A stretch of DNA of 64,000 nucleotides from Candidatus Campbellbacteria bacterium (GTDB lineage: Bacteria; Patescibacteriota; Minisyncoccia; Phycocordibacterales; EsbW-18): the NCBI GenBank assembly GCA_024653945.1, contig JANLIT010000002.1, forward strand, positions 11,940-75,939, written 5' to 3'. The translations under genes were made by a program, and so were the position numbers. Positions within the stretch are counted from its first letter, which is position 1. Each line of letters begins with the position of its first letter. The notes under the pieces are model-generated. The model had not been told where the DNA came from. It did not search any database and worked only from the letters and a program-made list of their open reading frames with translations. This document shows, piece by piece, positions 1 to 64,000 of the stretch.

Positions 1-11
1 AGAAAACGAAA

Positions 12-45
12 GCGCCCCGCCGAGCACTTTGTGCTAGGCGGGGCA
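12..45. terminator. GC-rich hairpin gccccgcc..ggcggggc, member of a recurring terminator family (also near 50640, 58790, 31095, 41690)
   Basis: inverted repeat gcgccccgccgagcac/gtgctaggcggggc read directly. Confidence 0.4.
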
Positions 46-297
46 ATCGGTACTGCTTGAGGTCCAGGTATTTATGGGGTCAAGGTGCTCATGCAAGCCG
101 GACAGTATTTGTTGTTGCAGGGCCAACAAGGACAGTCTCTGCCGTCATGTGGCCTACCGCAGTTGTGCGGTTCTCGATGAGTGTCCTCGGGTTTCACTGT
201 GGACTCCAACTTCTCGGTGACGACGATTTTATTTTTCATAACAAAACCTCCTCAGGTTCAATGTCTGCGGGAAATATATCACACTCTCTTGAATACA

Positions 298-332
298 AAA
301 AACCACCATCGAGGTGGTTTTTTGTTTTTGTG
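298..332. terminator. bidirectional rho-independent terminator downstream of the tmRNA 3' end
   Basis: aaaaaccacc-atcga-ggtggttttttgttttt: stem flanked by A-run and T-run. Confidence 0.55.
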
Positions 333-386
333 GCGCCGCAAAATGCGGCATCCTACAAAATTATATTCGTCTGCGACTCATTAATT

Positions 387-760
387 TTGTGGAGATGGTG
401 GCGATGAAGCCACGTCCAATATGTGATGTCATACGAGTCTACGTAATCTAGCGTTGTCTTGAGGTCTTACACACTATCTTAAAGACAGGCGAAACGATAG
501 CGTGCCAGAACCGATTGGTGTTACGTATTCGTCGGAACATCCGAGTACGCTAGTTTGAATTGGTTTACACCCGCTAACACCTCTCAAACAAAGATGTCAG
601 AAGACGTCGCTTAGGCGTTAACGAAAGCGAAATCCGATACCGCGAGGTATGGACTTTTGACTGCAGATTGTGCAGGTATGTTTGTACTGTTTTAAGGAAG
701 TCAGCACACTTCCACCACGCACGTATAACAATCGTCACATTGTCGAAACGAGGCATCCCC
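387..760 (-). ncRNA. ssrA: tmRNA (SsrA), standard one-piece, ~370 nt
   Basis: Minus-strand 5' end GGGGATGCCTCGTTTCGACAATG matches the tmRNA 5' consensus GGGGnuG...GGAUUCGAC. 3' end ...GGACGTGGC-TTCATC-GCCAC-CATCTCC-A is a T-arm-like stem-loop followed by a 7-nt strand complementary (with G-U) to the 5' GGGGATG acceptor, then discriminator A. CCA is not encoded. Candidate tag ORF ..AVSDFAFVNA* around 611-645. Adjacent to smpB. Confidence 0.6.
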
Positions 761-871
761 CGACACGAAAGAAATAACAAAGCACAAATATCAAAGTTCA
801 AAAAATAGATGTTCTCCATTCTTTGGATTTTGAGTTTTGGATTTTGAACTTCCACCGCTTCGGTGGTGCCT

Positions 872-1321
872 CTAATATTCTCTTTTCAAAGTACGACGCA
901 TATCTTTTTGCGCTTCTTTCTTCTTCAGTGATTCACGCTTGTCTCCTTTTTTCTTCCCACGAACCAACGCGCAATCAACCTTTATCAATCCTTTCTTATT
1001 ATACATCGATAACGGTACTATTGTCAATCCCTTCTGTTTTTCGCCATCGGCCAATTCTCTGATTTCTTTCTTAGAAAGCAATAAACGGCGAGTTTTCTCG
1101 GGGTCGTAGTTTTCAGGCTGATTTTTTGGCTGATAGGGGCCAATGTGCATTTTCACCAAAAATGCTTCCCCTGCTCGCACGACAATATATGCTCCATCAA
1201 GCGAGCCATTACCTGCGCGTATTGATTTTACCTCGTATCCTTTGAGCTCAATACCCGCCTCAACGTGTTCAAGGACCTCAACGTCGCGGAGCACTTTTTT
1301 ATTTTGAATCAAGGACGCCAT
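872..1321 (-). CDS. smpB: SsrA-binding protein SmpB
   Basis: 149 aa; VKSIRAGNGSL..GAYIVVRAGEAFLV..GPYQPKN..DPEKTRRLLL.KKEI typical SmpB. Confidence 0.9.
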   Translation of the reverse strand: MASLIQNKKVLRDVEVLEHVEAGIELKGYEVKSIRAGNGSLDGAYIVVRAGEAFLVKMHIGPYQPKNQPENYDPEKTRRLLLSKKEIRELADGEKQKGLTIVPLSMYNKKGLIKVDCALVRGKKKGDKRESLKKKEAQKDMRRTLKREY

Positions 1322-1518
1322 ACACGTATCATACCACTACTGCCTGCCCCTTTAACAAAAAAGCCTCGCACGGCTTTCAAGTGCAGGGTTTTTTTGTTGT
1401 ATCCCAACCACGGTGGCGGGGTTACTTAGTTAATACTGATATATAGTCAAAATGTTACTTTCTGCTTACTACCTACTACTTTCTACTTTTGCTTCCTACT
1501 TACTACTTCTTACCATCC

Positions 1519-1917
1519 CTATCCCTTTGTGCCGTCTCTAGTGATTGAAAAGAGTTCATCAAAAATTTGTGAGGGAGGAAATGCCGCTTTAAAAATAAAT
1601 TTGTGCACGCCTAACTTTTTTGCTTCCGTCATGACCGCATCACCCGCCGTATTGGAAAGAATTGCAATCTCTGCGTTCGGTACTAGGTTCTCTTCACGAA
1701 TCACTTTCAACACATCCATGCCCGACATGCCCGGCATTGTAATATCAAGCGCAACAATATCTGGCACAAAGTCGTGTCCGCGAAGAATATCGAGTGCATC
1801 CTTTCCGTTCAGTGCGATACGCAAATTGAGACCCTCCTTTGCCGCACGTTTTTGGTACAACGACATGAGAAACTCATCATCATCAACCATGAGTACTTTG
1901 TGTGATGTCTGTATCAT
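1519..1917 (-). CDS. response-regulator receiver (CheY-like REC) single-domain protein
   Basis: VLMVDDDEF..D..LDITMPGMSGMDVLK..KLGVHKFIFK: acid pocket, phospho-acceptor Asp and conserved Lys. Confidence 0.8.
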   Translation of the reverse strand: MIQTSHKVLMVDDDEFLMSLYQKRAAKEGLNLRIALNGKDALDILRGHDFVPDIVALDITMPGMSGMDVLKVIREENLVPNAEIAILSNTAGDAVMTEAKKLGVHKFIFKAAFPPSQIFDELFSITRDGTKG

Positions 1918-1959
1918 ATGGAGAAAAGAGTTACTAATAATACATTTTCTCGTGCGTAG

Positions 1960-2352
1960 TTATTTGATGTGCGCAACAGAGAGCAGTTCGTCAAAAACCT
2001 GTGAGGGTAAGAGAGACGCTTTCATAATAAATTTTGAAACGTTCAGGTCTTGCATATCTTTTGCAAGGTCATTTTCATTGTTGTTGGAAAGAACAACGAT
2101 GCGCGCTTGTGGTACAAGTTTTTCTGCACGAATTGTTTTCAAGAGGTCCATACCGCTCATGCCCGCCATGGTTACATCAAGGGCAATAATATCAGGAACA
2201 AGTCCTTCGCGAAGTTGCGAGAGGGCCTCTTCACCACTGAATGCCGTAGAGAGTTCAACAGGATACCCCTCCGCCTTTTTTTGGTACAAGGACACGAGAA
2301 ACTGGTCGTCATCAACCATAAGAATCTTTTGTTTGTTTTGTGGCGTGTCCAT
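1960..2352 (-). CDS. response-regulator receiver (REC) single-domain protein, tandem paralog of 1519..1917
   Basis: ILMVDDDQF..LDVTMAGMSGMDLLK..NVSKFIMK; ~45% identical to its neighbour. Confidence 0.8.
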   Translation of the reverse strand: MDTPQNKQKILMVDDDQFLVSLYQKKAEGYPVELSTAFSGEEALSQLREGLVPDIIALDVTMAGMSGMDLLKTIRAEKLVPQARIVVLSNNNENDLAKDMQDLNVSKFIMKASLLPSQVFDELLSVAHIK

Positions 2353-2548
2353 ATCGTAAGGTCAACTATAGCAAAACCACAGGGGCACGCTATGGGTAAA
2401 AACCATTTTGGTGGACTACATAGAAATATTGTCTAAAGAGGAAAATGTGCTATAGTAACAGCGTAAAACACATTGCCCAAAACTATATAACAACCTACGC
2501 CTTCATTAACATCTTATTGCTTACTACTTTATTCTTACTTCTACCCTC

Positions 2549-3070
2549 TTGAGTACCCCAAACAGAAACCGCGTCCGCATGAATGCATTAATCACCGCAA
2601 CCGAAATGCGTGTGATGGGTCCCGATGGAGAAAATCTCGGTGTACTTCCACGTGAAGAAGCTCTCGCCAAAGCGCGCGAGTTCGGACTTGATCTTGTTGA
2701 AATTTCTCCAAACGCAACTCCTCCTGTGGTAAAGATTATCGAATACGGAAAATACTTGTACGAACAAGCAAAGAAAGCTCGTGAAAACAAGGCGAAGTCG
2801 CACCAAACCGAGACCAAGAGCGTGCAGGTCAAAATCGGTACCTCCGAGCACAGCATGGGTATCAAAGCCAAACAAGCATCACAGTGGCTTGCTGAAGGTC
2901 ACCGCGTGCGTTTTGAGCTCTATTTACAAGGCCGTGCTAAGTACTTGGACAAAACCTTCCTCAAAGAGCGTATGGAACGTTTCCTCAAGTTCATCACCGT
3001 GGACTTCAAAATTGCCGAACCTGTCAAACAGGCACCTAAGGGTATGAGTATGGTGCTTGAGAAAAAATAA
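2549..3070 (+). CDS. infC: translation initiation factor IF-3
   Basis: INEEI-like N-terminus (MNALITATEMRVMGPDGENLGVLPREEALAKAREFGLDLVEISPNATPPVVKI), C-terminal domain SVQVKIGTSEHSMGIK. Track start is TTG at 2549; an in-frame ATG lies at 2579. A non-AUG start is classic for infC. Confidence 0.9.
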   Translation: MSTPNRNRVRMNALITATEMRVMGPDGENLGVLPREEALAKAREFGLDLVEISPNATPPVVKIIEYGKYLYEQAKKARENKAKSHQTETKSVQVKIGTSEHSMGIKAKQASQWLAEGHRVRFELYLQGRAKYLDKTFLKERMERFLKFITVDFKIAEPVKQAPKGMSMVLEKK

Positions 3071-3083
3071 CTCTCCGCTCCTG

Positions 3084-3170
3084 CCCTATTTTTGAGAACA
3101 CGAAAACCGCCTGCTGGCGGTTTTCTCTCTCCGACGTCGCCACGCCTACAAAGTTTCTCAAAAATAGGGC
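3084..3170. repeat. palindromic terminator-like element (family also at 21444, 31153, 36855) directly 3' of infC
   Basis: ccctatttttgagaa...aaaaccgcc-tgct-ggcggtttt...ttctcaaaaataggg: outer inverted repeat enclosing a terminator hairpin. Confidence 0.6.
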
Positions 3171-3340
3171 TTCGCTACGTACACGCCGGACCCTGTATGC
3201 AACAGGCTCCGCCTATTAAAAATACAGAAACCACTTGCAAAAAGACAATAAAAATGTACTATGGGTAAGCCCATGTGGGCCTCTTTTTATGAGGACGGGG
3301 CTTCCAACCTCTCACTTCTAACCTCCAACTTCCACTTTAT

Positions 3341-3526
3341 ATGAAGACCAACAAAGCATATTCAAAACGACTTCGCATCACGAAAAACGGTAAGGTTATC
3401 GGCCGAAAAGCTGGTGGCAACCACTACAATGCTAAGGAGTCCCGAAGCACACAACTCGCACGCAAGCGTTCACGAATCATTTCACTTACACCAAAAATCC
3501 GCACGCGTTATTTGCCGTCAAAGTAG
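3341..3526 (+). CDS. rpmI: 50S ribosomal protein L35
   Basis: 61 aa basic protein MKTNKAYSKRLRITKNGKV..RKAGGNHYNAK between infC and rplT (conserved infC-rpmI-rplT order). Confidence 0.85.
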   Translation: MKTNKAYSKRLRITKNGKVIGRKAGGNHYNAKESRSTQLARKRSRIISLTPKIRTRYLPSK

Positions 3527-3574
3527 TTTTCTTATTTCCAACGTCTAACATCTAACTTCCAACTTCCACTTTAT

Positions 3575-3946
3575 ATGACCCGAGTAAAACGAGGAACAAT
3601 TGCACTCAAACGCCGTCGAAATGTGCTCAAACGAGCAAAGGGTTTTCGTAATACACGAAAGAGTAAGGAGAAGCTCGCAAAGGAGTCACTCGTAAAGTCA
3701 GGAATGCACGCATTTGCACACCGCAAAGATAAGAAAAATGATTTCCGTCGATTGTGGCAAACACGCATTTCCGCAGCGGTTGCTCCCCACAACATTTCAT
3801 ACAGCAAATTCATTGGTCTCGTGAATGCAAAAAAGATAACACTGAACCGCAAGATGCTCGCAGAAATCGCGATGACACATCCTCAAACATTTGAACGTAT
3901 CGTCAAACAAGTTCTCGCTCCTCAAACAAAGACAACCGCAAAATAA
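3575..3946 (+). CDS. rplT: 50S ribosomal protein L20
   Basis: MTRVKRGTIALKRRRNVLKRAKGF..RLWQTRISAA..ISYSKFI: L20 signature. Confidence 0.9.
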   Translation: MTRVKRGTIALKRRRNVLKRAKGFRNTRKSKEKLAKESLVKSGMHAFAHRKDKKNDFRRLWQTRISAAVAPHNISYSKFIGLVNAKKITLNRKMLAEIAMTHPQTFERIVKQVLAPQTKTTAK

Positions 3947-3956
3947 TAAAAACACC

Positions 3957-3992
3957 CCCAACATCCTATCGGGGGTATTTTTATGTCCACAA
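3957..3992. terminator. bidirectional intrinsic terminator between rplT (+) and the ABC exporter (-)
   Basis: aaaacaccccc-aacatcctatc-gggggtatttttat: hairpin with T-runs on both strands. Confidence 0.6.
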
Positions 3993-4012
3993 AAAATTAC
4001 TGTGTCTTTACA

Positions 4013-5827
4013 CTATTGATTCTTTTCCATAAAACCACTTACTTGCAAATCCCACAACTTCTTATACAAACCACTATCTTTGTTTGATAACTCATCGTGT
4101 GTTCCATCTTCAACAACTGAACCATTACCCATAACTATAATACGGTCCATTTTTTTCACAGTTGAAAGTCTGTGTGCAATAACAATCGTTGTACAGTCCT
4201 TCATAAGATTTTCTAAAGCACCCTGAATGAGCGACTCTGAGTATGAATCGAGACTTGACGTTGCCTCATCGAAAATAAGTATGGGAGCTTTTTTCAGTAT
4301 TGCTCGTGCGATAGCAACACGTTGACGTTCTCCCCCAGAAAGTTTTATTCCACGTTCACCAACAAACGTTTCATATTTCAAGGGCAAGGTATCAATAAAT
4401 TCATCGCAGTGTGCAAGACATGCGGCTTCCTTAACTTCTTCATCGGTAGCATCTCGACGACCATATCGAATATTTTCAATAAGTGTTCGATGAAAGAGGA
4501 CTGGGTCTTGAGGCACAAAACTGATGTTTTCACGGAGGGATTCCTGCGAAACAAGGCTGATATCTTGACTATCAATGCGTATTGAACCTTTTGTGAGGTT
4601 ATACAGTCGCATGATGAGCCGTACAAGGGTTGTCTTCCCAGCACCAGATGGACCAATAATAGCAACCTTTTCTCCTGGTTTAATGGTGAGGGTGATGTTG
4701 TGTAACACTTTATTATTTTCTCCAAACGCAAATGATATAGAGTCAAACACTATTTCACCTCGTGTCACAACTAACTTTTTTGCGTGTGGTATATTTTTGA
4801 TTTCATGCTTTGTAAGCAAAATATCAACCATCTCTTTTGAATCAGCGATACTTTGATAAATATTTCGAATTATTTTGTTGAGACCCCACAATTGGTTAGC
4901 AACACCAATAATGTACGTCTGTGCCAACACAAACGTACCTATCGTAATAAGACCAAGGCTCCAGTATCGTATCGCAAAGTAAAATACGAAAAATTCAACA
5001 ACAGATATCAGTAAAATTTGTATGGCATCTACAACGTTTCCCAAACGCCAAGAGAAGAGTATTTTTTGGGCCTGATCATTAGAAACTCCTTGGAAACCAA
5101 GTGATTCATGTTTATGGCCGGTGAAAAAAGATATCGCATTGTTGTTTGTTATAGAATCCGCCAAATACCCCGTGGTTCGAGAGTCAGCCTCAGCAACGGC
5201 CGTATCATATTTTAGTTTCCATGTAGAAAACACCACACTAAAGACAACAAATATGACAACCCACACCCCTAAAATAACAGAAATAACAGGAGCCACAGAC
5301 CATGTAATCCATATTGAACCAATAATAGTTATGGTAAGAGGCATCATATTAAAGGCCACGCTGTCAGTGAGAGCCTCAAACGCACGGCTGAAACGACCAA
5401 CCCTTTGAACAAGACTTCCACTAAAATTGTTAGCAAAAAAAGTATATGAATGCTCTATCATATAGGTAAAAGCATTCTGTTTTAAACGCGCCATAACACT
5501 GGACTGCATTTTTGTGAAAAAGTATGTTCCCGCTTGCCAAAAAAGTTGATTTCCTAAATGTAAAAATAAGATAATAAAAATTACTCTATTAAGATCTGAA
5601 ACTACAGAAACGGGGTCTGTGGATTTTCCAAGAATATCAAAAACGTCTTTGTAGTAGAGAGGAACAATAACGTTGACAATCTGAGCACAAAAAAAGAAGA
5701 CGTACGAAAAAACAAACCAGTTTTTCATTGGTCGTACACCATTCCAAAACTGGGTCATTATTTGACTAATGGAAATATTTTGACCTAATCTGCCACTTTC
5801 TTTCATAACCTTCACACTATACAACAA
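4013..5827 (-). CDS. ABC exporter, fused permease-ATPase (MsbA/bacteriocin-exporter type)
   Basis: 604 aa; N-terminal 6-TM domain; C-terminal NBD with Walker A GPSGAGKTT, signature LSGGERQRVAIARAIL, Walker B ILIFDEATSSLD, H-loop IAHRLST. Confidence 0.9.
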   Translation of the reverse strand: MLYSVKVMKESGRLGQNISISQIMTQFWNGVRPMKNWFVFSYVFFFCAQIVNVIVPLYYKDVFDILGKSTDPVSVVSDLNRVIFIILFLHLGNQLFWQAGTYFFTKMQSSVMARLKQNAFTYMIEHSYTFFANNFSGSLVQRVGRFSRAFEALTDSVAFNMMPLTITIIGSIWITWSVAPVISVILGVWVVIFVVFSVVFSTWKLKYDTAVAEADSRTTGYLADSITNNNAISFFTGHKHESLGFQGVSNDQAQKILFSWRLGNVVDAIQILLISVVEFFVFYFAIRYWSLGLITIGTFVLAQTYIIGVANQLWGLNKIIRNIYQSIADSKEMVDILLTKHEIKNIPHAKKLVVTRGEIVFDSISFAFGENNKVLHNITLTIKPGEKVAIIGPSGAGKTTLVRLIMRLYNLTKGSIRIDSQDISLVSQESLRENISFVPQDPVLFHRTLIENIRYGRRDATDEEVKEAACLAHCDEFIDTLPLKYETFVGERGIKLSGGERQRVAIARAILKKAPILIFDEATSSLDSYSESLIQGALENLMKDCTTIVIAHRLSTVKKMDRIIVMGNGSVVEDGTHDELSNKDSGLYKKLWDLQVSGFMEKNQ

Positions 5828-5880
5828 AAATCACGTTGAATCATCTCAAACTAAAGACAGAAACAAGAAAAGTTGCATAA

Positions 5881-5910
5881 TAAAAACCCTCGCTTCTGGC
5901 GAGGGTTTTT
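5881..5910. terminator. bidirectional terminator hairpin
   Basis: aaaaaccctcgc-ttct-ggcgagggttttta. Confidence 0.55.
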
Positions 5911-6370
5911 ATTTCTTGTTGTTCTGATTGATAACAGTAAGCCACTTACCCTTATCTTTTTGACATTTTCGTAGTGAAAGTTTTTCGGAAACCTTCCACA
6001 TACCACCATATATCTTTTTTGCAGTTTTGAGTGAATCTTGCAGGTTCCTTTCATCGCTTACAAAAATGCTTCTTTTACGAGGAAAGAACTGCCAAACCGA
6101 TGGGTCTATTGCATATACTACATTCTTTTCTTGTATCGCTAAAATATCGTGAGATTGCTTGGTGTTACACACCCTATTACCTTTCAACACATGTACAACG
6201 GCCTCCGGAAAGGATTTAAGAACAAAACACCCAGCTAATCGGGATAGTTCACTGCAGTTATCCGTAGCTAAACTAGCCAAAGATTGTCTTGTACCTCCAG
6301 ATTTTCTTAAAACTTTTTTGGCAAAGTTCTGTATCTTATCTATGTTCTTTTTTGTGATGCTGTTTTTCAC
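5909..6370 (-). CDS. hypothetical protein (153 aa, basic)
   Basis: ORF in AT-rich native composition, co-directional and 4-nt overlapping with the upstream gene; no recognisable motif. Confidence 0.45.
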   Translation of the reverse strand: MKNSITKKNIDKIQNFAKKVLRKSGGTRQSLASLATDNCSELSRLAGCFVLKSFPEAVVHVLKGNRVCNTKQSHDILAIQEKNVVYAIDPSVWQFFPRKRSIFVSDERNLQDSLKTAKKIYGGMWKVSEKLSLRKCQKDKGKWLTVINQNNKK

Positions 6371-7059
6371 TGGGTGCTTTTAACATATTCAAACAACCAC
6401 GGAATGTATGTGCCCACATCTGATTTCTCTTTCCATGTTGTTAATGCCTGTTTGAGCATCGGACGATGGTGTGGATAGAAAATCATTTTCTTTACGCCGT
6501 GTATAGATGAAAACGGTTGAGTCGAAAGAATCACTGAGTTGAAGATTTCAGACACATCCCATAAAAAAGGACTTTTATACAGTTTCGGAAAATATTTCTT
6601 CACATAATCAAAAAAGAAAAAATGTAGAATTTCGTGCGCAGTGACAAAACGAACACCATCTTGATGTTTCCAAAAAATTTGAAATGACTTCGTTTCCAAA
6701 AAACGAGGGTTGCAGTCTATTATCGACAGAAAAGCGCGATACCCCTTTCGTGGTGTTGGTTTTTTACCAAACATTTTTTCCACAGTAGTAAAATATATGT
6801 TTTCTGTAACAGACCATTCTTTCTTAAAGATAGAAAGTGTTTTGCGCAATTCTTTATTATGTTTTGTGTAAAAAGTATCCACGTACTTAGAAACCACCTC
6901 TTTTCTTTTTTTAAAAGAAAGCTCTTTCACTTTTTTAAGTTGGGGATGTACAGAAATAATACCTGCACCAAAATCAACCCCACCCTCTTCCGCTGATAAA
7001 AAATCGAGGATAATTTCTTTGTCTAGCTTTTTATTTAATTGAAATGATGTCTTTTTCAT
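6367..7059 (-). CDS. hypothetical protein with HExxH motif (putative Zn-metallopeptidase-like)
   Basis: ..VTAHEILHFFFFD..; ATG at 7059 (the track ORF extends to 7152 on an alternative start); overlaps the P-loop gene by 29 nt. Confidence 0.5.
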   Translation of the reverse strand: MKKTSFQLNKKLDKEIILDFLSAEEGGVDFGAGIISVHPQLKKVKELSFKKRKEVVSKYVDTFYTKHNKELRKTLSIFKKEWSVTENIYFTTVEKMFGKKPTPRKGYRAFLSIIDCNPRFLETKSFQIFWKHQDGVRFVTAHEILHFFFFDYVKKYFPKLYKSPFLWDVSEIFNSVILSTQPFSSIHGVKKMIFYPHHRPMLKQALTTWKEKSDVGTYIPWLFEYVKSTQ

Positions 7060-7510
7060 TTTTTGGTGTCCTTCTGGAAAAGACAACTGTTTGAACCTTA
7101 CGATTATCCCAATCGGTCGTCTTGAGTATTTTTTGAAGATGTAGAACCTCATCTCTCATACTCCTCGTTACAATAAAAATTGCGGGAGTTTGTATCTTTT
7201 TTAAGACTCTAAACCATCGAGCAACTTTTTGGAGGTATTTTTTACTGTAGTGGGGTTTTTCCGTTGAGCGTTTCTCCAAAAATTCTTTATCTTGAAAAGT
7301 TTCTACTTCATCAACGATTACTACCCTTCCCTTTGGTGAGGTACGTATCCGGTCACAATCGGGAAAATACGAAACTGCCATTTTTTTACGTTTTAGAAAT
7401 GGTATAAGTTCCTTCAAAACAAAGTATGTTTTCCCGGAATCACTTGTACCAACTAAAAAGACACTCTTCTTTTTCTTGAGTAAGTTATAAATCTTATTTT
7501 TACGGTTCAT
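7031..7510 (-). CDS. small P-loop NTPase
   Basis: Walker A VFLVGTSDSGKTYF, Walker B-like VVIVDEVE; ATG at 7510 preceded by TATAAT only ~6 nt upstream (leaderless-type start). Confidence 0.6.
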   Translation of the reverse strand: MNRKNKIYNLLKKKKSVFLVGTSDSGKTYFVLKELIPFLKRKKMAVSYFPDCDRIRTSPKGRVVIVDEVETFQDKEFLEKRSTEKPHYSKKYLQKVARWFRVLKKIQTPAIFIVTRSMRDEVLHLQKILKTTDWDNRKVQTVVFSRRTPKNEKDIISIK

Positions 7511-7532
7511 AGCTGAATTATATAAAAGAAAT

Positions 7533-7563
7533 ACGGAGAGAGGAACACTTCCCTCTCTCCGTA
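7533..7563 (-). terminator. intrinsic terminator after the rSAM-peptide pair
   Basis: minus-strand acggagagagg-gaagtgtt-cctctctccgt followed by atttctttt. Confidence 0.6.
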
Positions 7564-7575
7564 TGTAGTGCTGGA

Positions 7576-7698
7576 TCACTTCGTCCGGCACGGGATGTTC
7601 TTGGCCATCTTGCAGCCTGCGCCCGCCTTGGAGTGCTTGGAGCTGCAGGGACGCGGCTCGGAAGCCACAGCAATGCGGGTTCTGCGGTACTTACGCAT
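7576..7698 (-). CDS. 40-aa basic Cys-containing peptide MRKYRRTRIAVASEPRPCSSKHSKAGAGCKMAKNIPCRTK (candidate rSAM substrate/precursor)
   Basis: ATG 6 nt after the rSAM stop codon, SD-like GGGGGTGAAAG upstream, 3 Cys, ~62% GC against a ~40% background, followed by a terminator. Not in the ORF track because it is under 60 aa. Confidence 0.4.
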   Translation of the reverse strand: MRKYRRTRIAVASEPRPCSSKHSKAGAGCKMAKNIPCRTK

Positions 7699-7704
7699 GT
7701 TCTT

Positions 7705-9003
7705 TCACCCCCTTTCGTGTGCGTAGAAGTGGATAACGTCGCACTTATGCCTAGACGGTATCCTGTAGTCACCGCCCTCTACGAGAGCTAGGCCAATGCA
7801 ACTGTCGCAGTAATTCCGATTGCGACAGACCATGCACTGCTGCATCTCTCGAAGAGAGAACTGAGTGAGTACCTGTTTTCGTCGTCGGAGAATCTCGGCC
7901 AATGACTCAGAGGAAGTATCCCCCAACGGTACCCTGAGATCGAGACAAGGATAGACAACGCCCCGTGGGTCAATGGCTATTTGATCCCTACCAGCAAAAC
8001 ACACAGTGTGATTTCGACAGTCGCGATACTTCTTCTGGGTAGGAAAACCGCCGATGCGATCCAGAAAAGGCTTAAACTTCTCTTCCATCTCCTGATACGA
8101 AAGACGGAAAAGCACTTCTTTTCCTGGGCCACTACGGTTCGGTGTAATGTATGGACTGTAGAAAATCGACGCTCCGATTTTCGTTAGAACATCGTGGACC
8201 TCATCGATTCGGTCGATGTTGTGTTTTCCAACCAAAACCGAGAGTGTGACGGGTAGTCCGCACCGAAGCATCTGACGGACGCTCTCCTTGAGTCGATCAA
8301 ATCGATATACCGACCTGGTTAACTCTGAGTACCCAGTCCGTGTTTCATACACCGAAACCTGGATGTCGTACAGGTGAAATCGTGACAACTTTTCGACGGT
8401 ACCCAGAGTGAGAGCCGTTCCGTTCGTTTTTAGTTCCAGAACGAAACCAATCTCCTCAAGATCTTCCATCACAGAGATAGCGTCTCTGCGGAGAAAGAGC
8501 TCTCCTCCTGTAAGAAGAACAAAAACCACTCCCGCCGACTTCAATTCTTGTCCCAACTTCTGAATTCTGTCCCTGGACAAGCCCTTCTCATGGAAGTTGT
8601 CCAAATAGCACCAACTACAACGCTGGTTGCAAAGATACGTCAGCTCGAGATTCGCGTTGATAACCTGCCACTCGCGTATTGCGTAAGCAGACAACTCCTC
8701 TAATGCCGTCTTTTGGGTCCGAATCACTTTTTGTGGGAACCTGTACGCCGACTCATCAGACAAGGAACGAATCACTTCTTTGATTTCAGCAAAATCTGTT
8801 GTAATGTCACCACTATCCTCTGGACGAAATTGCTCCAGAAAATCGTTGGTGAGTTGATGCTGTGGTTCGTTGACAATTCTAACTGCCTGACTTGCAAGAG
8901 GACCCTCGAAAAAAGCTGATTTACGGGTCGTCTTATTAATGATGAATGAAGCGCCCCGAAAATCTCGTGAGATAAGGTTTTTCACGGCCACACCCCTTTT
9001 CAA
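7705..9003 (-). CDS. radical SAM enzyme with C-terminal SPASM-type auxiliary cluster domain and ~100-aa N-terminal extension (possible peptide-recognition domain)
   Basis: CNQRCSWCY (CxxxCxxC) about 120 aa in; C-terminal Cys cluster CFAGRD..YPC..CMVCRNRNYCDSC; GC higher than surroundings. Confidence 0.85.
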   Translation of the reverse strand: MKRGVAVKNLISRDFRGASFIINKTTRKSAFFEGPLASQAVRIVNEPQHQLTNDFLEQFRPEDSGDITTDFAEIKEVIRSLSDESAYRFPQKVIRTQKTALEELSAYAIREWQVINANLELTYLCNQRCSWCYLDNFHEKGLSRDRIQKLGQELKSAGVVFVLLTGGELFLRRDAISVMEDLEEIGFVLELKTNGTALTLGTVEKLSRFHLYDIQVSVYETRTGYSELTRSVYRFDRLKESVRQMLRCGLPVTLSVLVGKHNIDRIDEVHDVLTKIGASIFYSPYITPNRSGPGKEVLFRLSYQEMEEKFKPFLDRIGGFPTQKKYRDCRNHTVCFAGRDQIAIDPRGVVYPCLDLRVPLGDTSSESLAEILRRRKQVLTQFSLREMQQCMVCRNRNYCDSCIGLALVEGGDYRIPSRHKCDVIHFYAHERG

Positions 9004-9111
9004 AGAACTGTAGATGTCGCAGAAGTCTCTATCGTTCTGCTGGTGATAATAAAAGCTGCTACGTATTCTGTCAATACCTCCACAAAATCGACTTTAGAAA
9101 AATTTTATCCT

Positions 9112-9139
9112 CTACATTGCTGGGAATTCGACGAAAAAG
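9112..9139 (-). repeat. direct-repeat copy of the histidine-kinase 3' end (encodes FFVEFPAM*), att-like
   Basis: ctacattgctgggaattcgacgaaaaag aligns with 10702-10728 and 11403-11432, including the in-frame stop. Confidence 0.6.
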
Positions 9140-9142
9140 TGT

Positions 9143-10680
9143 TCACTTTTTAAAATATCCATTCTGTATGCTGTATTCTCTTGTTATCCCAAGGTGGCCA
9201 CATAAGTCTTCGTTGTGAGAAACAATCAGAATTGCACCCTTGAAGTTAGCGAGTGCCTCTGTAAATACAGAGATGGTAGAAATGTCCAAATTGTTAGTTG
9301 GTTCATCAAGAACTACACAATCAAAGTCAGCAATGGTTATCATCGCCAGAGAAAGTCGTGCCAACTCCCCACCGGAGAGTGACCCGGCTTTTTTATTTAC
9401 CTCTGGTGTTTCTCTAAAAAGAAATTGAGCCAAGTGTGTACGCAAAAGTTTGTCATCTGTTGTATGTGTAATACGCTGTATATTTTGAAGTACAGTAAGT
9501 TCTCGGGAAACCAAATCATAGTGCTGGTCTAAATACACCACCTTCAAACTTGGCGTTTTTTTGACTATGCCAACAAGTTTTGCAGGGGAGGTGTCGTCAA
9601 AAAGTGCTCTAAGAAGAAGTGTTTTACCAGACCCATTATCTCCCGTAATCCGTACCCTGTCTCCGGTAAACACATCAAAAGAAATATCCGATACCACTGT
9701 TTTATTTGGAAGAACGAGGTTGGCACCATCAACCGATACTACAAATCTTCTACCTATTTTTTTTGAAGGTACATCAAGCCGTACAATGTGTTTTTTAGAG
9801 AGTATGGCATCCTGCAAATCCTCTTCTTTTTCTTCTTTTGCACTCTTTAGTCTCGTGAGGTTCTTTCCTGATTGTTTCTCCGATTGTTCTTTAAAATATC
9901 CCTTTTCGTACGGCGACATATTGTTGTCCAGTTTCTCTTTTTTTCCAACAGATACAGACCTCTGCTTCTTTGTGTGTTCAACAACAAGTGCCAACTTCGC
10001 TTGTTTCACTATTTTTTTCTTTGCCTCAAACTGGCGCGTGGCAGCGGCGCGTTCGTTCTCAATCAATTGTGCATACGTCGTATAGGTACCTTCCGTGGTT
10101 CTAATTTTTTGATGTTCAATGGTCCAAATTTGGTTAGTTGTTGCATTCAAAAAGTCTATATCGTGTGACACGACGACATACGCACCCACAAAAACTTTTA
10201 GATAGGACTTCAGACGAGCAATTCCAGCAGAATCAAGATGATTGGTTGGTTCATCAAGTAATAGAATACCTGGGGCCAACACTCGAGCAAGAGAAAGATA
10301 TACTTTGATGTATTCCCCACCAGATAAGTTACTCATTTTTGAGTCGAAGGGTACTGTTTTTTTGAAAGGGTCAAAAACTCTTTCTCAAAAAGATGTTTTG
10401 AAACCGAGTGTTTGGATAAGAGAGTGGCAAGAGTGGCTTCTTTATCTGCATCTCTTTTTTGAGGAACAATAAATACTTTTCCATTCACTGTGCAAGAACC
10501 TGTGTCTGGCGCAATATCCCCATGTATCATTTTGAGCAATGTCGTTTTTCCTGTTCCGTTATCACCAATAAGACCAACACAATCTCCTGAAAACAGGGTG
10601 AGGTGCGAAATATGCCACAAAAGCTGATCTCTTATTGAGTAGGATGCGTCTTGTATGAGAATAAGAGGGTTCCTGTTCAT
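9143..10680 (-). pseudogene. ABC-F family ATPase (two NBDs, EttA/Uup-like), interrupted by a frameshift in a homopolymer
   Basis: Track ORFs 10333..10680 (Walker A GLIGDNGTGKTT) and 9143..10336 (starts MSNLSGGEY: signature, Walker B LLLDEPTNHLD, then a second NBD with GDNGSGKT, LSGGELARL, VVLDEPTNNLD) meet at a 7-T run (+ strand 10357-10363). Eight would restore one 500+-aa ABC-F reading frame. Confidence 0.7.
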
Positions 10681-10701
10681 ACCCCCATACTACACCGTAC
10701 C

Positions 10702-10728
10702 TACACCCCAGGGAATTCGACGAAAAAT
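10702..10728 (-). repeat. direct-repeat copy of the histidine-kinase 3' end (encodes FFVEFPGV*), att-like
   Basis: ctacaccccagggaattcgacgaaaaa; reverse complement reads TTT TTC GTC GAA TTC CCT GGG GTG TAG. Confidence 0.6.
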
Positions 10729-10761
10729 AAGGTTGGATATCTTTTATGTCATAATGAGTAC

Positions 10762-11406
10762 ATGGAAGAATCAATCAAACTATCTTTTGAATATTCAAAA
10801 TCTCTTGAGAAAGAGAGAGTTATCAATACAATCAAGCGCCTTCCGTGGTATCGGGATAATAGATATAACGTTGATATAATTGCTTTCCCAAAAAATCTCG
10901 ATACGAATAATCTCGTAAGTACTTCTGACGAGGACATTTTAAATGCTATCGATTTAGAATATAACCAAGAAAAACACATCTCCTCTGAAAAAGAAATGAC
11001 AAAACTTTTTAGCTTATACGAAGGTAGATTAGTATCTTTTTTGAAAGAGACTGAGTTGCCTATCATCTCAAATATTATCGTTCATTTGGTTATGTATGGC
11101 ACAGCAGGAAGTTATTCCTTGCCCAATAAGGTAATCGTTAATATTTCAAAGTTTTACAATGTTGGACTAATGAGAAATATACTCCATGAAATCATCCATC
11201 TACACATTCAACATCTGATAGATACATACAAAATTGGCCAGTGGGAAAAAGAACGAGTGGTTGATTTATTGATGGAGAAATGTTTTCCAGAAATAACAAA
11301 ACAACAACATATTCAGATAGATACCACAAAAATTGATGAGGTATTCAATACACACTACCCAAACGTGCCATATATACTAGAAACTATTGGAGAGATATCT
11401 CGCTAA
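10762..11406 (+). CDS. hypothetical protein with HExxH motif
   Basis: NILHEIIHLHIQH; ATG at 10762 (track ORF starts earlier at 10651); convergent with the HK and overlapping its stop. Confidence 0.5.
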   Translation: MEESIKLSFEYSKSLEKERVINTIKRLPWYRDNRYNVDIIAFPKNLDTNNLVSTSDEDILNAIDLEYNQEKHISSEKEMTKLFSLYEGRLVSFLKETELPIISNIIVHLVMYGTAGSYSLPNKVIVNISKFYNVGLMRNILHEIIHLHIQHLIDTYKIGQWEKERVVDLLMEKCFPEITKQQHIQIDTTKIDEVFNTHYPNVPYILETIGEISR

Positions 11407-13181
11407 ACCCCAGGAAATTCAACGAGGAAGGTGGAGCCTTTACCTCGTCCTTTGGACTCGGCCCATATGCGTCCATTGTGTGCAGTAACAATTTGCTTGG
11501 CAATAAAGAGTCCGTAGCCGGTGCTGTGCACATTGGTGATGCGTGAGTCTTTTCCGCGCCCACCCTCGGTGAAGAGCACCGCCTTGTCTTCGTCCGTCAG
11601 CCCCACACCGCTATCTTTAACAGAGAAAATAATCTTACCGTCTTTGTGTGCAAGAGACACGGTCACCGAACCCTCTGGCGTGTAGTTGATGGCGTTATCA
11701 ATAAGATTTTTAAGCACGTGATTGAAAATATAGTCGGCATCTCCTGAAATCGTATATTCATCCCCCTCTGGTATATCCAAAGCAAGTGCTAGTTTCTTGG
11801 TTTCGGCGCGCCTCTTCATGTCCTCAATCCCCTTCATAAGCAATTCCTTCAAACTCAAATTTTGCATTGCATATGTGACTTGCCCCGTCTTAAAGTCAGA
11901 CACATGCAAGAAATTTTTAACCTCAGTAACTCCCTCTTGTGTACGCCTCAATGCTTCTATAGATATCGCCTTAATATCGGGAGCAACGGGACCAAAACTT
12001 TCAGTGGCAATCGCATCAAACCCAGCCGATGCATCAGTAAGGTACCCTTTAACTTCGTGTGTGATGAACCGGAGTGTCTCAAGTTGTCGCACATTCGCAA
12101 ATTCCAAACTCTTTGCAAGTTTCTGTGTCTCCTCACGCAATCGCACTTCCTGTTTCACACTTTTAATAAGGGCTGTTCCGACGGCCGTAACTAGGCCAAG
12201 CGTCGCAATAATCACATATCGAACATTTTCAATTCTTCGAACAAAGAGCATCGCAAATACCAAGACACCAAGGGCTATCACAAGCATTTGCGTCCCAATA
12301 ATACGCGTGTTGAAGGCATGAAACTTCACCATCATGTATGCAAGAAAGGCAATGAAGAGAACCATTCCAATTGGTCCAATTAGGTTCACCTCATACACGG
12401 AAAAAATATCACCAGCAACGTTAGTTGCTGTAAATATGGAAAGGAAGAACACCGACGCTACTGAAAGCATGACAATCTGCTTTTTAAATTCACCTTCTGC
12501 CGTCTTACGGAAATAGTGAATTCCTAGGTAACCAACAAATGCAATTGCAAAGAATTCGAGAGCATAGATGTAATACCAGAGAGGCCCGTTTATACCCTCG
12601 CAATTAATAAGGTCAAAGGCAACCATATTAAAGCGCGAAGGTAACAAAGCAATAACCGGTGCATACAAGAGGAGAAGTACTCCGTTTTGGTTAATATTCA
12701 AACTCGACTTCTTTAAATAAGTCCAAGTAAAATAGACAACTAAAAACACTAGTGTTACCTGGAAAAATGCCGACATTTCCCAACCAAAATGAACAAAATC
12801 TGCTCGAACAGCTATCCACGTCACTACCTCATTTAAAATAAGTGACGCAAACGTTAGAGAAAGCGCGAGTAGTAGTCTTGAGTGTATTTGTTTTGGGTTT
12901 TTAAAAAAGATAAAAAATCCAAAAAAAACTGAAAAAATAGCGATTGGCAAATATGCATAATAAAGGAGCGTGGGTGCAATTGTTGTATCAAACAAACCAA
13001 GGAAGTTTGCTGTCGAATCGAGACAAAGTAACATTTCCATAACAAAATTGTATAATAGATTCATGAAAAAACAAAAGGGGTATTCGTGGATGAATAAGGG
13101 TTTAAAAGTTAAAAATACAAAAAAGTATGGGGGTGGGGTTTTTGCTACTAGAAATATAGCCAAAAACGAGATACTGGCCAT
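11403..13181 (-). CDS. sensor histidine kinase (multi-TM sensor, HisKA + HATPase_c)
   Basis: About 9 N-terminal TM helices, H-box FITHEVKGYL, N/G boxes (LKNLIDNAINYT, DSGVGL, GYGLFIAKQIV), C-terminus ..STFLVEFPGV*. Likely true start is the ATG near 13040 (MEMLL..). Confidence 0.85.
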   Translation of the reverse strand: MASISFLAIFLVAKTPPPYFFVFLTFKPLFIHEYPFCFFMNLLYNFVMEMLLCLDSTANFLGLFDTTIAPTLLYYAYLPIAIFSVFFGFFIFFKNPKQIHSRLLLALSLTFASLILNEVVTWIAVRADFVHFGWEMSAFFQVTLVFLVVYFTWTYLKKSSLNINQNGVLLLLYAPVIALLPSRFNMVAFDLINCEGINGPLWYYIYALEFFAIAFVGYLGIHYFRKTAEGEFKKQIVMLSVASVFFLSIFTATNVAGDIFSVYEVNLIGPIGMVLFIAFLAYMMVKFHAFNTRIIGTQMLVIALGVLVFAMLFVRRIENVRYVIIATLGLVTAVGTALIKSVKQEVRLREETQKLAKSLEFANVRQLETLRFITHEVKGYLTDASAGFDAIATESFGPVAPDIKAISIEALRRTQEGVTEVKNFLHVSDFKTGQVTYAMQNLSLKELLMKGIEDMKRRAETKKLALALDIPEGDEYTISGDADYIFNHVLKNLIDNAINYTPEGSVTVSLAHKDGKIIFSVKDSGVGLTDEDKAVLFTEGGRGKDSRITNVHSTGYGLFIAKQIVTAHNGRIWAESKGRGKGSTFLVEFPGV

Positions 13182-13632
13182 TTTTGGTGGGTTTATAATG
13201 ACACTGAAAGCAGAGCTGGAGCTTCCATCTTCAATCAGAGACCTAGCTCATCAAATACATGATCAATTTGTCATCGGTATAAAAACCCCCAGCGACAAAC
13301 AGTTGGTTGATAATTTTAACCACAGTTGTAGCCCAAATGCTGGTTTTAAGGGACAAATTTTTTTAGTTGCAATGCGTAAAATACGCAAACACGAAGAGGT
13401 GACCTTCGACTATGCCATGGTCTTAAGTAACCCGGTAAATAGTCCACCTTACAAACTTAGTTGCCTTTGTGGTTCAAAAATTTGTCGAAAAGTAATCAGT
13501 GGAGACGATTGGAAAAACCTTAATCTTCAAAAAAAATACGACGGTTACTTCCAATATTATCTGCAAGAAAAGATAAAAAACCCAAAAAAGAAGCTGTATA
13601 TACTTCCTAAGGATTTCTATGACACTAAGTAA
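13063..13632 (+). CDS. SET-domain protein (putative lysine methyltransferase)
   Basis: NFNHSCSPN, FDY, and a post-SET Cys cluster CLCGSKIC; ATG 13063 preceded by TATAAT at 13051-13056 (leaderless-type). Confidence 0.7.
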   Translation: MKKQKGYSWMNKGLKVKNTKKYGGGVFATRNIAKNEILAIFGGFIMTLKAELELPSSIRDLAHQIHDQFVIGIKTPSDKQLVDNFNHSCSPNAGFKGQIFLVAMRKIRKHEEVTFDYAMVLSNPVNSPPYKLSCLCGSKICRKVISGDDWKNLNLQKKYDGYFQYYLQEKIKNPKKKLYILPKDFYDTK

Positions 13633-13796
13633 TGTTTCTACTCCTCTGCCACTTCTTCTATAACTTCAAAGTCTTGTAAAACGACTGTTTTGTAGTAAGT
13701 ATATCCCACTGAAACAACAACGACTAACAAAAAGAGTACCAGTAGTATCTTTGATTTTTTGTCCATATACAGATACTATACTATGCATACCCTAAT

Positions 13797-15188
13797 ATGC
13801 GAATACTGTTTGTCTCAAAGGACACTATGGCCGGAAACCTTGCTTTCCTCTTAAAAAAAGAGGGGCATAGCGTACGACTTTTCGTTGAAGAACCAGACGG
13901 CAAAAGAAACTTCAACGGCCTCGTCTCCCATACAGATGATTGGAAAAAAGATCTCACATGGGTTGGAAAAGATGATGGGTTAATCATATTTGACGACATA
14001 GGATTCGGAAAAATACAAGACAAACTAAGAAAGGACGGGTATACCGTTTTTGGTGGGTCATACGAAGGTGAGAAACTCGAAATAAATCGATACATCGGAC
14101 AAGAGATTTTTAGACACCACGGAATAAAAACGATGCCCCTTCTTGATTTCCACCACATTGATGATGCGGTGGCTTTTTTAAAAGAAAATCGAGGTATGTG
14201 GGTTCTCAAACAAAATGGTCCTGAGCGTGAATTTAATTACGTCGGGCAATTTGAAGACGCAAGCGATACGATTAGTGTCTTGGAGAATTACAAAAAAGCA
14301 AACGGTAGTTATTCTCAAGGAACCATTTCGCTTCACCAAAGAGTCGTCGGTATTGAGATGGGGGCTGCTCGATATTTCAATGGTAAGAACTGGGTGGGAC
14401 CAACTGAAATTAGTCTGGAACACAAGCGTCTCTTCCCTGGGGACGTCGGACCAACCACGTCAGAAATGGGAACCCTTGCATGGTACGACGACAATGAAAA
14501 CAACAAATTATTTAAAGAGACCCTTGCGAAACTAAAACCCTTTCTACAAAAAGCAGACTTCCGGGGTGACTTCAGTATCAATTGTATTGTGAATGAAGAG
14601 GGTGCGTTCCCCACAGAGGCAACCGCACGTTTTGGTTGCCCGATAGTACACCTCCAGACAGAATTCCAGGAATCGCCGTGGGGAGAGTTCTTATACGCAG
14701 TGGCGAGCGGTAAACCATACAACCTCAAATGGAAAAAAGGGTACGGCCTCGTTGCGATAGTGGCTGTCCCACCTTTCCCGTACCATTTCAAAAATCATCC
14801 AATCACAAGCCGTGGTATGGATGTTTTTTTTAATGATATGACAGAGGAAGATTTTACACACATACACTTTGAGGAAATTTCAAAAAGAGACGACAAGGAG
14901 GGCGGTGGGTACTACATCTCTGATGACAGGGGGTACGCCCTGTATGTGACCGCTATGGGTGAAACCGTGCTTGAAACCCAACGATTACTTCATAAACGAA
15001 TCAAAAAAATACACATTCCTAAAATGTTTTATAGAAATGACATTGGAAGTAGTTTTATGAAATCTGACGCAAAAAAGCTGAAGGAGTGGGGATACCTCAA
15101 CGGTGTTTCAAACAAACCTCAAATACGTAAATCTCACGTGCTCGTGCACACAAAAAGAAAGCAGCACCCCTCACGGAATGCTGCCTGA
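13797..15188 (+). CDS. ATP-grasp family enzyme (PurD-like fold), function uncertain
   Basis: 463 aa; N-terminal Rossmann-like MRILFVSKD..GH.V, central ATP-grasp-like region; no unambiguous PurD signatures. Confidence 0.5.
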   Translation: MRILFVSKDTMAGNLAFLLKKEGHSVRLFVEEPDGKRNFNGLVSHTDDWKKDLTWVGKDDGLIIFDDIGFGKIQDKLRKDGYTVFGGSYEGEKLEINRYIGQEIFRHHGIKTMPLLDFHHIDDAVAFLKENRGMWVLKQNGPEREFNYVGQFEDASDTISVLENYKKANGSYSQGTISLHQRVVGIEMGAARYFNGKNWVGPTEISLEHKRLFPGDVGPTTSEMGTLAWYDDNENNKLFKETLAKLKPFLQKADFRGDFSINCIVNEEGAFPTEATARFGCPIVHLQTEFQESPWGEFLYAVASGKPYNLKWKKGYGLVAIVAVPPFPYHFKNHPITSRGMDVFFNDMTEEDFTHIHFEEISKRDDKEGGGYYISDDRGYALYVTAMGETVLETQRLLHKRIKKIHIPKMFYRNDIGSSFMKSDAKKLKEWGYLNGVSNKPQIRKSHVLVHTKRKQHPSRNAA

Positions 15189-15210
15189 GAATGTCTCCTT
15201 GACGTGCCCT

Positions 15211-15747
15211 TTAGAACATCGAGGAGACGGACTTGATGATCCACTCACCAGCCTCGAGGCCAGTGAAGACTGCGAGCGTCCACCACGTATTGGCGATGAC
15301 GAACGAGACGAGGAAGATTCTCCAGTCCCGAGCCGTCATGCCGTTGTACTGGTGTGCCCCACGGCGCATGTACACGGTGCAGATGAACGGGTCAAACTTC
15401 ACCGAGAGGATCAGCATGACCATCCAGTCGCCGCGGCGCATCGCCCACTGCATCACCTTGTGAAAGAACTTCTCCTTCTCATCGGCATCGCGAACCTCTT
15501 TGAGCGTCTCGATGCCCAACCAGTCGGTACGCGACCAGTCGTAGAAACGAATGGTTGCGTAGCAAACCGCGAGAGACAGAACCCACATGATGGCCGCGCC
15601 GACGAGCGTACCAAAGTACAACATGACGGCCGGGTAGAGCAGGTAGTCAAACCCCTGCACCATCAGGAAGTTGGCAGTAAGGCCAACTCCCAGAATGCCC
15701 AGACGCTCTTTCCATGTCTTGGGCTGCTGAGTATTGGACATTACCAA
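15211..15747 (-). CDS. GC-rich integral membrane protein, unknown function
   Basis: 178 aa, 4-5 TM segments, SD AAGGGAGG before the ATG, ~58% GC. Confidence 0.5.
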   Translation of the reverse strand: MVMSNTQQPKTWKERLGILGVGLTANFLMVQGFDYLLYPAVMLYFGTLVGAAIMWVLSLAVCYATIRFYDWSRTDWLGIETLKEVRDADEKEKFFHKVMQWAMRRGDWMVMLILSVKFDPFICTVYMRRGAHQYNGMTARDWRIFLVSFVIANTWWTLAVFTGLEAGEWIIKSVSSMF

Positions 15748-15850
15748 CCTCCCTTTCGGATCACAACATGAGGTTCATCCCCATGTTTTCTGTTGTCTAT
15801 TATAGCATAAAGAAGTGTGTTGTCAAGACACTCCACAGGTCCTGCCCGAG

Positions 15851-15942
15851 CAGCTAAAAAGCCCTTATTTAAAAGGATTTTCTATCCCCTATAGACTAAA
15901 TTATCTGGGTCAATTGAAATCGTGTCTGTTGTGCGTTTGACC
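15851..15942 (-). repeat. ~90-bp direct repeat, copy 1 (3' end of the M16 peptidase gene plus downstream hairpin)
   Basis: ~85% identical to 18310-18397; encodes ..TDTISIDPDNLVYRG* and the downstream cagctaaaaagccc. Confidence 0.65.
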
Positions 15943-17162
15943 ACCACAACTGCTGGAAACGATGCAAAAATTGTCTTCGCGGCATCTTGGATATCTTTTT
16001 TAGTTACCTTAGCGTAACGAGATTCTATATCAAGAAATTCTTCTGGGTGCTCGGCGTGAAGTGCAAACCACGAAAGAGATTCTGTCCGTTCCTGTGCCCT
16101 TTCATTTTTTACATAATAATTAAAGATACTTCTTTCTCTCGCTGGTTCAAGTTCCCCATCAGTACACTCCTCTGTGCACATACGTAATACCTCACGGCAC
16201 ACAATATCAAAGAGTTCGGGTAATAATTCTGGTGTAGTCCCTGAACTAATTCCAAACTTTCCACACTCAGAGTCAGATGACACAGAAGCTGACGTATCAT
16301 ATGAAAGACCTTTTTCATGTCGAACTGCTTTAAAAAGACGTGATGTCTTACCACCACCAAGAATAGTTGCAAGCATATCAACCGCAGGTTTTGTTTCATC
16401 AAAAAACGTTGGTGCGCGGTAGGAGATAAGTACTCGGTTTTGATCGGCCTGAGAATCGTCAATAAAAGAAAGACTTGGTGAGCGTATATCGCTAAATTGA
16501 AATAAGGTGGGAGAGATACTTGTATTTTTTTCTTCGTCCCAAAAAAATATTTCTTCAACAAGTTTTACAATACTTTCAAAATCCATATCGGCGACAACAC
16601 TCAAAACCGCATTGTGCGGAAGATATCTTTTGGTCCAGAAATCAATCGCATCTTTATGTTGTACATTCATCACCTCTTCGGGAGTCCCAAGAACTCTTCG
16701 TGCAAAAGGTGTTCCAGAAAAAAGAAGTGACTGTGCTTTGTCATATGACAAGGAAGAAGATTGTGATTCGTGTCTTTTTGCTTCTTGAAATACAACCTTC
16801 TGTTCGCGTATAAAATCTTCTTCTCGTAGGAGTGGTTGAAACGTTGCTTCAAAAACATATTTTAAAGCAGAATCCAGAGTATGGCTTGGCACAAGAGCCC
16901 AGTACCAAACATCTTCATACCAGGTCTTTCCACCTCCTCGACCACCACATTCAGAGACAAGATTTTCTAATTCGTTTTTTGTAGGATAGTTTTTTGTTCC
17001 ATCCAACACGAGGTGCTCAAGAAAATGAGCAACTCCGGGCTTTTCTCCGTACACGGCGCCCGCCTTCAAACGTATCGAAACGGCACTGATAGTGCTCCCC
17101 GCCCTTCGTTCGTGGATGAGTTTCATGCCATTTTTAAGCCGTTTTGTGGTGATATTTTGCAT
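15882..17162 (-). CDS. M16-family (pitrilysin-like) zinc peptidase
   Basis: inverted zinc motif HFLEHLVLDGT (HxxEH) about 45 aa in; 426 aa. Confidence 0.85.
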   Translation of the reverse strand: MQNITTKRLKNGMKLIHERRAGSTISAVSIRLKAGAVYGEKPGVAHFLEHLVLDGTKNYPTKNELENLVSECGGRGGGKTWYEDVWYWALVPSHTLDSALKYVFEATFQPLLREEDFIREQKVVFQEAKRHESQSSSLSYDKAQSLLFSGTPFARRVLGTPEEVMNVQHKDAIDFWTKRYLPHNAVLSVVADMDFESIVKLVEEIFFWDEEKNTSISPTLFQFSDIRSPSLSFIDDSQADQNRVLISYRAPTFFDETKPAVDMLATILGGGKTSRLFKAVRHEKGLSYDTSASVSSDSECGKFGISSGTTPELLPELFDIVCREVLRMCTEECTDGELEPARERSIFNYYVKNERAQERTESLSWFALHAEHPEEFLDIESRYAKVTKKDIQDAAKTIFASFPAVVVVKRTTDTISIDPDNLVYRG

Positions 17163-17380
17163 ATACGTGGATTATACCCCAAAAAAATATAAAAAAGAAA
17201 ATGGTGGTGTTTGGTGGTGTTTACCAATTACCACCATTGATCAAAAAATGTTTTCTCACCATCTAGGAATGAGTTTCTCAGGATGGTAAGTGGTCCAAAA
17301 CAGAGGACACCCACCTGCGCAGACGTTAAATTTTTCATACTCAACACGCCTCTGTGCCCGTCTGACAAATAAATAAGGAA

Positions 17381-17440
17381 GGCTACAGTTGGGACAGAAA
17401 ACCCAATCTTTGGGTATCTTTGTAGCCTTCCTTTTAATTC
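17381..17440 (-). terminator. intrinsic terminator after 17434..17967
   Basis: 13-bp stem aaggaaggctaca...tgtagccttcctt followed by a T-rich run on the minus strand. Confidence 0.55.
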
Positions 17441-17967
17441 GCCTTACGGAAATCCTTGATGATTTTGTCTGCACCGTCTCGGTCGATGATGTCCCACGCA
17501 CGTTTATAGTTCTCGTTTGTAGTGTTCCGTGCCACCTTCAACTGCCCACCGGACAGAATAAGCGACAGAATTGCATATGTCATCACGTGGTTGCGTACCT
17601 TTTGGCTTTCATTAGGAAACGGCAACGGCGCGTGTTCCGAACCAGACATCAATCGATGGGTGAGTTCATGGCACAGGGCAACAATGAACTCTTCTTCCGT
17701 GTATCGACTTTTGAGAACCAACGGACGCGAATGGTCTCGTATAGTCCCTGAAAGAACATAGCACTCAATGTGTGGCTCGAATGTGAGTCCTGTGATTTGC
17801 TCCATGTGAGCCATGAGTGCCGAACCAATCTGAGCCCAAATGCGCTCATAGTTGTCCCTGCGGGATTCCAGTTCCTCCTTTGACGGCGGCGTCCAAGTCG
17901 GATAGGCCTCAATTGCCTCCGCTTCGTGGAGACGATTGAGTTCCTCACTTGTGTGAAAGGTAATCAT
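17434..17967 (-). CDS. GC-rich hypothetical protein with HExxH motif (ALCHELTHRL)
   Basis: ATG at 17967 with SD GGAGAA 5 nt upstream (the track's TTG start is 17979). Confidence 0.5.
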   Translation of the reverse strand: MITFHTSEELNRLHEAEAIEAYPTWTPPSKEELESRRDNYERIWAQIGSALMAHMEQITGLTFEPHIECYVLSGTIRDHSRPLVLKSRYTEEEFIVALCHELTHRLMSGSEHAPLPFPNESQKVRNHVMTYAILSLILSGGQLKVARNTTNENYKRAWDIIDRDGADKIIKDFRKAN

Positions 17968-18038
17968 GGTGTTCTCCAATTAAAGATGCCCCCCGCGTAC
18001 TTATCAGGGGGGCAAGTGGTTCGGTAGAGACTTCAGTC

Positions 18039-18146
18039 GCTGGCAGGGAAGCTGTCCTCGCTGTAGTCGTCCTCCTCCGCGTCCATCAACGGACCGAACA
18101 TGGCCGTATCCTCGGTCGTGTCCCGCTCGTCGGGGTCGGGCATGTG
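18039..18146 (-). CDS. possible 35-aa acidic peptide MPDPDERDTTEDTAMFGPLMDAEEDDYSEDSFPASD
   Basis: SD GGAGGTGAGAACAGGTG before the ATG; ~62% GC patch; under the ORF-track length cutoff. Confidence 0.25.
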
Positions 18147-18309
18147 ATTGGGCACCTGTTCTCACCTCCTTTAGTGGGCTGGTTGCCAGTACTATCTACC
18201 TACAAAGATACAGAAGACACGAATAAAAGTCAAGTGCGAAGGGGCACCCCGTTCCAAGCACAAGGGCTTGCCGGGATTAAGTCAAGCAACTTAAGGACTC
18301 CACCAGAAC

Positions 18310-18397
18310 AGCTAAAAAGCCCCCTACGTAGGGGCTTTTCTAGCCCCTATAGACCAATTTGTCTGGGTCAATTGAAATAGTATCCGTTGGGCGTTTA
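18310..18397 (-). repeat. ~90-bp direct repeat, copy 2 (orphan copy of the M16 peptidase 3' end: encodes TDTISIDPDKLVYRG* out of context, plus the hairpin aagcccctacgtaggggctt)
   Basis: alignment with 15851-15942 read directly; lies immediately 3' of the LOG-like gene. Confidence 0.65.
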
Positions 18398-19015
18398 ACC
18401 CCTGAGTTCGCCTTCTTCGCCTGGGCGGTAGCTTGTGGTCATCCGGTCTGCCAATTTGTCCTGCTTCACCAGCTCAATCACTTTTGCCACAAGTTTTTTG
18501 GGGTTCGTGTCAAAAATAACTCGTTCGTGTGAACGATTGCTTCGCTCCAGAATAATTTTCATGGTTTCGTCTGTCGTCCATTCCCCTTCCAAGATACCAA
18601 TCGGCTTATTGTCTTCAAAGGCAATCGTAAATTCATGAATGGTTCCAATGCGTCCGCACCCAAAGAGTACGGCGTCTGATGAGCGTGTAAGAATAAGATC
18701 GCGTCCTGAATAGCCGAAACCTGTGTACACAATCATGTCCATGTAGTCCAACGGCAGGCGAAATGCTTCAACGTGCTCACGTTCAGACGCTGCCGGAGAA
18801 AAACCAATTGATTTGCCACCTGCTTCTTTTGCTCCAATGGCCGCCCACAGAGGAAAACCTGTCGTGGCACCCGTTACAAGAACCGCGCCATTTGCTGCGA
18901 TTTCGTGTCCAAGCTCTTTAGCAACTTCATATGCACGTGAACCACACGAAGCGGTCTCAGCAGCACCTGATACACAAATTTTTATATCGTGTTCTGTTCT
19001 TTTTCGCAAAGACAT
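18395..19015 (-). CDS. LOG/TIGR00725-like Rossmann-fold nucleotide-binding protein
   Basis: ICVSGAAE..GAVLVTGATTG..GFSPAASE..GFGYSG..LFGCGRIGTIHE pattern. Confidence 0.55.
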   Translation of the reverse strand: MSLRKRTEHDIKICVSGAAETASCGSRAYEVAKELGHEIAANGAVLVTGATTGFPLWAAIGAKEAGGKSIGFSPAASEREHVEAFRLPLDYMDMIVYTGFGYSGRDLILTRSSDAVLFGCGRIGTIHEFTIAFEDNKPIGILEGEWTTDETMKIILERSNRSHERVIFDTNPKKLVAKVIELVKQDKLADRMTTSYRPGEEGELRG

Positions 19016-19055
19016 ACGTCAATAGTATACAACAGGATAGTAGTAAGTAGTAAGC

Positions 19056-20468
19056 TTATTTCGAAATGGTGACGTTATCGCCAAGATTTGGATAGACCGC
19101 GTCAACACCAATGTAATCGCGAAGTCGTTGCGCAAGAAACTGGGATGTTTTTGGTTCACCCATTGTGACAAATACTTTCCGCAGGGTTAAGCTCATTGCA
19201 TTTACAAATGCCATAAGACCATTCACATCTCGGTGACCAGAATATCCTGATACAAAACGAACCGTTGCGTTCACTGGGATAGTTTCTTTTCCAATCGTTA
19301 CTTTTTTTGCACCATCAATCAATTGTCGTCCCAAACTTCCTGGAGATTGGTACCCAACAATGAGTAGTGTGCTGTTTGCATCTGAAAGATAGTGTTTTTC
19401 ATGTCCAATAATTCGTCCTCCATGTGACATTCCTGAGCCGGCAATAATAATTTTTGCCCCGGGAGTTTCGTAAATTGCTTTTGATTCTTGTGTTGACGCT
19501 ATCACTGTCAATCCTTTGAAAGCAAAAATATCATCTCCTCCCGCAATCGCTTCTTGCGTCTTTTCATTAAAACTTTCAGGATGGCGTTTATATATTTCAG
19601 TTACTTTTGTGGCAAGAGGGGAATCGAGAAAGACGGCAACTTTTGGAATTTTGTCCTGCTCAATAAGCATATTTATTTCGTACAAAATAGTTTGTGTACG
19701 TTCAATGGAGAATGTTGGGATAAGAAGTGTGCCATTATTTTTGATTGTGTTTTCAATAACATCTTCCAATTGTGCAAGGCGGTCGGGAACATTCTCGTGT
19801 ACACGATCACCATATACACTCTCCATCACCAGAATATTTGCATCCTCAATCACATCAGTATCTTTCATCATAAGTGACGGCATGTTGCCTAAGTCACCAG
19901 TAAAGATAATCTTCCCGACGGACGGGTGTGTGCACTGCACAATTGCCGAACCGAGGATGTGTCCTGCATTCTTAAATTCAAACGTCATATCAGCAACTTG
20001 AAACGGTGTGTAGTATGGGTACGTTTGCCACTGTGAGAATATAGGGGGCACGTCATCGGCTGTGTAGAGAGGTGTTGTGCCACACGAAATCGCCTCTTCG
20101 GTAAGAAGCTGGGCTGCATTTGGAAGCATTACCTCGGCAAGTTCTTTTGTTTCTGGCGTTGAGTAAATGTGCCCACGAAATCCATCTTTCACCAGTTTTG
20201 GAATACGTCCGATATGGTCAATGTGTGCATGTGTTACTACGAGCGCATCAAGTGTTGAAAGGTCGTAGCCGAACGTGTTTGCGTTGCTGACATCACACAT
20301 GCGGAGTCCTTGACGCATACCACAATCAATAAGAGCTTTCCCTTTCGGCGTGGTGAGGAGAAAATTTGCACCAGTTACTGAGCCAACTCCTCCATAAAAA
20401 CCCAACTGCACACTTCCTTTTTCTTTTGCTTTTTCTTTTGCTGTTTTTTTTGTTGTGTCTTGCATCAT
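19056..20468 (-). CDS. metallo-beta-lactamase / beta-CASP family ribonuclease (RNase J-like)
   Basis: HAHIDHIG (HxHxDH) plus later beta-CASP Asp/His motifs; 470 aa. Confidence 0.8.
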   Translation of the reverse strand: MMQDTTKKTAKEKAKEKGSVQLGFYGGVGSVTGANFLLTTPKGKALIDCGMRQGLRMCDVSNANTFGYDLSTLDALVVTHAHIDHIGRIPKLVKDGFRGHIYSTPETKELAEVMLPNAAQLLTEEAISCGTTPLYTADDVPPIFSQWQTYPYYTPFQVADMTFEFKNAGHILGSAIVQCTHPSVGKIIFTGDLGNMPSLMMKDTDVIEDANILVMESVYGDRVHENVPDRLAQLEDVIENTIKNNGTLLIPTFSIERTQTILYEINMLIEQDKIPKVAVFLDSPLATKVTEIYKRHPESFNEKTQEAIAGGDDIFAFKGLTVIASTQESKAIYETPGAKIIIAGSGMSHGGRIIGHEKHYLSDANSTLLIVGYQSPGSLGRQLIDGAKKVTIGKETIPVNATVRFVSGYSGHRDVNGLMAFVNAMSLTLRKVFVTMGEPKTSQFLAQRLRDYIGVDAVYPNLGDNVTISK

Positions 20469-20887
20469 GATGATTGGTTAGAAAGTGGATTTGGTGAAAG
20501 CATAGAACGCACCATGAGCCATGAGGTAATTGAGCCAATACAATCCATAATCAAATCTCCTGCGGTATCAGTTACAATATTTGTCTGTGCAACATACATC
20601 CCATTAAGATATTCAAAAAATTCCCAACTGATGCCAATAACTATCCCTGTTCCGAGTGCAACATACAACATCTGTTGGATCTGTGTATATGATGCTGGAG
20701 TAAAACGCACAAACGCCCATAGTCCAACTCCAGAAACAACAAAACCACCAAGAAAATGCATCATGATGTCGTACCACCAGAACGTCCAGTAATAAAAATT
20801 GACTTGTGCTATCTCATTAAGAAAATAGACAAGGAGTGCAGTGAATAAAAGTATGAAAAGAAAGATGTGTTGGTGTCGTGAGGGCAC
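20465..20887 (-). CDS. small integral membrane protein
   Basis: 4 predicted TM helices; 4-nt overlap with the upstream gene. Confidence 0.45.
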   Translation of the reverse strand: MPSRHQHIFLFILLFTALLVYFLNEIAQVNFYYWTFWWYDIMMHFLGGFVVSGVGLWAFVRFTPASYTQIQQMLYVALGTGIVIGISWEFFEYLNGMYVAQTNIVTDTAGDLIMDCIGSITSWLMVRSMLSPNPLSNQSS

Positions 20888-20974
20888 AAAAGTATCAAAT
20901 TAATGCGTGTAAGTATCGTTTCTATGTATGTAGTATAGCAAAAAAGTAGGATGTAGAAAGTAGTGAGTGACAAA

Positions 20975-21014
20975 CAGAAGCAAGACTCCTGAAGCTTCAG
21001 GAGTCTTGCTTCTG
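20975..21014. terminator. perfect 40-bp palindrome (20-bp arms, no spacer): CAGAAGCAAGACTCCTGAAG|CTTCAGGAGTCTTGCTTCTG
   Basis: read directly; lies 3' of the ndk transcription unit. Confidence 0.5.
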
Positions 21015-21443
21015 TTACAAACGAAAACTTCGACCTATGGGGGGCCGAAGTACTCGTGTGGGGGCTATCTCAGATGAGTTACCTAGCATGTGCTAGGTGG
21101 GTGTCCTAAGTACATACACCGGAGCGTATGGTTTGAAACAAAATCAGACTCCCTGTAACAATTAATTTGATCTAGATAATATCCAAAATAACCCCTACAC
21201 CAATCCTACTCCCTATCAAAGAACACTGACAAGGGGGATAATGCTTTGCACGACACTACACAAAAAAGTGAAGTATGTGTGTCAAAAAATCCGCCATGCA
21301 GACGGATTTTTTGTTTTGTCTGTTTCAAATAATTGACAGAAATTTTCTTTTTATTTGAGATGTGTATTTTTCTATCGTGTTTATGTCTTTTGAATTTAAA
21401 ATAGAACTTTTGTCTTACAAAAGTTCGTGTACGGAGCAAGCTT

Positions 21444-21525
21444 CTATTTTTGAAAGACTTTGAAGGCACGGCGGTGCCGGAGAGAGAAAACCGCCTGCTG
21501 GCGGTTTTCGTGCTTTCAAAAATAG
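21444..21525. repeat. palindromic terminator element (same family as 3084, 31153, 36855) directly 3' of ndk
   Basis: ctatttttgaaagactttgaaggcacggcggtgccggagagagaaaaccgcctgctggcggttttcgtgctttcaaaaatag. Confidence 0.65.
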
Positions 21526-21539
21526 AAGCAAGCGTAGGG

Positions 21540-22124
21540 CTAATTGTCAATTCCAAATCGTTTATATGAGTAAATTGGGCTTGTTCCAAACCAGTAGTCT
21601 ATCTCGTGCTTCGCTTCTTCGGGTGTTTCTGACGCATGCACCAGGTTCATAATTGCTCGTTTCTCGGCATTTGCCAGTACCGGAGAGTCAACGGAAAAAT
21701 CACCACGAATGGTGCCCATTTCTGCAAGGTACGGGAGAGTTGGACCGACAATTTTGCGCACCATGTCAACAGCATGCACACCTTCAACCACCATTCGTAC
21801 CGATGGTCCCATAATAAGGTATTCAATGAGCCACCCCCTCACCTTCTGGCCTATTTCCATGGTGTCTTTAGTTCCCATCTCCTCAATTGCGTCAATACCA
21901 TACTTCTCATATGTGCCCATGGTCTTTTCTCCAAGGCGGTTAATCCATTTTGTATCCTTAGGATAGTGGTCGTTCACACGGTCTTCTGTCGCCTGAAACA
22001 TCTCAAGAGCAACGATCTTCAAATCCCGTTGTTCAAAACGCTGAATAATCTCTCCCACAAGCCCCTTTCGGACTCCGTCGGGCTTTACCATCACAAATGT
22101 TTTCTCTTCTCTGGGGTTTCGCAT
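21540..22124 (-). CDS. ndk: nucleoside-diphosphate kinase-like protein, with insertions
   Basis: FVMVKPDGV..GLVGEII.RFE..G..IVALEM...NLVHASE (NDK active-site His context, NIIHGSD-like); 194 aa, longer than canonical. Confidence 0.7.
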   Translation of the reverse strand: MRNPREEKTFVMVKPDGVRKGLVGEIIQRFEQRDLKIVALEMFQATEDRVNDHYPKDTKWINRLGEKTMGTYEKYGIDAIEEMGTKDTMEIGQKVRGWLIEYLIMGPSVRMVVEGVHAVDMVRKIVGPTLPYLAEMGTIRGDFSVDSPVLANAEKRAIMNLVHASETPEEAKHEIDYWFGTSPIYSYKRFGIDN

Positions 22125-22276
22125 ACGTTGTAATTAGTTTTAACCGTTGCAGTGTAGCAAAAAGTGGCTCTTTTAGCCACCCGAGTTTGGATATCAAATA
22201 GTAAAATAGTAGTAAGTAGAAAGTAGTATGCAGGGGGCTTAGAAAATATCAAATGACAAATTTCAAATGGCAAATA

Positions 22277-25057
22277 TCAAATTTTATACATTGCGTTGAT
22301 TCCAGCTTCAAGTTCTTCGCGAGGACGGCCAAATTTTGCATAGGAAAGTTCCTTCAAGGTATCTACTTTCGTCATATCAGGTTTTTCTGGATACATGGTT
22401 GCGATTGAAAACGGTCGCTCTGTTTTATTTCGAACAAGCATCTTAAGGAATCCGTTGAAGTTGTCTACGTTCATCAAATCGTTTGCGGTAAACACGGGAG
22501 CGAACTGTTTTTCCAAAAATTCAGCATCATCAGAACCAACACGGAAGGAGCACATGGAACCGACGTTGCCAAAGACCGCGTCTTTAATTTTTTCATCCAA
22601 CTGTTTAATGTACTGATGAAAAATACTGAGTCCCAATTTGTATTTTCGTGCTTCCGAGAGAATGGTGGCGATTGAATTTGTGGTGATATTTTGAAATTCA
22701 TCAATGTAGAGATAAAAATTTGGAACATCTCCTTTGCCAACTGCATCAACGCGAGACAGTGCGGCCATGAGAATTTTTCCCACAATAATAAGTCCGACGA
22801 GGTTTGCGTTGATATCACCAAGTCGCCCCTTTGAGAGGTTTACTAAAAGAATTTTACGCTTGTCCATAATATCTCTGAAGTTAAATGCCGAATGTTTCTG
22901 CATCACAATAGGACGCATGATGTCATTGGCAAGAAAGATGTCAAATTTGCTCGTGATGTACGGAACCATGTTTGCAAGAGATGCTTCCCCACCCGCTTTT
23001 TCGGCAACTTCACGCCAAAATTGAACAACCACAGGATTTTTACATCTTGAGAGTTTCAAATCACGAAATGCTTTCTCTGACATGACACGCGACACATCAA
23101 ACAGTGTGTTGCCTGTATCAGGATCTTCAATCACGAGCATTGTCGCATTGCGGAAGTACTGCTCAAACATTGGTCCCATACTCTCAGGCACTCCTCCGTA
23201 CAATTTCTGGAAGATAGAAAAGAGTTCATTCACCACAAACGTCTTCTGTTCAGGGAACGCGGGGTCATATTCCAACATATTGAGTCCCATTGGACGTGCC
23301 GTGTACGCTGGGTCAAAATAAATAACGTCATCAAAACGCTCTTGAGGAACCGATGCGAGTACTTCCATAAGGTCGGTCCCGTGAGGGTCAATCATGCACA
23401 CACCTTCTCCATTCTTAATGTCCTGTATAATCATGTTTTTCAAAAGCGTCGTCTTTCCTGTTCCTGTCTGACCAATACAATAGAAGTGGCGCAACCGATC
23501 TCCCTCCGTCATGTAAATTGGCGTCTTGGTGTTACCGTACACGTTTTCGCCAAGCAACAAACCTTCAGTTGGCAAATCAACTGGTGCAGGAGAACCTCCT
23601 GCTTTTGCACGTTTGAGTTCACGCGATGAGTCACTTCCCACAGCAGGAACGTGGGCGAATGTTGCGAGCTCACGAAGATTCATGGGCAATATCTCATCTG
23701 TGGAGAAAAGTCGGAATGCAAATTCTTTTACCAATCCAGTGAGTTTTGTTTTAGTGAAGCGTGTAAACTTCAATGCGTTTCCACGCGGATCTTCAAGCTG
23801 GCTGAATGTTGCCTCAAGTTCAGACAAAATTGCATCTGAGCGCACTTGTGATGTTGATGACGCAAGGAGACGAATGTTTGTTTCAACGATGGTTTGGCTA
23901 AATTTTTGTTTGAGCTGTTCAATGGTGATGTCGTCCACTGGTCGCTCGCGCTCTTTTTCTTTTTTCTTGTCTTCTTTCTCTTTTGACGCAAAAAAGAATG
24001 AGTGCACCTCTTTACCAACTGACACGACAACCGATTTCTCTGCAAGCGCTTCCTTCATCGGCGTACCTTTCGCCATTTTTTCTATCACTTTTCGAATTTT
24101 GTCCGCATAATCGGTTTCTGCCGGTCGAATCAACACCTGCAATGCAGCGCCTTCACCAACGCGCAACAACTTTCCAAACGCCGACAAAAGAATCGTCAGT
24201 GGGTCGTAATCAAAATGTTCATGTGTTTTGAGAGGAAGCATATACGGCCGTGCGTATGCAGCAATAGAGCCGGCGGTTTTACCTTCTGGAAAGAAAATAT
24301 TGTAATCATTTTTGCGGTCGGCGACACGCGCTTGTGGAAAAATAGAGAGCAACTGTTTCTCAAAAATATCTTTCTTTTCCGTTGGTACCGACATATAGAG
24401 CGTGACGTGTTCAAGGTGCGCTTCAACAGCAAGTTCAATAGAGAAGTACTTTTTCTTTGAACCTTTTTCTGACGCAACTGAGAGTGCGCCGGCGTAGAGT
24501 TGTTCCATTGATGACAGGAGCTCTTTAAGCGGGCGTTGGTGCTCCTTTGCATCCTTGGCATCAAACGGGAGCGTTACCTCTAGGAGCGTCATGTGGAGCG
24601 CCTTCCAGAGTGGTTCGCCTTCTTTGATACCTTTTGTTATATATCCTTCTTTTAAGTATTCGGATAAAAAACGATGAAAGTCGTCTTCAACGTGCGGATT
24701 ATCCATTTTTTCAACAATAGACAGCGCATTACGTATTCCCTTTTCCTGCATTACCGAGAGAAGTTCAGCAATAATGGTATCGTGCTCCTCTGGGGCAAGG
24801 TCCAAAACAACGGCATCAATTTCTGGCTTCAGCATCTCGTGACCTTTCGCAAGCACTGTTTCTGGCGCATGCCCAGCATATGTGTGTATGACTTCTTTTT
24901 CTGGCGTTGGATGAGAGAGCTCGTGTGTTCCTGCATCTACATTTTTTTCAAGTTGTTTGAGTCGTTCACGCAAAAAATTCACCTCTTCATTGGGTGTGGT
25001 GAACTTTTTTTCAGGTGTCAAAGAGAACGTCTCCATATGCACTTTAGTATAGCGCAT
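22277..25057 (-). CDS. VirD4/TrwB/TraD-type coupling-protein-like P-loop ATPase with ~500-aa soluble N-terminal region (no TM helices)
   Basis: Walker A CIGQTGTGKTTLL followed ~25 aa later by MIDPHGTD (the GxTGxGKS...DPxG arrangement of type IV coupling proteins); Walker B FYLYIDEFQN. Confidence 0.65.
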   Translation of the reverse strand: MRYTKVHMETFSLTPEKKFTTPNEEVNFLRERLKQLEKNVDAGTHELSHPTPEKEVIHTYAGHAPETVLAKGHEMLKPEIDAVVLDLAPEEHDTIIAELLSVMQEKGIRNALSIVEKMDNPHVEDDFHRFLSEYLKEGYITKGIKEGEPLWKALHMTLLEVTLPFDAKDAKEHQRPLKELLSSMEQLYAGALSVASEKGSKKKYFSIELAVEAHLEHVTLYMSVPTEKKDIFEKQLLSIFPQARVADRKNDYNIFFPEGKTAGSIAAYARPYMLPLKTHEHFDYDPLTILLSAFGKLLRVGEGAALQVLIRPAETDYADKIRKVIEKMAKGTPMKEALAEKSVVVSVGKEVHSFFFASKEKEDKKKEKERERPVDDITIEQLKQKFSQTIVETNIRLLASSTSQVRSDAILSELEATFSQLEDPRGNALKFTRFTKTKLTGLVKEFAFRLFSTDEILPMNLRELATFAHVPAVGSDSSRELKRAKAGGSPAPVDLPTEGLLLGENVYGNTKTPIYMTEGDRLRHFYCIGQTGTGKTTLLKNMIIQDIKNGEGVCMIDPHGTDLMEVLASVPQERFDDVIYFDPAYTARPMGLNMLEYDPAFPEQKTFVVNELFSIFQKLYGGVPESMGPMFEQYFRNATMLVIEDPDTGNTLFDVSRVMSEKAFRDLKLSRCKNPVVVQFWREVAEKAGGEASLANMVPYITSKFDIFLANDIMRPIVMQKHSAFNFRDIMDKRKILLVNLSKGRLGDINANLVGLIIVGKILMAALSRVDAVGKGDVPNFYLYIDEFQNITTNSIATILSEARKYKLGLSIFHQYIKQLDEKIKDAVFGNVGSMCSFRVGSDDAEFLEKQFAPVFTANDLMNVDNFNGFLKMLVRNKTERPFSIATMYPEKPDMTKVDTLKELSYAKFGRPREELEAGINAMYKI

Positions 25058-25067
25058 CTATACCAAC

Positions 25068-28000
25068 CTATCCTACATTCTCACGTTGGATAACGACAGC
25101 AAGTGCACGCCTAATGAAAGCCTCTGTAGTTTCTTCCCCCCTAAAGATTCCTCCAATAGGACGCAGGCCTGAGTCTCGTGAAAGCATCATGAGGTAATGC
25201 TGGAGTTTTTTGGCTGGAGTGTCATCGGGAAATTGCATTTTCTCAAGAACCTTACGAGCATCCATTGTTTTCCACTGTGTCCACTCTGACCATTCTTCTT
25301 TGAGCGTTCCAAATATCGCACGCATATCACGATTCATCTCATGTTCGATATGTTCAGGACTCAATAAGTGTTCTAGAGAAAGGTTATCTGATACTAAAGG
25401 TCCAAGCCCTTCCCGTTCTTCGAACGGAAGATTTTCTATAGTGCCCGTAGTGTCCTCGGGTAAGGTTGCCGTTTCAGTATATTCTGTAGATGTATCATTC
25501 ACCCCTTGCTCCACGCTTCCTGCGAGGTCGCTAGCGACGACATCTTCTGGTATCTCTGTAGCAACGTCTTCGGGAACATTATTTGGAACAATTCCTTCCT
25601 CAAACCCTGAGGAGGGTATTTTTTCTATCCCATGTGTGCTATCCGGATGGAGCACGTCACTGTAATTAATACTTGAAGTATTTGAAAATTCAAAATGTGC
25701 CACTTCCCCATTTCCTGCAGGAACATACTGTAAAATGTCCCCTTCATGAACAAGGTTGAGTTCTGCAATTGGTATCTCGCGACCATCAGGAAGATGCGCC
25801 ACCGAATGAGACCACGCGTCAGCAAATCCTTTTTTATCAAGATGAAATCTTTCTCCAAGTTCTTTTGCTGAGTTCCAAATATTTCCTCCACGTTCAATAT
25901 CAATTAGTTCTGGGTGTGGAGCAGATTCAAATACACCTGATTCAACAGCGTCGGCATGGTGAGCTGACTTAATAATTTCTGCAATGTTTGCAGTACTTGC
26001 AGCATCTTTTGAATAGACAATTTCGTCTTGTGGACCAATACCATGGAACGTCCCACGGGACGGAATCATTGCAATATCATTTTCTGAAAGTTCTGTATTT
26101 CCCGATACTGATTTAAACATTTCTGGTGCCCGCTTTGGCCAACCAAACATATCTGGCGCAAAATGTCGCAGTACGTAACCAGCCATACTAAAGCCCGCAC
26201 CCATAATGGCACCGTGAACCATTTGATCTCGGAGAAATTTCTTTTGTGAGTCTTTAATTTTTTCCTCATGCAGACCGGTGAGTGCGTCAAGTCGTTGTTC
26301 TAGTTCAGCTTTGTGATTTGCATCACCAACACCCTCATGTGAAGCAACAAATGTAGAGGCGTGGCTCATTGCTTGAACAATATCTAGTTGATTTTTGAGA
26401 CGGTCATTAAACGTACCAAAATCCATTTTGCTGGTATATATTTTATTCTCGGTGTAGTAAATGCGCTCCTCAAGCTGTGAAAATAGTGTCTCCTTTTTGG
26501 CTTCATCGGTTTCATTTTCTATACGTTGTATGAGATGATTAATTTTCTTTTTTGATTCGTCTACATGAATAATATTTTCCGCAGTTGTACTTGTATCATC
26601 AACACCTCGGCGTGCACCTGCTTGTTGCTCTTTTAGTGTTTTTTGCGCGCGTCGTCGAGCCATAAAACCACCCATACCAGCGGCGGCAAGAGGAAGACCG
26701 AGTGTTCCGAGTAACGCACCCGTCATCGCACGAGTAGCAAAACCAGCACCAAAATAAATACCACGTTCAGTTACAATATCCTTGAGAGAACGTACCCACA
26801 CTTTTTCATCGGTGATTTTTTGTATTTGCGCCTCTGCTTCAGGATGTGTTGAAAATAGCTGGTCCATACGTACGCGAGCATATATGGTGTTCATCTGCTC
26901 GGCTAATGTCACCCTATCAGAACCGTTTTTTGCTTCGAGAAGTAGGAGCGCATTGGCGCGTGCTTGGATGAATTGTTTTTCAGCTTCCTCATATTTTTTT
27001 CGTTCTGAACGAGACGCGGTCTCACGTGCCCATTCTGTTGGAATATTTGTAAACACATGGGCTGCTGTATTGAACGAGCGCAGTGTTTCTTCTTCTGCTT
27101 CATTTTCCGCTTGTATTCCGTTTGTGTAGAGAACTTCAAGAGTGCCTTCTTTGTCAAAAACAGCGTCAAGACCAACTTCACGTGTACCAGTTACTAATTT
27201 TTCAATAACATCCCTGTATTCACCTATACCCGCTTTTTGTAGATCCTGCGCTGTTGCTTTTTCAAGTTTTGCAGATTGGTATCCTTTTGTAATACCACGC
27301 CAAAATCGTCCAAAAAATCCTGCCTTTTTATTTTCTTCTGCTCCATGCGCTGCAGCATCCTCCTTAATCTTACCGAGTATAATTTGTTGCAGGTTTTCTT
27401 GTACGAGTGCTTTTTGCCCGATGGTAAGTTCACTGTACCCAGGAACTGTTTCAAGATCTTCTGCCCTCATTCCTGTAAATATTTTTTCAAATTTCTCGTT
27501 TATCTGTGTCAATCTAGCCACAGATGGAAATTTTTCTGGCTTTTCTTCAATTGGTAGATTTGCAGGAGCTTCTGCGATAACCTTCACAGCATCGTGCGCA
27601 CCCTCAATTTGTTCTTTCGTTATACCAACCTCTACCCCCGTCGTAAGAATACTCAAAAGATGTCTTTTTCTTGCTCTCTTTTCCTTCAATTCTTCCGAGG
27701 AAAGTTTTTTTGTACGAAAATCTGTTTCAATTCCTTCTAATTCGTCGGTTAATTTCAAAAACTCATCTTTTGTCTTACGAGAAAGCGTCTCATCATTTTC
27801 TATTCCTATACGCCGACTGTCCAAATACTCCCGTTTCTCTTTTGGCAAAACTATCGTTTCTCCTACCGTTGGTTCTATTTTTGTCTCATCAAAATGCTGG
27901 AGAAAACTTTTATGTATCCTTTCAAACTTATCTCCTTCCTCTTCTGGTATCACGGCAGTATTAACTGTTTCGGGTACACTAACCGCGGTGGGAACTTCTT

Positions 28001-28487
28001 CGGATACGGCTTCTTCTTGAGTAGAAACTGGTGTCACTGTTTCTGGACTAACGGGAACGCTCTCTTTTTCCAGAGAGACGGTGAGTATCCCCGCATTGAT
28101 ACTAATTTTCTTAATTGGAGCATTAAATTTTTTCTCAAGATATTTTACGATACCCGGAATAAGATCGGGTAGATATTTAGTAAGCTTTCTTGTAACCAGT
28201 GCTCGTTTAACCATCCCTGCCCGAACTTTAAAATCACCCGCTTTTAGACGCTGACCATCACTTTCTAGTGATCCATCAACACCAAATTCACCCGCAAGAT
28301 CGTGAGTAAGCTCTGCAGAAATTGAGATTTTGTTTCCATCTCCACCAACCTTTAGTCCACGCACCTCTGCAAGCCCCTGCAGAAGAGTTCGAATCTCATT
28401 CTCCAGTTCTGGGGTAGTCAAAGATTCTTCTTTTAAAGTTTTTTCTTTTGCAGGTTCTTGAGGCAACTGTGGTCCTTCAAATGTCAT
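25068..28487 (-). CDS. 1139-aa protein with central membrane segment(s) and extended coiled-coil/charged regions; unknown function
   Basis: hydrophobic GIYFGAGFATRAMTGALLGTLGLPLAAAGMGGFM near the middle; 11-nt gap to the coupling-protein-like gene. Confidence 0.55.
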   Translation of the reverse strand: MTFEGPQLPQEPAKEKTLKEESLTTPELENEIRTLLQGLAEVRGLKVGGDGNKISISAELTHDLAGEFGVDGSLESDGQRLKAGDFKVRAGMVKRALVTRKLTKYLPDLIPGIVKYLEKKFNAPIKKISINAGILTVSLEKESVPVSPETVTPVSTQEEAVSEEVPTAVSVPETVNTAVIPEEEGDKFERIHKSFLQHFDETKIEPTVGETIVLPKEKREYLDSRRIGIENDETLSRKTKDEFLKLTDELEGIETDFRTKKLSSEELKEKRARKRHLLSILTTGVEVGITKEQIEGAHDAVKVIAEAPANLPIEEKPEKFPSVARLTQINEKFEKIFTGMRAEDLETVPGYSELTIGQKALVQENLQQIILGKIKEDAAAHGAEENKKAGFFGRFWRGITKGYQSAKLEKATAQDLQKAGIGEYRDVIEKLVTGTREVGLDAVFDKEGTLEVLYTNGIQAENEAEEETLRSFNTAAHVFTNIPTEWARETASRSERKKYEEAEKQFIQARANALLLLEAKNGSDRVTLAEQMNTIYARVRMDQLFSTHPEAEAQIQKITDEKVWVRSLKDIVTERGIYFGAGFATRAMTGALLGTLGLPLAAAGMGGFMARRRAQKTLKEQQAGARRGVDDTSTTAENIIHVDESKKKINHLIQRIENETDEAKKETLFSQLEERIYYTENKIYTSKMDFGTFNDRLKNQLDIVQAMSHASTFVASHEGVGDANHKAELEQRLDALTGLHEEKIKDSQKKFLRDQMVHGAIMGAGFSMAGYVLRHFAPDMFGWPKRAPEMFKSVSGNTELSENDIAMIPSRGTFHGIGPQDEIVYSKDAASTANIAEIIKSAHHADAVESGVFESAPHPELIDIERGGNIWNSAKELGERFHLDKKGFADAWSHSVAHLPDGREIPIAELNLVHEGDILQYVPAGNGEVAHFEFSNTSSINYSDVLHPDSTHGIEKIPSSGFEEGIVPNNVPEDVATEIPEDVVASDLAGSVEQGVNDTSTEYTETATLPEDTTGTIENLPFEEREGLGPLVSDNLSLEHLLSPEHIEHEMNRDMRAIFGTLKEEWSEWTQWKTMDARKVLEKMQFPDDTPAKKLQHYLMMLSRDSGLRPIGGIFRGEETTEAFIRRALAVVIQRENVG

Positions 28488-28491
28488 AGGT

Positions 28492-29304
28492 TTATTCTAA
28501 CATCGTTACAACTTCTGGTACGCCATCTGTGATAATGAGCGTATGTTCCCACTGCGCGGTTCGGGAACCATCAACTGTTTTGTATGTCCACTCGTCCTCA
28601 GCAATATCTACTTCACCGCTTCCTTCCGAGACCGTTGGTTCAATGGTAATCACCATCCCCGGCATTAATTTTTTCCCTTTGCTCTTTTGTGCGATATGAA
28701 AAATATGTGGTTCCTCGTGCACTGTGTGCCCCGTACCGTGTCCACCAAGTTCAGCAACAACCTCAAATCCTTCCTTGAGGATATATGGCTCTATTACATT
28801 TCCAATAGCACTAACATACGCTCCTGCACGCGCGACATCAATACCCTTGAAAAGCGCCTTTTTAGTCACTTCAATGAGTCGTTTGGCGGTAGCATCTACA
28901 GAACCGACGGGGACTGTGATGCACATATCTGCTATTCGCCCTTTGTGAATGAGGCCTGTATCCAAACTTACAATATCTCCTTCTTTCAAAATTCTATCTT
29001 TGCTCGGAATACCGTGCACCGCTTGGTTGTTTATTGAAACGCAGAGTGTTGCTGGATACGGAGATGGGGCACCCGCTGGTTTGTAATTTAAAAATGCTGG
29101 AATGTCACCACCCGCACGAATAAGGTCTTCGGCCATATCATTGAGTTCTTGTGTAGAAACACCTGGTGCAACCGCTTTGCCAATGGTATCCAAAATACGA
29201 GCAAGACGTTTCCCCGCAATGCGGATGAAATCTAAATCTTCAGGTGTTTTAATGAGAGACATATTTTCAATAGTGATGAACGTTGTACCGATATATCGGT
29301 ACAA
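28492..29304 (-). CDS. map: methionine aminopeptidase, type I
   Basis: metal ligands in HGIP..D.V.LD..........HTVHEEP..E...VITIEP context. Confidence 0.9.
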   Translation of the reverse strand: MYRYIGTTFITIENMSLIKTPEDLDFIRIAGKRLARILDTIGKAVAPGVSTQELNDMAEDLIRAGGDIPAFLNYKPAGAPSPYPATLCVSINNQAVHGIPSKDRILKEGDIVSLDTGLIHKGRIADMCITVPVGSVDATAKRLIEVTKKALFKGIDVARAGAYVSAIGNVIEPYILKEGFEVVAELGGHGTGHTVHEEPHIFHIAQKSKGKKLMPGMVITIEPTVSEGSGEVDIAEDEWTYKTVDGSRTAQWEHTLIITDGVPEVVTMLE

Positions 29305-29312
29305 CGTTATTT

Positions 29313-29906
29313 TTAGTTATTGGACAGTACGCTAACAATTTTTTCTTGCACCTCTTCAATCGTCCCCATACCGTCAATTTCAAGAAGCGTTCCTTGTTGT
29401 TTAAAGAAGTCCAGTGACCCTTGTGTGTTGTTTTGATACTCTTGGAGACGTTTTGTTATAATCGCTTCGTTGTCATCAGATCGTGTCTCAACTTGTGCTC
29501 GTCCTTTAATTCGCAAACGAAGTTCTTCATCGGGAATGTTGAGATACACAACCACATACGGTCGCTTCAAATAGCGCATCACCTCATCAAATAATTTTGC
29601 CTCCTCAAGTACACGAACCGCACCATCAAAAATAATTCCCTTATCATGACCGAGTGTAACCATTGCTGAAGTCCAGAGATATGACACAATCCAATGTGGA
29701 ACTAAAATTCCTTGGTCCATATCTTTTAAAATCTCTGCACCAATATCTGGATGTGACTGTGCAAGCGCCTTCAGATGTCCCGACGATGAAAAAACAGAAA
29801 ATCCTAATTTTTCTGAAAGCAGTTTTGCCTGCGTTCCCTTTCCAGAACCCGGCTTTCCAAGAATGACGATGGTGTTATATTGCATGCCTTCAGTATACCC
29901 GAGCAC
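29313..29906 (-). CDS. adk: adenylate kinase (short form, no zinc lid)
   Basis: P-loop ILGKPGSGKGTQA; ..GFLLDGFPR-like ..GIIFDGAVR. Confidence 0.9.
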   Translation of the reverse strand: MLGYTEGMQYNTIVILGKPGSGKGTQAKLLSEKLGFSVFSSSGHLKALAQSHPDIGAEILKDMDQGILVPHWIVSYLWTSAMVTLGHDKGIIFDGAVRVLEEAKLFDEVMRYLKRPYVVVYLNIPDEELRLRIKGRAQVETRSDDNEAIITKRLQEYQNNTQGSLDFFKQQGTLLEIDGMGTIEEVQEKIVSVLSNN

Positions 29907-30107
29907 TAACCCAAATAGAAACGGTTAGTGCTGGGCGAGCCTAAGCGAGGTTTAACCTCGCTAACCTCGGAAGTGCTTGTGACTTATAGTTACGACCGTA
30001 GCCATAAGTCACATTGAAATTGTGTCCGTAAGGTCGAACCTTACGTTTCTGAGGTAAATAAAAGAGCCGCCCGAGAGCGAGCGGCTCGTTGGGCGGCGGG
30101 TGGATAC

Positions 30108-30503
30108 CTACAGGATCGATTCCTCCTGAAAGGTGGGGATGTCCATACTCATGTTGTGCAACTCCTCGGCACCCCATGTTTGTGATTCTGTGTCGGTGTG
30201 GTGCGGACCACGGTCCTTGTGCCGAATAGCCCGTACAACGACCCACTGCTCGTCCTTAAAGTGCCACCGCGGATCCTTCTGTTTCGTGAACCACATTCCG
30301 ACTTCTCCGCCAGGAATCTTGAAGGAAACGACGACAAACTGTCTTCCTTCAGATTCCTCTTCTGTGGAGGTCATCGCCAGCACAACTGGCAACACGATGC
30401 GCCATTCGAAGACGCGATCCTGGTTGATGATCGCAGTAAGCACCATCAGGCCAAGCCGTTCCGGCACCGAGAACTGTGTTTCTTTTCCACGAATCTGCAC
30501 CAT
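30108..30503 (-). CDS. island hypothetical protein (131 aa)
   Basis: SD AAAGGAGAAG 8 nt before the ATG; terminator hairpin with T-run just downstream. Confidence 0.4.
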   Translation of the reverse strand: MVQIRGKETQFSVPERLGLMVLTAIINQDRVFEWRIVLPVVLAMTSTEEESEGRQFVVVSFKIPGGEVGMWFTKQKDPRWHFKDEQWVVVRAIRHKDRGPHHTDTESQTWGAEELHNMSMDIPTFQEESIL

Positions 30504-30746
30504 GGCGCTTCTCCTTTCCGGAGTAGACCGACAGGATTGTCGGCAGGCCTTTCCGGCCGTTTGGTACTGCTACCCGAACACTCGTCGGGGTTAATCTGGC
30601 AACACACTATGCTTATCTGCAAAGAAAGTCAAACCAAACGTCCCGCTTTCTCGGTCCTGTTGTGTTGGACACTGAGTGTCCAACACTCGGATACTGGAAA
30701 CAAAAGAGCCGCCCGAGAGCAAACGGCTCTTTGGACAGCCCAGACC

Positions 30747-31007
30747 CTACTTGGAAAGGATGGCAACTCCGATTATCAACTTCCGAGTAGCACCCCTATC
30801 TCGCAGAGTCCTCGATTTCTTGATCTTCTTCAAACTAAGGATTGCGTGGTGTTGCTTGCCCTCCTCATCTTGGACACTCAAATGCAGAGTTCCCATACCG
30901 CCCTCGAAAAGCCAGTTGGCAAGAGCAGAAGAAACAACCTCCTGCCCACCCAAAAGCGTTCCCGCGATACCAATGTTGCTCTGTGCGGTTACTTTTGGAT
31001 ATAGCAT
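30747..31007 (-). CDS. island hypothetical protein (~86 aa from the internal ATG MLYPKV..)
   Basis: SD AAAAAGGAGAAGG before the ATG at 31007; terminator hairpin downstream. Confidence 0.4.
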   Translation of the reverse strand: MLYPKVTAQSNIGIAGTLLGGQEVVSSALANWLFEGGMGTLHLSVQDEEGKQHHAILSLKKIKKSRTLRDRGATRKLIIGVAILSK

Positions 31008-31152
31008 TTCCTTCTCCTTTTTCCAAGGTCTATAGTTAAACAAATTCTGATAGGACAATACGCTTCTAGATAAGCAAAGTCAAACCAAACGTCCTTGTAT
31101 TTAAAGTCCCGCCCAGACATTGTCTGGGCGGGGCGTCGTACGAAGCGAGTCT

Positions 31153-31230
31153 CTATTTTTGAAAGACTTTGTAGGCACGGCGGTGCCGGAAAGAGAAAAC
31201 CGCCACCGGGCGGTTTTCGTGCTTTCAAAA
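31153..31230. repeat. palindromic terminator element directly 3' of secY
   Basis: ctatttttgaaagactttgtaggcacggcggtgccggaaagagaaaaccgccaccgggcggttttcgtgctttcaaaaata. Confidence 0.65.
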
Positions 31231-31249
31231 ATATGAGACGAGTGAAGAG

Positions 31250-32533
31250 CTAGTATTCACGTAATGACACTTGCGCGTCAATCTTTTTCACCAAATCAAT
31301 AATAACCGAGACGGCGATGAGGAGCCCTGTACCACCAACTGCAAGAGAGGTAATGCCAGTCAAACCTTGCATAATGAGAGGCAAAATAGCGATAACACCC
31401 AGAAATGAAGCGCCGAGAAGGGTTAACCGAGTGAGAATGTTTGCAATGTGTTCGGATGTTGATTGACCTGGGCGAACACCGGGAATAAACGCACCGCCCC
31501 GCTGAAGATTCTTTGAAATGGCATCTGGATCAAAGGTAACCGCGGTGTAAAAATACGTAAACAAAAACACAAGAAGGAAGTACGCGACACCGTACGACCA
31601 CCCATTATTCAAAAACCACTGCACGCCAGCAACCATCTTCTGCACGATTGGATTAGCAACTCCCGCAAGAAAGTTTGCAATCATACCTGGAAACAAGAGG
31701 ATGGAAAGCGCAAAAATGATTGGCATCACACCCGCTTGGTTCACGCGAAGTGGTAGGTATGTTGACACACCTCCGTATACTTTGTTGCCACGAATTTGTT
31801 TTGCGTAGGTAACAGGAATTGGTCGTTCTGCCTCTGTTACAATCACAACACCAATAACAATGATGAGTCCAACAACCAGAAAGGCGAGGTACATTGGCAA
31901 CTGTTCGGGTGTGAATGAAAATACGGTTGTTTGTAATGCGCTTGGAATACGTGACACAATACCTGCAAAGATGATGAGTGACATTCCGTTACCAATGCCA
32001 AATTCAGAAATAAGTTCACCAACCCACATGAGGAGTACCGAGCCCGCAACAATCACGATAATGTTGGTGATGAGTGACAAAGATGAGAGATCACCTATAA
32101 CCCCGTTTCGTTGGAGTAGTGTAATAAATCCAAATGCAGAGAGGGCGGCAAGTGGAACAGTGAGCAACCTAGAGTATTGTGCAATACGACGTCGTCCCGC
32201 CTCCCCTTCTTCATGAAACATCGCCTTGAGTTGTGGTGAAAGAATGGTGAGCAACTGCATGATGATTGAACCAGTGATGTATGGACCAACTCCGAGCATC
32301 ACAATTGAAAGACCTGAAAGTCCTCCTCCTGAAAAAAGGTTGAGAAGACCGAAAAATTGATTGTTTGCAAAAAACTGAGAAAGCGCATTAATATCAACAC
32401 CTGGAATTGGAATTGCGGCAAACACGCGCGTCAGTGCGAGTCCTGCAATAACAAAAAGAATGCGAGTTCGCAATTGGCGATCCCCCATAATAATGGAAAA
32501 TTTTTGTACAAAGTTTTTCATCATACGTAACAA
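31250..32533 (-). CDS. secY: preprotein translocase subunit SecY
   Basis: 10-TM SecY; likely true start is the MMKNF ATG near 32524. Confidence 0.9.
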   Translation of the reverse strand: MLRMMKNFVQKFSIIMGDRQLRTRILFVIAGLALTRVFAAIPIPGVDINALSQFFANNQFFGLLNLFSGGGLSGLSIVMLGVGPYITGSIIMQLLTILSPQLKAMFHEEGEAGRRRIAQYSRLLTVPLAALSAFGFITLLQRNGVIGDLSSLSLITNIIVIVAGSVLLMWVGELISEFGIGNGMSLIIFAGIVSRIPSALQTTVFSFTPEQLPMYLAFLVVGLIIVIGVVIVTEAERPIPVTYAKQIRGNKVYGGVSTYLPLRVNQAGVMPIIFALSILLFPGMIANFLAGVANPIVQKMVAGVQWFLNNGWSYGVAYFLLVFLFTYFYTAVTFDPDAISKNLQRGGAFIPGVRPGQSTSEHIANILTRLTLLGASFLGVIAILPLIMQGLTGITSLAVGGTGLLIAVSVIIDLVKKIDAQVSLREY

Positions 32534-32539
32534 TGTGCG

Positions 32540-32989
32540 TTATGCAACCGAACCTCCTGCCTTTTCAATACTTTCGCGCGCGGTGGCTGAGACAGTAACA
32601 CCGGAAACAACAAGCTTCTTGGTGAGTGCTCCCGTACCAAGAATCTTAACAATTGGATTATTACCCTCACGTGCACGAAGCACTTTCTTTGCAACAAGTG
32701 TCTGTGGAGTGACAGTGTCACCCGCATTGAATACTGCTTCAAGAACTGAAAGATTTACTGGAAAAGGCTTGCGACGATTGTCGTTTATGCTGTCTGCGCG
32801 GTGTTTACCGTATCCACGACGCTTTGGAAGCTTCTGAATCATGTCACGAAACTCTGGGCGAATGCGGTGTCCTGCGCGTGCCTTCTGTCCTTTGGTTCCA
32901 CGTCCTGACGTTTTACCACGCTTGCCACCACGACCAACGCGTTTGCCGGTCTTGTGTACTGTTTTTCTTTTGAGATTGTGGAGTTGCAT
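32540..32989 (-). CDS. rplO: 50S ribosomal protein L15
   Basis: MQLHNLKRK..GKRVGRGG.RGKTSGRG.KGQKAR. Confidence 0.9.
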   Translation of the reverse strand: MQLHNLKRKTVHKTGKRVGRGGKRGKTSGRGTKGQKARAGHRIRPEFRDMIQKLPKRRGYGKHRADSINDNRRKPFPVNLSVLEAVFNAGDTVTPQTLVAKKVLRAREGNNPIVKILGTGALTKKLVVSGVTVSATARESIEKAGGSVA

Positions 32990-32994
32990 AGTTG

Positions 32995-33078
32995 TGTAAA
33001 TCCGAAATTCGAATATCGAAATCCGAAAGAATATTTAATTTGTTTCGTGCTTCGTGCTTCGTGCTTCGTGCTTTGGTT
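32995..33078. repeat. r-protein leader repeat (short variant) upstream of rplO
   Basis: aaatccgaaattcgaatatcgaaatccgaaag..(ttcgtgc)x4. Confidence 0.55.
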
Positions 33079-33733
33079 TTTGTACGTTGTGCGTCTTAAT
33101 TTTCTTCGTGAGTTGTGAGAGTGCTTTAATTGTTGCGGTTGCGTTGTTGAGTTTGTTCTTACTACGAGAAAGAATCTTTGCACCAACACCACGAACTCCT
33201 GCGAGTTCAAGCACATCACGTACTGCACCTCCAGCAATAATACCGCGTCCTGGTGCTGGATAAAGCTTTACAATACCACTACTGTACTTCACTTGTACTT
33301 CGTGTGGAATTGAGCCGTCTTCAGTTTGTGAAATAACAATTTTATTTTTGAGTGCGCTTCGGTATGCCTTCTCTACTGCAAGTGCTGTGTCGCCCGCCTT
33401 ACCTGTGCCTACACCAACGGCACCACGGTGGTTTCCCGCAACAACACACACGCTGAAGCTAAAACGACGTCCTCCAGCAACCACACGAGTCACACGGCGA
33501 ATATCAATGATGCGCTGATCAAATTCAGGTTTAATACGGGGTGCGCGTCCGCGAGGAGTGCGACGAGAATTTTTCTGCATACGTCGGTCTTCACGTGATG
33601 CATTTACTGGCGCACTTCCTTTTGGAGCCACTACAACAACGTCTGCCTCAATGTCGGCAGCAAGTGTGTCCTCCACAACAGCGACCTCTGTTGTTTCAAT
33701 CTCGTTTTCTTTTGTACGAATATCGTCGGGCAT
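33035..33733 (-). CDS. rpsE: 30S ribosomal protein S5, with ~70-aa N-terminal extension
   Basis: core ..VTRVVAGGRRFSFSVCVVAGNHRGAVGVGTGKA..; no L30 gene between this and rplO. Confidence 0.9.
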   Translation of the reverse strand: MPDDIRTKENEIETTEVAVVEDTLAADIEADVVVVAPKGSAPVNASREDRRMQKNSRRTPRGRAPRIKPEFDQRIIDIRRVTRVVAGGRRFSFSVCVVAGNHRGAVGVGTGKAGDTALAVEKAYRSALKNKIVISQTEDGSIPHEVQVKYSSGIVKLYPAPGRGIIAGGAVRDVLELAGVRGVGAKILSRSKNKLNNATATIKALSQLTKKIKTHNVQKPKHEARSTKHETN

Positions 33734-33804
33734 AAATAATGGAAGTTGGAGGTTTGAGGTTAGAGGTTGGATGAGTTAGTGATTAGTTTTAGTTTGGTTA
33801 TTTG

Positions 33805-33824
33805 CCTGCCTGCCGGCAGGCAGG
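33805..33824. repeat. perfect 20-bp GC palindrome CCTGCCTGCCGGCAGGCAGG in the rpsE leader
   Basis: identical copy at 41223-41242. Confidence 0.6.
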
Positions 33825-33864
33825 AAATTTGATATTTGATATTGTTTCGTGTTTTGTACTTTTT

Positions 33865-34212
33865 TTAGAACTTTAATCCTCCTTTACGTGCACCATCTGC
33901 AACTTCTTTAATGACACCCGTGTATGCAAATCCTCCTCGATCAAATACTACAGCTGTAATCTTTTTTGTAAGTGATGTCTTTGCAACAATTTCTCCGAGT
34001 TCAAATGCTTTTTCTTTTGCAGTTCCCTTCTTCATTCCCTTTGTCGTACCGGCAACAAGCGTCATTCCTTTTGTATCATCAATAACTTGAAGCGTTGTGA
34101 ATCGATTTGATTTAAACACAGCCAAACGTGGGCGTACTGATGTACCAGAAATCTTCGCGCGGATACGTCCTTGTCGTCGAACTCGTTTTTCTTTTTTTGT
34201 TGGGGCTTTCAT
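33865..34212 (-). CDS. rplR: 50S ribosomal protein L18
   Basis: ..RPRLAVFKSNRFTTLQVIDD.. Confidence 0.9.
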   Translation of the reverse strand: MKAPTKKEKRVRRQGRIRAKISGTSVRPRLAVFKSNRFTTLQVIDDTKGMTLVAGTTKGMKKGTAKEKAFELGEIVAKTSLTKKITAVVFDRGGFAYTGVIKEVADGARKGGLKF

Positions 34213-34300
34213 ATAAAGTTGAAGTTGGAAGTTTGAGGTTGGGAGTTGGTTTTTGTTTTCTTTGTTATTTGCTATTTGTCATTTGCTATTTCCCCTTACT

Positions 34301-34834
34301 CTACGCTGCTCGTTTTCCTTCCTTACGACGAACCACTTCGTCAGAGTATCGGATTCCCTTTCCTTTGTATGGTTCTGGCACTTTTTGGGAACGAATTGTT
34401 GCAGCAAATTGTCCGAGAAGTTCTTTGTCTATAGAAGAAAGGGAGAGTGTGTTTTTCTCAATAGTGAGCGTAAGACCTTCAGGAATTGGGAGAACAACAG
34501 GATGTGAAAAACCAAGTTGCATGACCAAATCTTTTCCTTTCACTTCTGCGCGGTACCCAACTCCTTCAACAATAAGTTTTTTCTCGTAGAGTTTGTTGAC
34601 ACCCGCAACCATGTTCTTGATGTGTGATGCGTATGTTCCCCACAATGCTGACCACATTTCTGGATGCTCCTTTGGAGCAAGTGTCACCACGCCATCTGCA
34701 ACAGAAATGGAAATGTCGCTCTTGAACGTTCGGTGTAATTCACCAAGTGGTCCTTTTACGACAACGCTACCGTCAACAACAGTAATTTCTGTTTTTGGGG
34801 GAATTGTAATGTGTTGTTTGCCGATGCGGGACAT
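34301..34834 (-). CDS. rplF: 50S ribosomal protein L6
   Basis: MSRIGKQHITIP..V.V.GPLGEL. Confidence 0.9.
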   Translation of the reverse strand: MSRIGKQHITIPPKTEITVVDGSVVVKGPLGELHRTFKSDISISVADGVVTLAPKEHPEMWSALWGTYASHIKNMVAGVNKLYEKKLIVEGVGYRAEVKGKDLVMQLGFSHPVVLPIPEGLTLTIEKNTLSLSSIDKELLGQFAATIRSQKVPEPYKGKGIRYSDEVVRRKEGKRAA

Positions 34835-34835
34835 A

Positions 34836-34970
34836 CTATTTTTAAATTCGAAATACGAATATCGAAATTCGAAACAAATTCGAAGTTATAGATTTTAAAG
34901 TTTTAAGCATTTGAATATTCATATTTTGTGCTTGTTTCGAGCTTCGTGCTTCGATATTCGTGCTTATCTT
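34836..34970. repeat. ~130-bp r-protein leader repeat upstream of rplF
   Basis: tttttaaattcgaaatacgaatatcgaaattcgaaacaa...catttgaatattcatattttgtgcttgtttcgagcttcgtgcttcgatattcgtgcttat. Confidence 0.65.
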
Positions 34971-35363
34971 CTACCAGATCATAAAAAGCACTTCTCCTCC
35001 AACCTTCGCCTTTCGAGCTTGCTGACCAGTCATAACGCCTTCTGGTGTTGAAAGAATGAGGTGTCCATAGCCGTTCTTCACTGGGTACACTTCTGTTGAG
35101 CCAATGTAGACACGACGAGAGGGTTTTGAAAGACGTTTTACTCCGTGAATGAGTGCGTCACCGTTTTCATCAAATGCGAGCGTTGCTTCAATTTTGTTTG
35201 TTTTCTTTCCTTTGTGGTCAACGTTTGCAAGGTATCCTTCTTTTTTGAGAACAACTGCAACAGCGTCTTTAAGACGTGAGTGCGGAACAGAGACGGTCTC
35301 AACACCAACACGTGCTGCGTTTTGAAGAGCTGTTATGAAGTTTGCGAGTGGGTCGGTGGTCAT
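34971..35363 (-). CDS. rpsH: 30S ribosomal protein S8
   Basis: MTTDPLANFITALQNA..; C-terminal ..GGEVLFMIW. Confidence 0.9.
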   Translation of the reverse strand: MTTDPLANFITALQNAARVGVETVSVPHSRLKDAVAVVLKKEGYLANVDHKGKKTNKIEATLAFDENGDALIHGVKRLSKPSRRVYIGSTEVYPVKNGYGHLILSTPEGVMTGQQARKAKVGGEVLFMIW

Positions 35364-35414
35364 GGTAGTAAGTAGTATGTAGAAAGTAGTAGGTAGAAAG
35401 TAGTAAGCAAAAAA

Positions 35415-35684
35415 TTACCAAGATGCCTTCTTAATACCTGGAATCATTCCTTTATTTGCAAGTTCGCGGAAACAAATACGACAGAGACCGAATTCGCGCA
35501 TGTATCCTCGTGGGCGACCACATTTAAAACAACGGTTTTTTGTTCGAACTGGAGATGCGTTCTTGCGCAATGCCTGAAGACCCTCGTAATCGTGGGCCTC
35601 TTTCAATGCAGTTCGCTTTGGAGCGGATTTTGCCTGCATCACTGCTCTTTTTTTGTCTCGTGCAATAATTGCTTTTCGGGCCAT
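35415..35684 (-). CDS. rpsN: 30S ribosomal protein S14 (zinc-ribbon type, CxxC..CxxC)
   Basis: [13 protein letters not shown]...[38 protein letters not shown]; ATG at 35684 (track ORF starts at 35726). Confidence 0.85.
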
Positions 35685-35912
35685 ATACTTTTTTCCAAAA
35701 AAAATTCTGCCTCTCGATGTGTCCATGGACCAATTCGGACGAATTGGCCGGCTGACAGATAACGAGGCGGTGGTCTCCTCCGGCGCCTATTGGCTCTGAG
35801 AGGACAAGCTCCCTATTTAGAAGCCCCACCATACTACCAGAAGTCTCCAAAAAGGGCAAGAAAAAGAGAAGCCCCGCTAGCACAAAGTGCGCCGGCGGGG
35901 CGGAAAGAACAA

Positions 35913-36761
35913 CTACTTTGACCAGGATTGTCTGCCCTTTGCCGAAGCAATTCGGCACCACAACAGGGATTGGGCTATGAGCCGATTTCGATGCCGTCGC
36001 TCTTCCTCATCACGAAGGTCTCTTGGTGTCTTGTGCTTACCACCACCGAGGAGAGCCCCAACGGCAAGGCTGTTTATCAACCACTGTTCCTTGTATTTCC
36101 CGAACAATTCATCCGACACAAATTCAAGGTAGTGGAGAATCTGAGACGCTTGATCTCGTTCAGAAATCTTCCTGCTCTTTTCCTTTTCGGATGGTAGCCG
36201 AGTTCCACCGGTAAACGTGAGCATATCGGCAGAACCCCAAAGCGCAAGTGCTCGAACCAGTGGCCCTGATTCCTGATAGTGGAAGTGCCACGGGCGCCCG
36301 TTCGTCCTAGGACCCACTAGAAGCATGGATATCGCTTCTCTCCAGGTGTGAAATTCCTTGCAGAGAAACTGCTGGATTCGAGACGGGTACGGAGGACGTA
36401 GCAGACATTCGTGCACAACCCCAAAGAACGAAATGAGGTCATTACGAAGAATGGCCGACCCTTCTTCCTTTTCGTCTCGAGAAAGCAGGTAGGTCTTGCC
36501 CAAAACCTCATCTGAAGCGATGACTCTGCGTGCTGTGTCCGCGACCCTGCCCTCTTCACCAACTTCGCGAAACACATTGAGCAGAAAGCGGGCCTTGTCT
36601 TTGAACAACTGACGCCCTTCCTCATCCCCTTCGATGGGCGGGTCATTCCAAAGACTGCCACAGGCGTAGAGCAGGCCTATGGCCTCCGCTTCCGTACTGA
36701 CCCTCTGCCAGCACTCCTCGAACTGCTCCCACGTACTAATGACCAACAACTCTTTTTTCAC
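35913..36761 (-). CDS. GC-rich (~58%) 282-aa hypothetical protein inserted between rplE and rpsN
   Basis: GTG start with SD AAAGGAGATCCACC; composition step relative to the flanking r-protein genes. Confidence 0.5.
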   Translation of the reverse strand: MKKELLVISTWEQFEECWQRVSTEAEAIGLLYACGSLWNDPPIEGDEEGRQLFKDKARFLLNVFREVGEEGRVADTARRVIASDEVLGKTYLLSRDEKEEGSAILRNDLISFFGVVHECLLRPPYPSRIQQFLCKEFHTWREAISMLLVGPRTNGRPWHFHYQESGPLVRALALWGSADMLTFTGGTRLPSEKEKSRKISERDQASQILHYLEFVSDELFGKYKEQWLINSLAVGALLGGGKHKTPRDLRDEEERRHRNRLIAQSLLWCRIASAKGRQSWSK

Positions 36762-36854
36762 GGTGGATCTCCTTTCTATAGTGTCGCTCGATGTTTGAGC
36801 GACGGGTCGATCCGCCGTTTATTCTCCACACACAGACACACAAGTCAAGCTACG

Positions 36855-36897
36855 AAGAAAACCGCCTGCTGGCGGTTTTCGTGCTTCTACAAAATAT
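36855..36897. repeat. partial palindromic terminator element directly 3' of rplE
   Basis: gaaaaccgcctgctggcggttttcgtgcttctacaaaatatgag; shares the ttcgtgctt..aaaatatgagacgag tail with 31200-31240. Confidence 0.55.
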
Positions 36898-36912
36898 GAG
36901 ACGAGCGGAGAG

Positions 36913-37485
36913 TTATTTTTTAGCTGGTGTCTTCTTTGCTTTCACTTCTCCCGCTTTCTTAAAGGGAATGCCGATGTATTCAAGGTATTTCTCTGCTGTT
37001 TCTTTATTCTTTGCAGTCGTTACGATACTTACCGCGAGACCAAACACATCTCGAATTTCTTCGTCAGCTGTTTCAGGGAAAATAGTGTGCTCCTTAATAC
37101 CAATTGTGATGTTTCCCATCGGATCAATAGAATCGCGCTCAATACCACGAAAGTCGCGGGTACGAGGAAGTGCAATGTTGATGAGGCGGTCAAGAAAATC
37201 GTACATGCGGTCACCACGAAGTGTAATTTGGTATCCAATCACTTGTCCTTCGCGAAGTTTAAATGATGCAATTGATTTCTTAGCAACACGTCCAGCTGGT
37301 TTCTGTCCGGTAATCTTCATCAAACGGTCTTGAATCACTTCAATCTTGTTTTTGTCCTTTGCTGAACCCGTACCAACAGACACAATGACCTTGGAAACAC
37401 GGGGAACGGCCATCGGGTTTTTTACACCCAGTGTTTCTTTGAGGGCCTCAAATGCTTTATTCTGTTTTTCTTTTACGGTAAGCAT
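36913..37485 (-). CDS. rplE: 50S ribosomal protein L5
   Basis: 190 aa, L5 family. Confidence 0.9.
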   Translation of the reverse strand: MLTVKEKQNKAFEALKETLGVKNPMAVPRVSKVIVSVGTGSAKDKNKIEVIQDRLMKITGQKPAGRVAKKSIASFKLREGQVIGYQITLRGDRMYDFLDRLINIALPRTRDFRGIERDSIDPMGNITIGIKEHTIFPETADEEIRDVFGLAVSIVTTAKNKETAEKYLEYIGIPFKKAGEVKAKKTPAKK

Positions 37486-37490
37486 ATCTT

Positions 37491-37606
37491 TTTAAATCCG
37501 AAATCCGAATATCGAAATCCGAAACAATATCTAATTTCTAAGGTTTTAAACATTTGAACATTCATACTTTGTGTTTGTTTCGAGTTTCGTACTTCGATAT
37601 TCGTAC
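37491..37606. repeat. ~130-bp r-protein leader repeat upstream of rplE
   Basis: aaatccgaaatccgaatatcgaaatccgaaacaatatctaatttctaaggttttaaacatttgaacattcatactttgtgtttgtttcgagtttcgtacttcgatattcgtactt. Confidence 0.65.
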
Positions 37607-37822
37607 TTATATCTTCTTTACATTTGAAACGTGCAACGGCATCGACTTCTCAATAATCTGTCCTTTTTGGCTTCCCTTGCGTGCTTTCTGGTGTCGTTTT
37701 GATTTGTTAATTCCTTCAACAACAACCATGTCTTTCTTTGGCAACGCACGAAGAATCGTGCCCGTGGCACCCTTATCTTTTCCCGTCAATACTTTTATTT
37801 TGTCTCCTTTTTTAACGTGCAT
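37607..37822 (-). CDS. rplX: 50S ribosomal protein L24
   Basis: MHVKKGDKIKVLTGKDKG..G.I; ATG at 37822 (the track ORF extends spuriously into the repeat). Confidence 0.85.
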   Translation of the reverse strand: MHVKKGDKIKVLTGKDKGATGTILRALPKKDMVVVEGINKSKRHQKARKGSQKGQIIEKSMPLHVSNVKKI

Positions 37823-37955
37823 ATTTTTTAAATCCGAAATCCGAATGTCGAAATCCGAAACAAATTCGAAATCATGAGTGTTGGGGTTTTTAACATTTGA
37901 ACATTCATATTTTGTGCTTGTTTCGAGCTTCGTGCTTCGATATTCGTGCTTATTC
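37823..37955. repeat. ~130-bp r-protein leader repeat upstream of rplX
   Basis: near-identical to 39441-39570. Confidence 0.65.
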
Positions 37956-38327
37956 TTATACCACTTCCGGTGCCATTGAAACAATCTTTTGAAAACCGTG
38001 GTCGGCGAGTTCACGTGGAACGGGGCCAAAGATTCGGTTTGCCTTTGGCTCTGGCTTTATCTTATCAACAAGCACAACTGCATTTTCATCAAAACGAACG
38101 TACGAACCATCTTTACGACGAAATGCCTTTGTCTGACGAACAACCACCGCATGTACGACGTCTTTCTTTTTTGTTGCCTTACGAGGTTGTGCAACTTGAA
38201 TTGAAATAACCACCTTATCTCCAATCTCTGCGTAACGGCGCTTTGAACCACCGAGCACTTTGAATACACGTCCGAGAGTTCCTCCGGAGTTATCAGCTAT
38301 CACAACAATTGAACGTGGTTGAATCAT
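37956..38327 (-). CDS. rplN: 50S ribosomal protein L14
   Basis: MIQPRSIVVIADNSGG.. Confidence 0.9.
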   Translation of the reverse strand: MIQPRSIVVIADNSGGTLGRVFKVLGGSKRRYAEIGDKVVISIQVAQPRKATKKKDVVHAVVVRQTKAFRRKDGSYVRFDENAVVLVDKIKPEPKANRIFGPVPRELADHGFQKIVSMAPEVV

Positions 38328-38438
38328 AAATAATAGGGGTTGGGGGTTAGTAGTTGGTGGTTAGTGATTAGTTTTTGTTTGGTGGTTGGATTTGGTTTGT
38401 TTTTCCTAACGGTCAAACCAATGACCAACTTCTCATTC

Positions 38439-38690
38439 CTAACTTCTAACATCCATTACTTTGAAATGTTTATCTTTTGAAATTGGCCGTGTTGCAACAA
38501 TCGTTACCTTGTCTCCAATGTGCTTTGTGTTGCCAGCATCGTGTGCCTTAAACTTCTTGTGCTTGGTTACATACTTTCCATACTTTGGATCTTTGATGTA
38601 ACGCTCAACAAGCACCACAATAGTGTCTTTCATTTTATCTGACACAACTATGCCGACGAGTGTTTTTTGTTTTATTTCTTGTGTGTCCAT
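38439..38690 (-). CDS. rpsQ: 30S ribosomal protein S17
   Basis: ..KTLVGIVVSDKM.DTIVV.VER.. Confidence 0.9.
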   Translation of the reverse strand: MDTQEIKQKTLVGIVVSDKMKDTIVVLVERYIKDPKYGKYVTKHKKFKAHDAGNTKHIGDKVTIVATRPISKDKHFKVMDVRS

Positions 38691-38784
38691 ATAAAGTGGA
38701 GGTTGGAAGTTTGAGGTTGGTGATTGGTTTTAGTTTAGTATAGTTTTTGCTACTTGCTATTTGTCATTTGTCATTTGTCATTTG

Positions 38785-39003
38785 TTATTTATTGCCTCTA
38801 CTCGTAAGTTCTGTAAGCGCGCGGGCAACATCTTTCTTACTCTCTCGCATCTTCTTCACATCACGGCCTTTACTTCCTGACATTGCGAACCTATCTTGCC
38901 GTAGTGCTTCTCGCTTCTCAGCGATAAGAACCATGAGTTCAGTATCGTTTTTCTTTTGTATGTCAGTTGTTTTGGTCATGTTCGGGTATACTACAGTGCG
39001 CAT
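38785..39003 (-). CDS. rpmC: 50S ribosomal protein L29
   Basis: 72 aa helical; ..ELMVLIAEKREALRQDRF.. Confidence 0.85.
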   Translation of the reverse strand: MRTVVYPNMTKTTDIQKKNDTELMVLIAEKREALRQDRFAMSGSKGRDVKKMRESKKDVARALTELTSRGNK

Positions 39004-39017
39004 CTACTCTCCGCAAG

Positions 39018-39440
39018 CTAACGGCTTCGTGTCATAATCTTTGTTTTCAGTGGCATTTTTGCACCACCTTTGCGCAACACTTCTCGCGCAATCTCTTCAG
39101 ACACACCGTCTACTTCAAACAAAACGCGTCCTTGGAAAATTTCAACAACAAATCCTTTTGGATCTCCTTTTCCCTTACCCATACCTACTTCTGCACCTTT
39201 TGCTGTGTAGGGTCGGTCTGGAAACACGCGTGTCCAAAGGTTTCCGTTCTTACCAAGGGCTCGGCGTATAACACGACGAGATGCTTCAATCTGATTTGAG
39301 GTAACTCGTGATGAAGACATTGCCTTCAAACCAAAAGAACCAAATGCAAGTGTTGCTCCACGTGTTGCAGTAATAACCTTCTTGGGGTTTTGGCGTTTGG
39401 TTTGCCACTTTCGGTATTTAACTTTTTTAGGAAATAACAT
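39018..39440 (-). CDS. rplP: 50S ribosomal protein L16
   Basis: MLFPKKVKYRKWQTKR.. Confidence 0.9.
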   Translation of the reverse strand: MLFPKKVKYRKWQTKRQNPKKVITATRGATLAFGSFGLKAMSSSRVTSNQIEASRRVIRRALGKNGNLWTRVFPDRPYTAKGAEVGMGKGKGDPKGFVVEIFQGRVLFEVDGVSEEIAREVLRKGGAKMPLKTKIMTRSR

Positions 39441-39570
39441 ATATTTTTTTAAATTCGAAATCCGAATGTCGAAATCCGAAACAAATTCGAAATCATGAGT
39501 GTTGGGGTTTTAAACATTTGAACATTCATACTTTGTGCTTGTTTCGAGTTTCGTACTTCGATATTCGTGC
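39441..39570. repeat. ~130-bp r-protein leader repeat upstream of rplP
   Basis: tttttaaattcgaaatccgaatgtcgaaatccgaaacaaattcgaaatcatgagtgttggggttttaaacatttgaacattcatactttgtgcttgtttcgagtttcgtacttcgatattcgtgcttat. Confidence 0.65.
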
Positions 39571-40230
39571 TTATTTCTTGTCAAAGATATCCCCACGGTA
39601 AATCCACACACGGATACCAATCTGACCTTGTGGAATGTGTGCCTCATCATGTGCATAATCAATATCTGCACGGAATGTCTGCAACGGAATACGCCCACGC
39701 TTAATCTGTTCACGGCGTGCCATGTCAGATCCGCCGAGACGTCCTGAAAGATGAATACGGACTCCTTGTACGTCACGGTTTGCCATAACTTTCTCAACCG
39801 TCTGTTTCAACACACGACGAAATGGTGTTCGTTTCTCAATTCCTTCAACTGCCATCGCAGCCACAATTGCCGCGTGCGATTCGGGAGATTTTATTTCTTC
39901 AACTTCAAGTTTGAGTGTGTCCGCACTTGCAAGTTTGTTCTTAAGAACAAACGTGTCCAATTCTTTCTTGAGTTTTGCGATACCCTCACCAGAACGTCCA
40001 ATGATAAGACCGGGACGAGATGTTTTGATGACGATACGCAACTGTGAGTTACGTCGTTCGATATCCACACCACTCACATACATCATACGCGTAAGCTGTG
40101 TAATTTTTCGACGAAGTAACACGTCGGTTCGGAGAAACTTTTGATATTCACCCGCACGAGCAAACCATCGTGATTGCCAATCACGCAAGATACCTAGACG
40201 GTGTGCAAATGGATGTACTCGATGTGTCAT
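39571..40230 (-). CDS. rpsC: 30S ribosomal protein S3
   Basis: KH domain ..IIGRSGEGI..; 219 aa. Confidence 0.9.
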   Translation of the reverse strand: MTHRVHPFAHRLGILRDWQSRWFARAGEYQKFLRTDVLLRRKITQLTRMMYVSGVDIERRNSQLRIVIKTSRPGLIIGRSGEGIAKLKKELDTFVLKNKLASADTLKLEVEEIKSPESHAAIVAAMAVEGIEKRTPFRRVLKQTVEKVMANRDVQGVRIHLSGRLGGSDMARREQIKRGRIPLQTFRADIDYAHDEAHIPQGQIGIRVWIYRGDIFDKK

Positions 40231-40269
40231 ATAATAATTAATTTCAAAGTTACAATATCAAATTTCAAA

Positions 40270-40674
40270 TTATTTTACTGTTTTCTTTACTGTCTTTTTT
40301 GATGCGCTCTTTTTGACATTTGTTTTTTGAACTTTGTCATTTTTTAACTCTTGTACTGCAAGAGTTAAAATAATATTACTTGAGTGCTTATCAATCTTTG
40401 ATGAGCGACCTTGGGCACGTGGAAGTGATCGGTGCATTGTCAAACCCTTATCAACGCGAAATTCTTTTATAACCAAAGATCCTGTATCTGTAACACCGTG
40501 TGTCTTTGCATTTGCAGCTGCGGAGTTAATCATTTTTGCGAGAGGACCTGTCGCTCGTTTCTGTGTAGCGTTCAAAAGGACAAGCGCACGTGCAACCGTC
40601 TTACCCTTAACCAAGTTCGCAACAAGGCGAACTTTTCGTGGTGACTGGCGGTAATTTTTCAAGTACGCTTTCAT
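40270..40674 (-). CDS. rplV: 50S ribosomal protein L22
   Basis: 134 aa L22 family. Confidence 0.9.
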   Translation of the reverse strand: MKAYLKNYRQSPRKVRLVANLVKGKTVARALVLLNATQKRATGPLAKMINSAAANAKTHGVTDTGSLVIKEFRVDKGLTMHRSLPRAQGRSSKIDKHSSNIILTLAVQELKNDKVQKTNVKKSASKKTVKKTVK

Positions 40675-40753
40675 ATAAAGTGGGGGTTGGAAGTTTGATG
40701 TTAGAGGTTGGATGAGTATTTTTGTTACACGTTACATGTCTTGTGGTACATGC

Positions 40754-41101
40754 TTACTTCTTCGCCACTGTTGCATCAGCTGCAGTTTTTGCTGATTTAG
40801 CTGCTGTAATTTCGGCATCCTTCTTTGCTGTATCAAGTGCTTTCTGCATTTGACCTCCGTGACGCTTAAATGTTTTTGATGGTGAAAATTCACCAAGACG
40901 GTGACCCACCATTTCCTCCGTTACAAACACATCAATGAATGACTTACCGTTGTGAACGGCAAATGTGTACCCAACCATCTCGGGTGAAATCACACTTGGG
41001 CGTGCCCACGTCTTAATAGGGCCATCTGTGGCTTTTTGCTTCGCAACCTTCTCCATAAGGCGAACGTTGAGATATGGTCCTTTTTTGAGTGACCGTGTCA
41101 T
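40754..41101 (-). CDS. rpsS: 30S ribosomal protein S19, with Ala/Lys-rich C-terminal tail
   Basis: [34 protein letters not shown]. Confidence 0.9.
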
Positions 41102-41222
41102 AGTGAATAAAAATCGGCCTCGTGGCCTTTGGAGATAATAGCAAAAAGTGAGCGGATGTCAAACCCACTCTTATGATTCGGCGACTTGAGTTAACCTCAG
41201 ATATTTTCCAACTTCTAATTTC

Positions 41223-41242
41223 CCTGCCTGCCGGCAGGCAGG
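41223..41242. repeat. perfect 20-bp GC palindrome CCTGCCTGCCGGCAGGCAGG in the rpsS leader
   Basis: identical to 33805-33824. Confidence 0.6.
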
Positions 41243-41375
41243 CAACCTCCATTATTTTAGACTTTTCCACAGGGGTTGCTTTTTTGTATTGATACGGTAT
41301 AGTGCTTGAGGATGTTATTACGAGCGCACATACCCTATCCGCGGTTCAGCGGGTGGGTTTCTGGAGGAAGTAGCT

Positions 41376-41579
41376 ATGTGCAAGAAGTTTGAAGTGGTGG
41401 AACAAGCCCATCGAGAAAAGCGTAGAATCCGAGTCACTGGGCCTGGAACCAACTTCACCGGCACCGTCGAGAAGGTTAACCCCTCTCTCCTTTCGGCCGA
41501 AATCAGAGGTGAGGGGACTCACACCCACTTCTTCGCTGGCGGAGAAAGCGCCCGCGACTTCACTGTCACGCTGGTCTAG
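41376..41579 (+). CDS. GC-rich small protein (67 aa) within the rpsS-rplB insertion
   Basis: SD GGAGGAAGTAGCT before the ATG; ~60% GC. Confidence 0.4.
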   Translation: MCKKFEVVEQAHREKRRIRVTGPGTNFTGTVEKVNPSLLSAEIRGEGTHTHFFAGGESARDFTVTLV

Positions 41580-41757
41580 CTCCACAGGGCCAGAACCAAG
41601 AACCCCAAAAAGGCGGCAATCCTACAAGGAAGCCGCCTTTACTCATTTCTGAAACATACAGAGTAAGTTTCTTTTTTATATTTAACGTACGGAGTGAACC
41701 CCGCCCTATATACAAACCCCGCCTGCAGTCTTGCGGGCGGGGTTACAACCAAGCAAT

Positions 41758-42150
41758 TCAGTGGACTGTTTCTCCTGACGGGTAAAACATCTTCCAGTAG
41801 TGACGTCCCATACCAGTAATGCAGAAGCATTGAACGAGAGATGTTCTCCCGAAGACTAGCCCAACGAACTCGGGCTGGCGCTGAAGGCTGAACTCCACCA
41901 ACCCATCGGTGCACATTGCCCGAAGTTCGAGCAGTATCTTTTCCTCAGTGGTCACCCTTAGAGCAACCAGTGGGGAGAACGCCCGAACCCTCTTCACCAA
42001 AGACGGGAGGGACATCCAATCGTCGGCAGCAACCAAATGCTTGAGAATTTCCTCTTTGAGAGTCGGGCCACTCTTCTTGCCCCAATCTTCTTCGAGAAGT
42101 TCCAAGGCTCCCCACAACAAGGTCCTTACCCTGTTCCAGTTTGTGGCCAT
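41758..42150 (-). CDS. GC-rich hypothetical protein (130 aa) within the rpsS-rplB insertion
   Basis: SD AAAGGAGACTCGAA before the ATG. Confidence 0.4.
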   Translation of the reverse strand: MATNWNRVRTLLWGALELLEEDWGKKSGPTLKEEILKHLVAADDWMSLPSLVKRVRAFSPLVALRVTTEEKILLELRAMCTDGLVEFSLQRQPEFVGLVFGRTSLVQCFCITGMGRHYWKMFYPSGETVH

Positions 42151-42279
42151 TTCGAGTCTCCTTTTTCTGGTTTAGTCTCGATAATCAAATCTGATAAAAA
42201 TGTAGCCGAAAATAAAGTCACTGTCAAGTTTTGTTGAACATCTGTTGACAATCTTTCAACAACAAACTATACTCATTTC

Positions 42280-43062
42280 ATGTCCCCTACTACAAAACTC
42301 CGTGAACTCGGACTCAATAACAAAGAAATCACTGTGTATCTCGCCTTACTCAAACACGGCCGACGAACACCTGCCGCACTCTCACAACTTACAAAGATAA
42401 ACCGTGCGACGGTATACAGTGTTGCAAGAAATCTACAATCAAAGGGTCTTATTGCTGAGGATATCAGCGGTCATTCTCGTTTCTTTCTACCCCTTCCTCC
42501 CAACAATTTGAATCAACTTATTGATCGCCCAAAACGTGAGCTACAAGAAAAGGAAGATCTTGTTCGCAACACCATTGAAGAGTTATACCAACTCGCTTCA
42601 GAACATGAATATCCTGTTCCAAAAATTCGTTTTGTCCAGGAAGGCGATCTCGAAGATTTTTTGTTTGGTAATACAGTGAGATGGGAGAAGAGTGCTCTGG
42701 AACAAGACGGAACATGGTGGGGCTTTCAAGACCATAGTTTTGTGGAGGTGTATGAAAAGTGGATTCACTGGTCGTGGACAACACTTGAGGGAAAGGATGT
42801 GCGTCACCGCGCAAAAATCATAACGAACACATCGGAAATTGAAAAAAGGTTGCAGCCAAAATATTCAAGAGAAAAGCGCGACATGAGATTTCTCCCTGGA
42901 GAAAAGTTCATGTCCACGATGTGGGTCGTCGGCGAATACGTTATTATGATTGCAACCAAACATCACCCGTTTTATCTCGTCGAGATTCATGATGTGTTAC
43001 TTGCGCACAACATGCGAGAAATGTTTAAAAAACTTTGGGGGCAAACTCGCGAAATTACCTAA
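42280..43062 (+). CDS. TrmB-family winged-helix transcriptional regulator
   Basis: N-terminal HTH LGLNNKEITVYLALLKHGRRTPAALSQLTKINRATVYSVARNLQSKGLI plus a ~170-aa C-terminal domain. Confidence 0.65.
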   Translation: MSPTTKLRELGLNNKEITVYLALLKHGRRTPAALSQLTKINRATVYSVARNLQSKGLIAEDISGHSRFFLPLPPNNLNQLIDRPKRELQEKEDLVRNTIEELYQLASEHEYPVPKIRFVQEGDLEDFLFGNTVRWEKSALEQDGTWWGFQDHSFVEVYEKWIHWSWTTLEGKDVRHRAKIITNTSEIEKRLQPKYSREKRDMRFLPGEKFMSTMWVVGEYVIMIATKHHPFYLVEIHDVLLAHNMREMFKKLWGQTREIT

Positions 43063-43101
43063 CACTAAAACACCTGCGGATATACCGCAGGTGTTTTAGT
43101 G

Positions 43102-43944
43102 TTATTTTTTCTTGCCGACGCGACGTCGTGTGACGATGAGGAAGTTTGAGTACTTCTTTGGCTTGCGTGTCTTGTGTCCCTTTCCGACGTTCTTTCCGTG
43201 TCGTGTGCGCGCTCGGCGGTGTCCACGTCCCTGACGGCCTTCTCCTCCTCCGTGTGGGTGGTCTACTGGGTTCATCGCTGTTCCACGTACCTTTGGTTTC
43301 TTTCCGAGCCATCGATTGCGTCCTGCCTTTCCGAGATTAACGAGTTTATTTTCTGGATTTGAAACTTCTCCGACTGATGCCCATGCGTTTTCAGATACTT
43401 TGCGGGTCTCCGTTGATGGCATTTTCAAAAGTGTATAGCCACCATCATGAGCAATCACTTCAGCAAATACTCCAGCACTTCGTGCAATCTTTGCCCCATC
43501 GTTTGGCTTTCCTTCAATGTTGTACACGAACGTACCAACAGGAATCTTTGCGAGTGGAAGTCGGTTTCCAGGAGTAACGGGTGCTTTTTCAGACGCGAGG
43601 AATGTTGCTCCAACTTTGAGCGACTGTGGTGCAAGAATGTATCGGCGTTCACCATCTGCATAGCAAATAAGTGCAATAAATCCTGAACGGTTTGGATCGT
43701 ACTCAATTGTTTCAACACGTGCAGGAATATCTTTTTTGTTGTATACAAAATCAACATCACGGAATGCTCGTTTGTGACCAGCACCGATACTGATTGTGGT
43801 ACGTCGCCCAAACGCATTGTGTCCAAAACTGCGTCGGAATCCTTTCGTGAGCGCCTTGTGTGGTTTTCCGGCAATCAAAAGCTTGCGGTATTCAATACCG
43901 GTCATTCCACGGCGTCCTGCACTTGTTGGTTTATAGTGTTTCAT
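43102..43944 (-). CDS. rplB: 50S ribosomal protein L2
   Basis: 280 aa; ..GNVLPL..IP.GT.VHNIE..PGKGA. Confidence 0.9.
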   Translation of the reverse strand: MKHYKPTSAGRRGMTGIEYRKLLIAGKPHKALTKGFRRSFGHNAFGRRTTISIGAGHKRAFRDVDFVYNKKDIPARVETIEYDPNRSGFIALICYADGERRYILAPQSLKVGATFLASEKAPVTPGNRLPLAKIPVGTFVYNIEGKPNDGAKIARSAGVFAEVIAHDGGYTLLKMPSTETRKVSENAWASVGEVSNPENKLVNLGKAGRNRWLGKKPKVRGTAMNPVDHPHGGGEGRQGRGHRRARTRHGKNVGKGHKTRKPKKYSNFLIVTRRRVGKKK

Positions 43945-44070
43945 AAAAATAAATCTGAAATTCGAATATCGAAATCCGAAACAATATCTAATTTCTAAAT
44001 TCTAAGGTTTTAAACATTTGAATATTCATATTTTGTGCTTGTTTCGTATTTCGAAATTCGTGCTTCGTAT
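43945..44070. repeat. ~130-bp r-protein leader repeat upstream of rplB
   Basis: aaatctgaaattcgaatatcgaaatccgaaacaatatctaatttctaaattctaaggttttaaacatttgaatattcatattttgtgcttgtttcgtatttcgaaattcgtgcttcgtat. Confidence 0.65.
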
Positions 44071-44532
44071 TTATACTATTTCGATAGTATCTCCCTTTTT
44101 AAGCGTTACGTACGCCTTCTTTCCACCCCCTACGGTTGCCGCTTTTCCACGTCGTGACAGTTTTACCTTTGTTGCAATCTTTGTCACGCGAACGTGTACT
44201 GGTGTGATACCGTACACATCTTTTATCGCGGATGCAATGAGACTCTTGTTTGCATATGACGCGACATCAAAGACATACACATTGTTTTGAGACACGCTCG
44301 TTGCTTTTTCAGTGATGCGTGGGCGCGTGAGAATATCTGCGTTTACTTTTCCAGACGCAATTGTTTGTTTGATTTTCTTTTCAGGTTGCTTTTTCTCTAC
44401 GGCAACAACTTTCTTTGGTGCGTCGTCATGAATATCGTCTTTCACGTGTACTGTGTCGGCAACAGCTTTGCGCGCAAACAAAGAGGTCTTTGCCTTTGCA
44501 CCGCTTGAGTTGTCTTTTTTTCGAAATAACAT
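44071..44532 (-). CDS. rplW: 50S ribosomal protein L23, with ~50-aa Lys-rich N-terminal extension
   Basis: core ..DILTRPRITEKATSV...KAYVTLKKGDTIE; start MLFRKK in the same context as the rplP start MLFPKK. Confidence 0.8.
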   Translation of the reverse strand: MLFRKKDNSSGAKAKTSLFARKAVADTVHVKDDIHDDAPKKVVAVEKKQPEKKIKQTIASGKVNADILTRPRITEKATSVSQNNVYVFDVASYANKSLIASAIKDVYGITPVHVRVTKIATKVKLSRRGKAATVGGGKKAYVTLKKGDTIEIV

Positions 44533-44664
44533 ATATTTTTTAAATTCGAAACCCGAATGTCGAAATCCGAAGCAGGTTCGAAATCATGGGCGTTTGGGTT
44601 TTAAATATTTGAACATTCATATTTTGTGTTTGTTTCGAGTTTCGTGTTTCGATATTCGTGTTTA
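44533..44664. repeat. ~130-bp r-protein leader repeat upstream of rplW
   Basis: tttttaaattcgaaacccgaatgtcgaaatccgaagcaggttcgaaatcatgggcgtttgggttttaaatatttgaacattcatattttgtgtttgtttcgagtttcgtgtttcgatattcgtgtttac. Confidence 0.65.
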
Positions 44665-45423
44665 CTACTGTTTCTTTTCAACCCACCGTTTTACGGCTTC
44701 ATCTGGATTAACCACAATGAGGTATGTGTATGTCATTGCGTCAACGGCATTGAGATTGCGAACCTCTTCAACGGCAACATTTCCTAGGTTTCTAAAGCTT
44801 TTCTTTACCATCTCGTCTGCTGTTGTTGTAAGAATGAGCGCTGCGTTTTGCTTTTTACCAATCATTTTTTCAAAACCTGCAATCTTTGAAAATACACCGA
44901 GAATATCTTTGGCTTCTGCTGTTTTTGGTGTACCAAATGTAATTGAGTCAACAAAGAGAATTTCTTTATCCTTAAGTTTGCGTGAGAGGACGCTGAAAAG
45001 AGCTGATGCGCGCATCTTTTTAGGAATCGTCACACTGTAATCCTTGTCTGAACGTGGGCCGTGAGTCACACCTCCTCCCTTCCATAATGGAGAGCGGATT
45101 GAACCGTGACGTGCGCGTCCTGTTCCTTTTTGTCGCCATGGCTTTTTGCCTCCACCACGAACTTCACCGCGACCTTTTGTGTGAGCACCTGCACGACCTG
45201 CGCGTGCATTGTTCTGCATGCCGAGTACCACTTGGTGCACGAGGTCTGCGTTCCAATTCACACCAAAAATCTGCCCCGGAAGTGTAACGGTGCTTACCTC
45301 TTTTCCTTTGATATCAAAAATAGGAGCTTTCAAATCCTTGCCGTCTTTTGCAACAACAACCTTCTTTGGTTTGAGTGCCTTAGTTGTTTTTACTGTTTTC
45401 TTTTGTGCTGGTTTTTTTTCCAT
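44665..45423 (-). CDS. rplD: 50S ribosomal protein L4, with N-terminal extension
   Basis: 252 aa L4/L1e family. Confidence 0.9.
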   Translation of the reverse strand: MEKKPAQKKTVKTTKALKPKKVVVAKDGKDLKAPIFDIKGKEVSTVTLPGQIFGVNWNADLVHQVVLGMQNNARAGRAGAHTKGRGEVRGGGKKPWRQKGTGRARHGSIRSPLWKGGGVTHGPRSDKDYSVTIPKKMRASALFSVLSRKLKDKEILFVDSITFGTPKTAEAKDILGVFSKIAGFEKMIGKKQNAALILTTTADEMVKKSFRNLGNVAVEEVRNLNAVDAMTYTYLIVVNPDEAVKRWVEKKQ

Positions 45424-45464
45424 TTTGTTTGAATTCTTTGGAAGCTAAGCTTCCAAAAGGAAGC

Positions 45465-46103
45465 TTAGCTTCCCATCACTTCAACAACGGTACCACGTCG
45501 TCCTGGGACTGCTCCGGAAATAAAAATCTGTCCGTTTGCAACGTCAACGAGAAGAACCTTGAGGTTTTTAACCGTGATTCGGTCTCCACCCATACGTCCA
45601 CCCATACGACGTCCTTTCATAACACGCTGAACTCCACCAGCTCCGATTGAACCTGGCTCACGCTCAGAGTGTTTCTGTCCGTGTGTTCGGCGACCTCCTT
45701 TGAAACCGTGTCGCTTCACCACACCCTGAAAACCTTTTGATTTGGATGTACCTGAAACGGTCACTGTGTCGCCAGGAGTAAACACACCCGCATCAATCAT
45801 AGTCCCGAGTGGGAGTTCTGCAGGATCAGAAACCGGAAATTCCATAAATCCCGCAAACATACCCTTTGACTTTTGTGCGTTGTTCACATTTTTTTCTTTT
45901 CGTACGTCATACCCAACCTGCACAGCAGTGTACCCGTCAATATCTTTTGTTTTGATTTGTGTGACAACGGCAGGAGAAACACGAATAAGCGTTGCTGGGT
46001 GCACAACACCGTTGTCATCAAAGACTTGTGTCATTTCTTGTTTTGTTCCGACGAGAAATTTCATGAATTTGTTTTGAATACGAGTGAGCCCTGGCTCGGA
46101 CAC
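45465..46103 (-). CDS. rplC: 50S ribosomal protein L3
   Basis: ..KQEMTQVFDDNG...ATLIRVSPAVVTQIKT; 212 aa. Confidence 0.9.
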   Translation of the reverse strand: MSEPGLTRIQNKFMKFLVGTKQEMTQVFDDNGVVHPATLIRVSPAVVTQIKTKDIDGYTAVQVGYDVRKEKNVNNAQKSKGMFAGFMEFPVSDPAELPLGTMIDAGVFTPGDTVTVSGTSKSKGFQGVVKRHGFKGGRRTHGQKHSEREPGSIGAGGVQRVMKGRRMGGRMGGDRITVKNLKVLLVDVANGQIFISGAVPGRRGTVVEVMGS

Positions 46104-46297
46104 ATCCGAGCTAGGGCTCTAGTGTCCAGAGGTTCCTGTGGGAACATGGCGCATACGTGGGGACTACTATACACGACCACCTTTCAGAGTGCAAGTTCTC
46201 AGTGATAAAATACTTGACAAACATACTTTTCGTAGTACCATACACACCAGAACCTGACCGAAATGAATTCGGCAGAATTGACCTTTGGGAGGATGGG

Positions 46298-46603
46298 ATG
46301 ACGAAAAAACTCAACGGAAGGTTCATGGTGTTGCAGATGCGCCTAAACAAACTGCTCTTCGAGCAGATCAAGCTTAACGCTAGAGTTGCCACGTACGAGA
46401 CACAGAAGGCAACGGTGCGAGGAGAAATCAACTTCCTATTGCGTAGCCAGGGAGCGAGGACTATCTTGGGTGAAAGGGTCTATGCACTGATTGAGTCAAA
46501 CCACGCCGATGCATCTCAACGGGCCAGCGCAAACAATCTCGAAATCATGGGAATCATGATCGAGATGAACAAAGAGATTCCCGCACCCGATTCGAAACTC
46601 TGA
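46298..46603 (+). CDS. small hypothetical protein (~101 aa), cassette gene 1 between rplC and rpsJ
   Basis: SD GGGAGGATGGG before the ATG; followed by terminator cgaccagctagtacagctggtcgttttttt (46613-46650). Confidence 0.45.
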   Translation: MTKKLNGRFMVLQMRLNKLLFEQIKLNARVATYETQKATVRGEINFLLRSQGARTILGERVYALIESNHADASQRASANNLEIMGIMIEMNKEIPAPDSKL

Positions 46604-46767
46604 TGTCCACAACAACGCCTCGACCAGCTAGTACAGCTGGTCGTTTTTTTATCCAGCACTTAAAGTTAAGTGCTGGATTTATTCCGATTTGATTTTTGAT
46701 TGACAAGACACACCACAAAGAATATTGTTGCCCCAGAAATGTATCCCAACTCCAGAAAGGAGCGCGT

Positions 46768-47085
46768 ATGAAATTTGCCATCGCCATAGGTCCAAAAGGT
46801 GGTGGACCTCACAAAGGCTTCATCGCTGAATCTGAGGAAAACATCAAAATACGAACCGCACGTCTTCGAGAACATGGATTCACCATCGTTCCTATCAACG
46901 TTTCCCTTCTACCGTCTGACACTGAGGTCGCAAAGATGTTTGCGGAGAGTCAAATTCACCGGTCTATCGACCCAACTACCACCGAACTCTTTGAGGCCGT
47001 CATGAACTTGGGAATCAAGATTGGCTGGAAAGCTAGGGGACAAGACATCGTCTCCCACATCAGTGGTTGTTGTCGAAAAAAGTAA
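46768..47085 (+). CDS. small hypothetical protein (~105 aa), cassette gene 2; paralogous context to gene 3
   Basis: sigma70-like promoter TTGACA-17-TATTGT (about 46692-46720), SD AGGAGCGCGT, terminator cacgaccagcccaccagctggtcgtttttg (47107-47140). Confidence 0.5.
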   Translation: MKFAIAIGPKGGGPHKGFIAESEENIKIRTARLREHGFTIVPINVSLLPSDTEVAKMFAESQIHRSIDPTTTELFEAVMNLGIKIGWKARGQDIVSHISGCCRKK

Positions 47086-47210
47086 CTTCAACCAAACACG
47101 CTCTCACGACCAGCCCACCAGCTGGTCGTTTTTGTTTTATTGACAAAACAGACCATGAAGAATAGTGTTACCCCAGAATCAATCACGCGTTCCACATAAG
47201 GAGAAAAGTT

Positions 47211-47510
47211 ATGAAGCTCGGCGTCGTACTTCGCTCTGATGGTACAGTTTTCGGAGACATCATGTCTCCAACCGCGGAAGGCTTCGGCAACGCAATGGCT
47301 CGTGTACCAGATGGATTCATGGTCATTGAGGTCTCCGTCGACCTCGATCCAGAACAAGCTTCTGCGGTTCAGAAGCTTGGAAACAACGAGCTCTCAATGG
47401 AAGAGCTCCGACGCATAAGCCATTTGATCCGTCTCGGAATTCAGATGGGAATTGAGGTTCAGAAAGTACTCGCCATCTTCCGCATCCATGATGGCCGTCG
47501 AAAAAAGTAG
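47211..47510 (+). CDS. small hypothetical protein (99 aa), cassette gene 3
   Basis: promoter TTGACAAAACAGACCATGAAGAATAGTGTT, SD AAGGAGAAAAGTT, near-identical terminator (47527-47560). Confidence 0.5.
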   Translation: MKLGVVLRSDGTVFGDIMSPTAEGFGNAMARVPDGFMVIEVSVDLDPEQASAVQKLGNNELSMEELRRISHLIRLGIQMGIEVQKVLAIFRIHDGRRKK

Positions 47511-47639
47511 CGACCGCCGGATGTACCCCACGACCAGCCCACCAGCTGGTCGTTTTTGTCTTAAAACATACGGAGCGAGCCCTAAAGGATTGCTGTTTGT
47601 AGTCAATCACTTCGTTCTTGAACAAACAGGGAACCTCTA

Positions 47640-47758
47640 TTTTTTGAATTTTTTTGTATTTAACATACGAAGTGAGCCTATTACAACAAAGAAACTCTCG
47701 GAGCCCGATGAGGGTGAGAGTGAGTGCGTTTTCAGTAGAAAACGACACGTGTTCTTTG
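47640..47758 (+). repeat. dispersed ~100-nt element (candidate small RNA / cassette-border repeat): ..tttaacatacgaagtgagcc..aaactctcggagcccgatgagggtgagagtgagtgcgttttcagtagaaaacgacacgtg
   Basis: homologous copies at 51588-51700 (opposite strand), 53340-53400 (3' part) and 41670-41712 (5' part). Confidence 0.55.
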
Positions 47759-47780
47759 TTGTAAGTAGGTGAGCGGAGAG

Positions 47781-48149
47781 CTACATCATTTTCACTTCAA
47801 TGTTTACTCCGGATGGGAGTGAAAGAGATGTGAGAGATTCAATAACTTTTGGGGTTGGGTTGAGAATATCAAGTACTCGTTTGTGCACACGCATTTCAAA
47901 TTGTTCTCGTGCATCTTTGTCAATGAATGCTGCACGGTTGACAGTAAAGAGTGAGCGTTCGGTAGGAAGAGGAATTGGACCAACAACAACAGCTTCATAT
48001 TTTACAGCGGTATCCATAATCTGCTTTACGGATTCATCAAGAAGTTTACTTTCATACGCACGAATACGGATGCGCAACTTGTGTGGCGCCTCATCGTGCA
48101 CTTTCTCTTTCTTTGTCTTTCGTGTTGTTTTTGGTTTCAAGGTACTCAT
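47781..48149 (-). CDS. rpsJ: 30S ribosomal protein S10
   Basis: ..KLRIRIRAYESKLLDESVKQIMDTA...VVGPIPLPT. Confidence 0.9.
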   Translation of the reverse strand: MSTLKPKTTRKTKKEKVHDEAPHKLRIRIRAYESKLLDESVKQIMDTAVKYEAVVVGPIPLPTERSLFTVNRAAFIDKDAREQFEMRVHKRVLDILNPTPKVIESLTSLSLPSGVNIEVKMM

Positions 48150-48314
48150 ACGCTACGCGGGGACACTGTATCCCATTGTTTGCCCTTTGTCCAGAACGCA
48201 TTCTAGAGCCCTCAGATACGAGGCGCGAGCGAGGATTCGACTGAGCGATATTGCAATATCGTGAAGAAGAACCGGAGCTCGCAACAAAGTAGATGAGGGC
48301 TATCGAATGCGTTC

Positions 48315-49517
48315 TTACGCTACGATTTTTGTAACCACACCAGCTCCAACAGTCTTACCTCCCTCTCGGATAGCAAAGCGCTGTTGTGCTTCAAGCGCGA
48401 TTGGTGCTGTAAGTTTTACTTTGAATGTAACGGTGTCTCCAGGCATAACCATCTGCACTCCTTCGTTAAGCGTCACTTCTCCCGTCACATCCGTTGTGCG
48501 GATGTAGAACTGAGGCTTGTATCCAGAGATAAATGGTGTGTGGCGACCACCTTCTTCCTTTGTGAGGATGAGCACTTCTGCTTCAAATTCTGTGTGAGGT
48601 GTCACACTACCAGGAGCTGAGATAACTTGTCCGCGCGTAACATCTTCTTTCTTCAAACCACGGATGAGAATACCTGCATTGTCTCCTGCTATACCAGAAT
48701 CAAGTGACTTGTTGAACATTTCAATTCCTGTCACTGTTGATTTTTGTGTTGGCGTAAGACCGACAACTTCAATATCCTGACCAACCTTAATTGTTCCTCG
48801 TTCAATACGGCCGGTTACTACAGTACCGCGTCCTTCAATTGAGAAGATGTCTTCAACTGGCATAAGGAACGGCTTGTCAACTTCACGAACAGGTTCAGGA
48901 ATGTATGAGTCCAGAGTGTTGACGAGTTCAAAGACGCCCTTTGCCCATTCATCATCCATAGATGTTGCAGCAAGCGCTTTTAATCCAGAACCACGAATCA
49001 CTGGTGTCTCTTTTCCGTCAAATCCGTACTTCGTGAGCATTTCGCGTACTTCCTCTTCAACGAGGTCAACAAGGTCCTTGTCAGACACCATGTCAACTTT
49101 GTTCAAGAAAACAATCATTTTTGGAACTCCAACCTGTTTTGCAAGGAGAATGTGTTCTCGTGTTTGTGGCATTGCTCCATCTGAAGCGGCGACAACGAGA
49201 ATTGCGCCGTCCATTTGAGCAGCACCGGTAATCATGTTCTTGATGTAGTCGGCGTGTCCAGGAGCATCAATGTGCGCGTAGTGGCGAAGTGGTGTCCAGT
49301 ACTCGGAGTGGTGGAGCGCAATAGTAATACCGCGTGCCTTTTCTTCCGGTGCACTGTCAATTTTATCAATTGCTTCAACGCGAGCGCCGTATCCCTTGTC
49401 CTTGTTCATGTCCAAGATTTTGAGGATTGCTGCGGTGAGCGTAGTCTTGCCGTGGTCAACGTGTCCGATGGTACCGACGTTAACGTGAGGCTTTGAACGG
49501 TCAAATGTTTCTGCCAT
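48315..49517 (-). CDS. tuf: elongation factor Tu
   Basis: [22 protein letters not shown]; 400 aa. Confidence 0.95.
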
Positions 49518-49630
49518 AAATTTGTTGATTATTAAAAATAACTATTGTTTGTAATGGTTTTGTGCCCCACACGAGGATGCACATGCTGAGAACAAAAACA
49601 CGCGTAGCGCGCATTTTGTAAGGCGTTGCC

Positions 49631-49659
49631 ATTGTACACAACCATTTTGATATCGTCAA
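49631..49659 (-). promoter_or_regulatory. sigma70-type promoter for tuf: TTGACG-17 nt-TACAAT (minus strand), ~105-nt leader
   Basis: read on the reverse complement: ttgacgatatcaaaatggttgtgtacaatggc. Confidence 0.55.
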
Positions 49660-49769
49660 TCCCGTTGCCGCTCTTTACGTGCAAAACTGTGGAGAAACTG
49701 TGGATTAAAAACAAAACGAGCCCGTTCTCCAAAGCGTGCGCATGCACACAATGAAGGAACGGACTCTGC

Positions 49770-49976
49770 TCAAAGAACGACATCCTGTGTCTCATCGGAA
49801 TGGAACTCGGGCACATCTTCCGAGCGCACGCCGTAATCCAACCACGTATCGTGCGTCTCGAGGTATGACGCGCACCACCTCAAGAAAAGCTTTGTGCTGA
49901 TTCCTGCCACCACCATACATCCGATGGTGATGAGGAACGGCATGGGTGAAATGTCTGGCGGAAGCGGGAGGCTCAT
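49770..49976 (-). CDS. GC-rich small membrane protein (68 aa)
   Basis: SD GAGGTGA before the ATG; 10 nt after the upstream gene's stop. Confidence 0.4.
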   Translation of the reverse strand: MSLPLPPDISPMPFLITIGCMVVAGISTKLFLRWCASYLETHDTWLDYGVRSEDVPEFHSDETQDVVL

Positions 49977-49985
49977 GTTGTCACC

Positions 49986-50519
49986 TCACTTCGTGTTGTG
50001 CAGAGGCATTGATGTCGGTGTGGGAAGAAGTGCGGCGGACACTGGCACCCACGACTCCCGCGCCTTCGTCTCCGAGAGCGCGCGAATGAATTCTGGGGAG
50101 AAGGCGAAGGTGTCGTCATCAGCCTCGTGGCACATGAACCGTGTCTCAAAGGCCAAAATGTCAAAACCACGTTGTGCTTCGAGACGCATTTTTCGAGAAT
50201 CCTCAATCAACGTCTCCAGAAGTACGCGCTCGAAACTCTCCCAGGGACTCTTCGTGCCACTCAGCATTTTCTCCAAAAAGAAGTTGACACAGACAACGCT
50301 GTACTCAACCTCGATGTGAGAATGCTTGTGCTCTCGAAAATGCGTACGGATGATATCGGGAATGTGCTTCCGAATATCATCCGTCGACGGGCGAGGTGCC
50401 TGCACGCTCTTCTGCCAGGCGGCGTCACGTTCAGAGGTGCTTGTGATAAGTCCTCTGACAAGAAGTGCACAAAAAGCCACGATGAGAGTCATGATAAGTA
50501 AAGCGAGCGAGAACGGCAT
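49986..50519 (-). CDS. GC-rich membrane-anchored protein (177 aa)
   Basis: N-terminal TM helix, SD GAAAGGGG, promoter-like TTGACA-18-TATTAT upstream (about 50580-50615). Confidence 0.5.
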   Translation of the reverse strand: MPFSLALLIMTLIVAFCALLVRGLITSTSERDAAWQKSVQAPRPSTDDIRKHIPDIIRTHFREHKHSHIEVEYSVVCVNFFLEKMLSGTKSPWESFERVLLETLIEDSRKMRLEAQRGFDILAFETRFMCHEADDDTFAFSPEFIRALSETKARESWVPVSAALLPTPTSMPLHNTK

Positions 50520-50639
50520 GGTGGACCCCTTTCCAGAGAGTTGCGACGTTTAGCGTGAACACAGGTTATTTTCCGAGGTCAATAATACACCAAAGTATAC
50601 ATCTTTGTCAATCCCATTCTTTTGTATCCTGTGGATACG

Positions 50640-50680
50640 CAAAAGCCCCGCCGACTCGTGGTCGGCGGGGCTTTTTAAGC
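50640..50680. terminator. bidirectional terminator aaaagccccgccgactcgtggtcggcggggcttttta
   Basis: hairpin plus T-run. Confidence 0.6.
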
Positions 50681-50704
50681 TTTTGAATCTAGTGTTTCTT
50701 CAGA

Positions 50705-51403
50705 CTAGTCGTGCTTCATCTCGTGTCCAAGGTGCTCAAGGTAACGACCTGCTGCGCTCTGACCGCCGAGGCCGAATGCCAAACCGAAGGCGAGTGAGAG
50801 AGCAATCACTACTCCTGTAAAGAGTGTCTGCAAGAATGCAACACCAATACCGAGTTGTGAAAGTGAAACCAAGAGAGCAAAAATCCAGATTGCCCACTTT
50901 GAAAGTGTGCCGAGGAATCCTGCTGATGCGATGTTTGCGGCCTTTGCTGATGCAACAACAATTCTACGAACCGCTTCAGCAAGTACAACCGACACAAGCA
51001 TGATGAGAACTGCAACAATCACCTGTGGCAAGTATCCCAACACAACATCTCGTAAGAAAGCAGTTACCTGTGTGAGATTCACGATTTCAAGTGATGCAAT
51101 CAAGAAGACAACGATAATGAACCATCGTACAAGCTCCCCAATGAATTTTCCTGAGTTGAGTGAGAAACCTGCTCGTGCAAGTGTTTGTTCCAAGCCAGCA
51201 CCACGAAGTGCGCTGTCCAACTTAATTGACTTAAGAATCTGTTCTACCGCACGCGCAAGAAGCGATGCAATAATCCAACCGATGATAAAAATAATGAGCG
51301 CAACAAGAAGTTTTGGCAGGAATGCAATGACTCCTCCCCACACTGTTGCAAGTGATGTTGCGACAGTGACACCTGTTGTCTGAAGAACTGTGGTTCCTAA
51401 CAT
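50705..51403 (-). CDS. membrane protein built of repeated TM-helix units (TM-helix-repeat / mechanosensitive-channel-like)
   Basis: 232 aa, about 6 TM segments with recurring LxxLxxVxxxL pattern. Confidence 0.5.
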   Translation of the reverse strand: MLGTTVLQTTGVTVATSLATVWGGVIAFLPKLLVALIIFIIGWIIASLLARAVEQILKSIKLDSALRGAGLEQTLARAGFSLNSGKFIGELVRWFIIVVFLIASLEIVNLTQVTAFLRDVVLGYLPQVIVAVLIMLVSVVLAEAVRRIVVASAKAANIASAGFLGTLSKWAIWIFALLVSLSQLGIGVAFLQTLFTGVVIALSLAFGLAFGLGGQSAAGRYLEHLGHEMKHD

Positions 51404-51587
51404 AGTATTGTTAAATTAATTTAAATTATACGTAATAATCAGTTTTTAATGATTTTCAGGATGTGTGCCTGAACACCGTGCCACAAGGGCAGTTTTTCGA
51501 CTTTTAATGTCTTTAATGATAGCACCGCAAGGAATGTCCTTTAATGCCCCTGTGGACAACTCTACGCTCGCCCCGCCCTTCCACAAA

Positions 51588-51700
51588 CACGTGTCGTTTT
51601 CTGCTGAAAACGCACTCACTCTCGCCCTCACGGGCTCCGAGAGTTTTGTGTATAGGGCGGGGCTCGTTCCGTACCACGAATTTTTGTTGCTACAAAAATT
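51588..51700 (-). repeat. dispersed ~100-nt element, copy 2 (orientation opposite to 47640-47758)
   Basis: cgtgtcgttttctgctgaaaacgcactcactctcgccctcacgggctccgagagttttgtgtatagggcggggctcgttccgtaccacg. Confidence 0.55.
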
Positions 51701-51819
51701 CTGTAAAAAGAAAACAATTGACAGATACTGTTTTCAGGCGTACGTTTGCGACAGAACATACGCAGGTTAACGCATGTATCCTCTTGAGCCTTGGCTAGGA
51801 GGAAGAAAGGGTCCATCCA

Positions 51820-52494
51820 ATGAACGCTGGAGAACTGAAGGTATTGGTGGGAAAGTGTTTCGGACAATTTTTCCTCAAAATCTGGACATCCGTGGCTTTG
51901 GTGGCCATCGGCACGGTCATACTCGGCATCGAACTTTTCGTACGTGAGAGTGGGCCGAATCTTTTTCTTTTCCTTATCGGGGTAATACTCATCGTTTGGG
52001 GGCTTGCTCTCTCGATACGGTTCACCAACAAGCTGAGGGGGCTCCGACGGACCCTGGCCGAGTACGAGGAGGCGTGGCGCACACGGATGTGGACGGGAGG
52101 AAATCTCGGTCTTGTGATTTCTTCTCTCGTGGAAAACCGTCTGGTGGATATGTGGCAGCGGGGCGTCTTTGCCGAAGAGCTGGTTAAGACACTTGGTGTC
52201 GGCCCATACCAAGTGGATGCTCTTTTCGAGGTGCCGTTCACGAATGGGGACATTCGCGATGAAGAGGTTGATTTACAGACCGGGTTGGGATGGCTACTCC
52301 ACGGTAAGTATCTCGTTCCGGCGGAGCACGGCTTTGGGGCGTTCGTCTGGTCGGACACGAAGGTGTACGAGAAATTCTTCGCACTTCCAGAGAATAGGAT
52401 GCGCGACGACTTCGACCCGAACAAGGAACCCGAGCTTCTCGACGCCGTGCGCGATGGCCGTGTTTCACTCCCCGGTGGTGTAAAAATCACCTAA
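51820..52494 (+). CDS. GC-rich membrane-anchored hypothetical protein (224 aa)
   Basis: 2 N-terminal TM helices; AGGAGG upstream; terminator cccgag..ctcggg after the stop, plus palindromic ggaagccaggcttcc hairpins. Confidence 0.5.
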   Translation: MNAGELKVLVGKCFGQFFLKIWTSVALVAIGTVILGIELFVRESGPNLFLFLIGVILIVWGLALSIRFTNKLRGLRRTLAEYEEAWRTRMWTGGNLGLVISSLVENRLVDMWQRGVFAEELVKTLGVGPYQVDALFEVPFTNGDIRDEEVDLQTGLGWLLHGKYLVPAEHGFGAFVWSDTKVYEKFFALPENRMRDDFDPNKEPELLDAVRDGRVSLPGGVKIT

Positions 52495-52597
52495 ACTGCA
52501 CTGCTCTTTTCACGAAGAACCCGAGTTCGCTCACGCGACCTCGGGCTTTCTTTTTGGAAGCCAGGCTTCCCCGTTGGAAGCCTGGCTTCCAAAAATG

Positions 52598-53152
52598 CTA
52601 CAACCCCAATTTATTCACTAATTTTCGATGCGGATAGTCAAACACATCGCGCAGGAGTTTGTCATTCATGCTCGTGCGGTAGGAAAAATCTTTTGTTGAA
52701 AATGCAGAGTAGCGAATGTCAGTTCCGCATTCCGCTTCAAGTTGTGTGATTGCTTTTGCTAATGCTTTATCATCAATTCTATCGGCAATAACAAGCACAT
52801 CCGTTCGTGAATCTTCTTCTTCAATAAAAATACCAGACACAACAAGTAATTTGAGTGCACCACATTTTGAAACACGTGACACCACAGGTACATCTGCAAG
52901 CATGTTGCCGAGCATGAGGTGTTTCACACTCATCATGTGTGGAAATTCTGGGTTGAGTAACCATCCACGTGCGCGTTTTTTAAGAAAGCCTGCTGACTTC
53001 AAACGCGCGAGTGGTGTCTTGAGCGACGATGATACAATACTTGTTTTTTCAGCAAGCGTTGCTGTCCCGTAGATACCTTCTGGGTGAAACAGAAAAAAAC
53101 GCATCAGTCGAACCGGCGCACTTCCTCCAAATAATTTTGCGAGTAGATCCAT
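52598..53152 (-). CDS. hypothetical protein, possible winged-helix regulator
   Basis: 184 aa; weak HTH-like segment; low confidence on function. Confidence 0.35.
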   Translation of the reverse strand: MDLLAKLFGGSAPVRLMRFFLFHPEGIYGTATLAEKTSIVSSSLKTPLARLKSAGFLKKRARGWLLNPEFPHMMSVKHLMLGNMLADVPVVSRVSKCGALKLLVVSGIFIEEEDSRTDVLVIADRIDDKALAKAITQLEAECGTDIRYSAFSTKDFSYRTSMNDKLLRDVFDYPHRKLVNKLGL

Positions 53153-53319
53153 CCCGATAGTGTTATATGCCGAATAATATGTAGAACCTTACAATACTCT
53201 TTTCTATTAAAATACCATGATACACGGGTCACTGAAAAAACTATCGGGATCCATACAAGAGTTAGTATACCCTCCTTTTAAAACAAAAACACCCCTTTTG
53301 GGGGTGTTTTTATGCACTT

Positions 53320-53645
53320 TTGTGCTGAAAAAGATTACTTCAAAGTTACATGTCACGCGTCGTTTTCTATTGAAAACGCGCTCGGAGCCTCCTTCGGCAC
53401 AACCTACTGGTTGCCCACCTCAATGAGTACATTGTTATAACCAAGTTACAAATCTACTAATTTGCCTACTGGGTCGCACCGTCGTGCTCCGTCTCAAAGT
53501 GACTCTATTTGAGAGTCACTTTGCCACGAGTTTCTAGCTTCCTCATTGTGCTTCGCACAATTCCGTCGCAAGAACTCTCGGCCCCGTCTCGGTGCTCTCT
53601 CCTGCTTACGCAGGCGCACCTGCGACCGAAAAGTAACTTTGAAAT
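53320..53645 (-). ncRNA. candidate structured non-coding region (~300 nt, ~52% GC) between the rplL stop and an intrinsic terminator (53290-53318)
   Basis: several perfect hairpins (aaagtgactct-attt-gagagtcacttt; gcagg-tgcg-cctgc), bounded by inverted repeats ttacttcaaagttac / gtaactttgaa; contains the 3' module of the dispersed element (cgcgttttcaatagaaaacgacgcg). Confidence 0.25.
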
Positions 53646-54140
53646 TTATTTTAAAGTTACCTTTCCGCCGGCTTCCTCAATCTTCTTCTTCATAACCTCT
53701 GCATCTTCTTTCTTCACTGCCTCCTTGATAACGCCAGGTGCGCCATCAACGAGATCCTTTGCTTCCTTGAGACCAAGACCTGAAACTTCCTTCACAGCCT
53801 TGATAACAGCAATCTTGTTCTCCCCAACTGATGTAAGTTCAACAGTGTACTCGCTCTTTTCATCTGCACCTGCTGCACCTGCTGCAGGAGCTGCTGCGAC
53901 AGCAACTGCTGACACCCCAAACTTTTCCTCAAACACCTTCACGAGTCGGTTCAAATCCAACACGCTCATTTGTTCAATTGCGTCAATAATTTTCTTGAAC
54001 TCGGCTGGAATTGCTACATCCGCAGTTTTCTCTACTGTCTTTGCAACTGGCTTGTCCGCCACAGCTGGGGTTGTTGTTTCCTCTACTGGCTTGTCCGCCG
54101 TAGCATCTGCGGAGGCGGAAGTTTTTGTTTGTTCATCCAT
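53646..54140 (-). CDS. rplL: 50S ribosomal protein L7/L12, with ~35-aa N-terminal extension
   Basis: ..[70 protein letters not shown]; ATG at 54140. Confidence 0.85.
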
Positions 54141-54281
54141 ATGTATTAGGTTAAATTCGAAATTCAAATATCGAAATCCGAGACAATATCTCATTTTCTA
54201 AATCAAAATGTTTTAAACATTTGTACATTAGAATTTTGAATTTGTTTCGTGTTTCGTACTTCGATTTTCGTGCTTATAGTA
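54141..54281. repeat. ~130-bp r-protein leader repeat upstream of rplL
   Basis: ttaaattcgaaattcaaatatcgaaatccgagacaatatctcattttctaaatcaaaatgttttaaacatttgtacattagaattttgaatttgtttcgtgtttcgtacttcgattttcgtgcttat. Confidence 0.6.
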
Positions 54282-54782
54282 TTATTTCTTTTCTGCAATG
54301 GCACCAAGCGCAATAACCAATCGTTGAATTGGCGAGTTAATGACGTTGGCAAACATTCCACGCAATACTGTTTGTGAAGGAATTGTTGCAATCTCAAGCA
54401 TGCGCTCGCGATTCAAAAATTCACCATCAAAAATACCACCGAGAATACCGAGGTGTCCTTCAAATTTTTTCTGGAACGTGTAGATGTTTCGCGCTGGTGC
54501 TGTTGTATCAACTGCGTCTGCACTTTGTGGATATGCGATTGCTACCTCACCATCAAGCGCAGGAATATCTCCCTTTGCTTTTGAACTTGTGAGTGCTTTC
54601 TTGATGAGTGTCTTTTTTGCAACAGTGTATCCAACGTCATTTGCTTTCAACTCTTTTCGAATTTCCATAGCATCACGCACCGTGAGACCGTGGAAGTTAA
54701 CAAAAACAGCCGAGGGAACACGCTTAATGATGTCCTGAAGCTTTTCAAGAATTGTTTCTTTTTGCTTTCGTGTAATTGGCAT
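54282..54782 (-). CDS. rplJ: 50S ribosomal protein L10
   Basis: 166 aa L10 family. Confidence 0.9.
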   Translation of the reverse strand: MPITRKQKETILEKLQDIIKRVPSAVFVNFHGLTVRDAMEIRKELKANDVGYTVAKKTLIKKALTSSKAKGDIPALDGEVAIAYPQSADAVDTTAPARNIYTFQKKFEGHLGILGGIFDGEFLNRERMLEIATIPSQTVLRGMFANVINSPIQRLVIALGAIAEKK

Positions 54783-55042
54783 ATGTTTTTTGTGTTAAAC
54801 AAAAAAACGGCTACAAGTGCCGCCGCTCTAAGAGTGGTCGACCTCAGTAGGACCTCTGACTCTTGTACGTGTGAGTCTGCCTACTTTCTCCGGCCTTGTG
54901 AAAACAACTATACTCAATCCCTCTCATAAATGCAACATCCCATGCGCAAAGCCCCGCTCGAGTACGAGCGGGGCTTTCCTTACTACTTACTACTTCCTAC
55001 TTTCTACTCTTGGCTTTCTACCTACTACTTTCTACTTCCCAC

Positions 55043-58000
55043 TTATCTTTCTTCAACATCTGGATCATCAAGCTCTGAATTGTCGAGTGGGTCTGCACAT
55101 CCTGGATCTACTGGGCCACCCGCTCCATCAAAATCCTTTAGCCCATCGCCATCATTATCAAATGTGTCATTACACTGTGCAATAGGGAGATCTCGCTCAT
55201 CGTTGTCTTCAGTAGTTGTACATCCGGGGTCAGCTGGGTAATCAATGAGGCCGTCGGGTGTACTTTCATTGTCCTCACCGTCACGACACTGTGGAATAGG
55301 TGCATCATATTCAGTCGGATCACATAATGCTCCGATACATGATGTTGGACACAGTGCCGGATTGTCACTTTGGCACGAACCACATCCCGGGTCATTATCA
55401 TCTGGAGTTAAAAGATTTCCATCTGCACCTGCAAAATCAATAAATGCATCCCCGTCATCGTTGTTTATCTCATCAAAACATTCCGCGTAGTGCACATCGA
55501 CAGTGACCGAGTCAGAGATTTCAAGACCGTTATCAATATTGGTGCAGGTAAGTGTAAACACTGTATTGTCGGCCATAATCACACCGCTTGCCTCGCTACC
55601 GTCATCCGTTTTTGCACCAATCCAGTTTGGTACACCTCCAGTGCCTTCGCAGTTTTGTACATTTGTCGTCTCCCACGTAAGGTTTACTGGGACACCGATG
55701 AGAACATCAACTGGAACGGAAACATTATTCACATACAAATTTACGGTGCCCGAGGATGCATCTGGTGTGTAGGTAAGATTGAAGGTAATTGAACCACCTA
55801 AAGATGAAATTGTTTGTGAATGAGTTGGTAACACAAGATTTTTTGCACTCCTCACCACAAGAGTATATCCGGGTTTGTCTGCTGAAATTGTATAGTCATA
55901 CCCTCCTAGAATATCTCCGTATGATATAGGACCGATTATTTGGCCTGGTTCGTGTATCAAAACGGGACCAGTGATGTCCCACGCTGTTGGTATGTTTGAC
56001 CTTACGATAATATTTCCAACCACATCCACAGAACATTGAGCAGTTAATGAGTTGCTTGTAACGGTCACGGTTTTTGGTGTTCCTTCGGTTATGTATGTTG
56101 TTACACAAGAAGAACCAAATGAATTACATGCGGTTCCGCCACCCACACCACCATTGCTGGTATCCCATGTGTATGTTCCGTTACCTCCGCCTGCAGTGAG
56201 AGTGACGGGAACTTCAACACCTATGGGTTGGGTTGCGGGTGAACATGTTGGACCCACGTTCACCGTCACACTTGCGGGTGCACTCGTTCCTCCTGGGCCA
56301 GAACAGGTAATTGTAAATGTTGTTGCGCTGGTAAGTGCTATTGATGTGTCTGAACCCGCTGGTGTGTTGGCAGGAATAACAAAACCTGACGTTCCTCCAG
56401 CGGTCACCGAACACGATGTTGCATTTGTTGAACTCCAGTTAAGTGTTGCGGTGGTGTTATAAGTAATAGGATTTGCTGTCGCGGTGAGTGTTGCTGTTGG
56501 TGTGATATTCACAAGAACACTATCCGTTGCGCTTCCCCCTGCGTTTGCACAGGTGATTGTGTATGTCCGTACGGTCGCGCCGTTTGCAATACTTGTCTGC
56601 GCATACGTACCATTGGGAGAGTATGTTTTTGAACCAGTCCACCCCGTAACCGCCGGTGATGCTGATGCCGTACATGACGTTGCATTTCCAGAAACTATCC
56701 ATTGCAAATCAACGTTTGCTCCTCCGGCAGGAAGTGACAATGGACCTTCACCATATGAACTACCGCCTGACTGTTTTCCTTGAAGATTAACGGTTGGTGC
56801 TGGGAGTGCAGTAATCGTCAGATTAAATGTATCCGAACGAACAGTTGCTCCTGATGTACCAGTAACGGTAATGGGGTAGGTACCTGCAGTAGCAGTTCCA
56901 CTATTAATCGTCAATATAGGCGCGGGCGTACACGTCAGGTTTGGTGTACAAGGTGTTGAAGAATATGAAGCAGATGCACCACTTGGAATTCCTGATGACG
57001 TGAGCGCAACAGAGGCTGCAGTTCCTGCTGTTTTTGTAACGGTGATTGTGTTGGTGACCGATAGTCCTTGCACGACACTTTTATCGCCTGCGTCTGCCAC
57101 CGTGAAGTTGAAGGCTGGTGCAGTCACGATAACTCGGCAGGATTCAGATTCATTAGTCCAAGGAGTGGGGAGCTCTGACCAAGGTTCATTTGAGCCTTTT
57201 CTTACCCTAACATCATAGGTCCCTTGAGTTGAAAACGTACGGGTACATGATTGGGTAGAACACGCCGTTGTTCCACCGTCCATATCCCATTGGTATGTTG
57301 TGCCGATACCCCCAGAGGCCGTAAGTGTGACACTGCTTCCAGCTGTGATTGATGAAGAAAGTGGTGAACAGGATGCAATACATCGAGGTACGGAACCCGT
57401 CTTTGCGGCGTACAAATAATCGGTATAATCAGGAGGATTTGGAGCTCCATCTGACACAAGGTCAATTTGATACGCACAGTTCACCGGAGAACCCGACGAG
57501 GGATATGGTACCGAGAAAGTGTGAGAGTAGCCCGCTCCTGTTCCTGATGTGTCCGGTAGCATTGTAAACGAAGTGATACTTTTCCGGATTTGTGTGGAAA
57601 GATAATCGGAAGCACCCCACGCCCTGAACACATACCAAGACACCAGACTCACAGGGAACGAACAACGGGGAGATGTGTTCTTCACCGTGATTGACGCCTG
57701 ACCAGTGGCTGGGTTGGTTGTTATCTTATCGCTATCGGGATAGGAAAAGGATTGGCCATCTACACCTTTAATATAGCTATCAGGATTACAGGCAATAGTT
57801 GTCGGCGTACACGTTTTGTCTCCACCAGACATAGTAACCGAACCACCCACACAGTTAGAGGAAGCTGTCCATCCGCCCCAATCTGTCCCATCCCCAAAAT
57901 AACCAGTTAAAGATACAACCGTGTTGGCATTATACGTTTCTGTACAATTTGTGTGGCCCGAAACATTACCACAATCAATACCGTTACCACCAGAAACTCC

Positions 58001-58696
58001 CACAGGCGCTGTAATGTACAAAGTGCCGTACCCTATTGAATTTGGATTAATGGTGAGTGTGTACTCGGTAACGGCGACGGGAGTAAATGTTGCAGTAACT
58101 GTACAATTGGCCATAATTGGCCCCGTGGTAAAGGTTGTTCCATTAAGTGTTCCTCCACAACCCGAGGCCGATGCGGTGTAATTAGCATTTGGAGTAACGG
58201 TGAAAGTTGTGCTACCACCGGAACTAACAGATCTCGAAGCTGGAGAAATAGTACCCTGTGCTCCAGATGTAGGTGACGTTCTTCCCAACACGGTGTACGA
58301 AGCGCCAGTAACGGTGACAGTAACATCGCGGGATAATGAGTATGAATCATTTTCGCATGTAATCGTAAATGTTGTTGTGGTTGTGAGTGCGGTTGATGCA
58401 TCAGAGCCGTCTACTGGTAATTGTGGTCCAAAACCAGGACCACTACCAGAACAAATATATGCGTGACTAGAGTTCCAAGTAAGTGTAGTGGTTTGACCAG
58501 AACCAACTGAGGTTGGACTTGCAGAGAACGACGTTATGGCAACAGGTTGATCACAGGGATACTCCTCTGGTGGACACTGTTCTATAGCAAGAACTGGCTG
58601 CGGACTGATGAGCGACCACGCGACAAAGAGCGCACACCCAACGAGCATGCCAGCTGAAATATTTTTTAAAAGACGTGTGTGTTTTAGAAAAAACAT
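55043..58696 (-). CDS. giant (1217 aa) secreted Thr/Ser/Gly-rich beta-sandwich repeat protein with three C-terminal Cys-bracketed Asp-rich DxDxDG-type (calcium-binding-like) repeats
   Basis: N-terminal signal/anchor MFFLKHTRLLKNISAGMLVGCALFVAWSLISP; C-terminal repeats such as QCNDTFDNDGDGLKDFDGAGGPVDPGCADPLDNSELDDPDVEER*. Confidence 0.8.
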   Translation of the reverse strand: MFFLKHTRLLKNISAGMLVGCALFVAWSLISPQPVLAIEQCPPEEYPCDQPVAITSFSASPTSVGSGQTTTLTWNSSHAYICSGSGPGFGPQLPVDGSDASTALTTTTTFTITCENDSYSLSRDVTVTVTGASYTVLGRTSPTSGAQGTISPASRSVSSGGSTTFTVTPNANYTASASGCGGTLNGTTFTTGPIMANCTVTATFTPVAVTEYTLTINPNSIGYGTLYITAPVGVSGGNGIDCGNVSGHTNCTETYNANTVVSLTGYFGDGTDWGGWTASSNCVGGSVTMSGGDKTCTPTTIACNPDSYIKGVDGQSFSYPDSDKITTNPATGQASITVKNTSPRCSFPVSLVSWYVFRAWGASDYLSTQIRKSITSFTMLPDTSGTGAGYSHTFSVPYPSSGSPVNCAYQIDLVSDGAPNPPDYTDYLYAAKTGSVPRCIASCSPLSSSITAGSSVTLTASGGIGTTYQWDMDGGTTACSTQSCTRTFSTQGTYDVRVRKGSNEPWSELPTPWTNESESCRVIVTAPAFNFTVADAGDKSVVQGLSVTNTITVTKTAGTAASVALTSSGIPSGASASYSSTPCTPNLTCTPAPILTINSGTATAGTYPITVTGTSGATVRSDTFNLTITALPAPTVNLQGKQSGGSSYGEGPLSLPAGGANVDLQWIVSGNATSCTASASPAVTGWTGSKTYSPNGTYAQTSIANGATVRTYTITCANAGGSATDSVLVNITPTATLTATANPITYNTTATLNWSSTNATSCSVTAGGTSGFVIPANTPAGSDTSIALTSATTFTITCSGPGGTSAPASVTVNVGPTCSPATQPIGVEVPVTLTAGGGNGTYTWDTSNGGVGGGTACNSFGSSCVTTYITEGTPKTVTVTSNSLTAQCSVDVVGNIIVRSNIPTAWDITGPVLIHEPGQIIGPISYGDILGGYDYTISADKPGYTLVVRSAKNLVLPTHSQTISSLGGSITFNLTYTPDASSGTVNLYVNNVSVPVDVLIGVPVNLTWETTNVQNCEGTGGVPNWIGAKTDDGSEASGVIMADNTVFTLTCTNIDNGLEISDSVTVDVHYAECFDEINNDDGDAFIDFAGADGNLLTPDDNDPGCGSCQSDNPALCPTSCIGALCDPTEYDAPIPQCRDGEDNESTPDGLIDYPADPGCTTTEDNDERDLPIAQCNDTFDNDGDGLKDFDGAGGPVDPGCADPLDNSELDDPDVEER

Positions 58697-58842
58697 AATA
58701 TAAAATAGTTTGTTGTTGAGAACAGCAATCGTTCTCAGTGTACTGTTAGTATAGTACCGCTGTATACAACTAATACCAATTGCGAGTGTTAATAAAAAGC
58801 CCCGCCTAGCACACTGTGCGTAGGCGGGGCTTTTCTTTCTAT

Positions 58843-58923
58843 TTTTTGTTATTTGCTATTTGCTATTTGAATTGCTTCCTACTTCCTACAAGCTACAAGC
58901 TACAAGCTACAAGCTACAAGCTA
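58843..58923. repeat. tandem heptanucleotide repeats: (tatttgc)~3, (cttccta)2, (caagcta)5, in the spacer between the two giant genes
   Basis: read directly. Confidence 0.7.
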
Positions 58924-58924
58924 C

Positions 58925-61369
58925 TTATATCTCTTCAATTGTTGGGTCGTCTAACTCCGATGGGTCCAATTCACTTGCACATCCTGGGTCGGCTTCTTTA
59001 TTGGGAGGGGTAACTTCCCAGTAATCAATCTTTCCATCACCATCATCATCAAGTCCGTTGTTACATTGTGTTACTGGTTTAATTGGCGCCGGTTTACAGC
59101 GTGGATCTGTCGGGTCAACATCACACTGCGGAGGTTTTTGATCACTTTCACTATCATCTTCCCCGCTCGTGCACCCTGGGTCGTCATCTCTTGTGCCGCG
59201 AATTCCATCTTTACCAAGATAATCAACAAAAGTATCGCCATCATTGTCTAACATATCGGAACACTGCGGTGGGCGCGTTCCAATTTGTACTGAATCCGAA
59301 AGAGTACCGCTCGTTGCGGCCACAGTTACAGCTGCAGTTGGAACTACGACTTTGGTACACGTAATGGTGAACATGAGCAAGTCATCAGAAGTAATTGGAT
59401 TACTTGGCAACGTGCCATTATCAGGTTTAGTACCTGTCCAACCACCACTAGCAACACACGAACCCACACCCCTACTCGTCCAAGAAAGCGTTGCTGATTT
59501 GTTGTACAAAACTCTCACTGGTCCATCTGATAGCGGACCACCAACTTCACCTGCCTTAAGGTCAAGCTTGGGACCCGTATCATCGTCGTCGTCTCCAATT
59601 GGAGTATAGGTAATTGTAAAGGTGATGTCGGAACCTGTATCTGGGATACTTTGTGATGCCGTTGCTGGTTCAATAACTGGACCTGTAAAGTTTGGAAGTG
59701 TTGGAACGTTTGAAATGGTGTAATCGCCCGGTTTTTGGTTTGCATACGTTTCACTTTGTGATGGTGTGTCCTGTTCAAGCGGTGCACCACTGCTTCTTGT
59801 GATACTCCATGTTGTTGGTTGGTTTGATACAACCCGCACACTTCCTTTGACAACAACGTCACATGTTCTTGTGACACCCCCGCTAGTTAAGCTCACTGTT
59901 TTTGTGTTTGCGACTGCGTACGCTGGGGTACATGGTGAAACGTTTGCCTCACACGTAGGGCTCCCGCCCGTATTCCATGTGTATGGAATAGTTGCATTTT
60001 GTGCTTCGATAGATGCTGGAACAAGAACTCCTTTTTGTTGTGTTGCAGGAGAACATGCGAGTCCTACAGGCGGTACTGCAGAAACCGTTACAGCACAGGT
60101 AGCAGTTTCTATACCCCGCGTGACAACGACTGATTTTGCACCCGCAGTACCCCATTGTGTTGTAAATGTCGCCGTGTTTCCACCGGTTGCCGGCGTACCT
60201 CCTCCTGTCCAACTGTATGTTCCAGAACCATTTGTTGCTGTAAATTGTTGGTTCGTGTTGAGAGGAACTATTACTGGTGTCGGGGAACAGATAAGAGCTG
60301 TTGGGGGGGCGACGGGGACCGTTACCGAAACACTGTCACTGTCACTTCCTCCTGCATTTGAACAAATGATGGTGTATGTTCTGTTTGAAGTGCCGTTCAC
60401 AATACCTGCTTGCACATTTGTTGGAGAAACTCCTTTTGTTCCACTCCACCCAGCAACTGTCGGCGAAGCGGATGCAGTACACGTTGTTGGGTTGTTTGTT
60501 GTTATCCATTGAAGATCTATTGAACCACCCGTTGCTGGTAGTGAGATTGGTCCGTTCGTATAACCACCCGTATTTGCAATGCGACCCCTAAGGGCGACTG
60601 TCGGTGGTGGATTAGCAATATCATCGTTGGTAATCGTACACGTCTTATTCTGTTCTCCGGCGAGTGTTACAGAACCACTTGCAGTACAATCGCCTCCCCA
60701 CGTGCCGGCCGTATATCCAGGAAGATTGGTTTCAGACACGGTGTATGTTCCTGCGTGAAAGTAGTTGCTGGCACCACTTGTTACTGATGTGGTATTTACG
60801 CGCAAAGGAAAGGCCGAAACGAGTGCGGTTCCGCCACTGTTGTTAATAACAGTTTTAGTAACGGTAAGGTGTGGTCCACACAAAGGCAGAGGGTAGGACG
60901 CAAATTCATAGTCAAAAACCGTGTAGGCCGGCATTTGTGCAAAATCTGGGTTTGTTGTGGGTGCACTTGGACCTTCAAAGAAATCGGATTGATATTGACA
61001 CGTGGAAGGTTGTGACCTTGATATTGTTCTTGTTATACCAGGTCCAATTGAATTCGTGGCATCACTATAGAGCGTTTGTGTTGCAAGGAATGTCGTCCCC
61101 GAGCCCCCTTGCCACTCATCAAATACCTTGTATGTAGCCATGTGAATTGAATACGTACACTCTGTTGAGAAATTTTTTACTTCAATTGACGTGGGAAGAT
61201 TGCTGGTAACGCTAAATGGATTACCGTTTGGCTGACGGAGGTCTGCTCGTGGATTAGGAACGCATGTTGCATACGCGGGTGTTGGTGCAACAAAAAAAGC
61301 ACCGAAGACCGTGAGGGTGGCGAGGAGAAGTGTGGTGTTACTTATTTTAGATACAGTGTGTGTGGTCAT
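58925..61369 (-). CDS. giant (814 aa) secreted paralog with the same C-terminal Cys/Asp-rich repeat module and the same C-terminal ending
   Basis: signal peptide MTTHTVSKISNTTLLLATLTVFGAFFVAPTPAYA; internal domain ~45% identical to the neighbour's; C-terminus ..TQCNNGLDDDGDGKIDYWEV....DPGCASELDPSELDDPTIEEI*. Confidence 0.8.
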   Translation of the reverse strand: MTTHTVSKISNTTLLLATLTVFGAFFVAPTPAYATCVPNPRADLRQPNGNPFSVTSNLPTSIEVKNFSTECTYSIHMATYKVFDEWQGGSGTTFLATQTLYSDATNSIGPGITRTISRSQPSTCQYQSDFFEGPSAPTTNPDFAQMPAYTVFDYEFASYPLPLCGPHLTVTKTVINNSGGTALVSAFPLRVNTTSVTSGASNYFHAGTYTVSETNLPGYTAGTWGGDCTASGSVTLAGEQNKTCTITNDDIANPPPTVALRGRIANTGGYTNGPISLPATGGSIDLQWITTNNPTTCTASASPTVAGWSGTKGVSPTNVQAGIVNGTSNRTYTIICSNAGGSDSDSVSVTVPVAPPTALICSPTPVIVPLNTNQQFTATNGSGTYSWTGGGTPATGGNTATFTTQWGTAGAKSVVVTRGIETATCAVTVSAVPPVGLACSPATQQKGVLVPASIEAQNATIPYTWNTGGSPTCEANVSPCTPAYAVANTKTVSLTSGGVTRTCDVVVKGSVRVVSNQPTTWSITRSSGAPLEQDTPSQSETYANQKPGDYTISNVPTLPNFTGPVIEPATASQSIPDTGSDITFTITYTPIGDDDDDTGPKLDLKAGEVGGPLSDGPVRVLYNKSATLSWTSRGVGSCVASGGWTGTKPDNGTLPSNPITSDDLLMFTITCTKVVVPTAAVTVAATSGTLSDSVQIGTRPPQCSDMLDNDGDTFVDYLGKDGIRGTRDDDPGCTSGEDDSESDQKPPQCDVDPTDPRCKPAPIKPVTQCNNGLDDDGDGKIDYWEVTPPNKEADPGCASELDPSELDDPTIEEI

Positions 61370-61449
61370 AGGAATAAGTGATAAGGCGGAGGAGTTTGGC
61401 TCCTCTGGAGGAGCTAAACTCCTCCGACTTATAGTGGTAATAGTATTTA

Positions 61450-62043
61450 TTATTGTCGAGCAACGTACGCAATGTGCACCTTCACACCCGTAGCACCACT
61501 GGAAAGCGTTATATTTACATCATTTCCGTCCTTTGTGGCATAGAAATTAGTCACAGGATTCTCTGTAGGTGTTGCCTCTTTCACAATCGTCCACCCTTGT
61601 GTGGTCAAAAGATTCTTGAAAAGAGCGATGTTTTCCTCGAGTGTCTTTGCCGACACATATTCAACTGTTGGAAGCTGTTCGTTACGGTTTGTGTACGTAA
61701 GTTTTGCACTAGTACCAATAGTGACACCTTCTTCAGGTAGAAGTTCCTGCGGAAAACCTGCAATAATCTGTCCTTGTTCGGCAACTTCAGACGTGTAATC
61801 CTTTTCTTCTTCTACAGGAGCTACTGGTTGTTTGTTCAGAAGAGCAAAGAGTCCCCACCCAATGAGAATAATAAGCAAAATAATCAGAAACACACGAAGT
61901 GGTTTCATGTGGTGTCCTTGTGTCGGCATTCCGCCAGAAACTTCCTGACTAAGTGGTGTTGTGCGCATGTCTTCCATATATAAAAGGTTAGTAGAATAAA
62001 TGTTGTATGTAGTACTACAAATAATACACCTTATATAGTACAC
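61450..62043 (-). CDS. membrane-anchored hypothetical protein (true start probably an internal Met near 61910-61980)
   Basis: single TM LRVFLIILLIILIGWGLFALL followed by a ~130-aa soluble domain. Confidence 0.45.
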   Translation of the reverse strand: MYYIRCIICSTTYNIYSTNLLYMEDMRTTPLSQEVSGGMPTQGHHMKPLRVFLIILLIILIGWGLFALLNKQPVAPVEEEKDYTSEVAEQGQIIAGFPQELLPEEGVTIGTSAKLTYTNRNEQLPTVEYVSAKTLEENIALFKNLLTTQGWTIVKEATPTENPVTNFYATKDGNDVNITLSSGATGVKVHIAYVARQ

Positions 62044-62089
62044 GCCACGGGTGGTCTACCATATCGCATCTGTGGATATACAGATGTCA

Positions 62090-62118
62090 TTGACTTTTGC
62101 CACAATGGGGAGTATGCT
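62090..62118 (+). promoter_or_regulatory. sigma70-type promoter TTGACT-17-TATGCT for nusA; leader contains terminator-like hairpin gtcgcgccagaatggtcgcgattttt (~62150-62178)
   Basis: read directly. Confidence 0.45.
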
Positions 62119-62295
62119 CCATGGTGTTAGTGCAGAGAGGAATGTCGCGCCAGAATGGTCGCGATTTTTGTTTAAAGTATTGGGTTAGGTGTTGGCAATT
62201 AGTTTTGGTTTAGTTTTTTATTCTTAATACATACTACTTTCTACATACCACTTTCTACTTACTACATTCTACTTACTACTTAACCCTATCCACAT

Positions 62296-63621
62296 ATGCC
62301 ATTTGATATCAAAGCACTTACCACAGTCCTCGGAGAACTTGAGGAAGAGCGGGGTGTTACAAAAGAAAAAGTTATGGAGGCAATTGAATTTGCTCTCGCT
62401 ACTGCGTACAAAAAAGAGTACGGCAAGCGTGACCAGGTTGTGCGTGCACGATTTGACATCAACACTGGTACGACAGAGTTTGAACAAATCAAAACAATTG
62501 TTGATGATTCGACTGTTCGCTTCAAAGAAGACGCGGATGACGAAATTTTAGAAGAAACGGATGCATCACAAACAAAAAAAATTCTTGTTGCAACAGGCGA
62601 TGCTCCACGTGCTACAGATGTTGTTGAGGATGAAATAAAACTTCCCCTTTTCAACACTGAAAAGCACATGTTGCTTGAAGATGCGAAGAAAATTAAAAAA
62701 GATGCAAAAGTTGGTGATGAGATTGTATTCCCTCTTGAAATGCATGACGACTTCGGACGCATCGCCGCACAAACTGCAAAGCAGGTTATCATTCAAAAAA
62801 TTCGCGAGGCAGAAAAAGAGCACCTCTCACATGAATATGGTGAACGTGAAGGAGAAATTCTGTCCGGAACGGTGCAACGCGTTGAGCGCGGAAACGTGTT
62901 TGTAGACCTTGGACGCGCCGTTGGAATCTTGCCCTACGATGAACAAATTCCTGGTGAACGATTCCGTGCGGGCGAACGTATTCGCGCATATCTTTTTAAA
63001 GTTGAGGAAACACCTCGTGGCGTCTTTTTGCGCATGTCACGTTCACACCCACAATTTCTCGTTCGTCTTTTTGAAAACGAATCACCAGAAGTTGCACAAG
63101 GTGTTGTTGAAATAAAAGCAATCGCACGCGAGCCGGGAAGTCGTTCAAAGGTTGCGGTGTTCTCAAACGATGAACACATTGATCCTGTTGGTTCGCTTGT
63201 TGGACAACGCGGTGTTCGTGTTTCAACTGTCATGTCTGAACTCGCTGGAGAAAAAATTGATGTTATTGAGTGGTCCGAAACCGCCGAGCACTTTATTGAA
63301 GATGCACTCTCTCCGGCAAAAGTGTTGTCTGTTGAAATTGTTGACGAAGAAACACATAGCGCAGTTGTTCGCGTAACCGAAGACCAGCAATCACTTGCCA
63401 TCGGACGCGGAGGACAAAACGTTCGTCTCGCAGCAAAATTGACAGGATGGCGCATTGATATCCGCTCCGCCGGCACAGAAGAAGGTGCCGAAGATGGTGA
63501 AACGGAAGGAGCGTCTGAAATTTCAAAAGAGGCAGACCAACCATCCGAAACCGAAGTTTCAAAGGATGAAACAACTACACCCGAAAAAGAAACTGGCACT
63601 CCTGAAAAAGGGGACAAATAA
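62296..63621 (+). CDS. nusA: transcription termination/antitermination factor NusA with acidic C-terminal tail
   Basis: N-terminal domain, S1, two KH (..IGRGGQNVRLA..). Confidence 0.9.
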   Translation: MPFDIKALTTVLGELEEERGVTKEKVMEAIEFALATAYKKEYGKRDQVVRARFDINTGTTEFEQIKTIVDDSTVRFKEDADDEILEETDASQTKKILVATGDAPRATDVVEDEIKLPLFNTEKHMLLEDAKKIKKDAKVGDEIVFPLEMHDDFGRIAAQTAKQVIIQKIREAEKEHLSHEYGEREGEILSGTVQRVERGNVFVDLGRAVGILPYDEQIPGERFRAGERIRAYLFKVEETPRGVFLRMSRSHPQFLVRLFENESPEVAQGVVEIKAIAREPGSRSKVAVFSNDEHIDPVGSLVGQRGVRVSTVMSELAGEKIDVIEWSETAEHFIEDALSPAKVLSVEIVDEETHSAVVRVTEDQQSLAIGRGGQNVRLAAKLTGWRIDIRSAGTEEGAEDGETEGASEISKEADQPSETEVSKDETTTPEKETGTPEKGDK

Positions 63622-63939
63622 AGGGTATTTTGGCGGAGATAAAATAAAAATAAAATCTAGATAAAGTGTTTCATGGCAGTTGTGAAACGAGTTTGGACGC
63701 CAACCGCGTAACGTACCGACCTCTTTTGCACATACACAGTTGACGACCTGCTCTGGGTTGTACATTATTGTAGCCACTATCTATTAATTACTAATTACTA
63801 CACAATTATACGTCGCGCCCTGTGTCACGTCTTAAGTCACGTTTTAGTTGACGTTAACGTGACATGATTCCGCGGAATCAGGTACGTGACATGATTTCGT
63901 AAAATCAACAGTTGCGCGACGCGATTTTGTGAAATCGTA

Positions 63940-64000
63940 TGAAAAAATTTCTTATAGGAACACTCGCGGTTGTATTGTTAGCAAGTCCATTTGCCCTTCT
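63940..64000 (+). CDS. 5' end of a gene encoding a signal-peptide protein (MKKFLIGTLAVVLLASPFAL...), truncated by the window edge
   Basis: ATG plus hydrophobic signal-like N-terminus. Confidence 0.3.

Follow-up and report, generated by a model that had tools for sequence, protein, structure and literature searches.

Copies of the rplL gene end in a hairpin-rich spacer ahead of the rplL terminator of Candidatus Campbellbacteria

What is a structured, GC-rich stretch of DNA doing directly behind rplL in a genome where rpoB does not follow? In E. coli, the rplL-rpoB intergenic region holds an attenuator and an RNase III site. L7/L12 is present in 4-6 copies per ribosome and needs special expression control; to our knowledge it is the one ribosomal protein required in multiple copies. 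The first-pass annotation of this locus had left three options, a relic of the rpoB leader, an unrecognised ncRNA or a long structured 3' UTR, and only the last of these fits. We consider it probable that the block described here is a composite, cis-acting 3' UTR of rplL, made by repeated replacement or duplication of the gene end, and neither an ncRNA gene nor an rpoB leader.

The spacer downstream of rplL

Positions 53153-53645 of the window, the whole stretch of 64,000 nucleotides analysed here from a Candidatus Campbellbacteria (CPR/Patescibacteria) genome, are the entire spacer from the rplL stop codon (53648-53646, minus strand) to the start of a 184-aa ORF. All features are listed in Table 1. 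One NCBI MAG encodes proteins 99% identical to the rplL product and 100% identical to the 184-aa ORF. This ORF is the gene 3' of rplL in the target and in most relatives, while a 273-aa ORF or another gene is found there in a few. The absence of rpoB, already pointed out in the first-pass annotation, is real, as none lies downstream and the two largest ORFs of the window, located elsewhere, are not RpoB either. An ORF at 53509..54201 had rightly been called spurious; it runs on the plus strand, antisense to rplL.

Table 1. Features of the rplL region, with positions in the window.
Feature	Position	Strand	Description and basis
rplJ	54782-54282	minus	
rplL	54140/54194-53646	minus	ORF and Pfam L12 domains
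A1, left arm	53646..53669	minus	last 8 functional rplL codons, GGC GGA AAG GTA ACT TTA AAA TAA
A1', right arm	53623..53645	minus	inverted rplL-end copy ATTTCAAAGTTACTTTTCGGTCG; inverted repeats I1 and I5
Hairpin H1	53591..53620	minus	GGTGC-G-CCTGC-GTAA-GCAGG-AGAGA-GCACC
Linker GAGACGGGGCC	53580..53590	minus	GAGGCGAGGYC conserved in L081 and L095
Relic 2	53505..53554	minus	fossil of about the last 50 nt of rplL; blastn, alignment, translation
Hairpin H3	53495..53523	minus	relic 2 and its own inverted copy; perfect 12-bp stem, loop CAAAT
Hairpin H4	53476..53487	minus	GCAC-GACG-GTGC; identical to the hairpin after the L095 stop-codon hairpin
Further short hairpins	53396..53473	minus	two contain CCAGTAGG
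Hairpin module GCGTTTTCAATAGAAAACGACGCGTG	53354..53379	minus	26 nt; common to the Y-shaped dispersed element
Relic 3 (A'')	53335..53349	minus	GTA ACT TTG AAG TAA = VTLK-stop; 3' boundary repeat
Small conserved hairpin GCACAAAAGTGC and intrinsic terminator	53280..53325	minus	ancestral rplL terminator; comparison with relatives
MITE-like insertion, ~100 nt	53153..53254	minus	inverted ends, duplication, empty site in relatives
184-aa ORF	start 53152	minus	conserved; without Pfam domain

The structured, GC-rich and non-coding stretch that had been described 3' of rplL is confirmed, with a hairpin-rich core of 311 nt at 53645-53335 (minus strand). The GC content of this core is 48.9%, compared with 35.7% in the other 182 nt of the interval and a window average of 44.2%; the earlier value of ~52% is too high, since 52-54% is reached only in 100-nt windows of 53500-53650. 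The several perfect hairpins are present, with 12 bp at 53523-53495, 7 bp inside 53379-53354 and 11 bp in the terminator. The minus strand of 53650-53275 folds with -153.4 kcal/mol (z = -9.8 against 100 dinucleotide shuffles) and the plus strand with -130.7 kcal/mol (z = -8.7). The inverted repeats said to bound the region were also found, at 53339-53354 / 53628-53643 (16 nt, 88%, with a perfect core of 11 bp). Both arms of the terminal inverted repeats of the main block, perfect over 11 bp (TTCAAAGTTAC/GTAACTTTGAA), are copies of the rplL tail.

At 53311-53280 the sequence reads AAAAACACCCCC-AAAA-GGGGTGTTTTTGTTTT, with an 11-bp stem (AAAAACACCCC/GGGGTGTTTTT) followed by GTTTT. A GC-rich hairpin with a U-run at the end of a transcription unit makes this a likely intrinsic terminator, missed by a simple terminator scan because the U-run lies partly within the stem. 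The terminator had thus been placed correctly by the first-pass annotation, whereas the extent down to 53153 does not hold, as the structured part stops at ~53280. In relatives that lack the block the same terminator stands directly 3' of the rplL stop codon, while it is 335 nt from the stop in the target. The block is probably transcribed together with rplL up to this conserved terminator, the one basis for this being that no earlier canonical terminator occurs.

The other end of the spacer contains a separate element. Its ends, CCCGATAGTTTT (53248-53237) and AACACTATCGGG (53164-53153), are 12-14 nt long and form the inverted repeat I6 (14 nt, 93% complementary), and ATGGAT is duplicated on its flanks (53254-53249 and 53152-53147). 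Its site is precisely the start codon of the 184-aa ORF, and it has left a 15-codon ORF at the old start. The empty site, a contiguous TATACT...ATGGAT start region, is seen in L081, L082, L083, L095 and L102 (related loci are numbered with L throughout). With inverted ends, a target-site duplication and an empty site in relatives, 53153-53250 can be regarded as a candidate MITE, although it is single-copy in the sequences examined and so lacks the multi-copy character of MITEs.

Rfam, whose use had been proposed by the first-pass annotation, gave no match at gathering score in the whole window, which covers RNase P, SRP, 6S, tmRNA, the L10 leader, group I/II introns and riboswitches. At E<=10 in 52900-53900, only terminator-containing families matched, all on the terminator hairpin and all below half of their gathering score. 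ARAGORN found no tRNA and no tmRNA. No sigma-70 promoter was detected in 52400-55000 by a low-sensitivity scan that also missed the obvious terminator, and none of the block's small ORFs (minus strand, 41 aa; plus strand, 69 and 42 aa) is conserved in relatives. A literature search returned nothing specific, and two DNA pattern scans of viral contigs gave no matches. Divergent RNase P, SRP and 6S RNAs are a frequent target of searches in CPR genomes; one false lead is removed here, as the block is not a missing housekeeping RNA.

Related loci were collected via rplL and the 184-aa ORF, and a metagenome scan with the 184-aa protein gave two loci, of which one (L088) is informative. In L082, L083/84, L085/91/92/94, L087, L088 and L102-107, the rplL stop codon is followed by the same terminator within 10-40 nt. 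Since the close relatives have this simple arrangement, we take it as the baseline, against which the block is an insertion or expansion. The blocks of all element-bearing genomes occupy exactly the same site, with a length of 311 nt in the target, ~145 nt in L081, ~120 nt in L097-L101 and ~90 nt in both L095/L096 and L090. Only in element-bearing genomes does the spacer hold copies of the rplL tail, both direct and inverted, and the distribution of the block is patchy even among genomes with ~92% identical rplL. These comparisons show the block to be an expanded mosaic between the rplL stop and the ancestral terminator, built of inverted and direct copies of the gene end and of hairpins that conserve their pairing. 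It evolves fast, and close relatives differ in it or do without it.

The 5' part of the target block (tail, inverted copy, H1 and linker) aligns to L081 with 81% identity. From the alignments to both relatives, the target can be described as an L081-like unit in front of a complete L095-like element, together with one extra hairpin module. No further copy of the body of the main block was found across the 64-kb window and ~700 kb of related loci; only a hairpin module of 26-30 nt recurs. The main block is not flanked by a short target-site duplication of fixed length, and tests of the neighbouring ORFs revealed neither a recombinase nor a transposase domain.

Hairpins across the stop codon and behind it

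Every element-bearing genome repeats its own last rplL codons in inverted orientation, starting at or just after the stop codon, see Table 2. In the target, the right arm A1' starts at the first base past the stop codon and can pair with the last codons of the gene (A1). It has an alternative partner in relic 3, with which it forms a perfect 11-bp helix closing the whole block. The stop-codon hairpin is also found in distant CPR MAGs, with a perfect 20-bp stem in L012 and 13 bp in L025. Downstream of it, the distant lineages have a Shine-Dalgarno-like CGGAGG(U) and another hairpin.

Table 2. Ends of rplL and their inverted copies in element-bearing genomes.
Genome	rplL tail	Inverted copy
Target	GTAACTTTAAAA	TTTCAAAGTTAC
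L081	GGTAACCTTGAAAT	ATTTCAAGGTTACC
L095	CAAGGTCACTCT	AGAGTGACCTTG
L097	CAAAGTCAATCT	AGATTGACTTTG
L090	GGTAAAGTTACGC	GCGTAACTTTACC

The MAFFT alignment A4 gave no single consensus structure, because three loop geometries occur, so the pairs were counted by codon position with a script in eight instances. These come from at least six CPR lineages, with about six independent ones and phylogenetic non-independence possible. For the 11 core pairs (Lys-1 to Leu-2), 88/88 cells are paired, one of them as G-U. Four pair types are seen at Val-3, Thr-3 and the preceding Gly-3, and three at Lys-3; Val-3 shows all four Watson-Crick types, and seven positions have at least two Watson-Crick pair types. Even a Thr-to-Asn replacement in L097 is compensated in the inverted copy. 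The stems are otherwise nearly perfect, with two G-U pairs in ~110 cells. In this small sample, the base pairs seem to be kept through compensatory substitutions, and maintenance at the DNA level is possible.

The pattern is concentrated at rplL. Among 103 rplL loci, inverted-copy scores of at least 24 are confined to CPR genomes, and the other loci reach 18 at most. When the same test is applied to 386 ORF ends from 17 CPR loci, rplL takes most of the top places. Within the window, a palindrome of such length across the stop codon is found at just two ORFs of at least 100 aa, rplL and one other, and only in rplL does the left arm consist entirely of coding sequence.

Behind the stop-codon hairpin come GC-rich hairpins (H1, H4 and those with CCAGTAGG) that have orthologues in relatives and retain their pairing by compensation. 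The orthologue of H1 in L081 is AGCGC-G-CGTCC-TGT-GGACG-AGTAA-GCGCT, so that 4/10 pairs have changed by compensation and none is disrupted, and both the bulge and the asymmetric loop are kept. The search for compensatory changes that the first-pass annotation had recommended was hence successful for the stop-codon hairpin as well as for H1. Further downstream, GGCAACC-AGTA-GGTTGTGCC stands in the place of the GCC-AGCA-GGC hairpin of L095/L097, a homology that is positional and weak in sequence. L095 and L097 themselves have a common hairpin tipped by GCC-AGCA-GGC, with covarying lower stems. The sense strand folds more stably than the antisense strand in 7/7 elements, with 23 versus 13 G-U pairs.

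The block was said to hold the 3' module of a dispersed element, and this is indeed the case: GCGTTTTCAATAGAAAACGAC (53379-53359) has two further copies in the window, where none is expected by chance. The copies of the 26-nt module at 47726-47751 (+) and 51613-51588 (-) are the second hairpin of a Y-shaped element of ~62 nt, which lies at 47690-47753 and 51646-51586. The first hairpin of this element occurs in the L081 block. Rfam gave nothing meaningful for the dispersed element at gathering or permissive thresholds.

Fossil gene ends inside the block

The direct copies in the block are recognisable as former ends of rplL. In relic 2, the last seven codons are intact (GGC AAA GTG ACT CTC AAA TAG = GKVTLK-stop), and rplL-like sequence can be traced upstream to ~53554. 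In a blastn comparison, target positions 53525-53474 match L095 positions 140-191 with 86.5% identity over 52 nt (E=3e-11). This segment of L095 is the functional rplL end with its stop-codon hairpin and the GCACGACGGTGC hairpin that follows. The geometry of H3 is that of the live stop-codon hairpins of L095 and L097, and two compensated pairs differ between H3 and the L095 hairpin. Relic 3 is the oldest fossil rplL end. The first-pass annotation had overlooked that the inverted repeats are copied from the coding end of rplL, that two fossil rplL termini are embedded in the block and that the MITE-like insertion is separate.

Similar arrays are found in relatives. The rplL genes of L095 and L083 are 92% identical over 127 nt, and then 70% in the last 33 nt, while the relic downstream in L095 is the native L083 tail in 15/15 positions. 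L095 thus carries the gene end on both sides of the insert in direct orientation, a divergent new version upstream and the native one downstream, and relics 2 and 3 of the target give the same picture. The relic of L090 is 95% identical to the L095-type tail, and the order of the tail types is reversed between L095 and L090. L097 retains a VNLK-stop relic, tandem units are also seen in L012 and L025, and the relics have decayed in some lineages (L012, L081 and L095). The duplicated tail segments are ~15 to ~50 nt long, with varying breakpoints. By self-similarity alone, with background scores reaching ~23, relic tails are detected only in L081 and L012; the relics elsewhere are identified by matches between genomes.

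We suggest that new gene ends would have been added repeatedly on the 5' side of the block, with the old end left behind as a fossil each time. In support of this, the new tails have a foreign synonymous pattern, the breakpoints vary and the tail order is reversed between L095 and L090. Such ends could have come from divergent alleles by homologous recombination, unequal or one-sided, or from tandem duplication promoted by the palindrome. In the mRNA, a long hairpin could fold with the stop codon in its loop. As the left arm is coding sequence, this first hairpin would form only when the last codons are free of ribosomes, and it would therefore be sensitive to translation. The hairpins may have a cis effect on the rplL mRNA, with a 3'-end barrier or a processing structure as the most plausible role. 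Two observations count against a function. Stems with almost no G-U pairs or mismatches are more likely to be young or DNA-level palindromes than old, selected RNA helices, and since close relatives do without the block, any function would be dispensable.

Explanations and known systems

Two of the options left by the first-pass annotation can be set aside with some confidence. A leader or attenuator relic from a former rplL-rpoB arrangement would agree with the position after rplL and with the terminator at its end. However, neither the target nor any relative has rpoB downstream, the terminator came straight after rplL in the ancestral state, and the sequence itself consists of copies of the rplL tail and hairpin modules, so that this explanation has almost nothing left to recommend it. 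A free-standing gene for an unrecognised structured ncRNA of ~300 nt, closed by a P1-like helix, is very improbable, even though the strong folding z-score, the closing helix and the covariation in H1 are what such a gene would show. Besides the negative Rfam and ARAGORN searches, the block is missing in close relatives and varies greatly in length (~90 to 311 nt) and content, half of it is recognisable fossil rplL coding sequence, the closing helix is the inverted tail copy paired with relic 3, and no promoter-like site was seen in the low-sensitivity scan. It is harder to dismiss the idea of a neutral scar in the DNA, produced by template switching or fold-back replication and unequal recombination at a palindrome-prone site, with a functionless RNA and with stems kept by templated quasi-palindrome correction. 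The near-perfect Watson-Crick stems, the patchy occurrence among genomes with very similar rplL, the fossil arrays and the tandem units would all be expected from it, and the module common to a locus just 2 kb away resembles a templated insertion. We nevertheless find it unlikely, as it has to face the recurrence specifically at rplL in distant CPR lineages and the advantage of the sense strand in folding, and as the asymmetric loop and bulge of H1 are kept through four compensatory changes, an asymmetry that templated correction would erase.

A small, non-autonomous mobile cassette is another possibility: it would insert at the 3' end of rplL and supply a replacement gene end, as a miniature counterpart of integrative elements that restore the 3' end of the gene they enter, with the inverted tail copy and the relic tail as its terminal repeats or attachment scars. 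The order of tail, inverted tail, body and direct tail copy would agree with this, as would the foreign synonymous-codon pattern of the new tail with the native tail retained downstream (L095 versus L083), the reversed order of tail types in L095 and L090, and the insertion of the 273-aa gene at the same spot in other lineages. However, the body has no second copy, the flanking ORFs tested carry no recombinase or transposase domain, and the breakpoints fall ~15-50 nt before the stop, hence there is no fixed core site. This makes the cassette improbable in our view. Our preferred reading remains the composite 3' UTR. Beyond it, we put forward only tentatively that the CPR/Patescibacteria possess an undescribed device specific to rplL, in which the last codons are a hairpin arm that co-evolves with the synonymous codons, and which is either a regulator or a cassette attachment. 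As a regulator, it may be a translation-coupled 3' cis-element setting the output of L7/L12; as an attachment structure, it may belong to a miniature cassette that replaces gene ends and leaves stratified fossils of the rplL terminus.

Several other candidates were tried and rejected. A group I intron, with a P1-like pairing of exon and guide and relic 3 as exon, has no Rfam match, its 'P1' would be 13-23 bp and the gene is complete unspliced. The hammerhead-like CYGAUGAG in one copy of the dispersed element is a plain GUGA tetraloop in the other copy. Template and variable repeats of a DGR do not apply, as the repeats are 15-50 nt long with differences that are not adenine-specific and no reverse transcriptase is nearby. 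The core motifs of integron attC sites and of IS200/IS605 do not fit, and duplications of 15-50 nt are incompatible with them. An internal-loop motif, 'NNN-GGA-stem-GA-NNN', common to the 3' UTR hairpins and the dispersed element, is not enriched in the window (9 versus ~6.7 in shuffles).

A functional hairpin would be a new cis-element controlling L7/L12. If it arose by recombination, one could read from it how uncultured CPR lineages have exchanged DNA at a conserved anchor gene. The block also shows that annotation pipelines can take fossil gene ends and palindromes for structured RNAs.

Bacterial 3' UTRs can contain stem-loops for stabilisation or processing, such as REP/BIME-type and terminator-proximal hairpins. 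The rplL block is similar to these in that stable hairpins lie between stop codon and terminator, would be transcribed with the gene, vary between strains and include reusable modules. It differs in that the first hairpin uses the last 4-6 codons as an arm and co-varies with the synonymous choice, and in that the block is single-copy, does not belong to a genome-wide family and contains fossil gene ends. The E. coli rplL-rpoB attenuator is also a structured RNA directly after rplL; unlike it, the block has no rpoB downstream, shows no sequence or Rfam similarity and is lineage-specific. With MITEs (Correia, ERIC/IRU, RUP) the block has in common that it is short and non-coding, with terminal inverted repeats and a presence/absence polymorphism. 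However, the main block does not occur in multiple copies, its 'terminal repeats' are copied from adjacent coding sequence and a short, fixed target-site duplication is absent.

Integrating elements that replace the 3' ends of genes are known, as e14 and phage 21 in E. coli icd and the islands in tRNA/tmRNA genes. As with these, a foreign synonymous pattern is found in rplL with the native end downstream as a direct repeat (L095 versus L083), and serial events lead to arrays of relic ends. At rplL, in contrast, the gap from old to new end is ~90-150 nt with no integrase or cargo, the breakpoints are not fixed and the inverted tail copy is always there. Quasi-palindrome template-switch mutagenesis and homology-facilitated illegitimate recombination are known mechanisms that could yield inverted copies, perfect stems, nearby templated insertions and one-sided replacement anchored in a conserved gene. 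However, they are mechanisms and not elements, and they do not explain the repeated targeting of rplL in distant CPR lineages. Structured 3' UTRs and the duplication of gene ends are thus known kinds of features. What is unusual is the combination of a stop-codon hairpin that tracks the codons, with coding sequence and 3' UTR co-evolving base by base across the stop codon, and of stacked fossil termini, with earlier ends of an essential ribosomal protein gene behind the current one.

Variable spots around rplL

Between rplL, the L7/L12 gene, and the conserved 184-aa ORF that follows it on the minus strand, some lineages carry an inserted gene of 273/274 aa, and therefore the rplL 3' end looks like an insertion hot spot. 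The inserted gene has its own terminator and its own promoter. It encodes a protein whose N-terminus resembles a signal peptide and in which no Pfam domain is present. On the right, the gene is edged by A-rich sequence, perhaps an rplL tail that has decayed.

The stretch that separates the 184-aa ORF from the MscS-like gene is another variable spot. In the window it holds an oppositely oriented ORF of 224 aa, which weakly matches the NfeD-membrane family; this ORF is missing in the related locus L081, and in other relatives the stretch holds different small ORFs. At the 184-aa ORF itself, the start codon is the exact site of a MITE-like insertion, which has inverted ends of 12-14 nt and a duplicated ATGGAT. 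It splits the TATACT promoter/start region from the ORF and leaves behind a 15-codon upstream ORF. The insertion is absent from relatives.

Ends of the L7/L12 gene and of other genes

The start codon of rplL is ambiguous, NCBI giving 138 aa and the ORF readings 164 or 182 aa. At its N-terminus the protein is extended by about 45 residues ahead of the Pfam dimerisation domain, which begins at residue 49 in the 164-aa reading.

Besides rplL, further highly expressed genes may have hairpins that span the stop codon and whose left arm is coding. In L002, a locus from another Campbellbacteria MAG, such hairpins are also present at the end of a 399-aa ORF, which is EF-Tu-sized, and at the end of the next ORF, of 115 aa.

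Dispersed repeats and the Y-shaped element

Many intergenic regions of the window are filled by families of 7-nt-periodic, G-poor tracts of the types CCAACYT, CTACTTT and TTCGTGC, often immediately 5' of start codons. A separate dispersed element includes GTACGGAGCRAGC and a terminator-like hairpin, GAAAACCGCC...GGCGGTTTTC. Elsewhere in the window, a 926-aa ORF weakly matches PF02534 (E=1.4e-6), the family of type IV secretion coupling proteins.

The Y-shaped element consists of two conserved hairpins over about 62 nt, and its copies are 95% identical; the long closing stems around it are of unrelated sequence. It has no match in Rfam. One copy lies in a non-coding leader of 200-280 nt that precedes the MscS-like channel gene and is kept in all relatives. 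The element might act as an RNA that regulates in cis, or it might be a small mobile hairpin element.

Coordinates of the features in the window and in related loci (L numbers)
Feature	Positions	Strand or orientation
273/274-aa gene between rplL and 184-aa ORF	L082 4451-5495; L085 4454-5565; L091 2889-4000; L094 728-1837	
Variable spot between 184-aa ORF and MscS-like gene	window 51404-52597	
MITE-like insertion, ~100 nt	window 53153-53254	minus
L7/L12 gene (rplL)	window 53646-54194	
Stop-codon-spanning hairpins	L002 about 4290-4330 and 4700-4740	
7-nt-periodic G-poor tracts (examples)	window 3302-3344, 33731-33776, 34838-34968, 35361-35404, 54972-55045, 62195-62296	
Dispersed element, about 100-120 nt	window 3063-3185, 21426-21525, 31138-31257, 36856-36921	both
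926-aa ORF	window 22277-25057	minus
Y-shaped element	window 47676-47770	plus
Y-shaped element	window 51663-51571	minus
Y-shaped element, relatives	L085 6949-7016; L081 2960-3162; L083 5985-6259

Follow-up and report, generated by a model that had tools for sequence, protein, structure and literature searches.

What are the Cys-bracketed, Asp-rich module and the acidic ending that close two neighbouring genes of a Candidatus Campbellbacteria genome, and what might they do? The two genes lie next to each other in the 64,000-nucleotide stretch of DNA that we analysed (the window), and all features described below are on its minus strand. According to the ORF list, gene B, the upstream paralogue (58925..61369), encodes a secreted multidomain protein of 814 aa, and gene A, the downstream paralogue (55043..58696), one of 1217 aa, sizes for which the initial annotation's word 'giant' is too strong. 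The NCBI MAG protein NUW02_00815 (P0012) of Candidatus Campbellbacteria is 100% identical to B over 100% of its length. Signal peptides were read by eye from the sequence, without a predictor, and are thus putative. In A, residues 1-37 (58586..58696) hold a basic n-region and then hydrophobic AGMLVGCALFVAWSLI followed by VLA|IEQ, with putative cleavage after VLA; in B, residues 1-34 (61268..61369) read TLLLATLTVFGAFFVA and then AYA|TC, with putative cleavage after AYA. The Thr/Ser/Gly-rich composition noted at the outset is evident in both proteins (T 15%, S 9-11%, G 10-11%).

BLASTP aligned A residues 630-1217 (55046..56809) with B residues 252-814 (58928..60616), collinear over ~600 aa at 35% identity (E 1e-66), and also A295-439 with B35-164 (E 3e-7). 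The paralogy is far above chance level, in agreement with the initial annotation of two tandem secreted paralogues. The C-terminal likeness that the annotation described is real, but it spans the whole C-terminal two-thirds of the proteins rather than the last ~45 residues. A tandem duplication is indeed its origin, and the event was old, since another locus (L005) also has both copies; its A-orthologue (L005 8432-11989, 1185 aa) has a matching C-terminus. Orthologues of B are P0016, P0103 and P0275, plus proteins of loci L001 and L003. The mature part of B starts with a 4-Cys 'head' domain (CVPNPRADLR..., residues 35-164, 60878..61267), which has no Pfam model and of which A residues 295-439 (57380..57814) are an internal copy. 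The N-terminus of P0013, a protein of the same MAG, is 80% identical to this head, which is also N-terminal in TM-anchored paralogues. It is followed in B by a domain of the SpaA_2 prealbumin-like fold (residues 167-246, 60632..60871; Pfam PF19403 at 37 bits, cutoff 25), and the collinear block itself contains Ig-like, PKD-like and prealbumin-like domains and the C-terminal module. In A the module adjoins the last Ig-like beta-sandwich domain (residues 1006-1066, 55499..55681, two Cys), which in AlphaFold2 model 1 (fragment residues 1-61) has four strands with pLDDT 70-92.

Three C-terminal repeats per protein had been proposed; three Cys brackets are indeed found in each, but the consensus given for them fits only three of the six. 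The units of A span residues 1073-1105 (55382..55480), 1137-1159 (55220..55288) and 1175-1200 (55097..55174). The first two are degenerate, with loop insertions of 1-2 residues (two in unit 2, which lies inside the confidently predicted model), and the terminal one, QCNDTFDNDGDGLKDF...DPGC, is near-canonical. Between units 1 and 2 lies a 4-Cys linker, CQSDNPALCPTSCIGALC (residues 1108-1125, 55322..55375), which is kept in the A-orthologue of L005. B has two full units, at residues 703-733 (59171..59263) and 769-797 (58979..59065), the latter, QCNNGLDDDGDGKIDY...DPGC, being its terminal unit and its best NF033662 stretch (see below). The three units of A and the two full units of B were delimited by a regular expression and a ligand map. 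The third bracket of B is a collapsed 10-residue Cys loop without a DxDxDG loop (residues 749-758, 59096..59125, QCDVDPTDPRC); it corresponds to CQTDPSNPEC in P0103, and a full unit occupies the equivalent position in P0016 and in A. A six-frame translation of the window revealed no extra copies of the acidic loop outside A and B. Orthologues carry 1 to 3 units. As the one unit of the L003 orthologue contains exactly two Cys, and mature A and B have even Cys counts, we infer that the two bracket Cys of each unit pair as an intra-unit disulfide.

To place the unit among known repeats, we built a profile from the last A/B unit plus the tail and searched it against protein clusters, which retrieved 2,850 clusters at E<=1e-3, of which 831 remained at E<=1e-10; single proteins carried as many as ~41 units. 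The retrieved proteins score 80-260 bits on the NCBIfam model NF033662 ('acidic double-disulfide repeat'), whose cutoff is 41 bits. The C-terminal fragment of B and P0275 fall just below it (37.8-37.9 bits), while full-length A has no match and its C-terminal fragment reaches 6.3 bits; A and B stay below the cutoff because they carry few units. The unit is thus not new but a widespread prokaryotic repeat, already catalogued as NF033662, for which we found no experimental studies in the literature. Like A and B, NF033662 proteins have an opening Cys, a DNDGDG-type loop, a DPGC and an acidic xSxxDxSE ending; each unit reads C-x-D-G-Φ-D-N-D-G-D-G-x-Φ-D-[YF]-P-x-D-P-G-C-x4-D-x-[ST]-E. Across 1,632 units the Cys-to-Cys span is 20-21 aa, the residue at +5 is D in 79% and that at +8 is E in 78%; the following unit comes 11-17 aa later. 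The family differs from A and B in unit number: the median is 9 and the maximum ~40 among the top 148 proteins retrieved, compared with 2-3 partly degenerate units with loop insertions. A 9-residue extension follows the last unit of A and B and is absent from the other 148 NF033662-type proteins inspected; 21 of 148 proteins of the wider family also end within 25 aa of their terminal unit.

Clues to what the units bind came from the only solved relative, the C-rich domain of teneurin-4 (human teneurin-4 834-871; PDB 7PLP). The unit profile matched 7plp_A with E 4.7e-4, aligned from opening Cys to closing Cys, and the two share the core C-x-D-x-x-D-N-D-G-D-G-L-x-D-...-D-P-x-C, the bracket Cys pair and a near absence of regular secondary structure. 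In the teneurin-4 crystal structure C838 and C857 form a disulfide and the Asp/Asn residues aligned to the A/B unit coordinate Ca2+ (PMC9058538); the geometry of Ca sites I and II matches thrombospondin (TSP) type-3 repeats, according to its authors (PMC9058538). Seven of the nine side-chain Ca2+ ligands (D840, D843, N844, D845, D847, D851, D854) are conserved in the bacterial unit: A unit 3 and B unit 1 keep all seven positions, B unit 3 keeps six; E835 and D856 have no equivalent. AlphaFold2, given a deep alignment of 136 rows, predicted the repeat module with a mean pLDDT of 86.2 and almost no secondary structure, a confident fold of the calcium-binding type that the initial annotation had anticipated. 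Foldseek returned 7PLP as the sole PDB neighbour of this model, a likeness that is local only (17 columns, rmsd 1.9 Å, 59% identity) and not significant (E 3.2). Teneurin also differs in that its C-rich domain is present once, contains three Ca2+ sites and six Cys joined in three disulfides, and resembles a conotoxin in its C-terminal part; the bacterial unit has two Cys, is repeated in tandem and closes with a D(+5)/E(+8) ending of its own. The calcium-loop reading is thus supported, and by analogy with teneurin Ca2+ is most likely held by the Asp/Asn side chains of the units. A role in binding copper or some other transition metal instead, as proposed for the MopE-type motif (Pfam PF11617), seems very improbable. 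Tucker et al. did align the teneurin core with the MopE motif, and canonical repeat proteins give sub-threshold PF11617 matches (E 0.0017 to 0.86), but A and B have none, their ligands are all oxygens (Asp/Asn/backbone), as suits Ca2+, and include neither His nor Met nor a free Cys, and the one solved relative, teneurin-4, binds Ca2+ (PMC9058538).

The initial annotation had likened the units to disulfide-closed, TSP3-like calcium loops. This agrees with the 7PLP match and the fold prediction, but membership of the families it named is not supported: TSP_3, dockerin, Excalibur and Calx-beta gave no match to A or B even at E<=10, and EF-hand models at best E 0.24. The TSP-1/COMP type-3 repeats and CglD, a Cys-rich Myxococcus adhesin whose twelve DxDxDG motifs have been matched to COMP, likewise have Asp-rich, disulfide-stitched DxDxDG-type loops and little secondary structure, in extracellular adhesion proteins, although TSP type-3 repeats differ from the A/B unit in how their Cys are spaced and in the length of the unit. 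Dockerin type I and EF-hands share the 12-residue DxDxDG-like loop, there are weak sub-threshold EF-hand matches, and dockerins too are C-terminal on secreted proteins, which suggests docking. Unlike them, the A/B unit has a Cys bracket rather than a helix-loop-helix, its model lacks flanking helices and its loop has no Glu or Asp at position 12; no cohesin was identified.

The common acidic ending is present in both sequences, A terminating in ...DPGCADPLDNSELDDPDVEER and B in ...DPGCASELDPSELDDPTIEEI, each directly before the stop codon. The tail (A residues 1201-1217, 55046..55096, ADPLDNSE plus LDDPDVEER; B residues 798-814, 58928..58978, ASELDPSE plus LDDPTIEEI) is always 17 residues long, comprising eight (xxxxDxSE) that belong to the repeat, given the D(+5) and E(+8) statistics above, and a family-specific nine (LDDPxΦxEx). 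SELDDP and the exact length are invariant in seven proteins that are otherwise 35-50% identical, no part of the C-terminal region is better conserved than the terminal unit plus tail, and the L003 orthologue keeps its terminal unit although it has lost the others. When 185,579 species genomes and 241 million metagenome records were scanned with DNA patterns, the tail turned up at three loci, all of them orthologues upstream of rplJ-rplL; neither these scans nor the L004 and L005 loci yielded it on any other kind of protein. The search for further carriers that the annotation had suggested thus found some beyond A and B, but all are orthologues and none has an adjacent processing enzyme.

These results bear on the proposal that the C-terminal ~45 residues are a sorting signal processed by a sortase, exosortase or rhombosortase-like enzyme. 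The motif is conserved and at the extreme C-terminus, and some unrelated proteins of the repeat family end in TM-plus-Arg-rich signals directly after the repeats. The tail, however, is acidic, with no hydrophobic helix or basic end, about half of it (8/17 residues) is ordinary repeat sequence, it occurs on one orthologous gene per genome (two after duplication), and no peptidase or transpeptidase adjoins the tail genes at any locus examined, including L004 and L005. We therefore regard such processing as highly unlikely, and a general or genome-wide sorting signal is not supported, the source genome being covered by the window only. The extension resembles a rare inter-unit linker and is conserved only in this orthologous gene family: 'SELDP-x-V-x-C' linkers make up 5 of 1,054 in canonical arrays, and there the Cys of the next unit falls about where A and B end. 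It could accordingly be the stub of a lost unit, kept only because it packs on the last one for generic stabilisation, and the variation in unit number among orthologues (1 to 3) would fit such a loss; but seven positions and the length are invariant in both lineages of paralogues, across four genomes or more, which exceeds what one would expect a neutral remnant to retain, and we consider this reading improbable. The fixed length, the invariant SELDDP and the retained terminal unit suggest a specific interaction beyond a structural end-piece; a purely structural role is hard to square with them.

A conserved neighbour encoded directly upstream and co-oriented (61450..61917) is a candidate partner: a small protein whose N-terminal TM helix is followed by an ectodomain of ~130 aa. 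The locus order is nusA, small membrane protein, tail gene(s), rplJ-rplL, and synteny at L004 and L005 is as at the source locus. The small protein is 45-74% identical to the equally placed genes of L004 and L005 and is also present in L001; it lies 5-80 bp upstream on the matching strand wherever the region upstream can be seen, at four loci in all. The terminal unit and tail might therefore form a Ca2+-dependent, dockerin-like element that binds this ectodomain and so tethers A and B to the cell surface by their C-termini, with the N-terminal head pointing outwards. Consistent with this, no other anchor can be recognised in A and B, and the head-sharing paralogues P0013, P0019, P0028 and P0039, from the same genome and related ones, have a C-terminal TM helix, so that the repeat module of B replaces a membrane anchor by position; the conservation of terminal unit and tail fits as well. 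Against it, the adjacency could be mere synteny next to nusA, the small protein has no informative Pfam match and its ectodomain no recognisable fold or family, and the modelled module lacks the helices of a true dockerin and any Pfam dockerin match. Docking is a speculative reading, and we think it rather unlikely.

The account that we consider probable is that the module is a Ca2+-binding, disulfide-closed end-piece of the NF033662 type whose tail is not a sorting signal. A and B are an old tandem pair, rich in Ig domains, and by this account they would be exported through Sec to the surface or the outside of an uncultured Patescibacteria (CPR) cell. Each unit would form a small bead that lacks regular secondary structure, is closed by its two Cys and holds Ca2+ the way the teneurin C-rich domain does in its N-terminal two-thirds, at TSP type-3-like sites, and the xxxxDxSE part of the tail would be the ending of the last bead, probably giving ligands or packing. 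From such beads, with their disulfide and likely Ca2+, it follows that the C-terminal module would most likely serve as a calcium- and disulfide-rigidified end-piece of the two proteins.

The two tandem ORFs of the initial annotation were confirmed at the stated position; they lie on the minus strand, at 55043..58696 (A, 1217 aa) and 58925..61369 (B, 814 aa). As read from the sequence, the N-terminus of each protein has a basic n-region, then ~16 hydrophobic residues as the core and a small-x-small site, with putative signal-peptide cleavage after VLA and before I in A, and after AYA and before T in B. Both proteins are rich in Thr, Ser and Gly, and without the signal peptide the cysteine count is even in each (40 in A, 22 in B). 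Their paralogy extends far beyond the tail, as by BLASTP A630-1217 aligned collinearly with B252-814 (35% identity, E 1e-66) and a second common domain was detected at A295-439 and B35-164 (E 3e-7). Pfam reported only SpaA_2, a prealbumin-like domain, in B and, below threshold, a PKD domain in A. The sequence of B is identical with that of NUW02_00815 from a Candidatus Campbellbacteria MAG. The source MAG does not serve as a species representative, and a search with A across GTDB genomes yielded 44 pattern matches, none of which was confirmed.

The C-terminus of A carries three Cys-bracketed acidic units (residues 1073-1105, 1137-1159 and 1175-1200), with a 4-Cys linker between the first two, and that of B carries two (703-733 and 769-797, termed units 1 and 3), between which lies a collapsed 10-residue Cys loop lacking the DxDxDG loop. 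Two Cys around an acidic DNDGDG-type loop, followed by Asp and Glu at the fifth and eighth positions after the closing Cys (+5 and +8), are found in full in unit 3 of A and in both units of B, while units 1 and 2 of A match this pattern only with insertions or substitutions. The consensus initially drawn for the repeats holds for the same three units and not for the other brackets. No further copies of the loop were found in a six-frame translation of the window. The orthologues have one unit, two units plus a loop, or three units, and the terminal unit and tail are present in all of them. Disulfides within the unit are supported by the orthologue at the metagenomic locus L003, as its module is one unit with exactly two Cys. 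AlphaFold2 run with a 5-sequence alignment gave pLDDT <50 in the repeat region and was unusable; the usable model of this region came from a 136-row alignment of two-unit segments, and the modeled units contain no helices of four residues or more.

We compared the full proteins and their C-terminal fragments with the Pfam and NCBIfam models, and TSP_3, dockerin, Excalibur, Calx-beta and MopE were all absent; the first four had been put forward as candidates in the initial annotation. Thrombospondin type-3 (PF02412) matched neither the full proteins (E≤1) nor the C-terminal fragments (E≤10), and Excalibur (PF05901) and Calx-beta also gave no match at E≤10. Dockerin type I (PF00404), which we judged by a model match and by duplicated loop-helix segments, had no Pfam match, and the model is devoid of helices of this length. 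The EF-hand, a helix-loop-helix with a 12-residue loop ending in Glu or Asp, appeared only below threshold (EF-hand_6, E 0.24), and its flanking helices are missing from the model. The MopE-type putative metal-binding motif (PF11617) matched neither A nor B, and gave 10-19 bits on canonical repeat proteins versus its gathering score of 27 bits. The sub-threshold matches of A and B were to EF-hand, DUF7501 and NF033662.

It is the last of these models that assigns the unit to a family. The C-terminal 122 residues of B, used as a query, retrieved small proteins built of tandem, cleaner copies of the unit, and also one fragment (P0001) with the same tail. An exhaustive search of 1.84 billion representative proteins with a profile of 50 positions, covering the last unit and tail of five orthologues (profile A2), reported 2,850 clusters at E≤1e-3, of which 831 reached E≤1e-10; individual proteins had up to ~41 units. 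All nine repeat-rich matches that were tested passed the NCBIfam model NF033662, 'acidic double-disulfide repeat', with 81-261 bits, where the curated whole-protein cutoff is 41 bits. B itself scored 24 bits at full length and 37.9 bits as a C-terminal fragment, the orthologue P0275 scored 37.8 bits, and A had no match at full length and 6.3 bits as a C-terminal fragment; A and B remain below the cutoff because their copies are few and partly degenerate. Since the repeat-rich matches pass NF033662 and the B fragment and P0275 come near its cutoff, we assign the unit to this already curated family, which gains two new, short members in A and B. There is no Pfam model for the unit. The family is known and curated, yet unstudied: the repeat name was mentioned in no paper that we found, and our literature search on CPR calcium-binding adhesins found nothing relevant.

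Statistics of 1,632 units in 167 proteins revealed a Cys-to-Cys span of 20-21 residues, Asp at +5 in 79% and Glu at +8 in 78% of the units, and a next unit that starts 11-17 residues past the closing Cys. The partner domains are diverse and include subtilase, an archaeal pilin N-terminus, and PD40 and HAF repeats. The place of the array varies from protein to protein: 21 of 148 family proteins end within 25 residues of the last unit, six run on into a tail of the TM-plus-basic sorting type, and 94 extend more than 90 residues beyond the array. Several unrelated repeat-family proteins (P0003, P0005, P0010, P0011, P0163, P0186 and P0249) have, right after the last unit, CGLG[AF]EL...RRRR or a comparable tail with a TM segment and Arg-rich end, a putative PEP-CTERM-like sorting signal.

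A PDB search with a single sequence gave weak EF-hand matches and a weak teneurin-4 match, and no more. Profile A3, composed of 136 two-unit segments, in which canonical units predominate over A and B themselves, matched the teneurin-4 C-rich domain (7plp_A) with E 4.7e-4 and 23.2 bits in a Cys-to-Cys alignment, where 'apaCsdglDnDgDgliDfpaDpgC' was aligned to a 23-letter segment. This domain is the sole solved relative of the repeat family. The teneurin cysteine-rich core CxDxLDNDGDGLxDCxDPDCC was previously aligned with the MopE motif of Pfam (Tucker et al., PMC3278476). In the 1.5 Å structure, three Ca2+ are held by E835, D840, D843, N844, D845, D847, D851, D854 and D856 together with backbone oxygens, C838 and C857 form a disulfide, and Ca sites I and II have thrombospondin type-3 geometry (PMC9058538). 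The bracket cysteines of the window's units map to C838 and C857. While eight acidic residues and N844 coordinate the three Ca2+ in teneurin, the A/B units retain six or seven of these nine side-chain positions (seven in unit 3 of A and unit 1 of B, six in unit 3 of B); the equivalents of E835 and D856 are missing, and the conserved Asp at +5 and Glu at +8 may substitute for them. The two domains differ also in their cysteines, as the teneurin domain has six Cys in three disulfides (1-3, 2-5, 4-6), whereas the A/B unit has two Cys, equivalent to the 1-3 pair only. Of the initial proposals, disulfide-closed calcium loops resembling thrombospondin type 3 are supported by the teneurin-4 match, and membership of the EF-hand, dockerin and TSP3 families is not supported. 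In the best-supported reading, the two exported Ig-domain paralogues carry a short array of NF033662-type beads, each clamped by a disulfide and probably binding Ca2+, which would give the proteins a rigid, acidic end-piece.

In all seven tail-bearing proteins exactly 17 residues follow the last Cys. They consist of xxxxDxSE, an ordinary unit ending, and LDDPx[IVL]xE[IRF], and SELDDP is invariant among the seven, with an overall identity of just 35-50%. SELDDP follows a unit in none of the other 148 family proteins and a similar linker, SELDP-x-V-x-C, occurs in five of 1,054 canonical units, and hence the extension looks like a rare linker variant turned protein end. Most of the acidic tail is best read as repeat sequence, and the remainder as a lineage-specific extension. 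The initial annotation had also raised a sorting signal. Such signals (LPXTG, PEP-CTERM etc.) combine a motif, a hydrophobic helix and a basic tail, and are found on several proteins per genome along with a cognate enzyme. This reading fails by composition, as the 17-aa tail is acidic and has no TM segment, by distribution, as the tail is restricted to one gene family per genome at the loci found, and by context, as no sortase, peptidase or Dsb-type genes are adjacent at the window or the related loci.

Scanning DNA for the tail-encoding sequence directly before a stop codon, we found two loci (L001, L002) in 185,579 species genomes; 241 million metagenome records gave one more, L003, which belongs to the same organism as L002. 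These counts are lower bounds, since the pattern demanded D-[P/N/..]-S-E-L-D-D-P and misses variants such as the D-V-S-E-L-D-D-P of the A-orthologue at L005; L004 (complete genome CP064977) and L005 are additional tail-bearing loci. At L005 both paralogues lie in tandem and the A-orthologue ends in DPGCDDALDVSELDDPDVEEF, so the duplication is old and the tail was kept in both lineages. All the tail-bearing genes reside at one place, in the order divergent nusA, small membrane-anchored protein, tail gene(s) and rplJ-rplL, sometimes with small secreted proteins between the tail gene(s) and rplJ, and the genes beyond rplJ-rplL are as in the window. These small proteins, one or two in number (L002 833-2061, L003 3044-4272, L004 12914-13435), contain Cys, are 167-173 aa long and mutually homologous, and are absent from the window, where the gap between gene A and rplJ is 260 bp. 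Within it, at 54806-54824 (minus strand), a terminator-like hairpin with a T-run suggests that A/B are transcribed separately from rplJ-rplL. Rfam over 52-64 kb of the window reported nothing credible and no rplJ (L10) leader, and a promoter/terminator scan gave no enrichment versus shuffled sequence. The L7/L12 ORF (53646-54194, minus strand) encodes 182 aa versus 136-138 aa in the L001 and L003 orthologues; its N-terminal extension of ~45 residues, rich in Ala, Thr, Pro and Lys, may reflect a mis-set start or may be real.

The small membrane protein (window 61450-61917, minus strand; L001 1527-2060; L004 9375-9986; L005 5094-5612) has one N-terminal TM helix and an ectodomain of ~130 aa, and Pfam reported nothing informative for it; it matches no known family. 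Its position offers the most attractive rival to the end-piece reading, the hypothesis that the terminal unit and tail of A and B dock to it. It is present at all four loci with a visible upstream region, with 45-74% identity, 5-80 bp directly upstream of the tail gene(s) and on the same strand. Docking would also fit the paralogues, since the N-terminal 4-Cys head and SpaA_2 stalk of B recur in the same-MAG paralogue P0013 (NUW02_03380) and its relatives, where a C-terminal TM helix and cytoplasmic domain take the place of the repeat module. The end-piece reading does not explain why the terminal unit and both the sequence and the length of the tail are so strictly conserved. In its fullest form, the terminal unit and tail (C-x4-D-x-S-E-L-D-D-P-x-Φ-x-E-x-COOH) and the co-operonic small membrane protein would make up a previously undescribed Ca2+-dependent, cohesin/dockerin-like tethering pair that holds large Ig-domain adhesins on the surface of Paceibacteria (CPR) without a covalent or TM anchor, which we consider improbable. 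The proteins of the P0013 type (P0013, P0019, P0028, P0039 and P0074) end in a Gly run, an LPXTG-like 'SQVPYTGLGTS', a TM helix, RRR and a conserved cytoplasmic domain of ~300 aa, an odd combination for a sortase-type signal.

Two other loci in the window, both on the minus strand, drew our attention. At 4013-10336, a radical SAM/SPASM enzyme (7705-9003) lies between two ABC-transporter genes (4013-5827 and 9143-10336), accompanied by small unannotated ORFs, and the whole resembles a cluster for the maturation and export of a RiPP-type peptide. The second locus lies where the ribosomal-protein cluster ends, immediately downstream of secY and map; it consists of a 1139-aa ORF without a Pfam match (25068-28487) and, after it, a 926-aa ORF (22277-25057) with a weak match to the VirD4/T4SS coupling protein.

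CPR/Patescibacteria presumably live attached to other cells, and to our knowledge their surface proteins are almost entirely uncharacterised. The module of A and B is a short, ordinary example of the NF033662 family. What is unusual is the strictly conserved tail together with the conserved small membrane neighbour, a hypothetical pair and a modest, clade-restricted curiosity. The end-piece reading gives two CPR surface-protein ends a concrete, testable interpretation as disulfide-clamped calcium beads of a catalogued, unstudied family. It also ties a large prokaryotic repeat family, which comprises thousands of clusters and lacks both a Pfam model and any literature that we found, to a calcium-binding domain of solved structure, and this teneurin link aids annotation more broadly.
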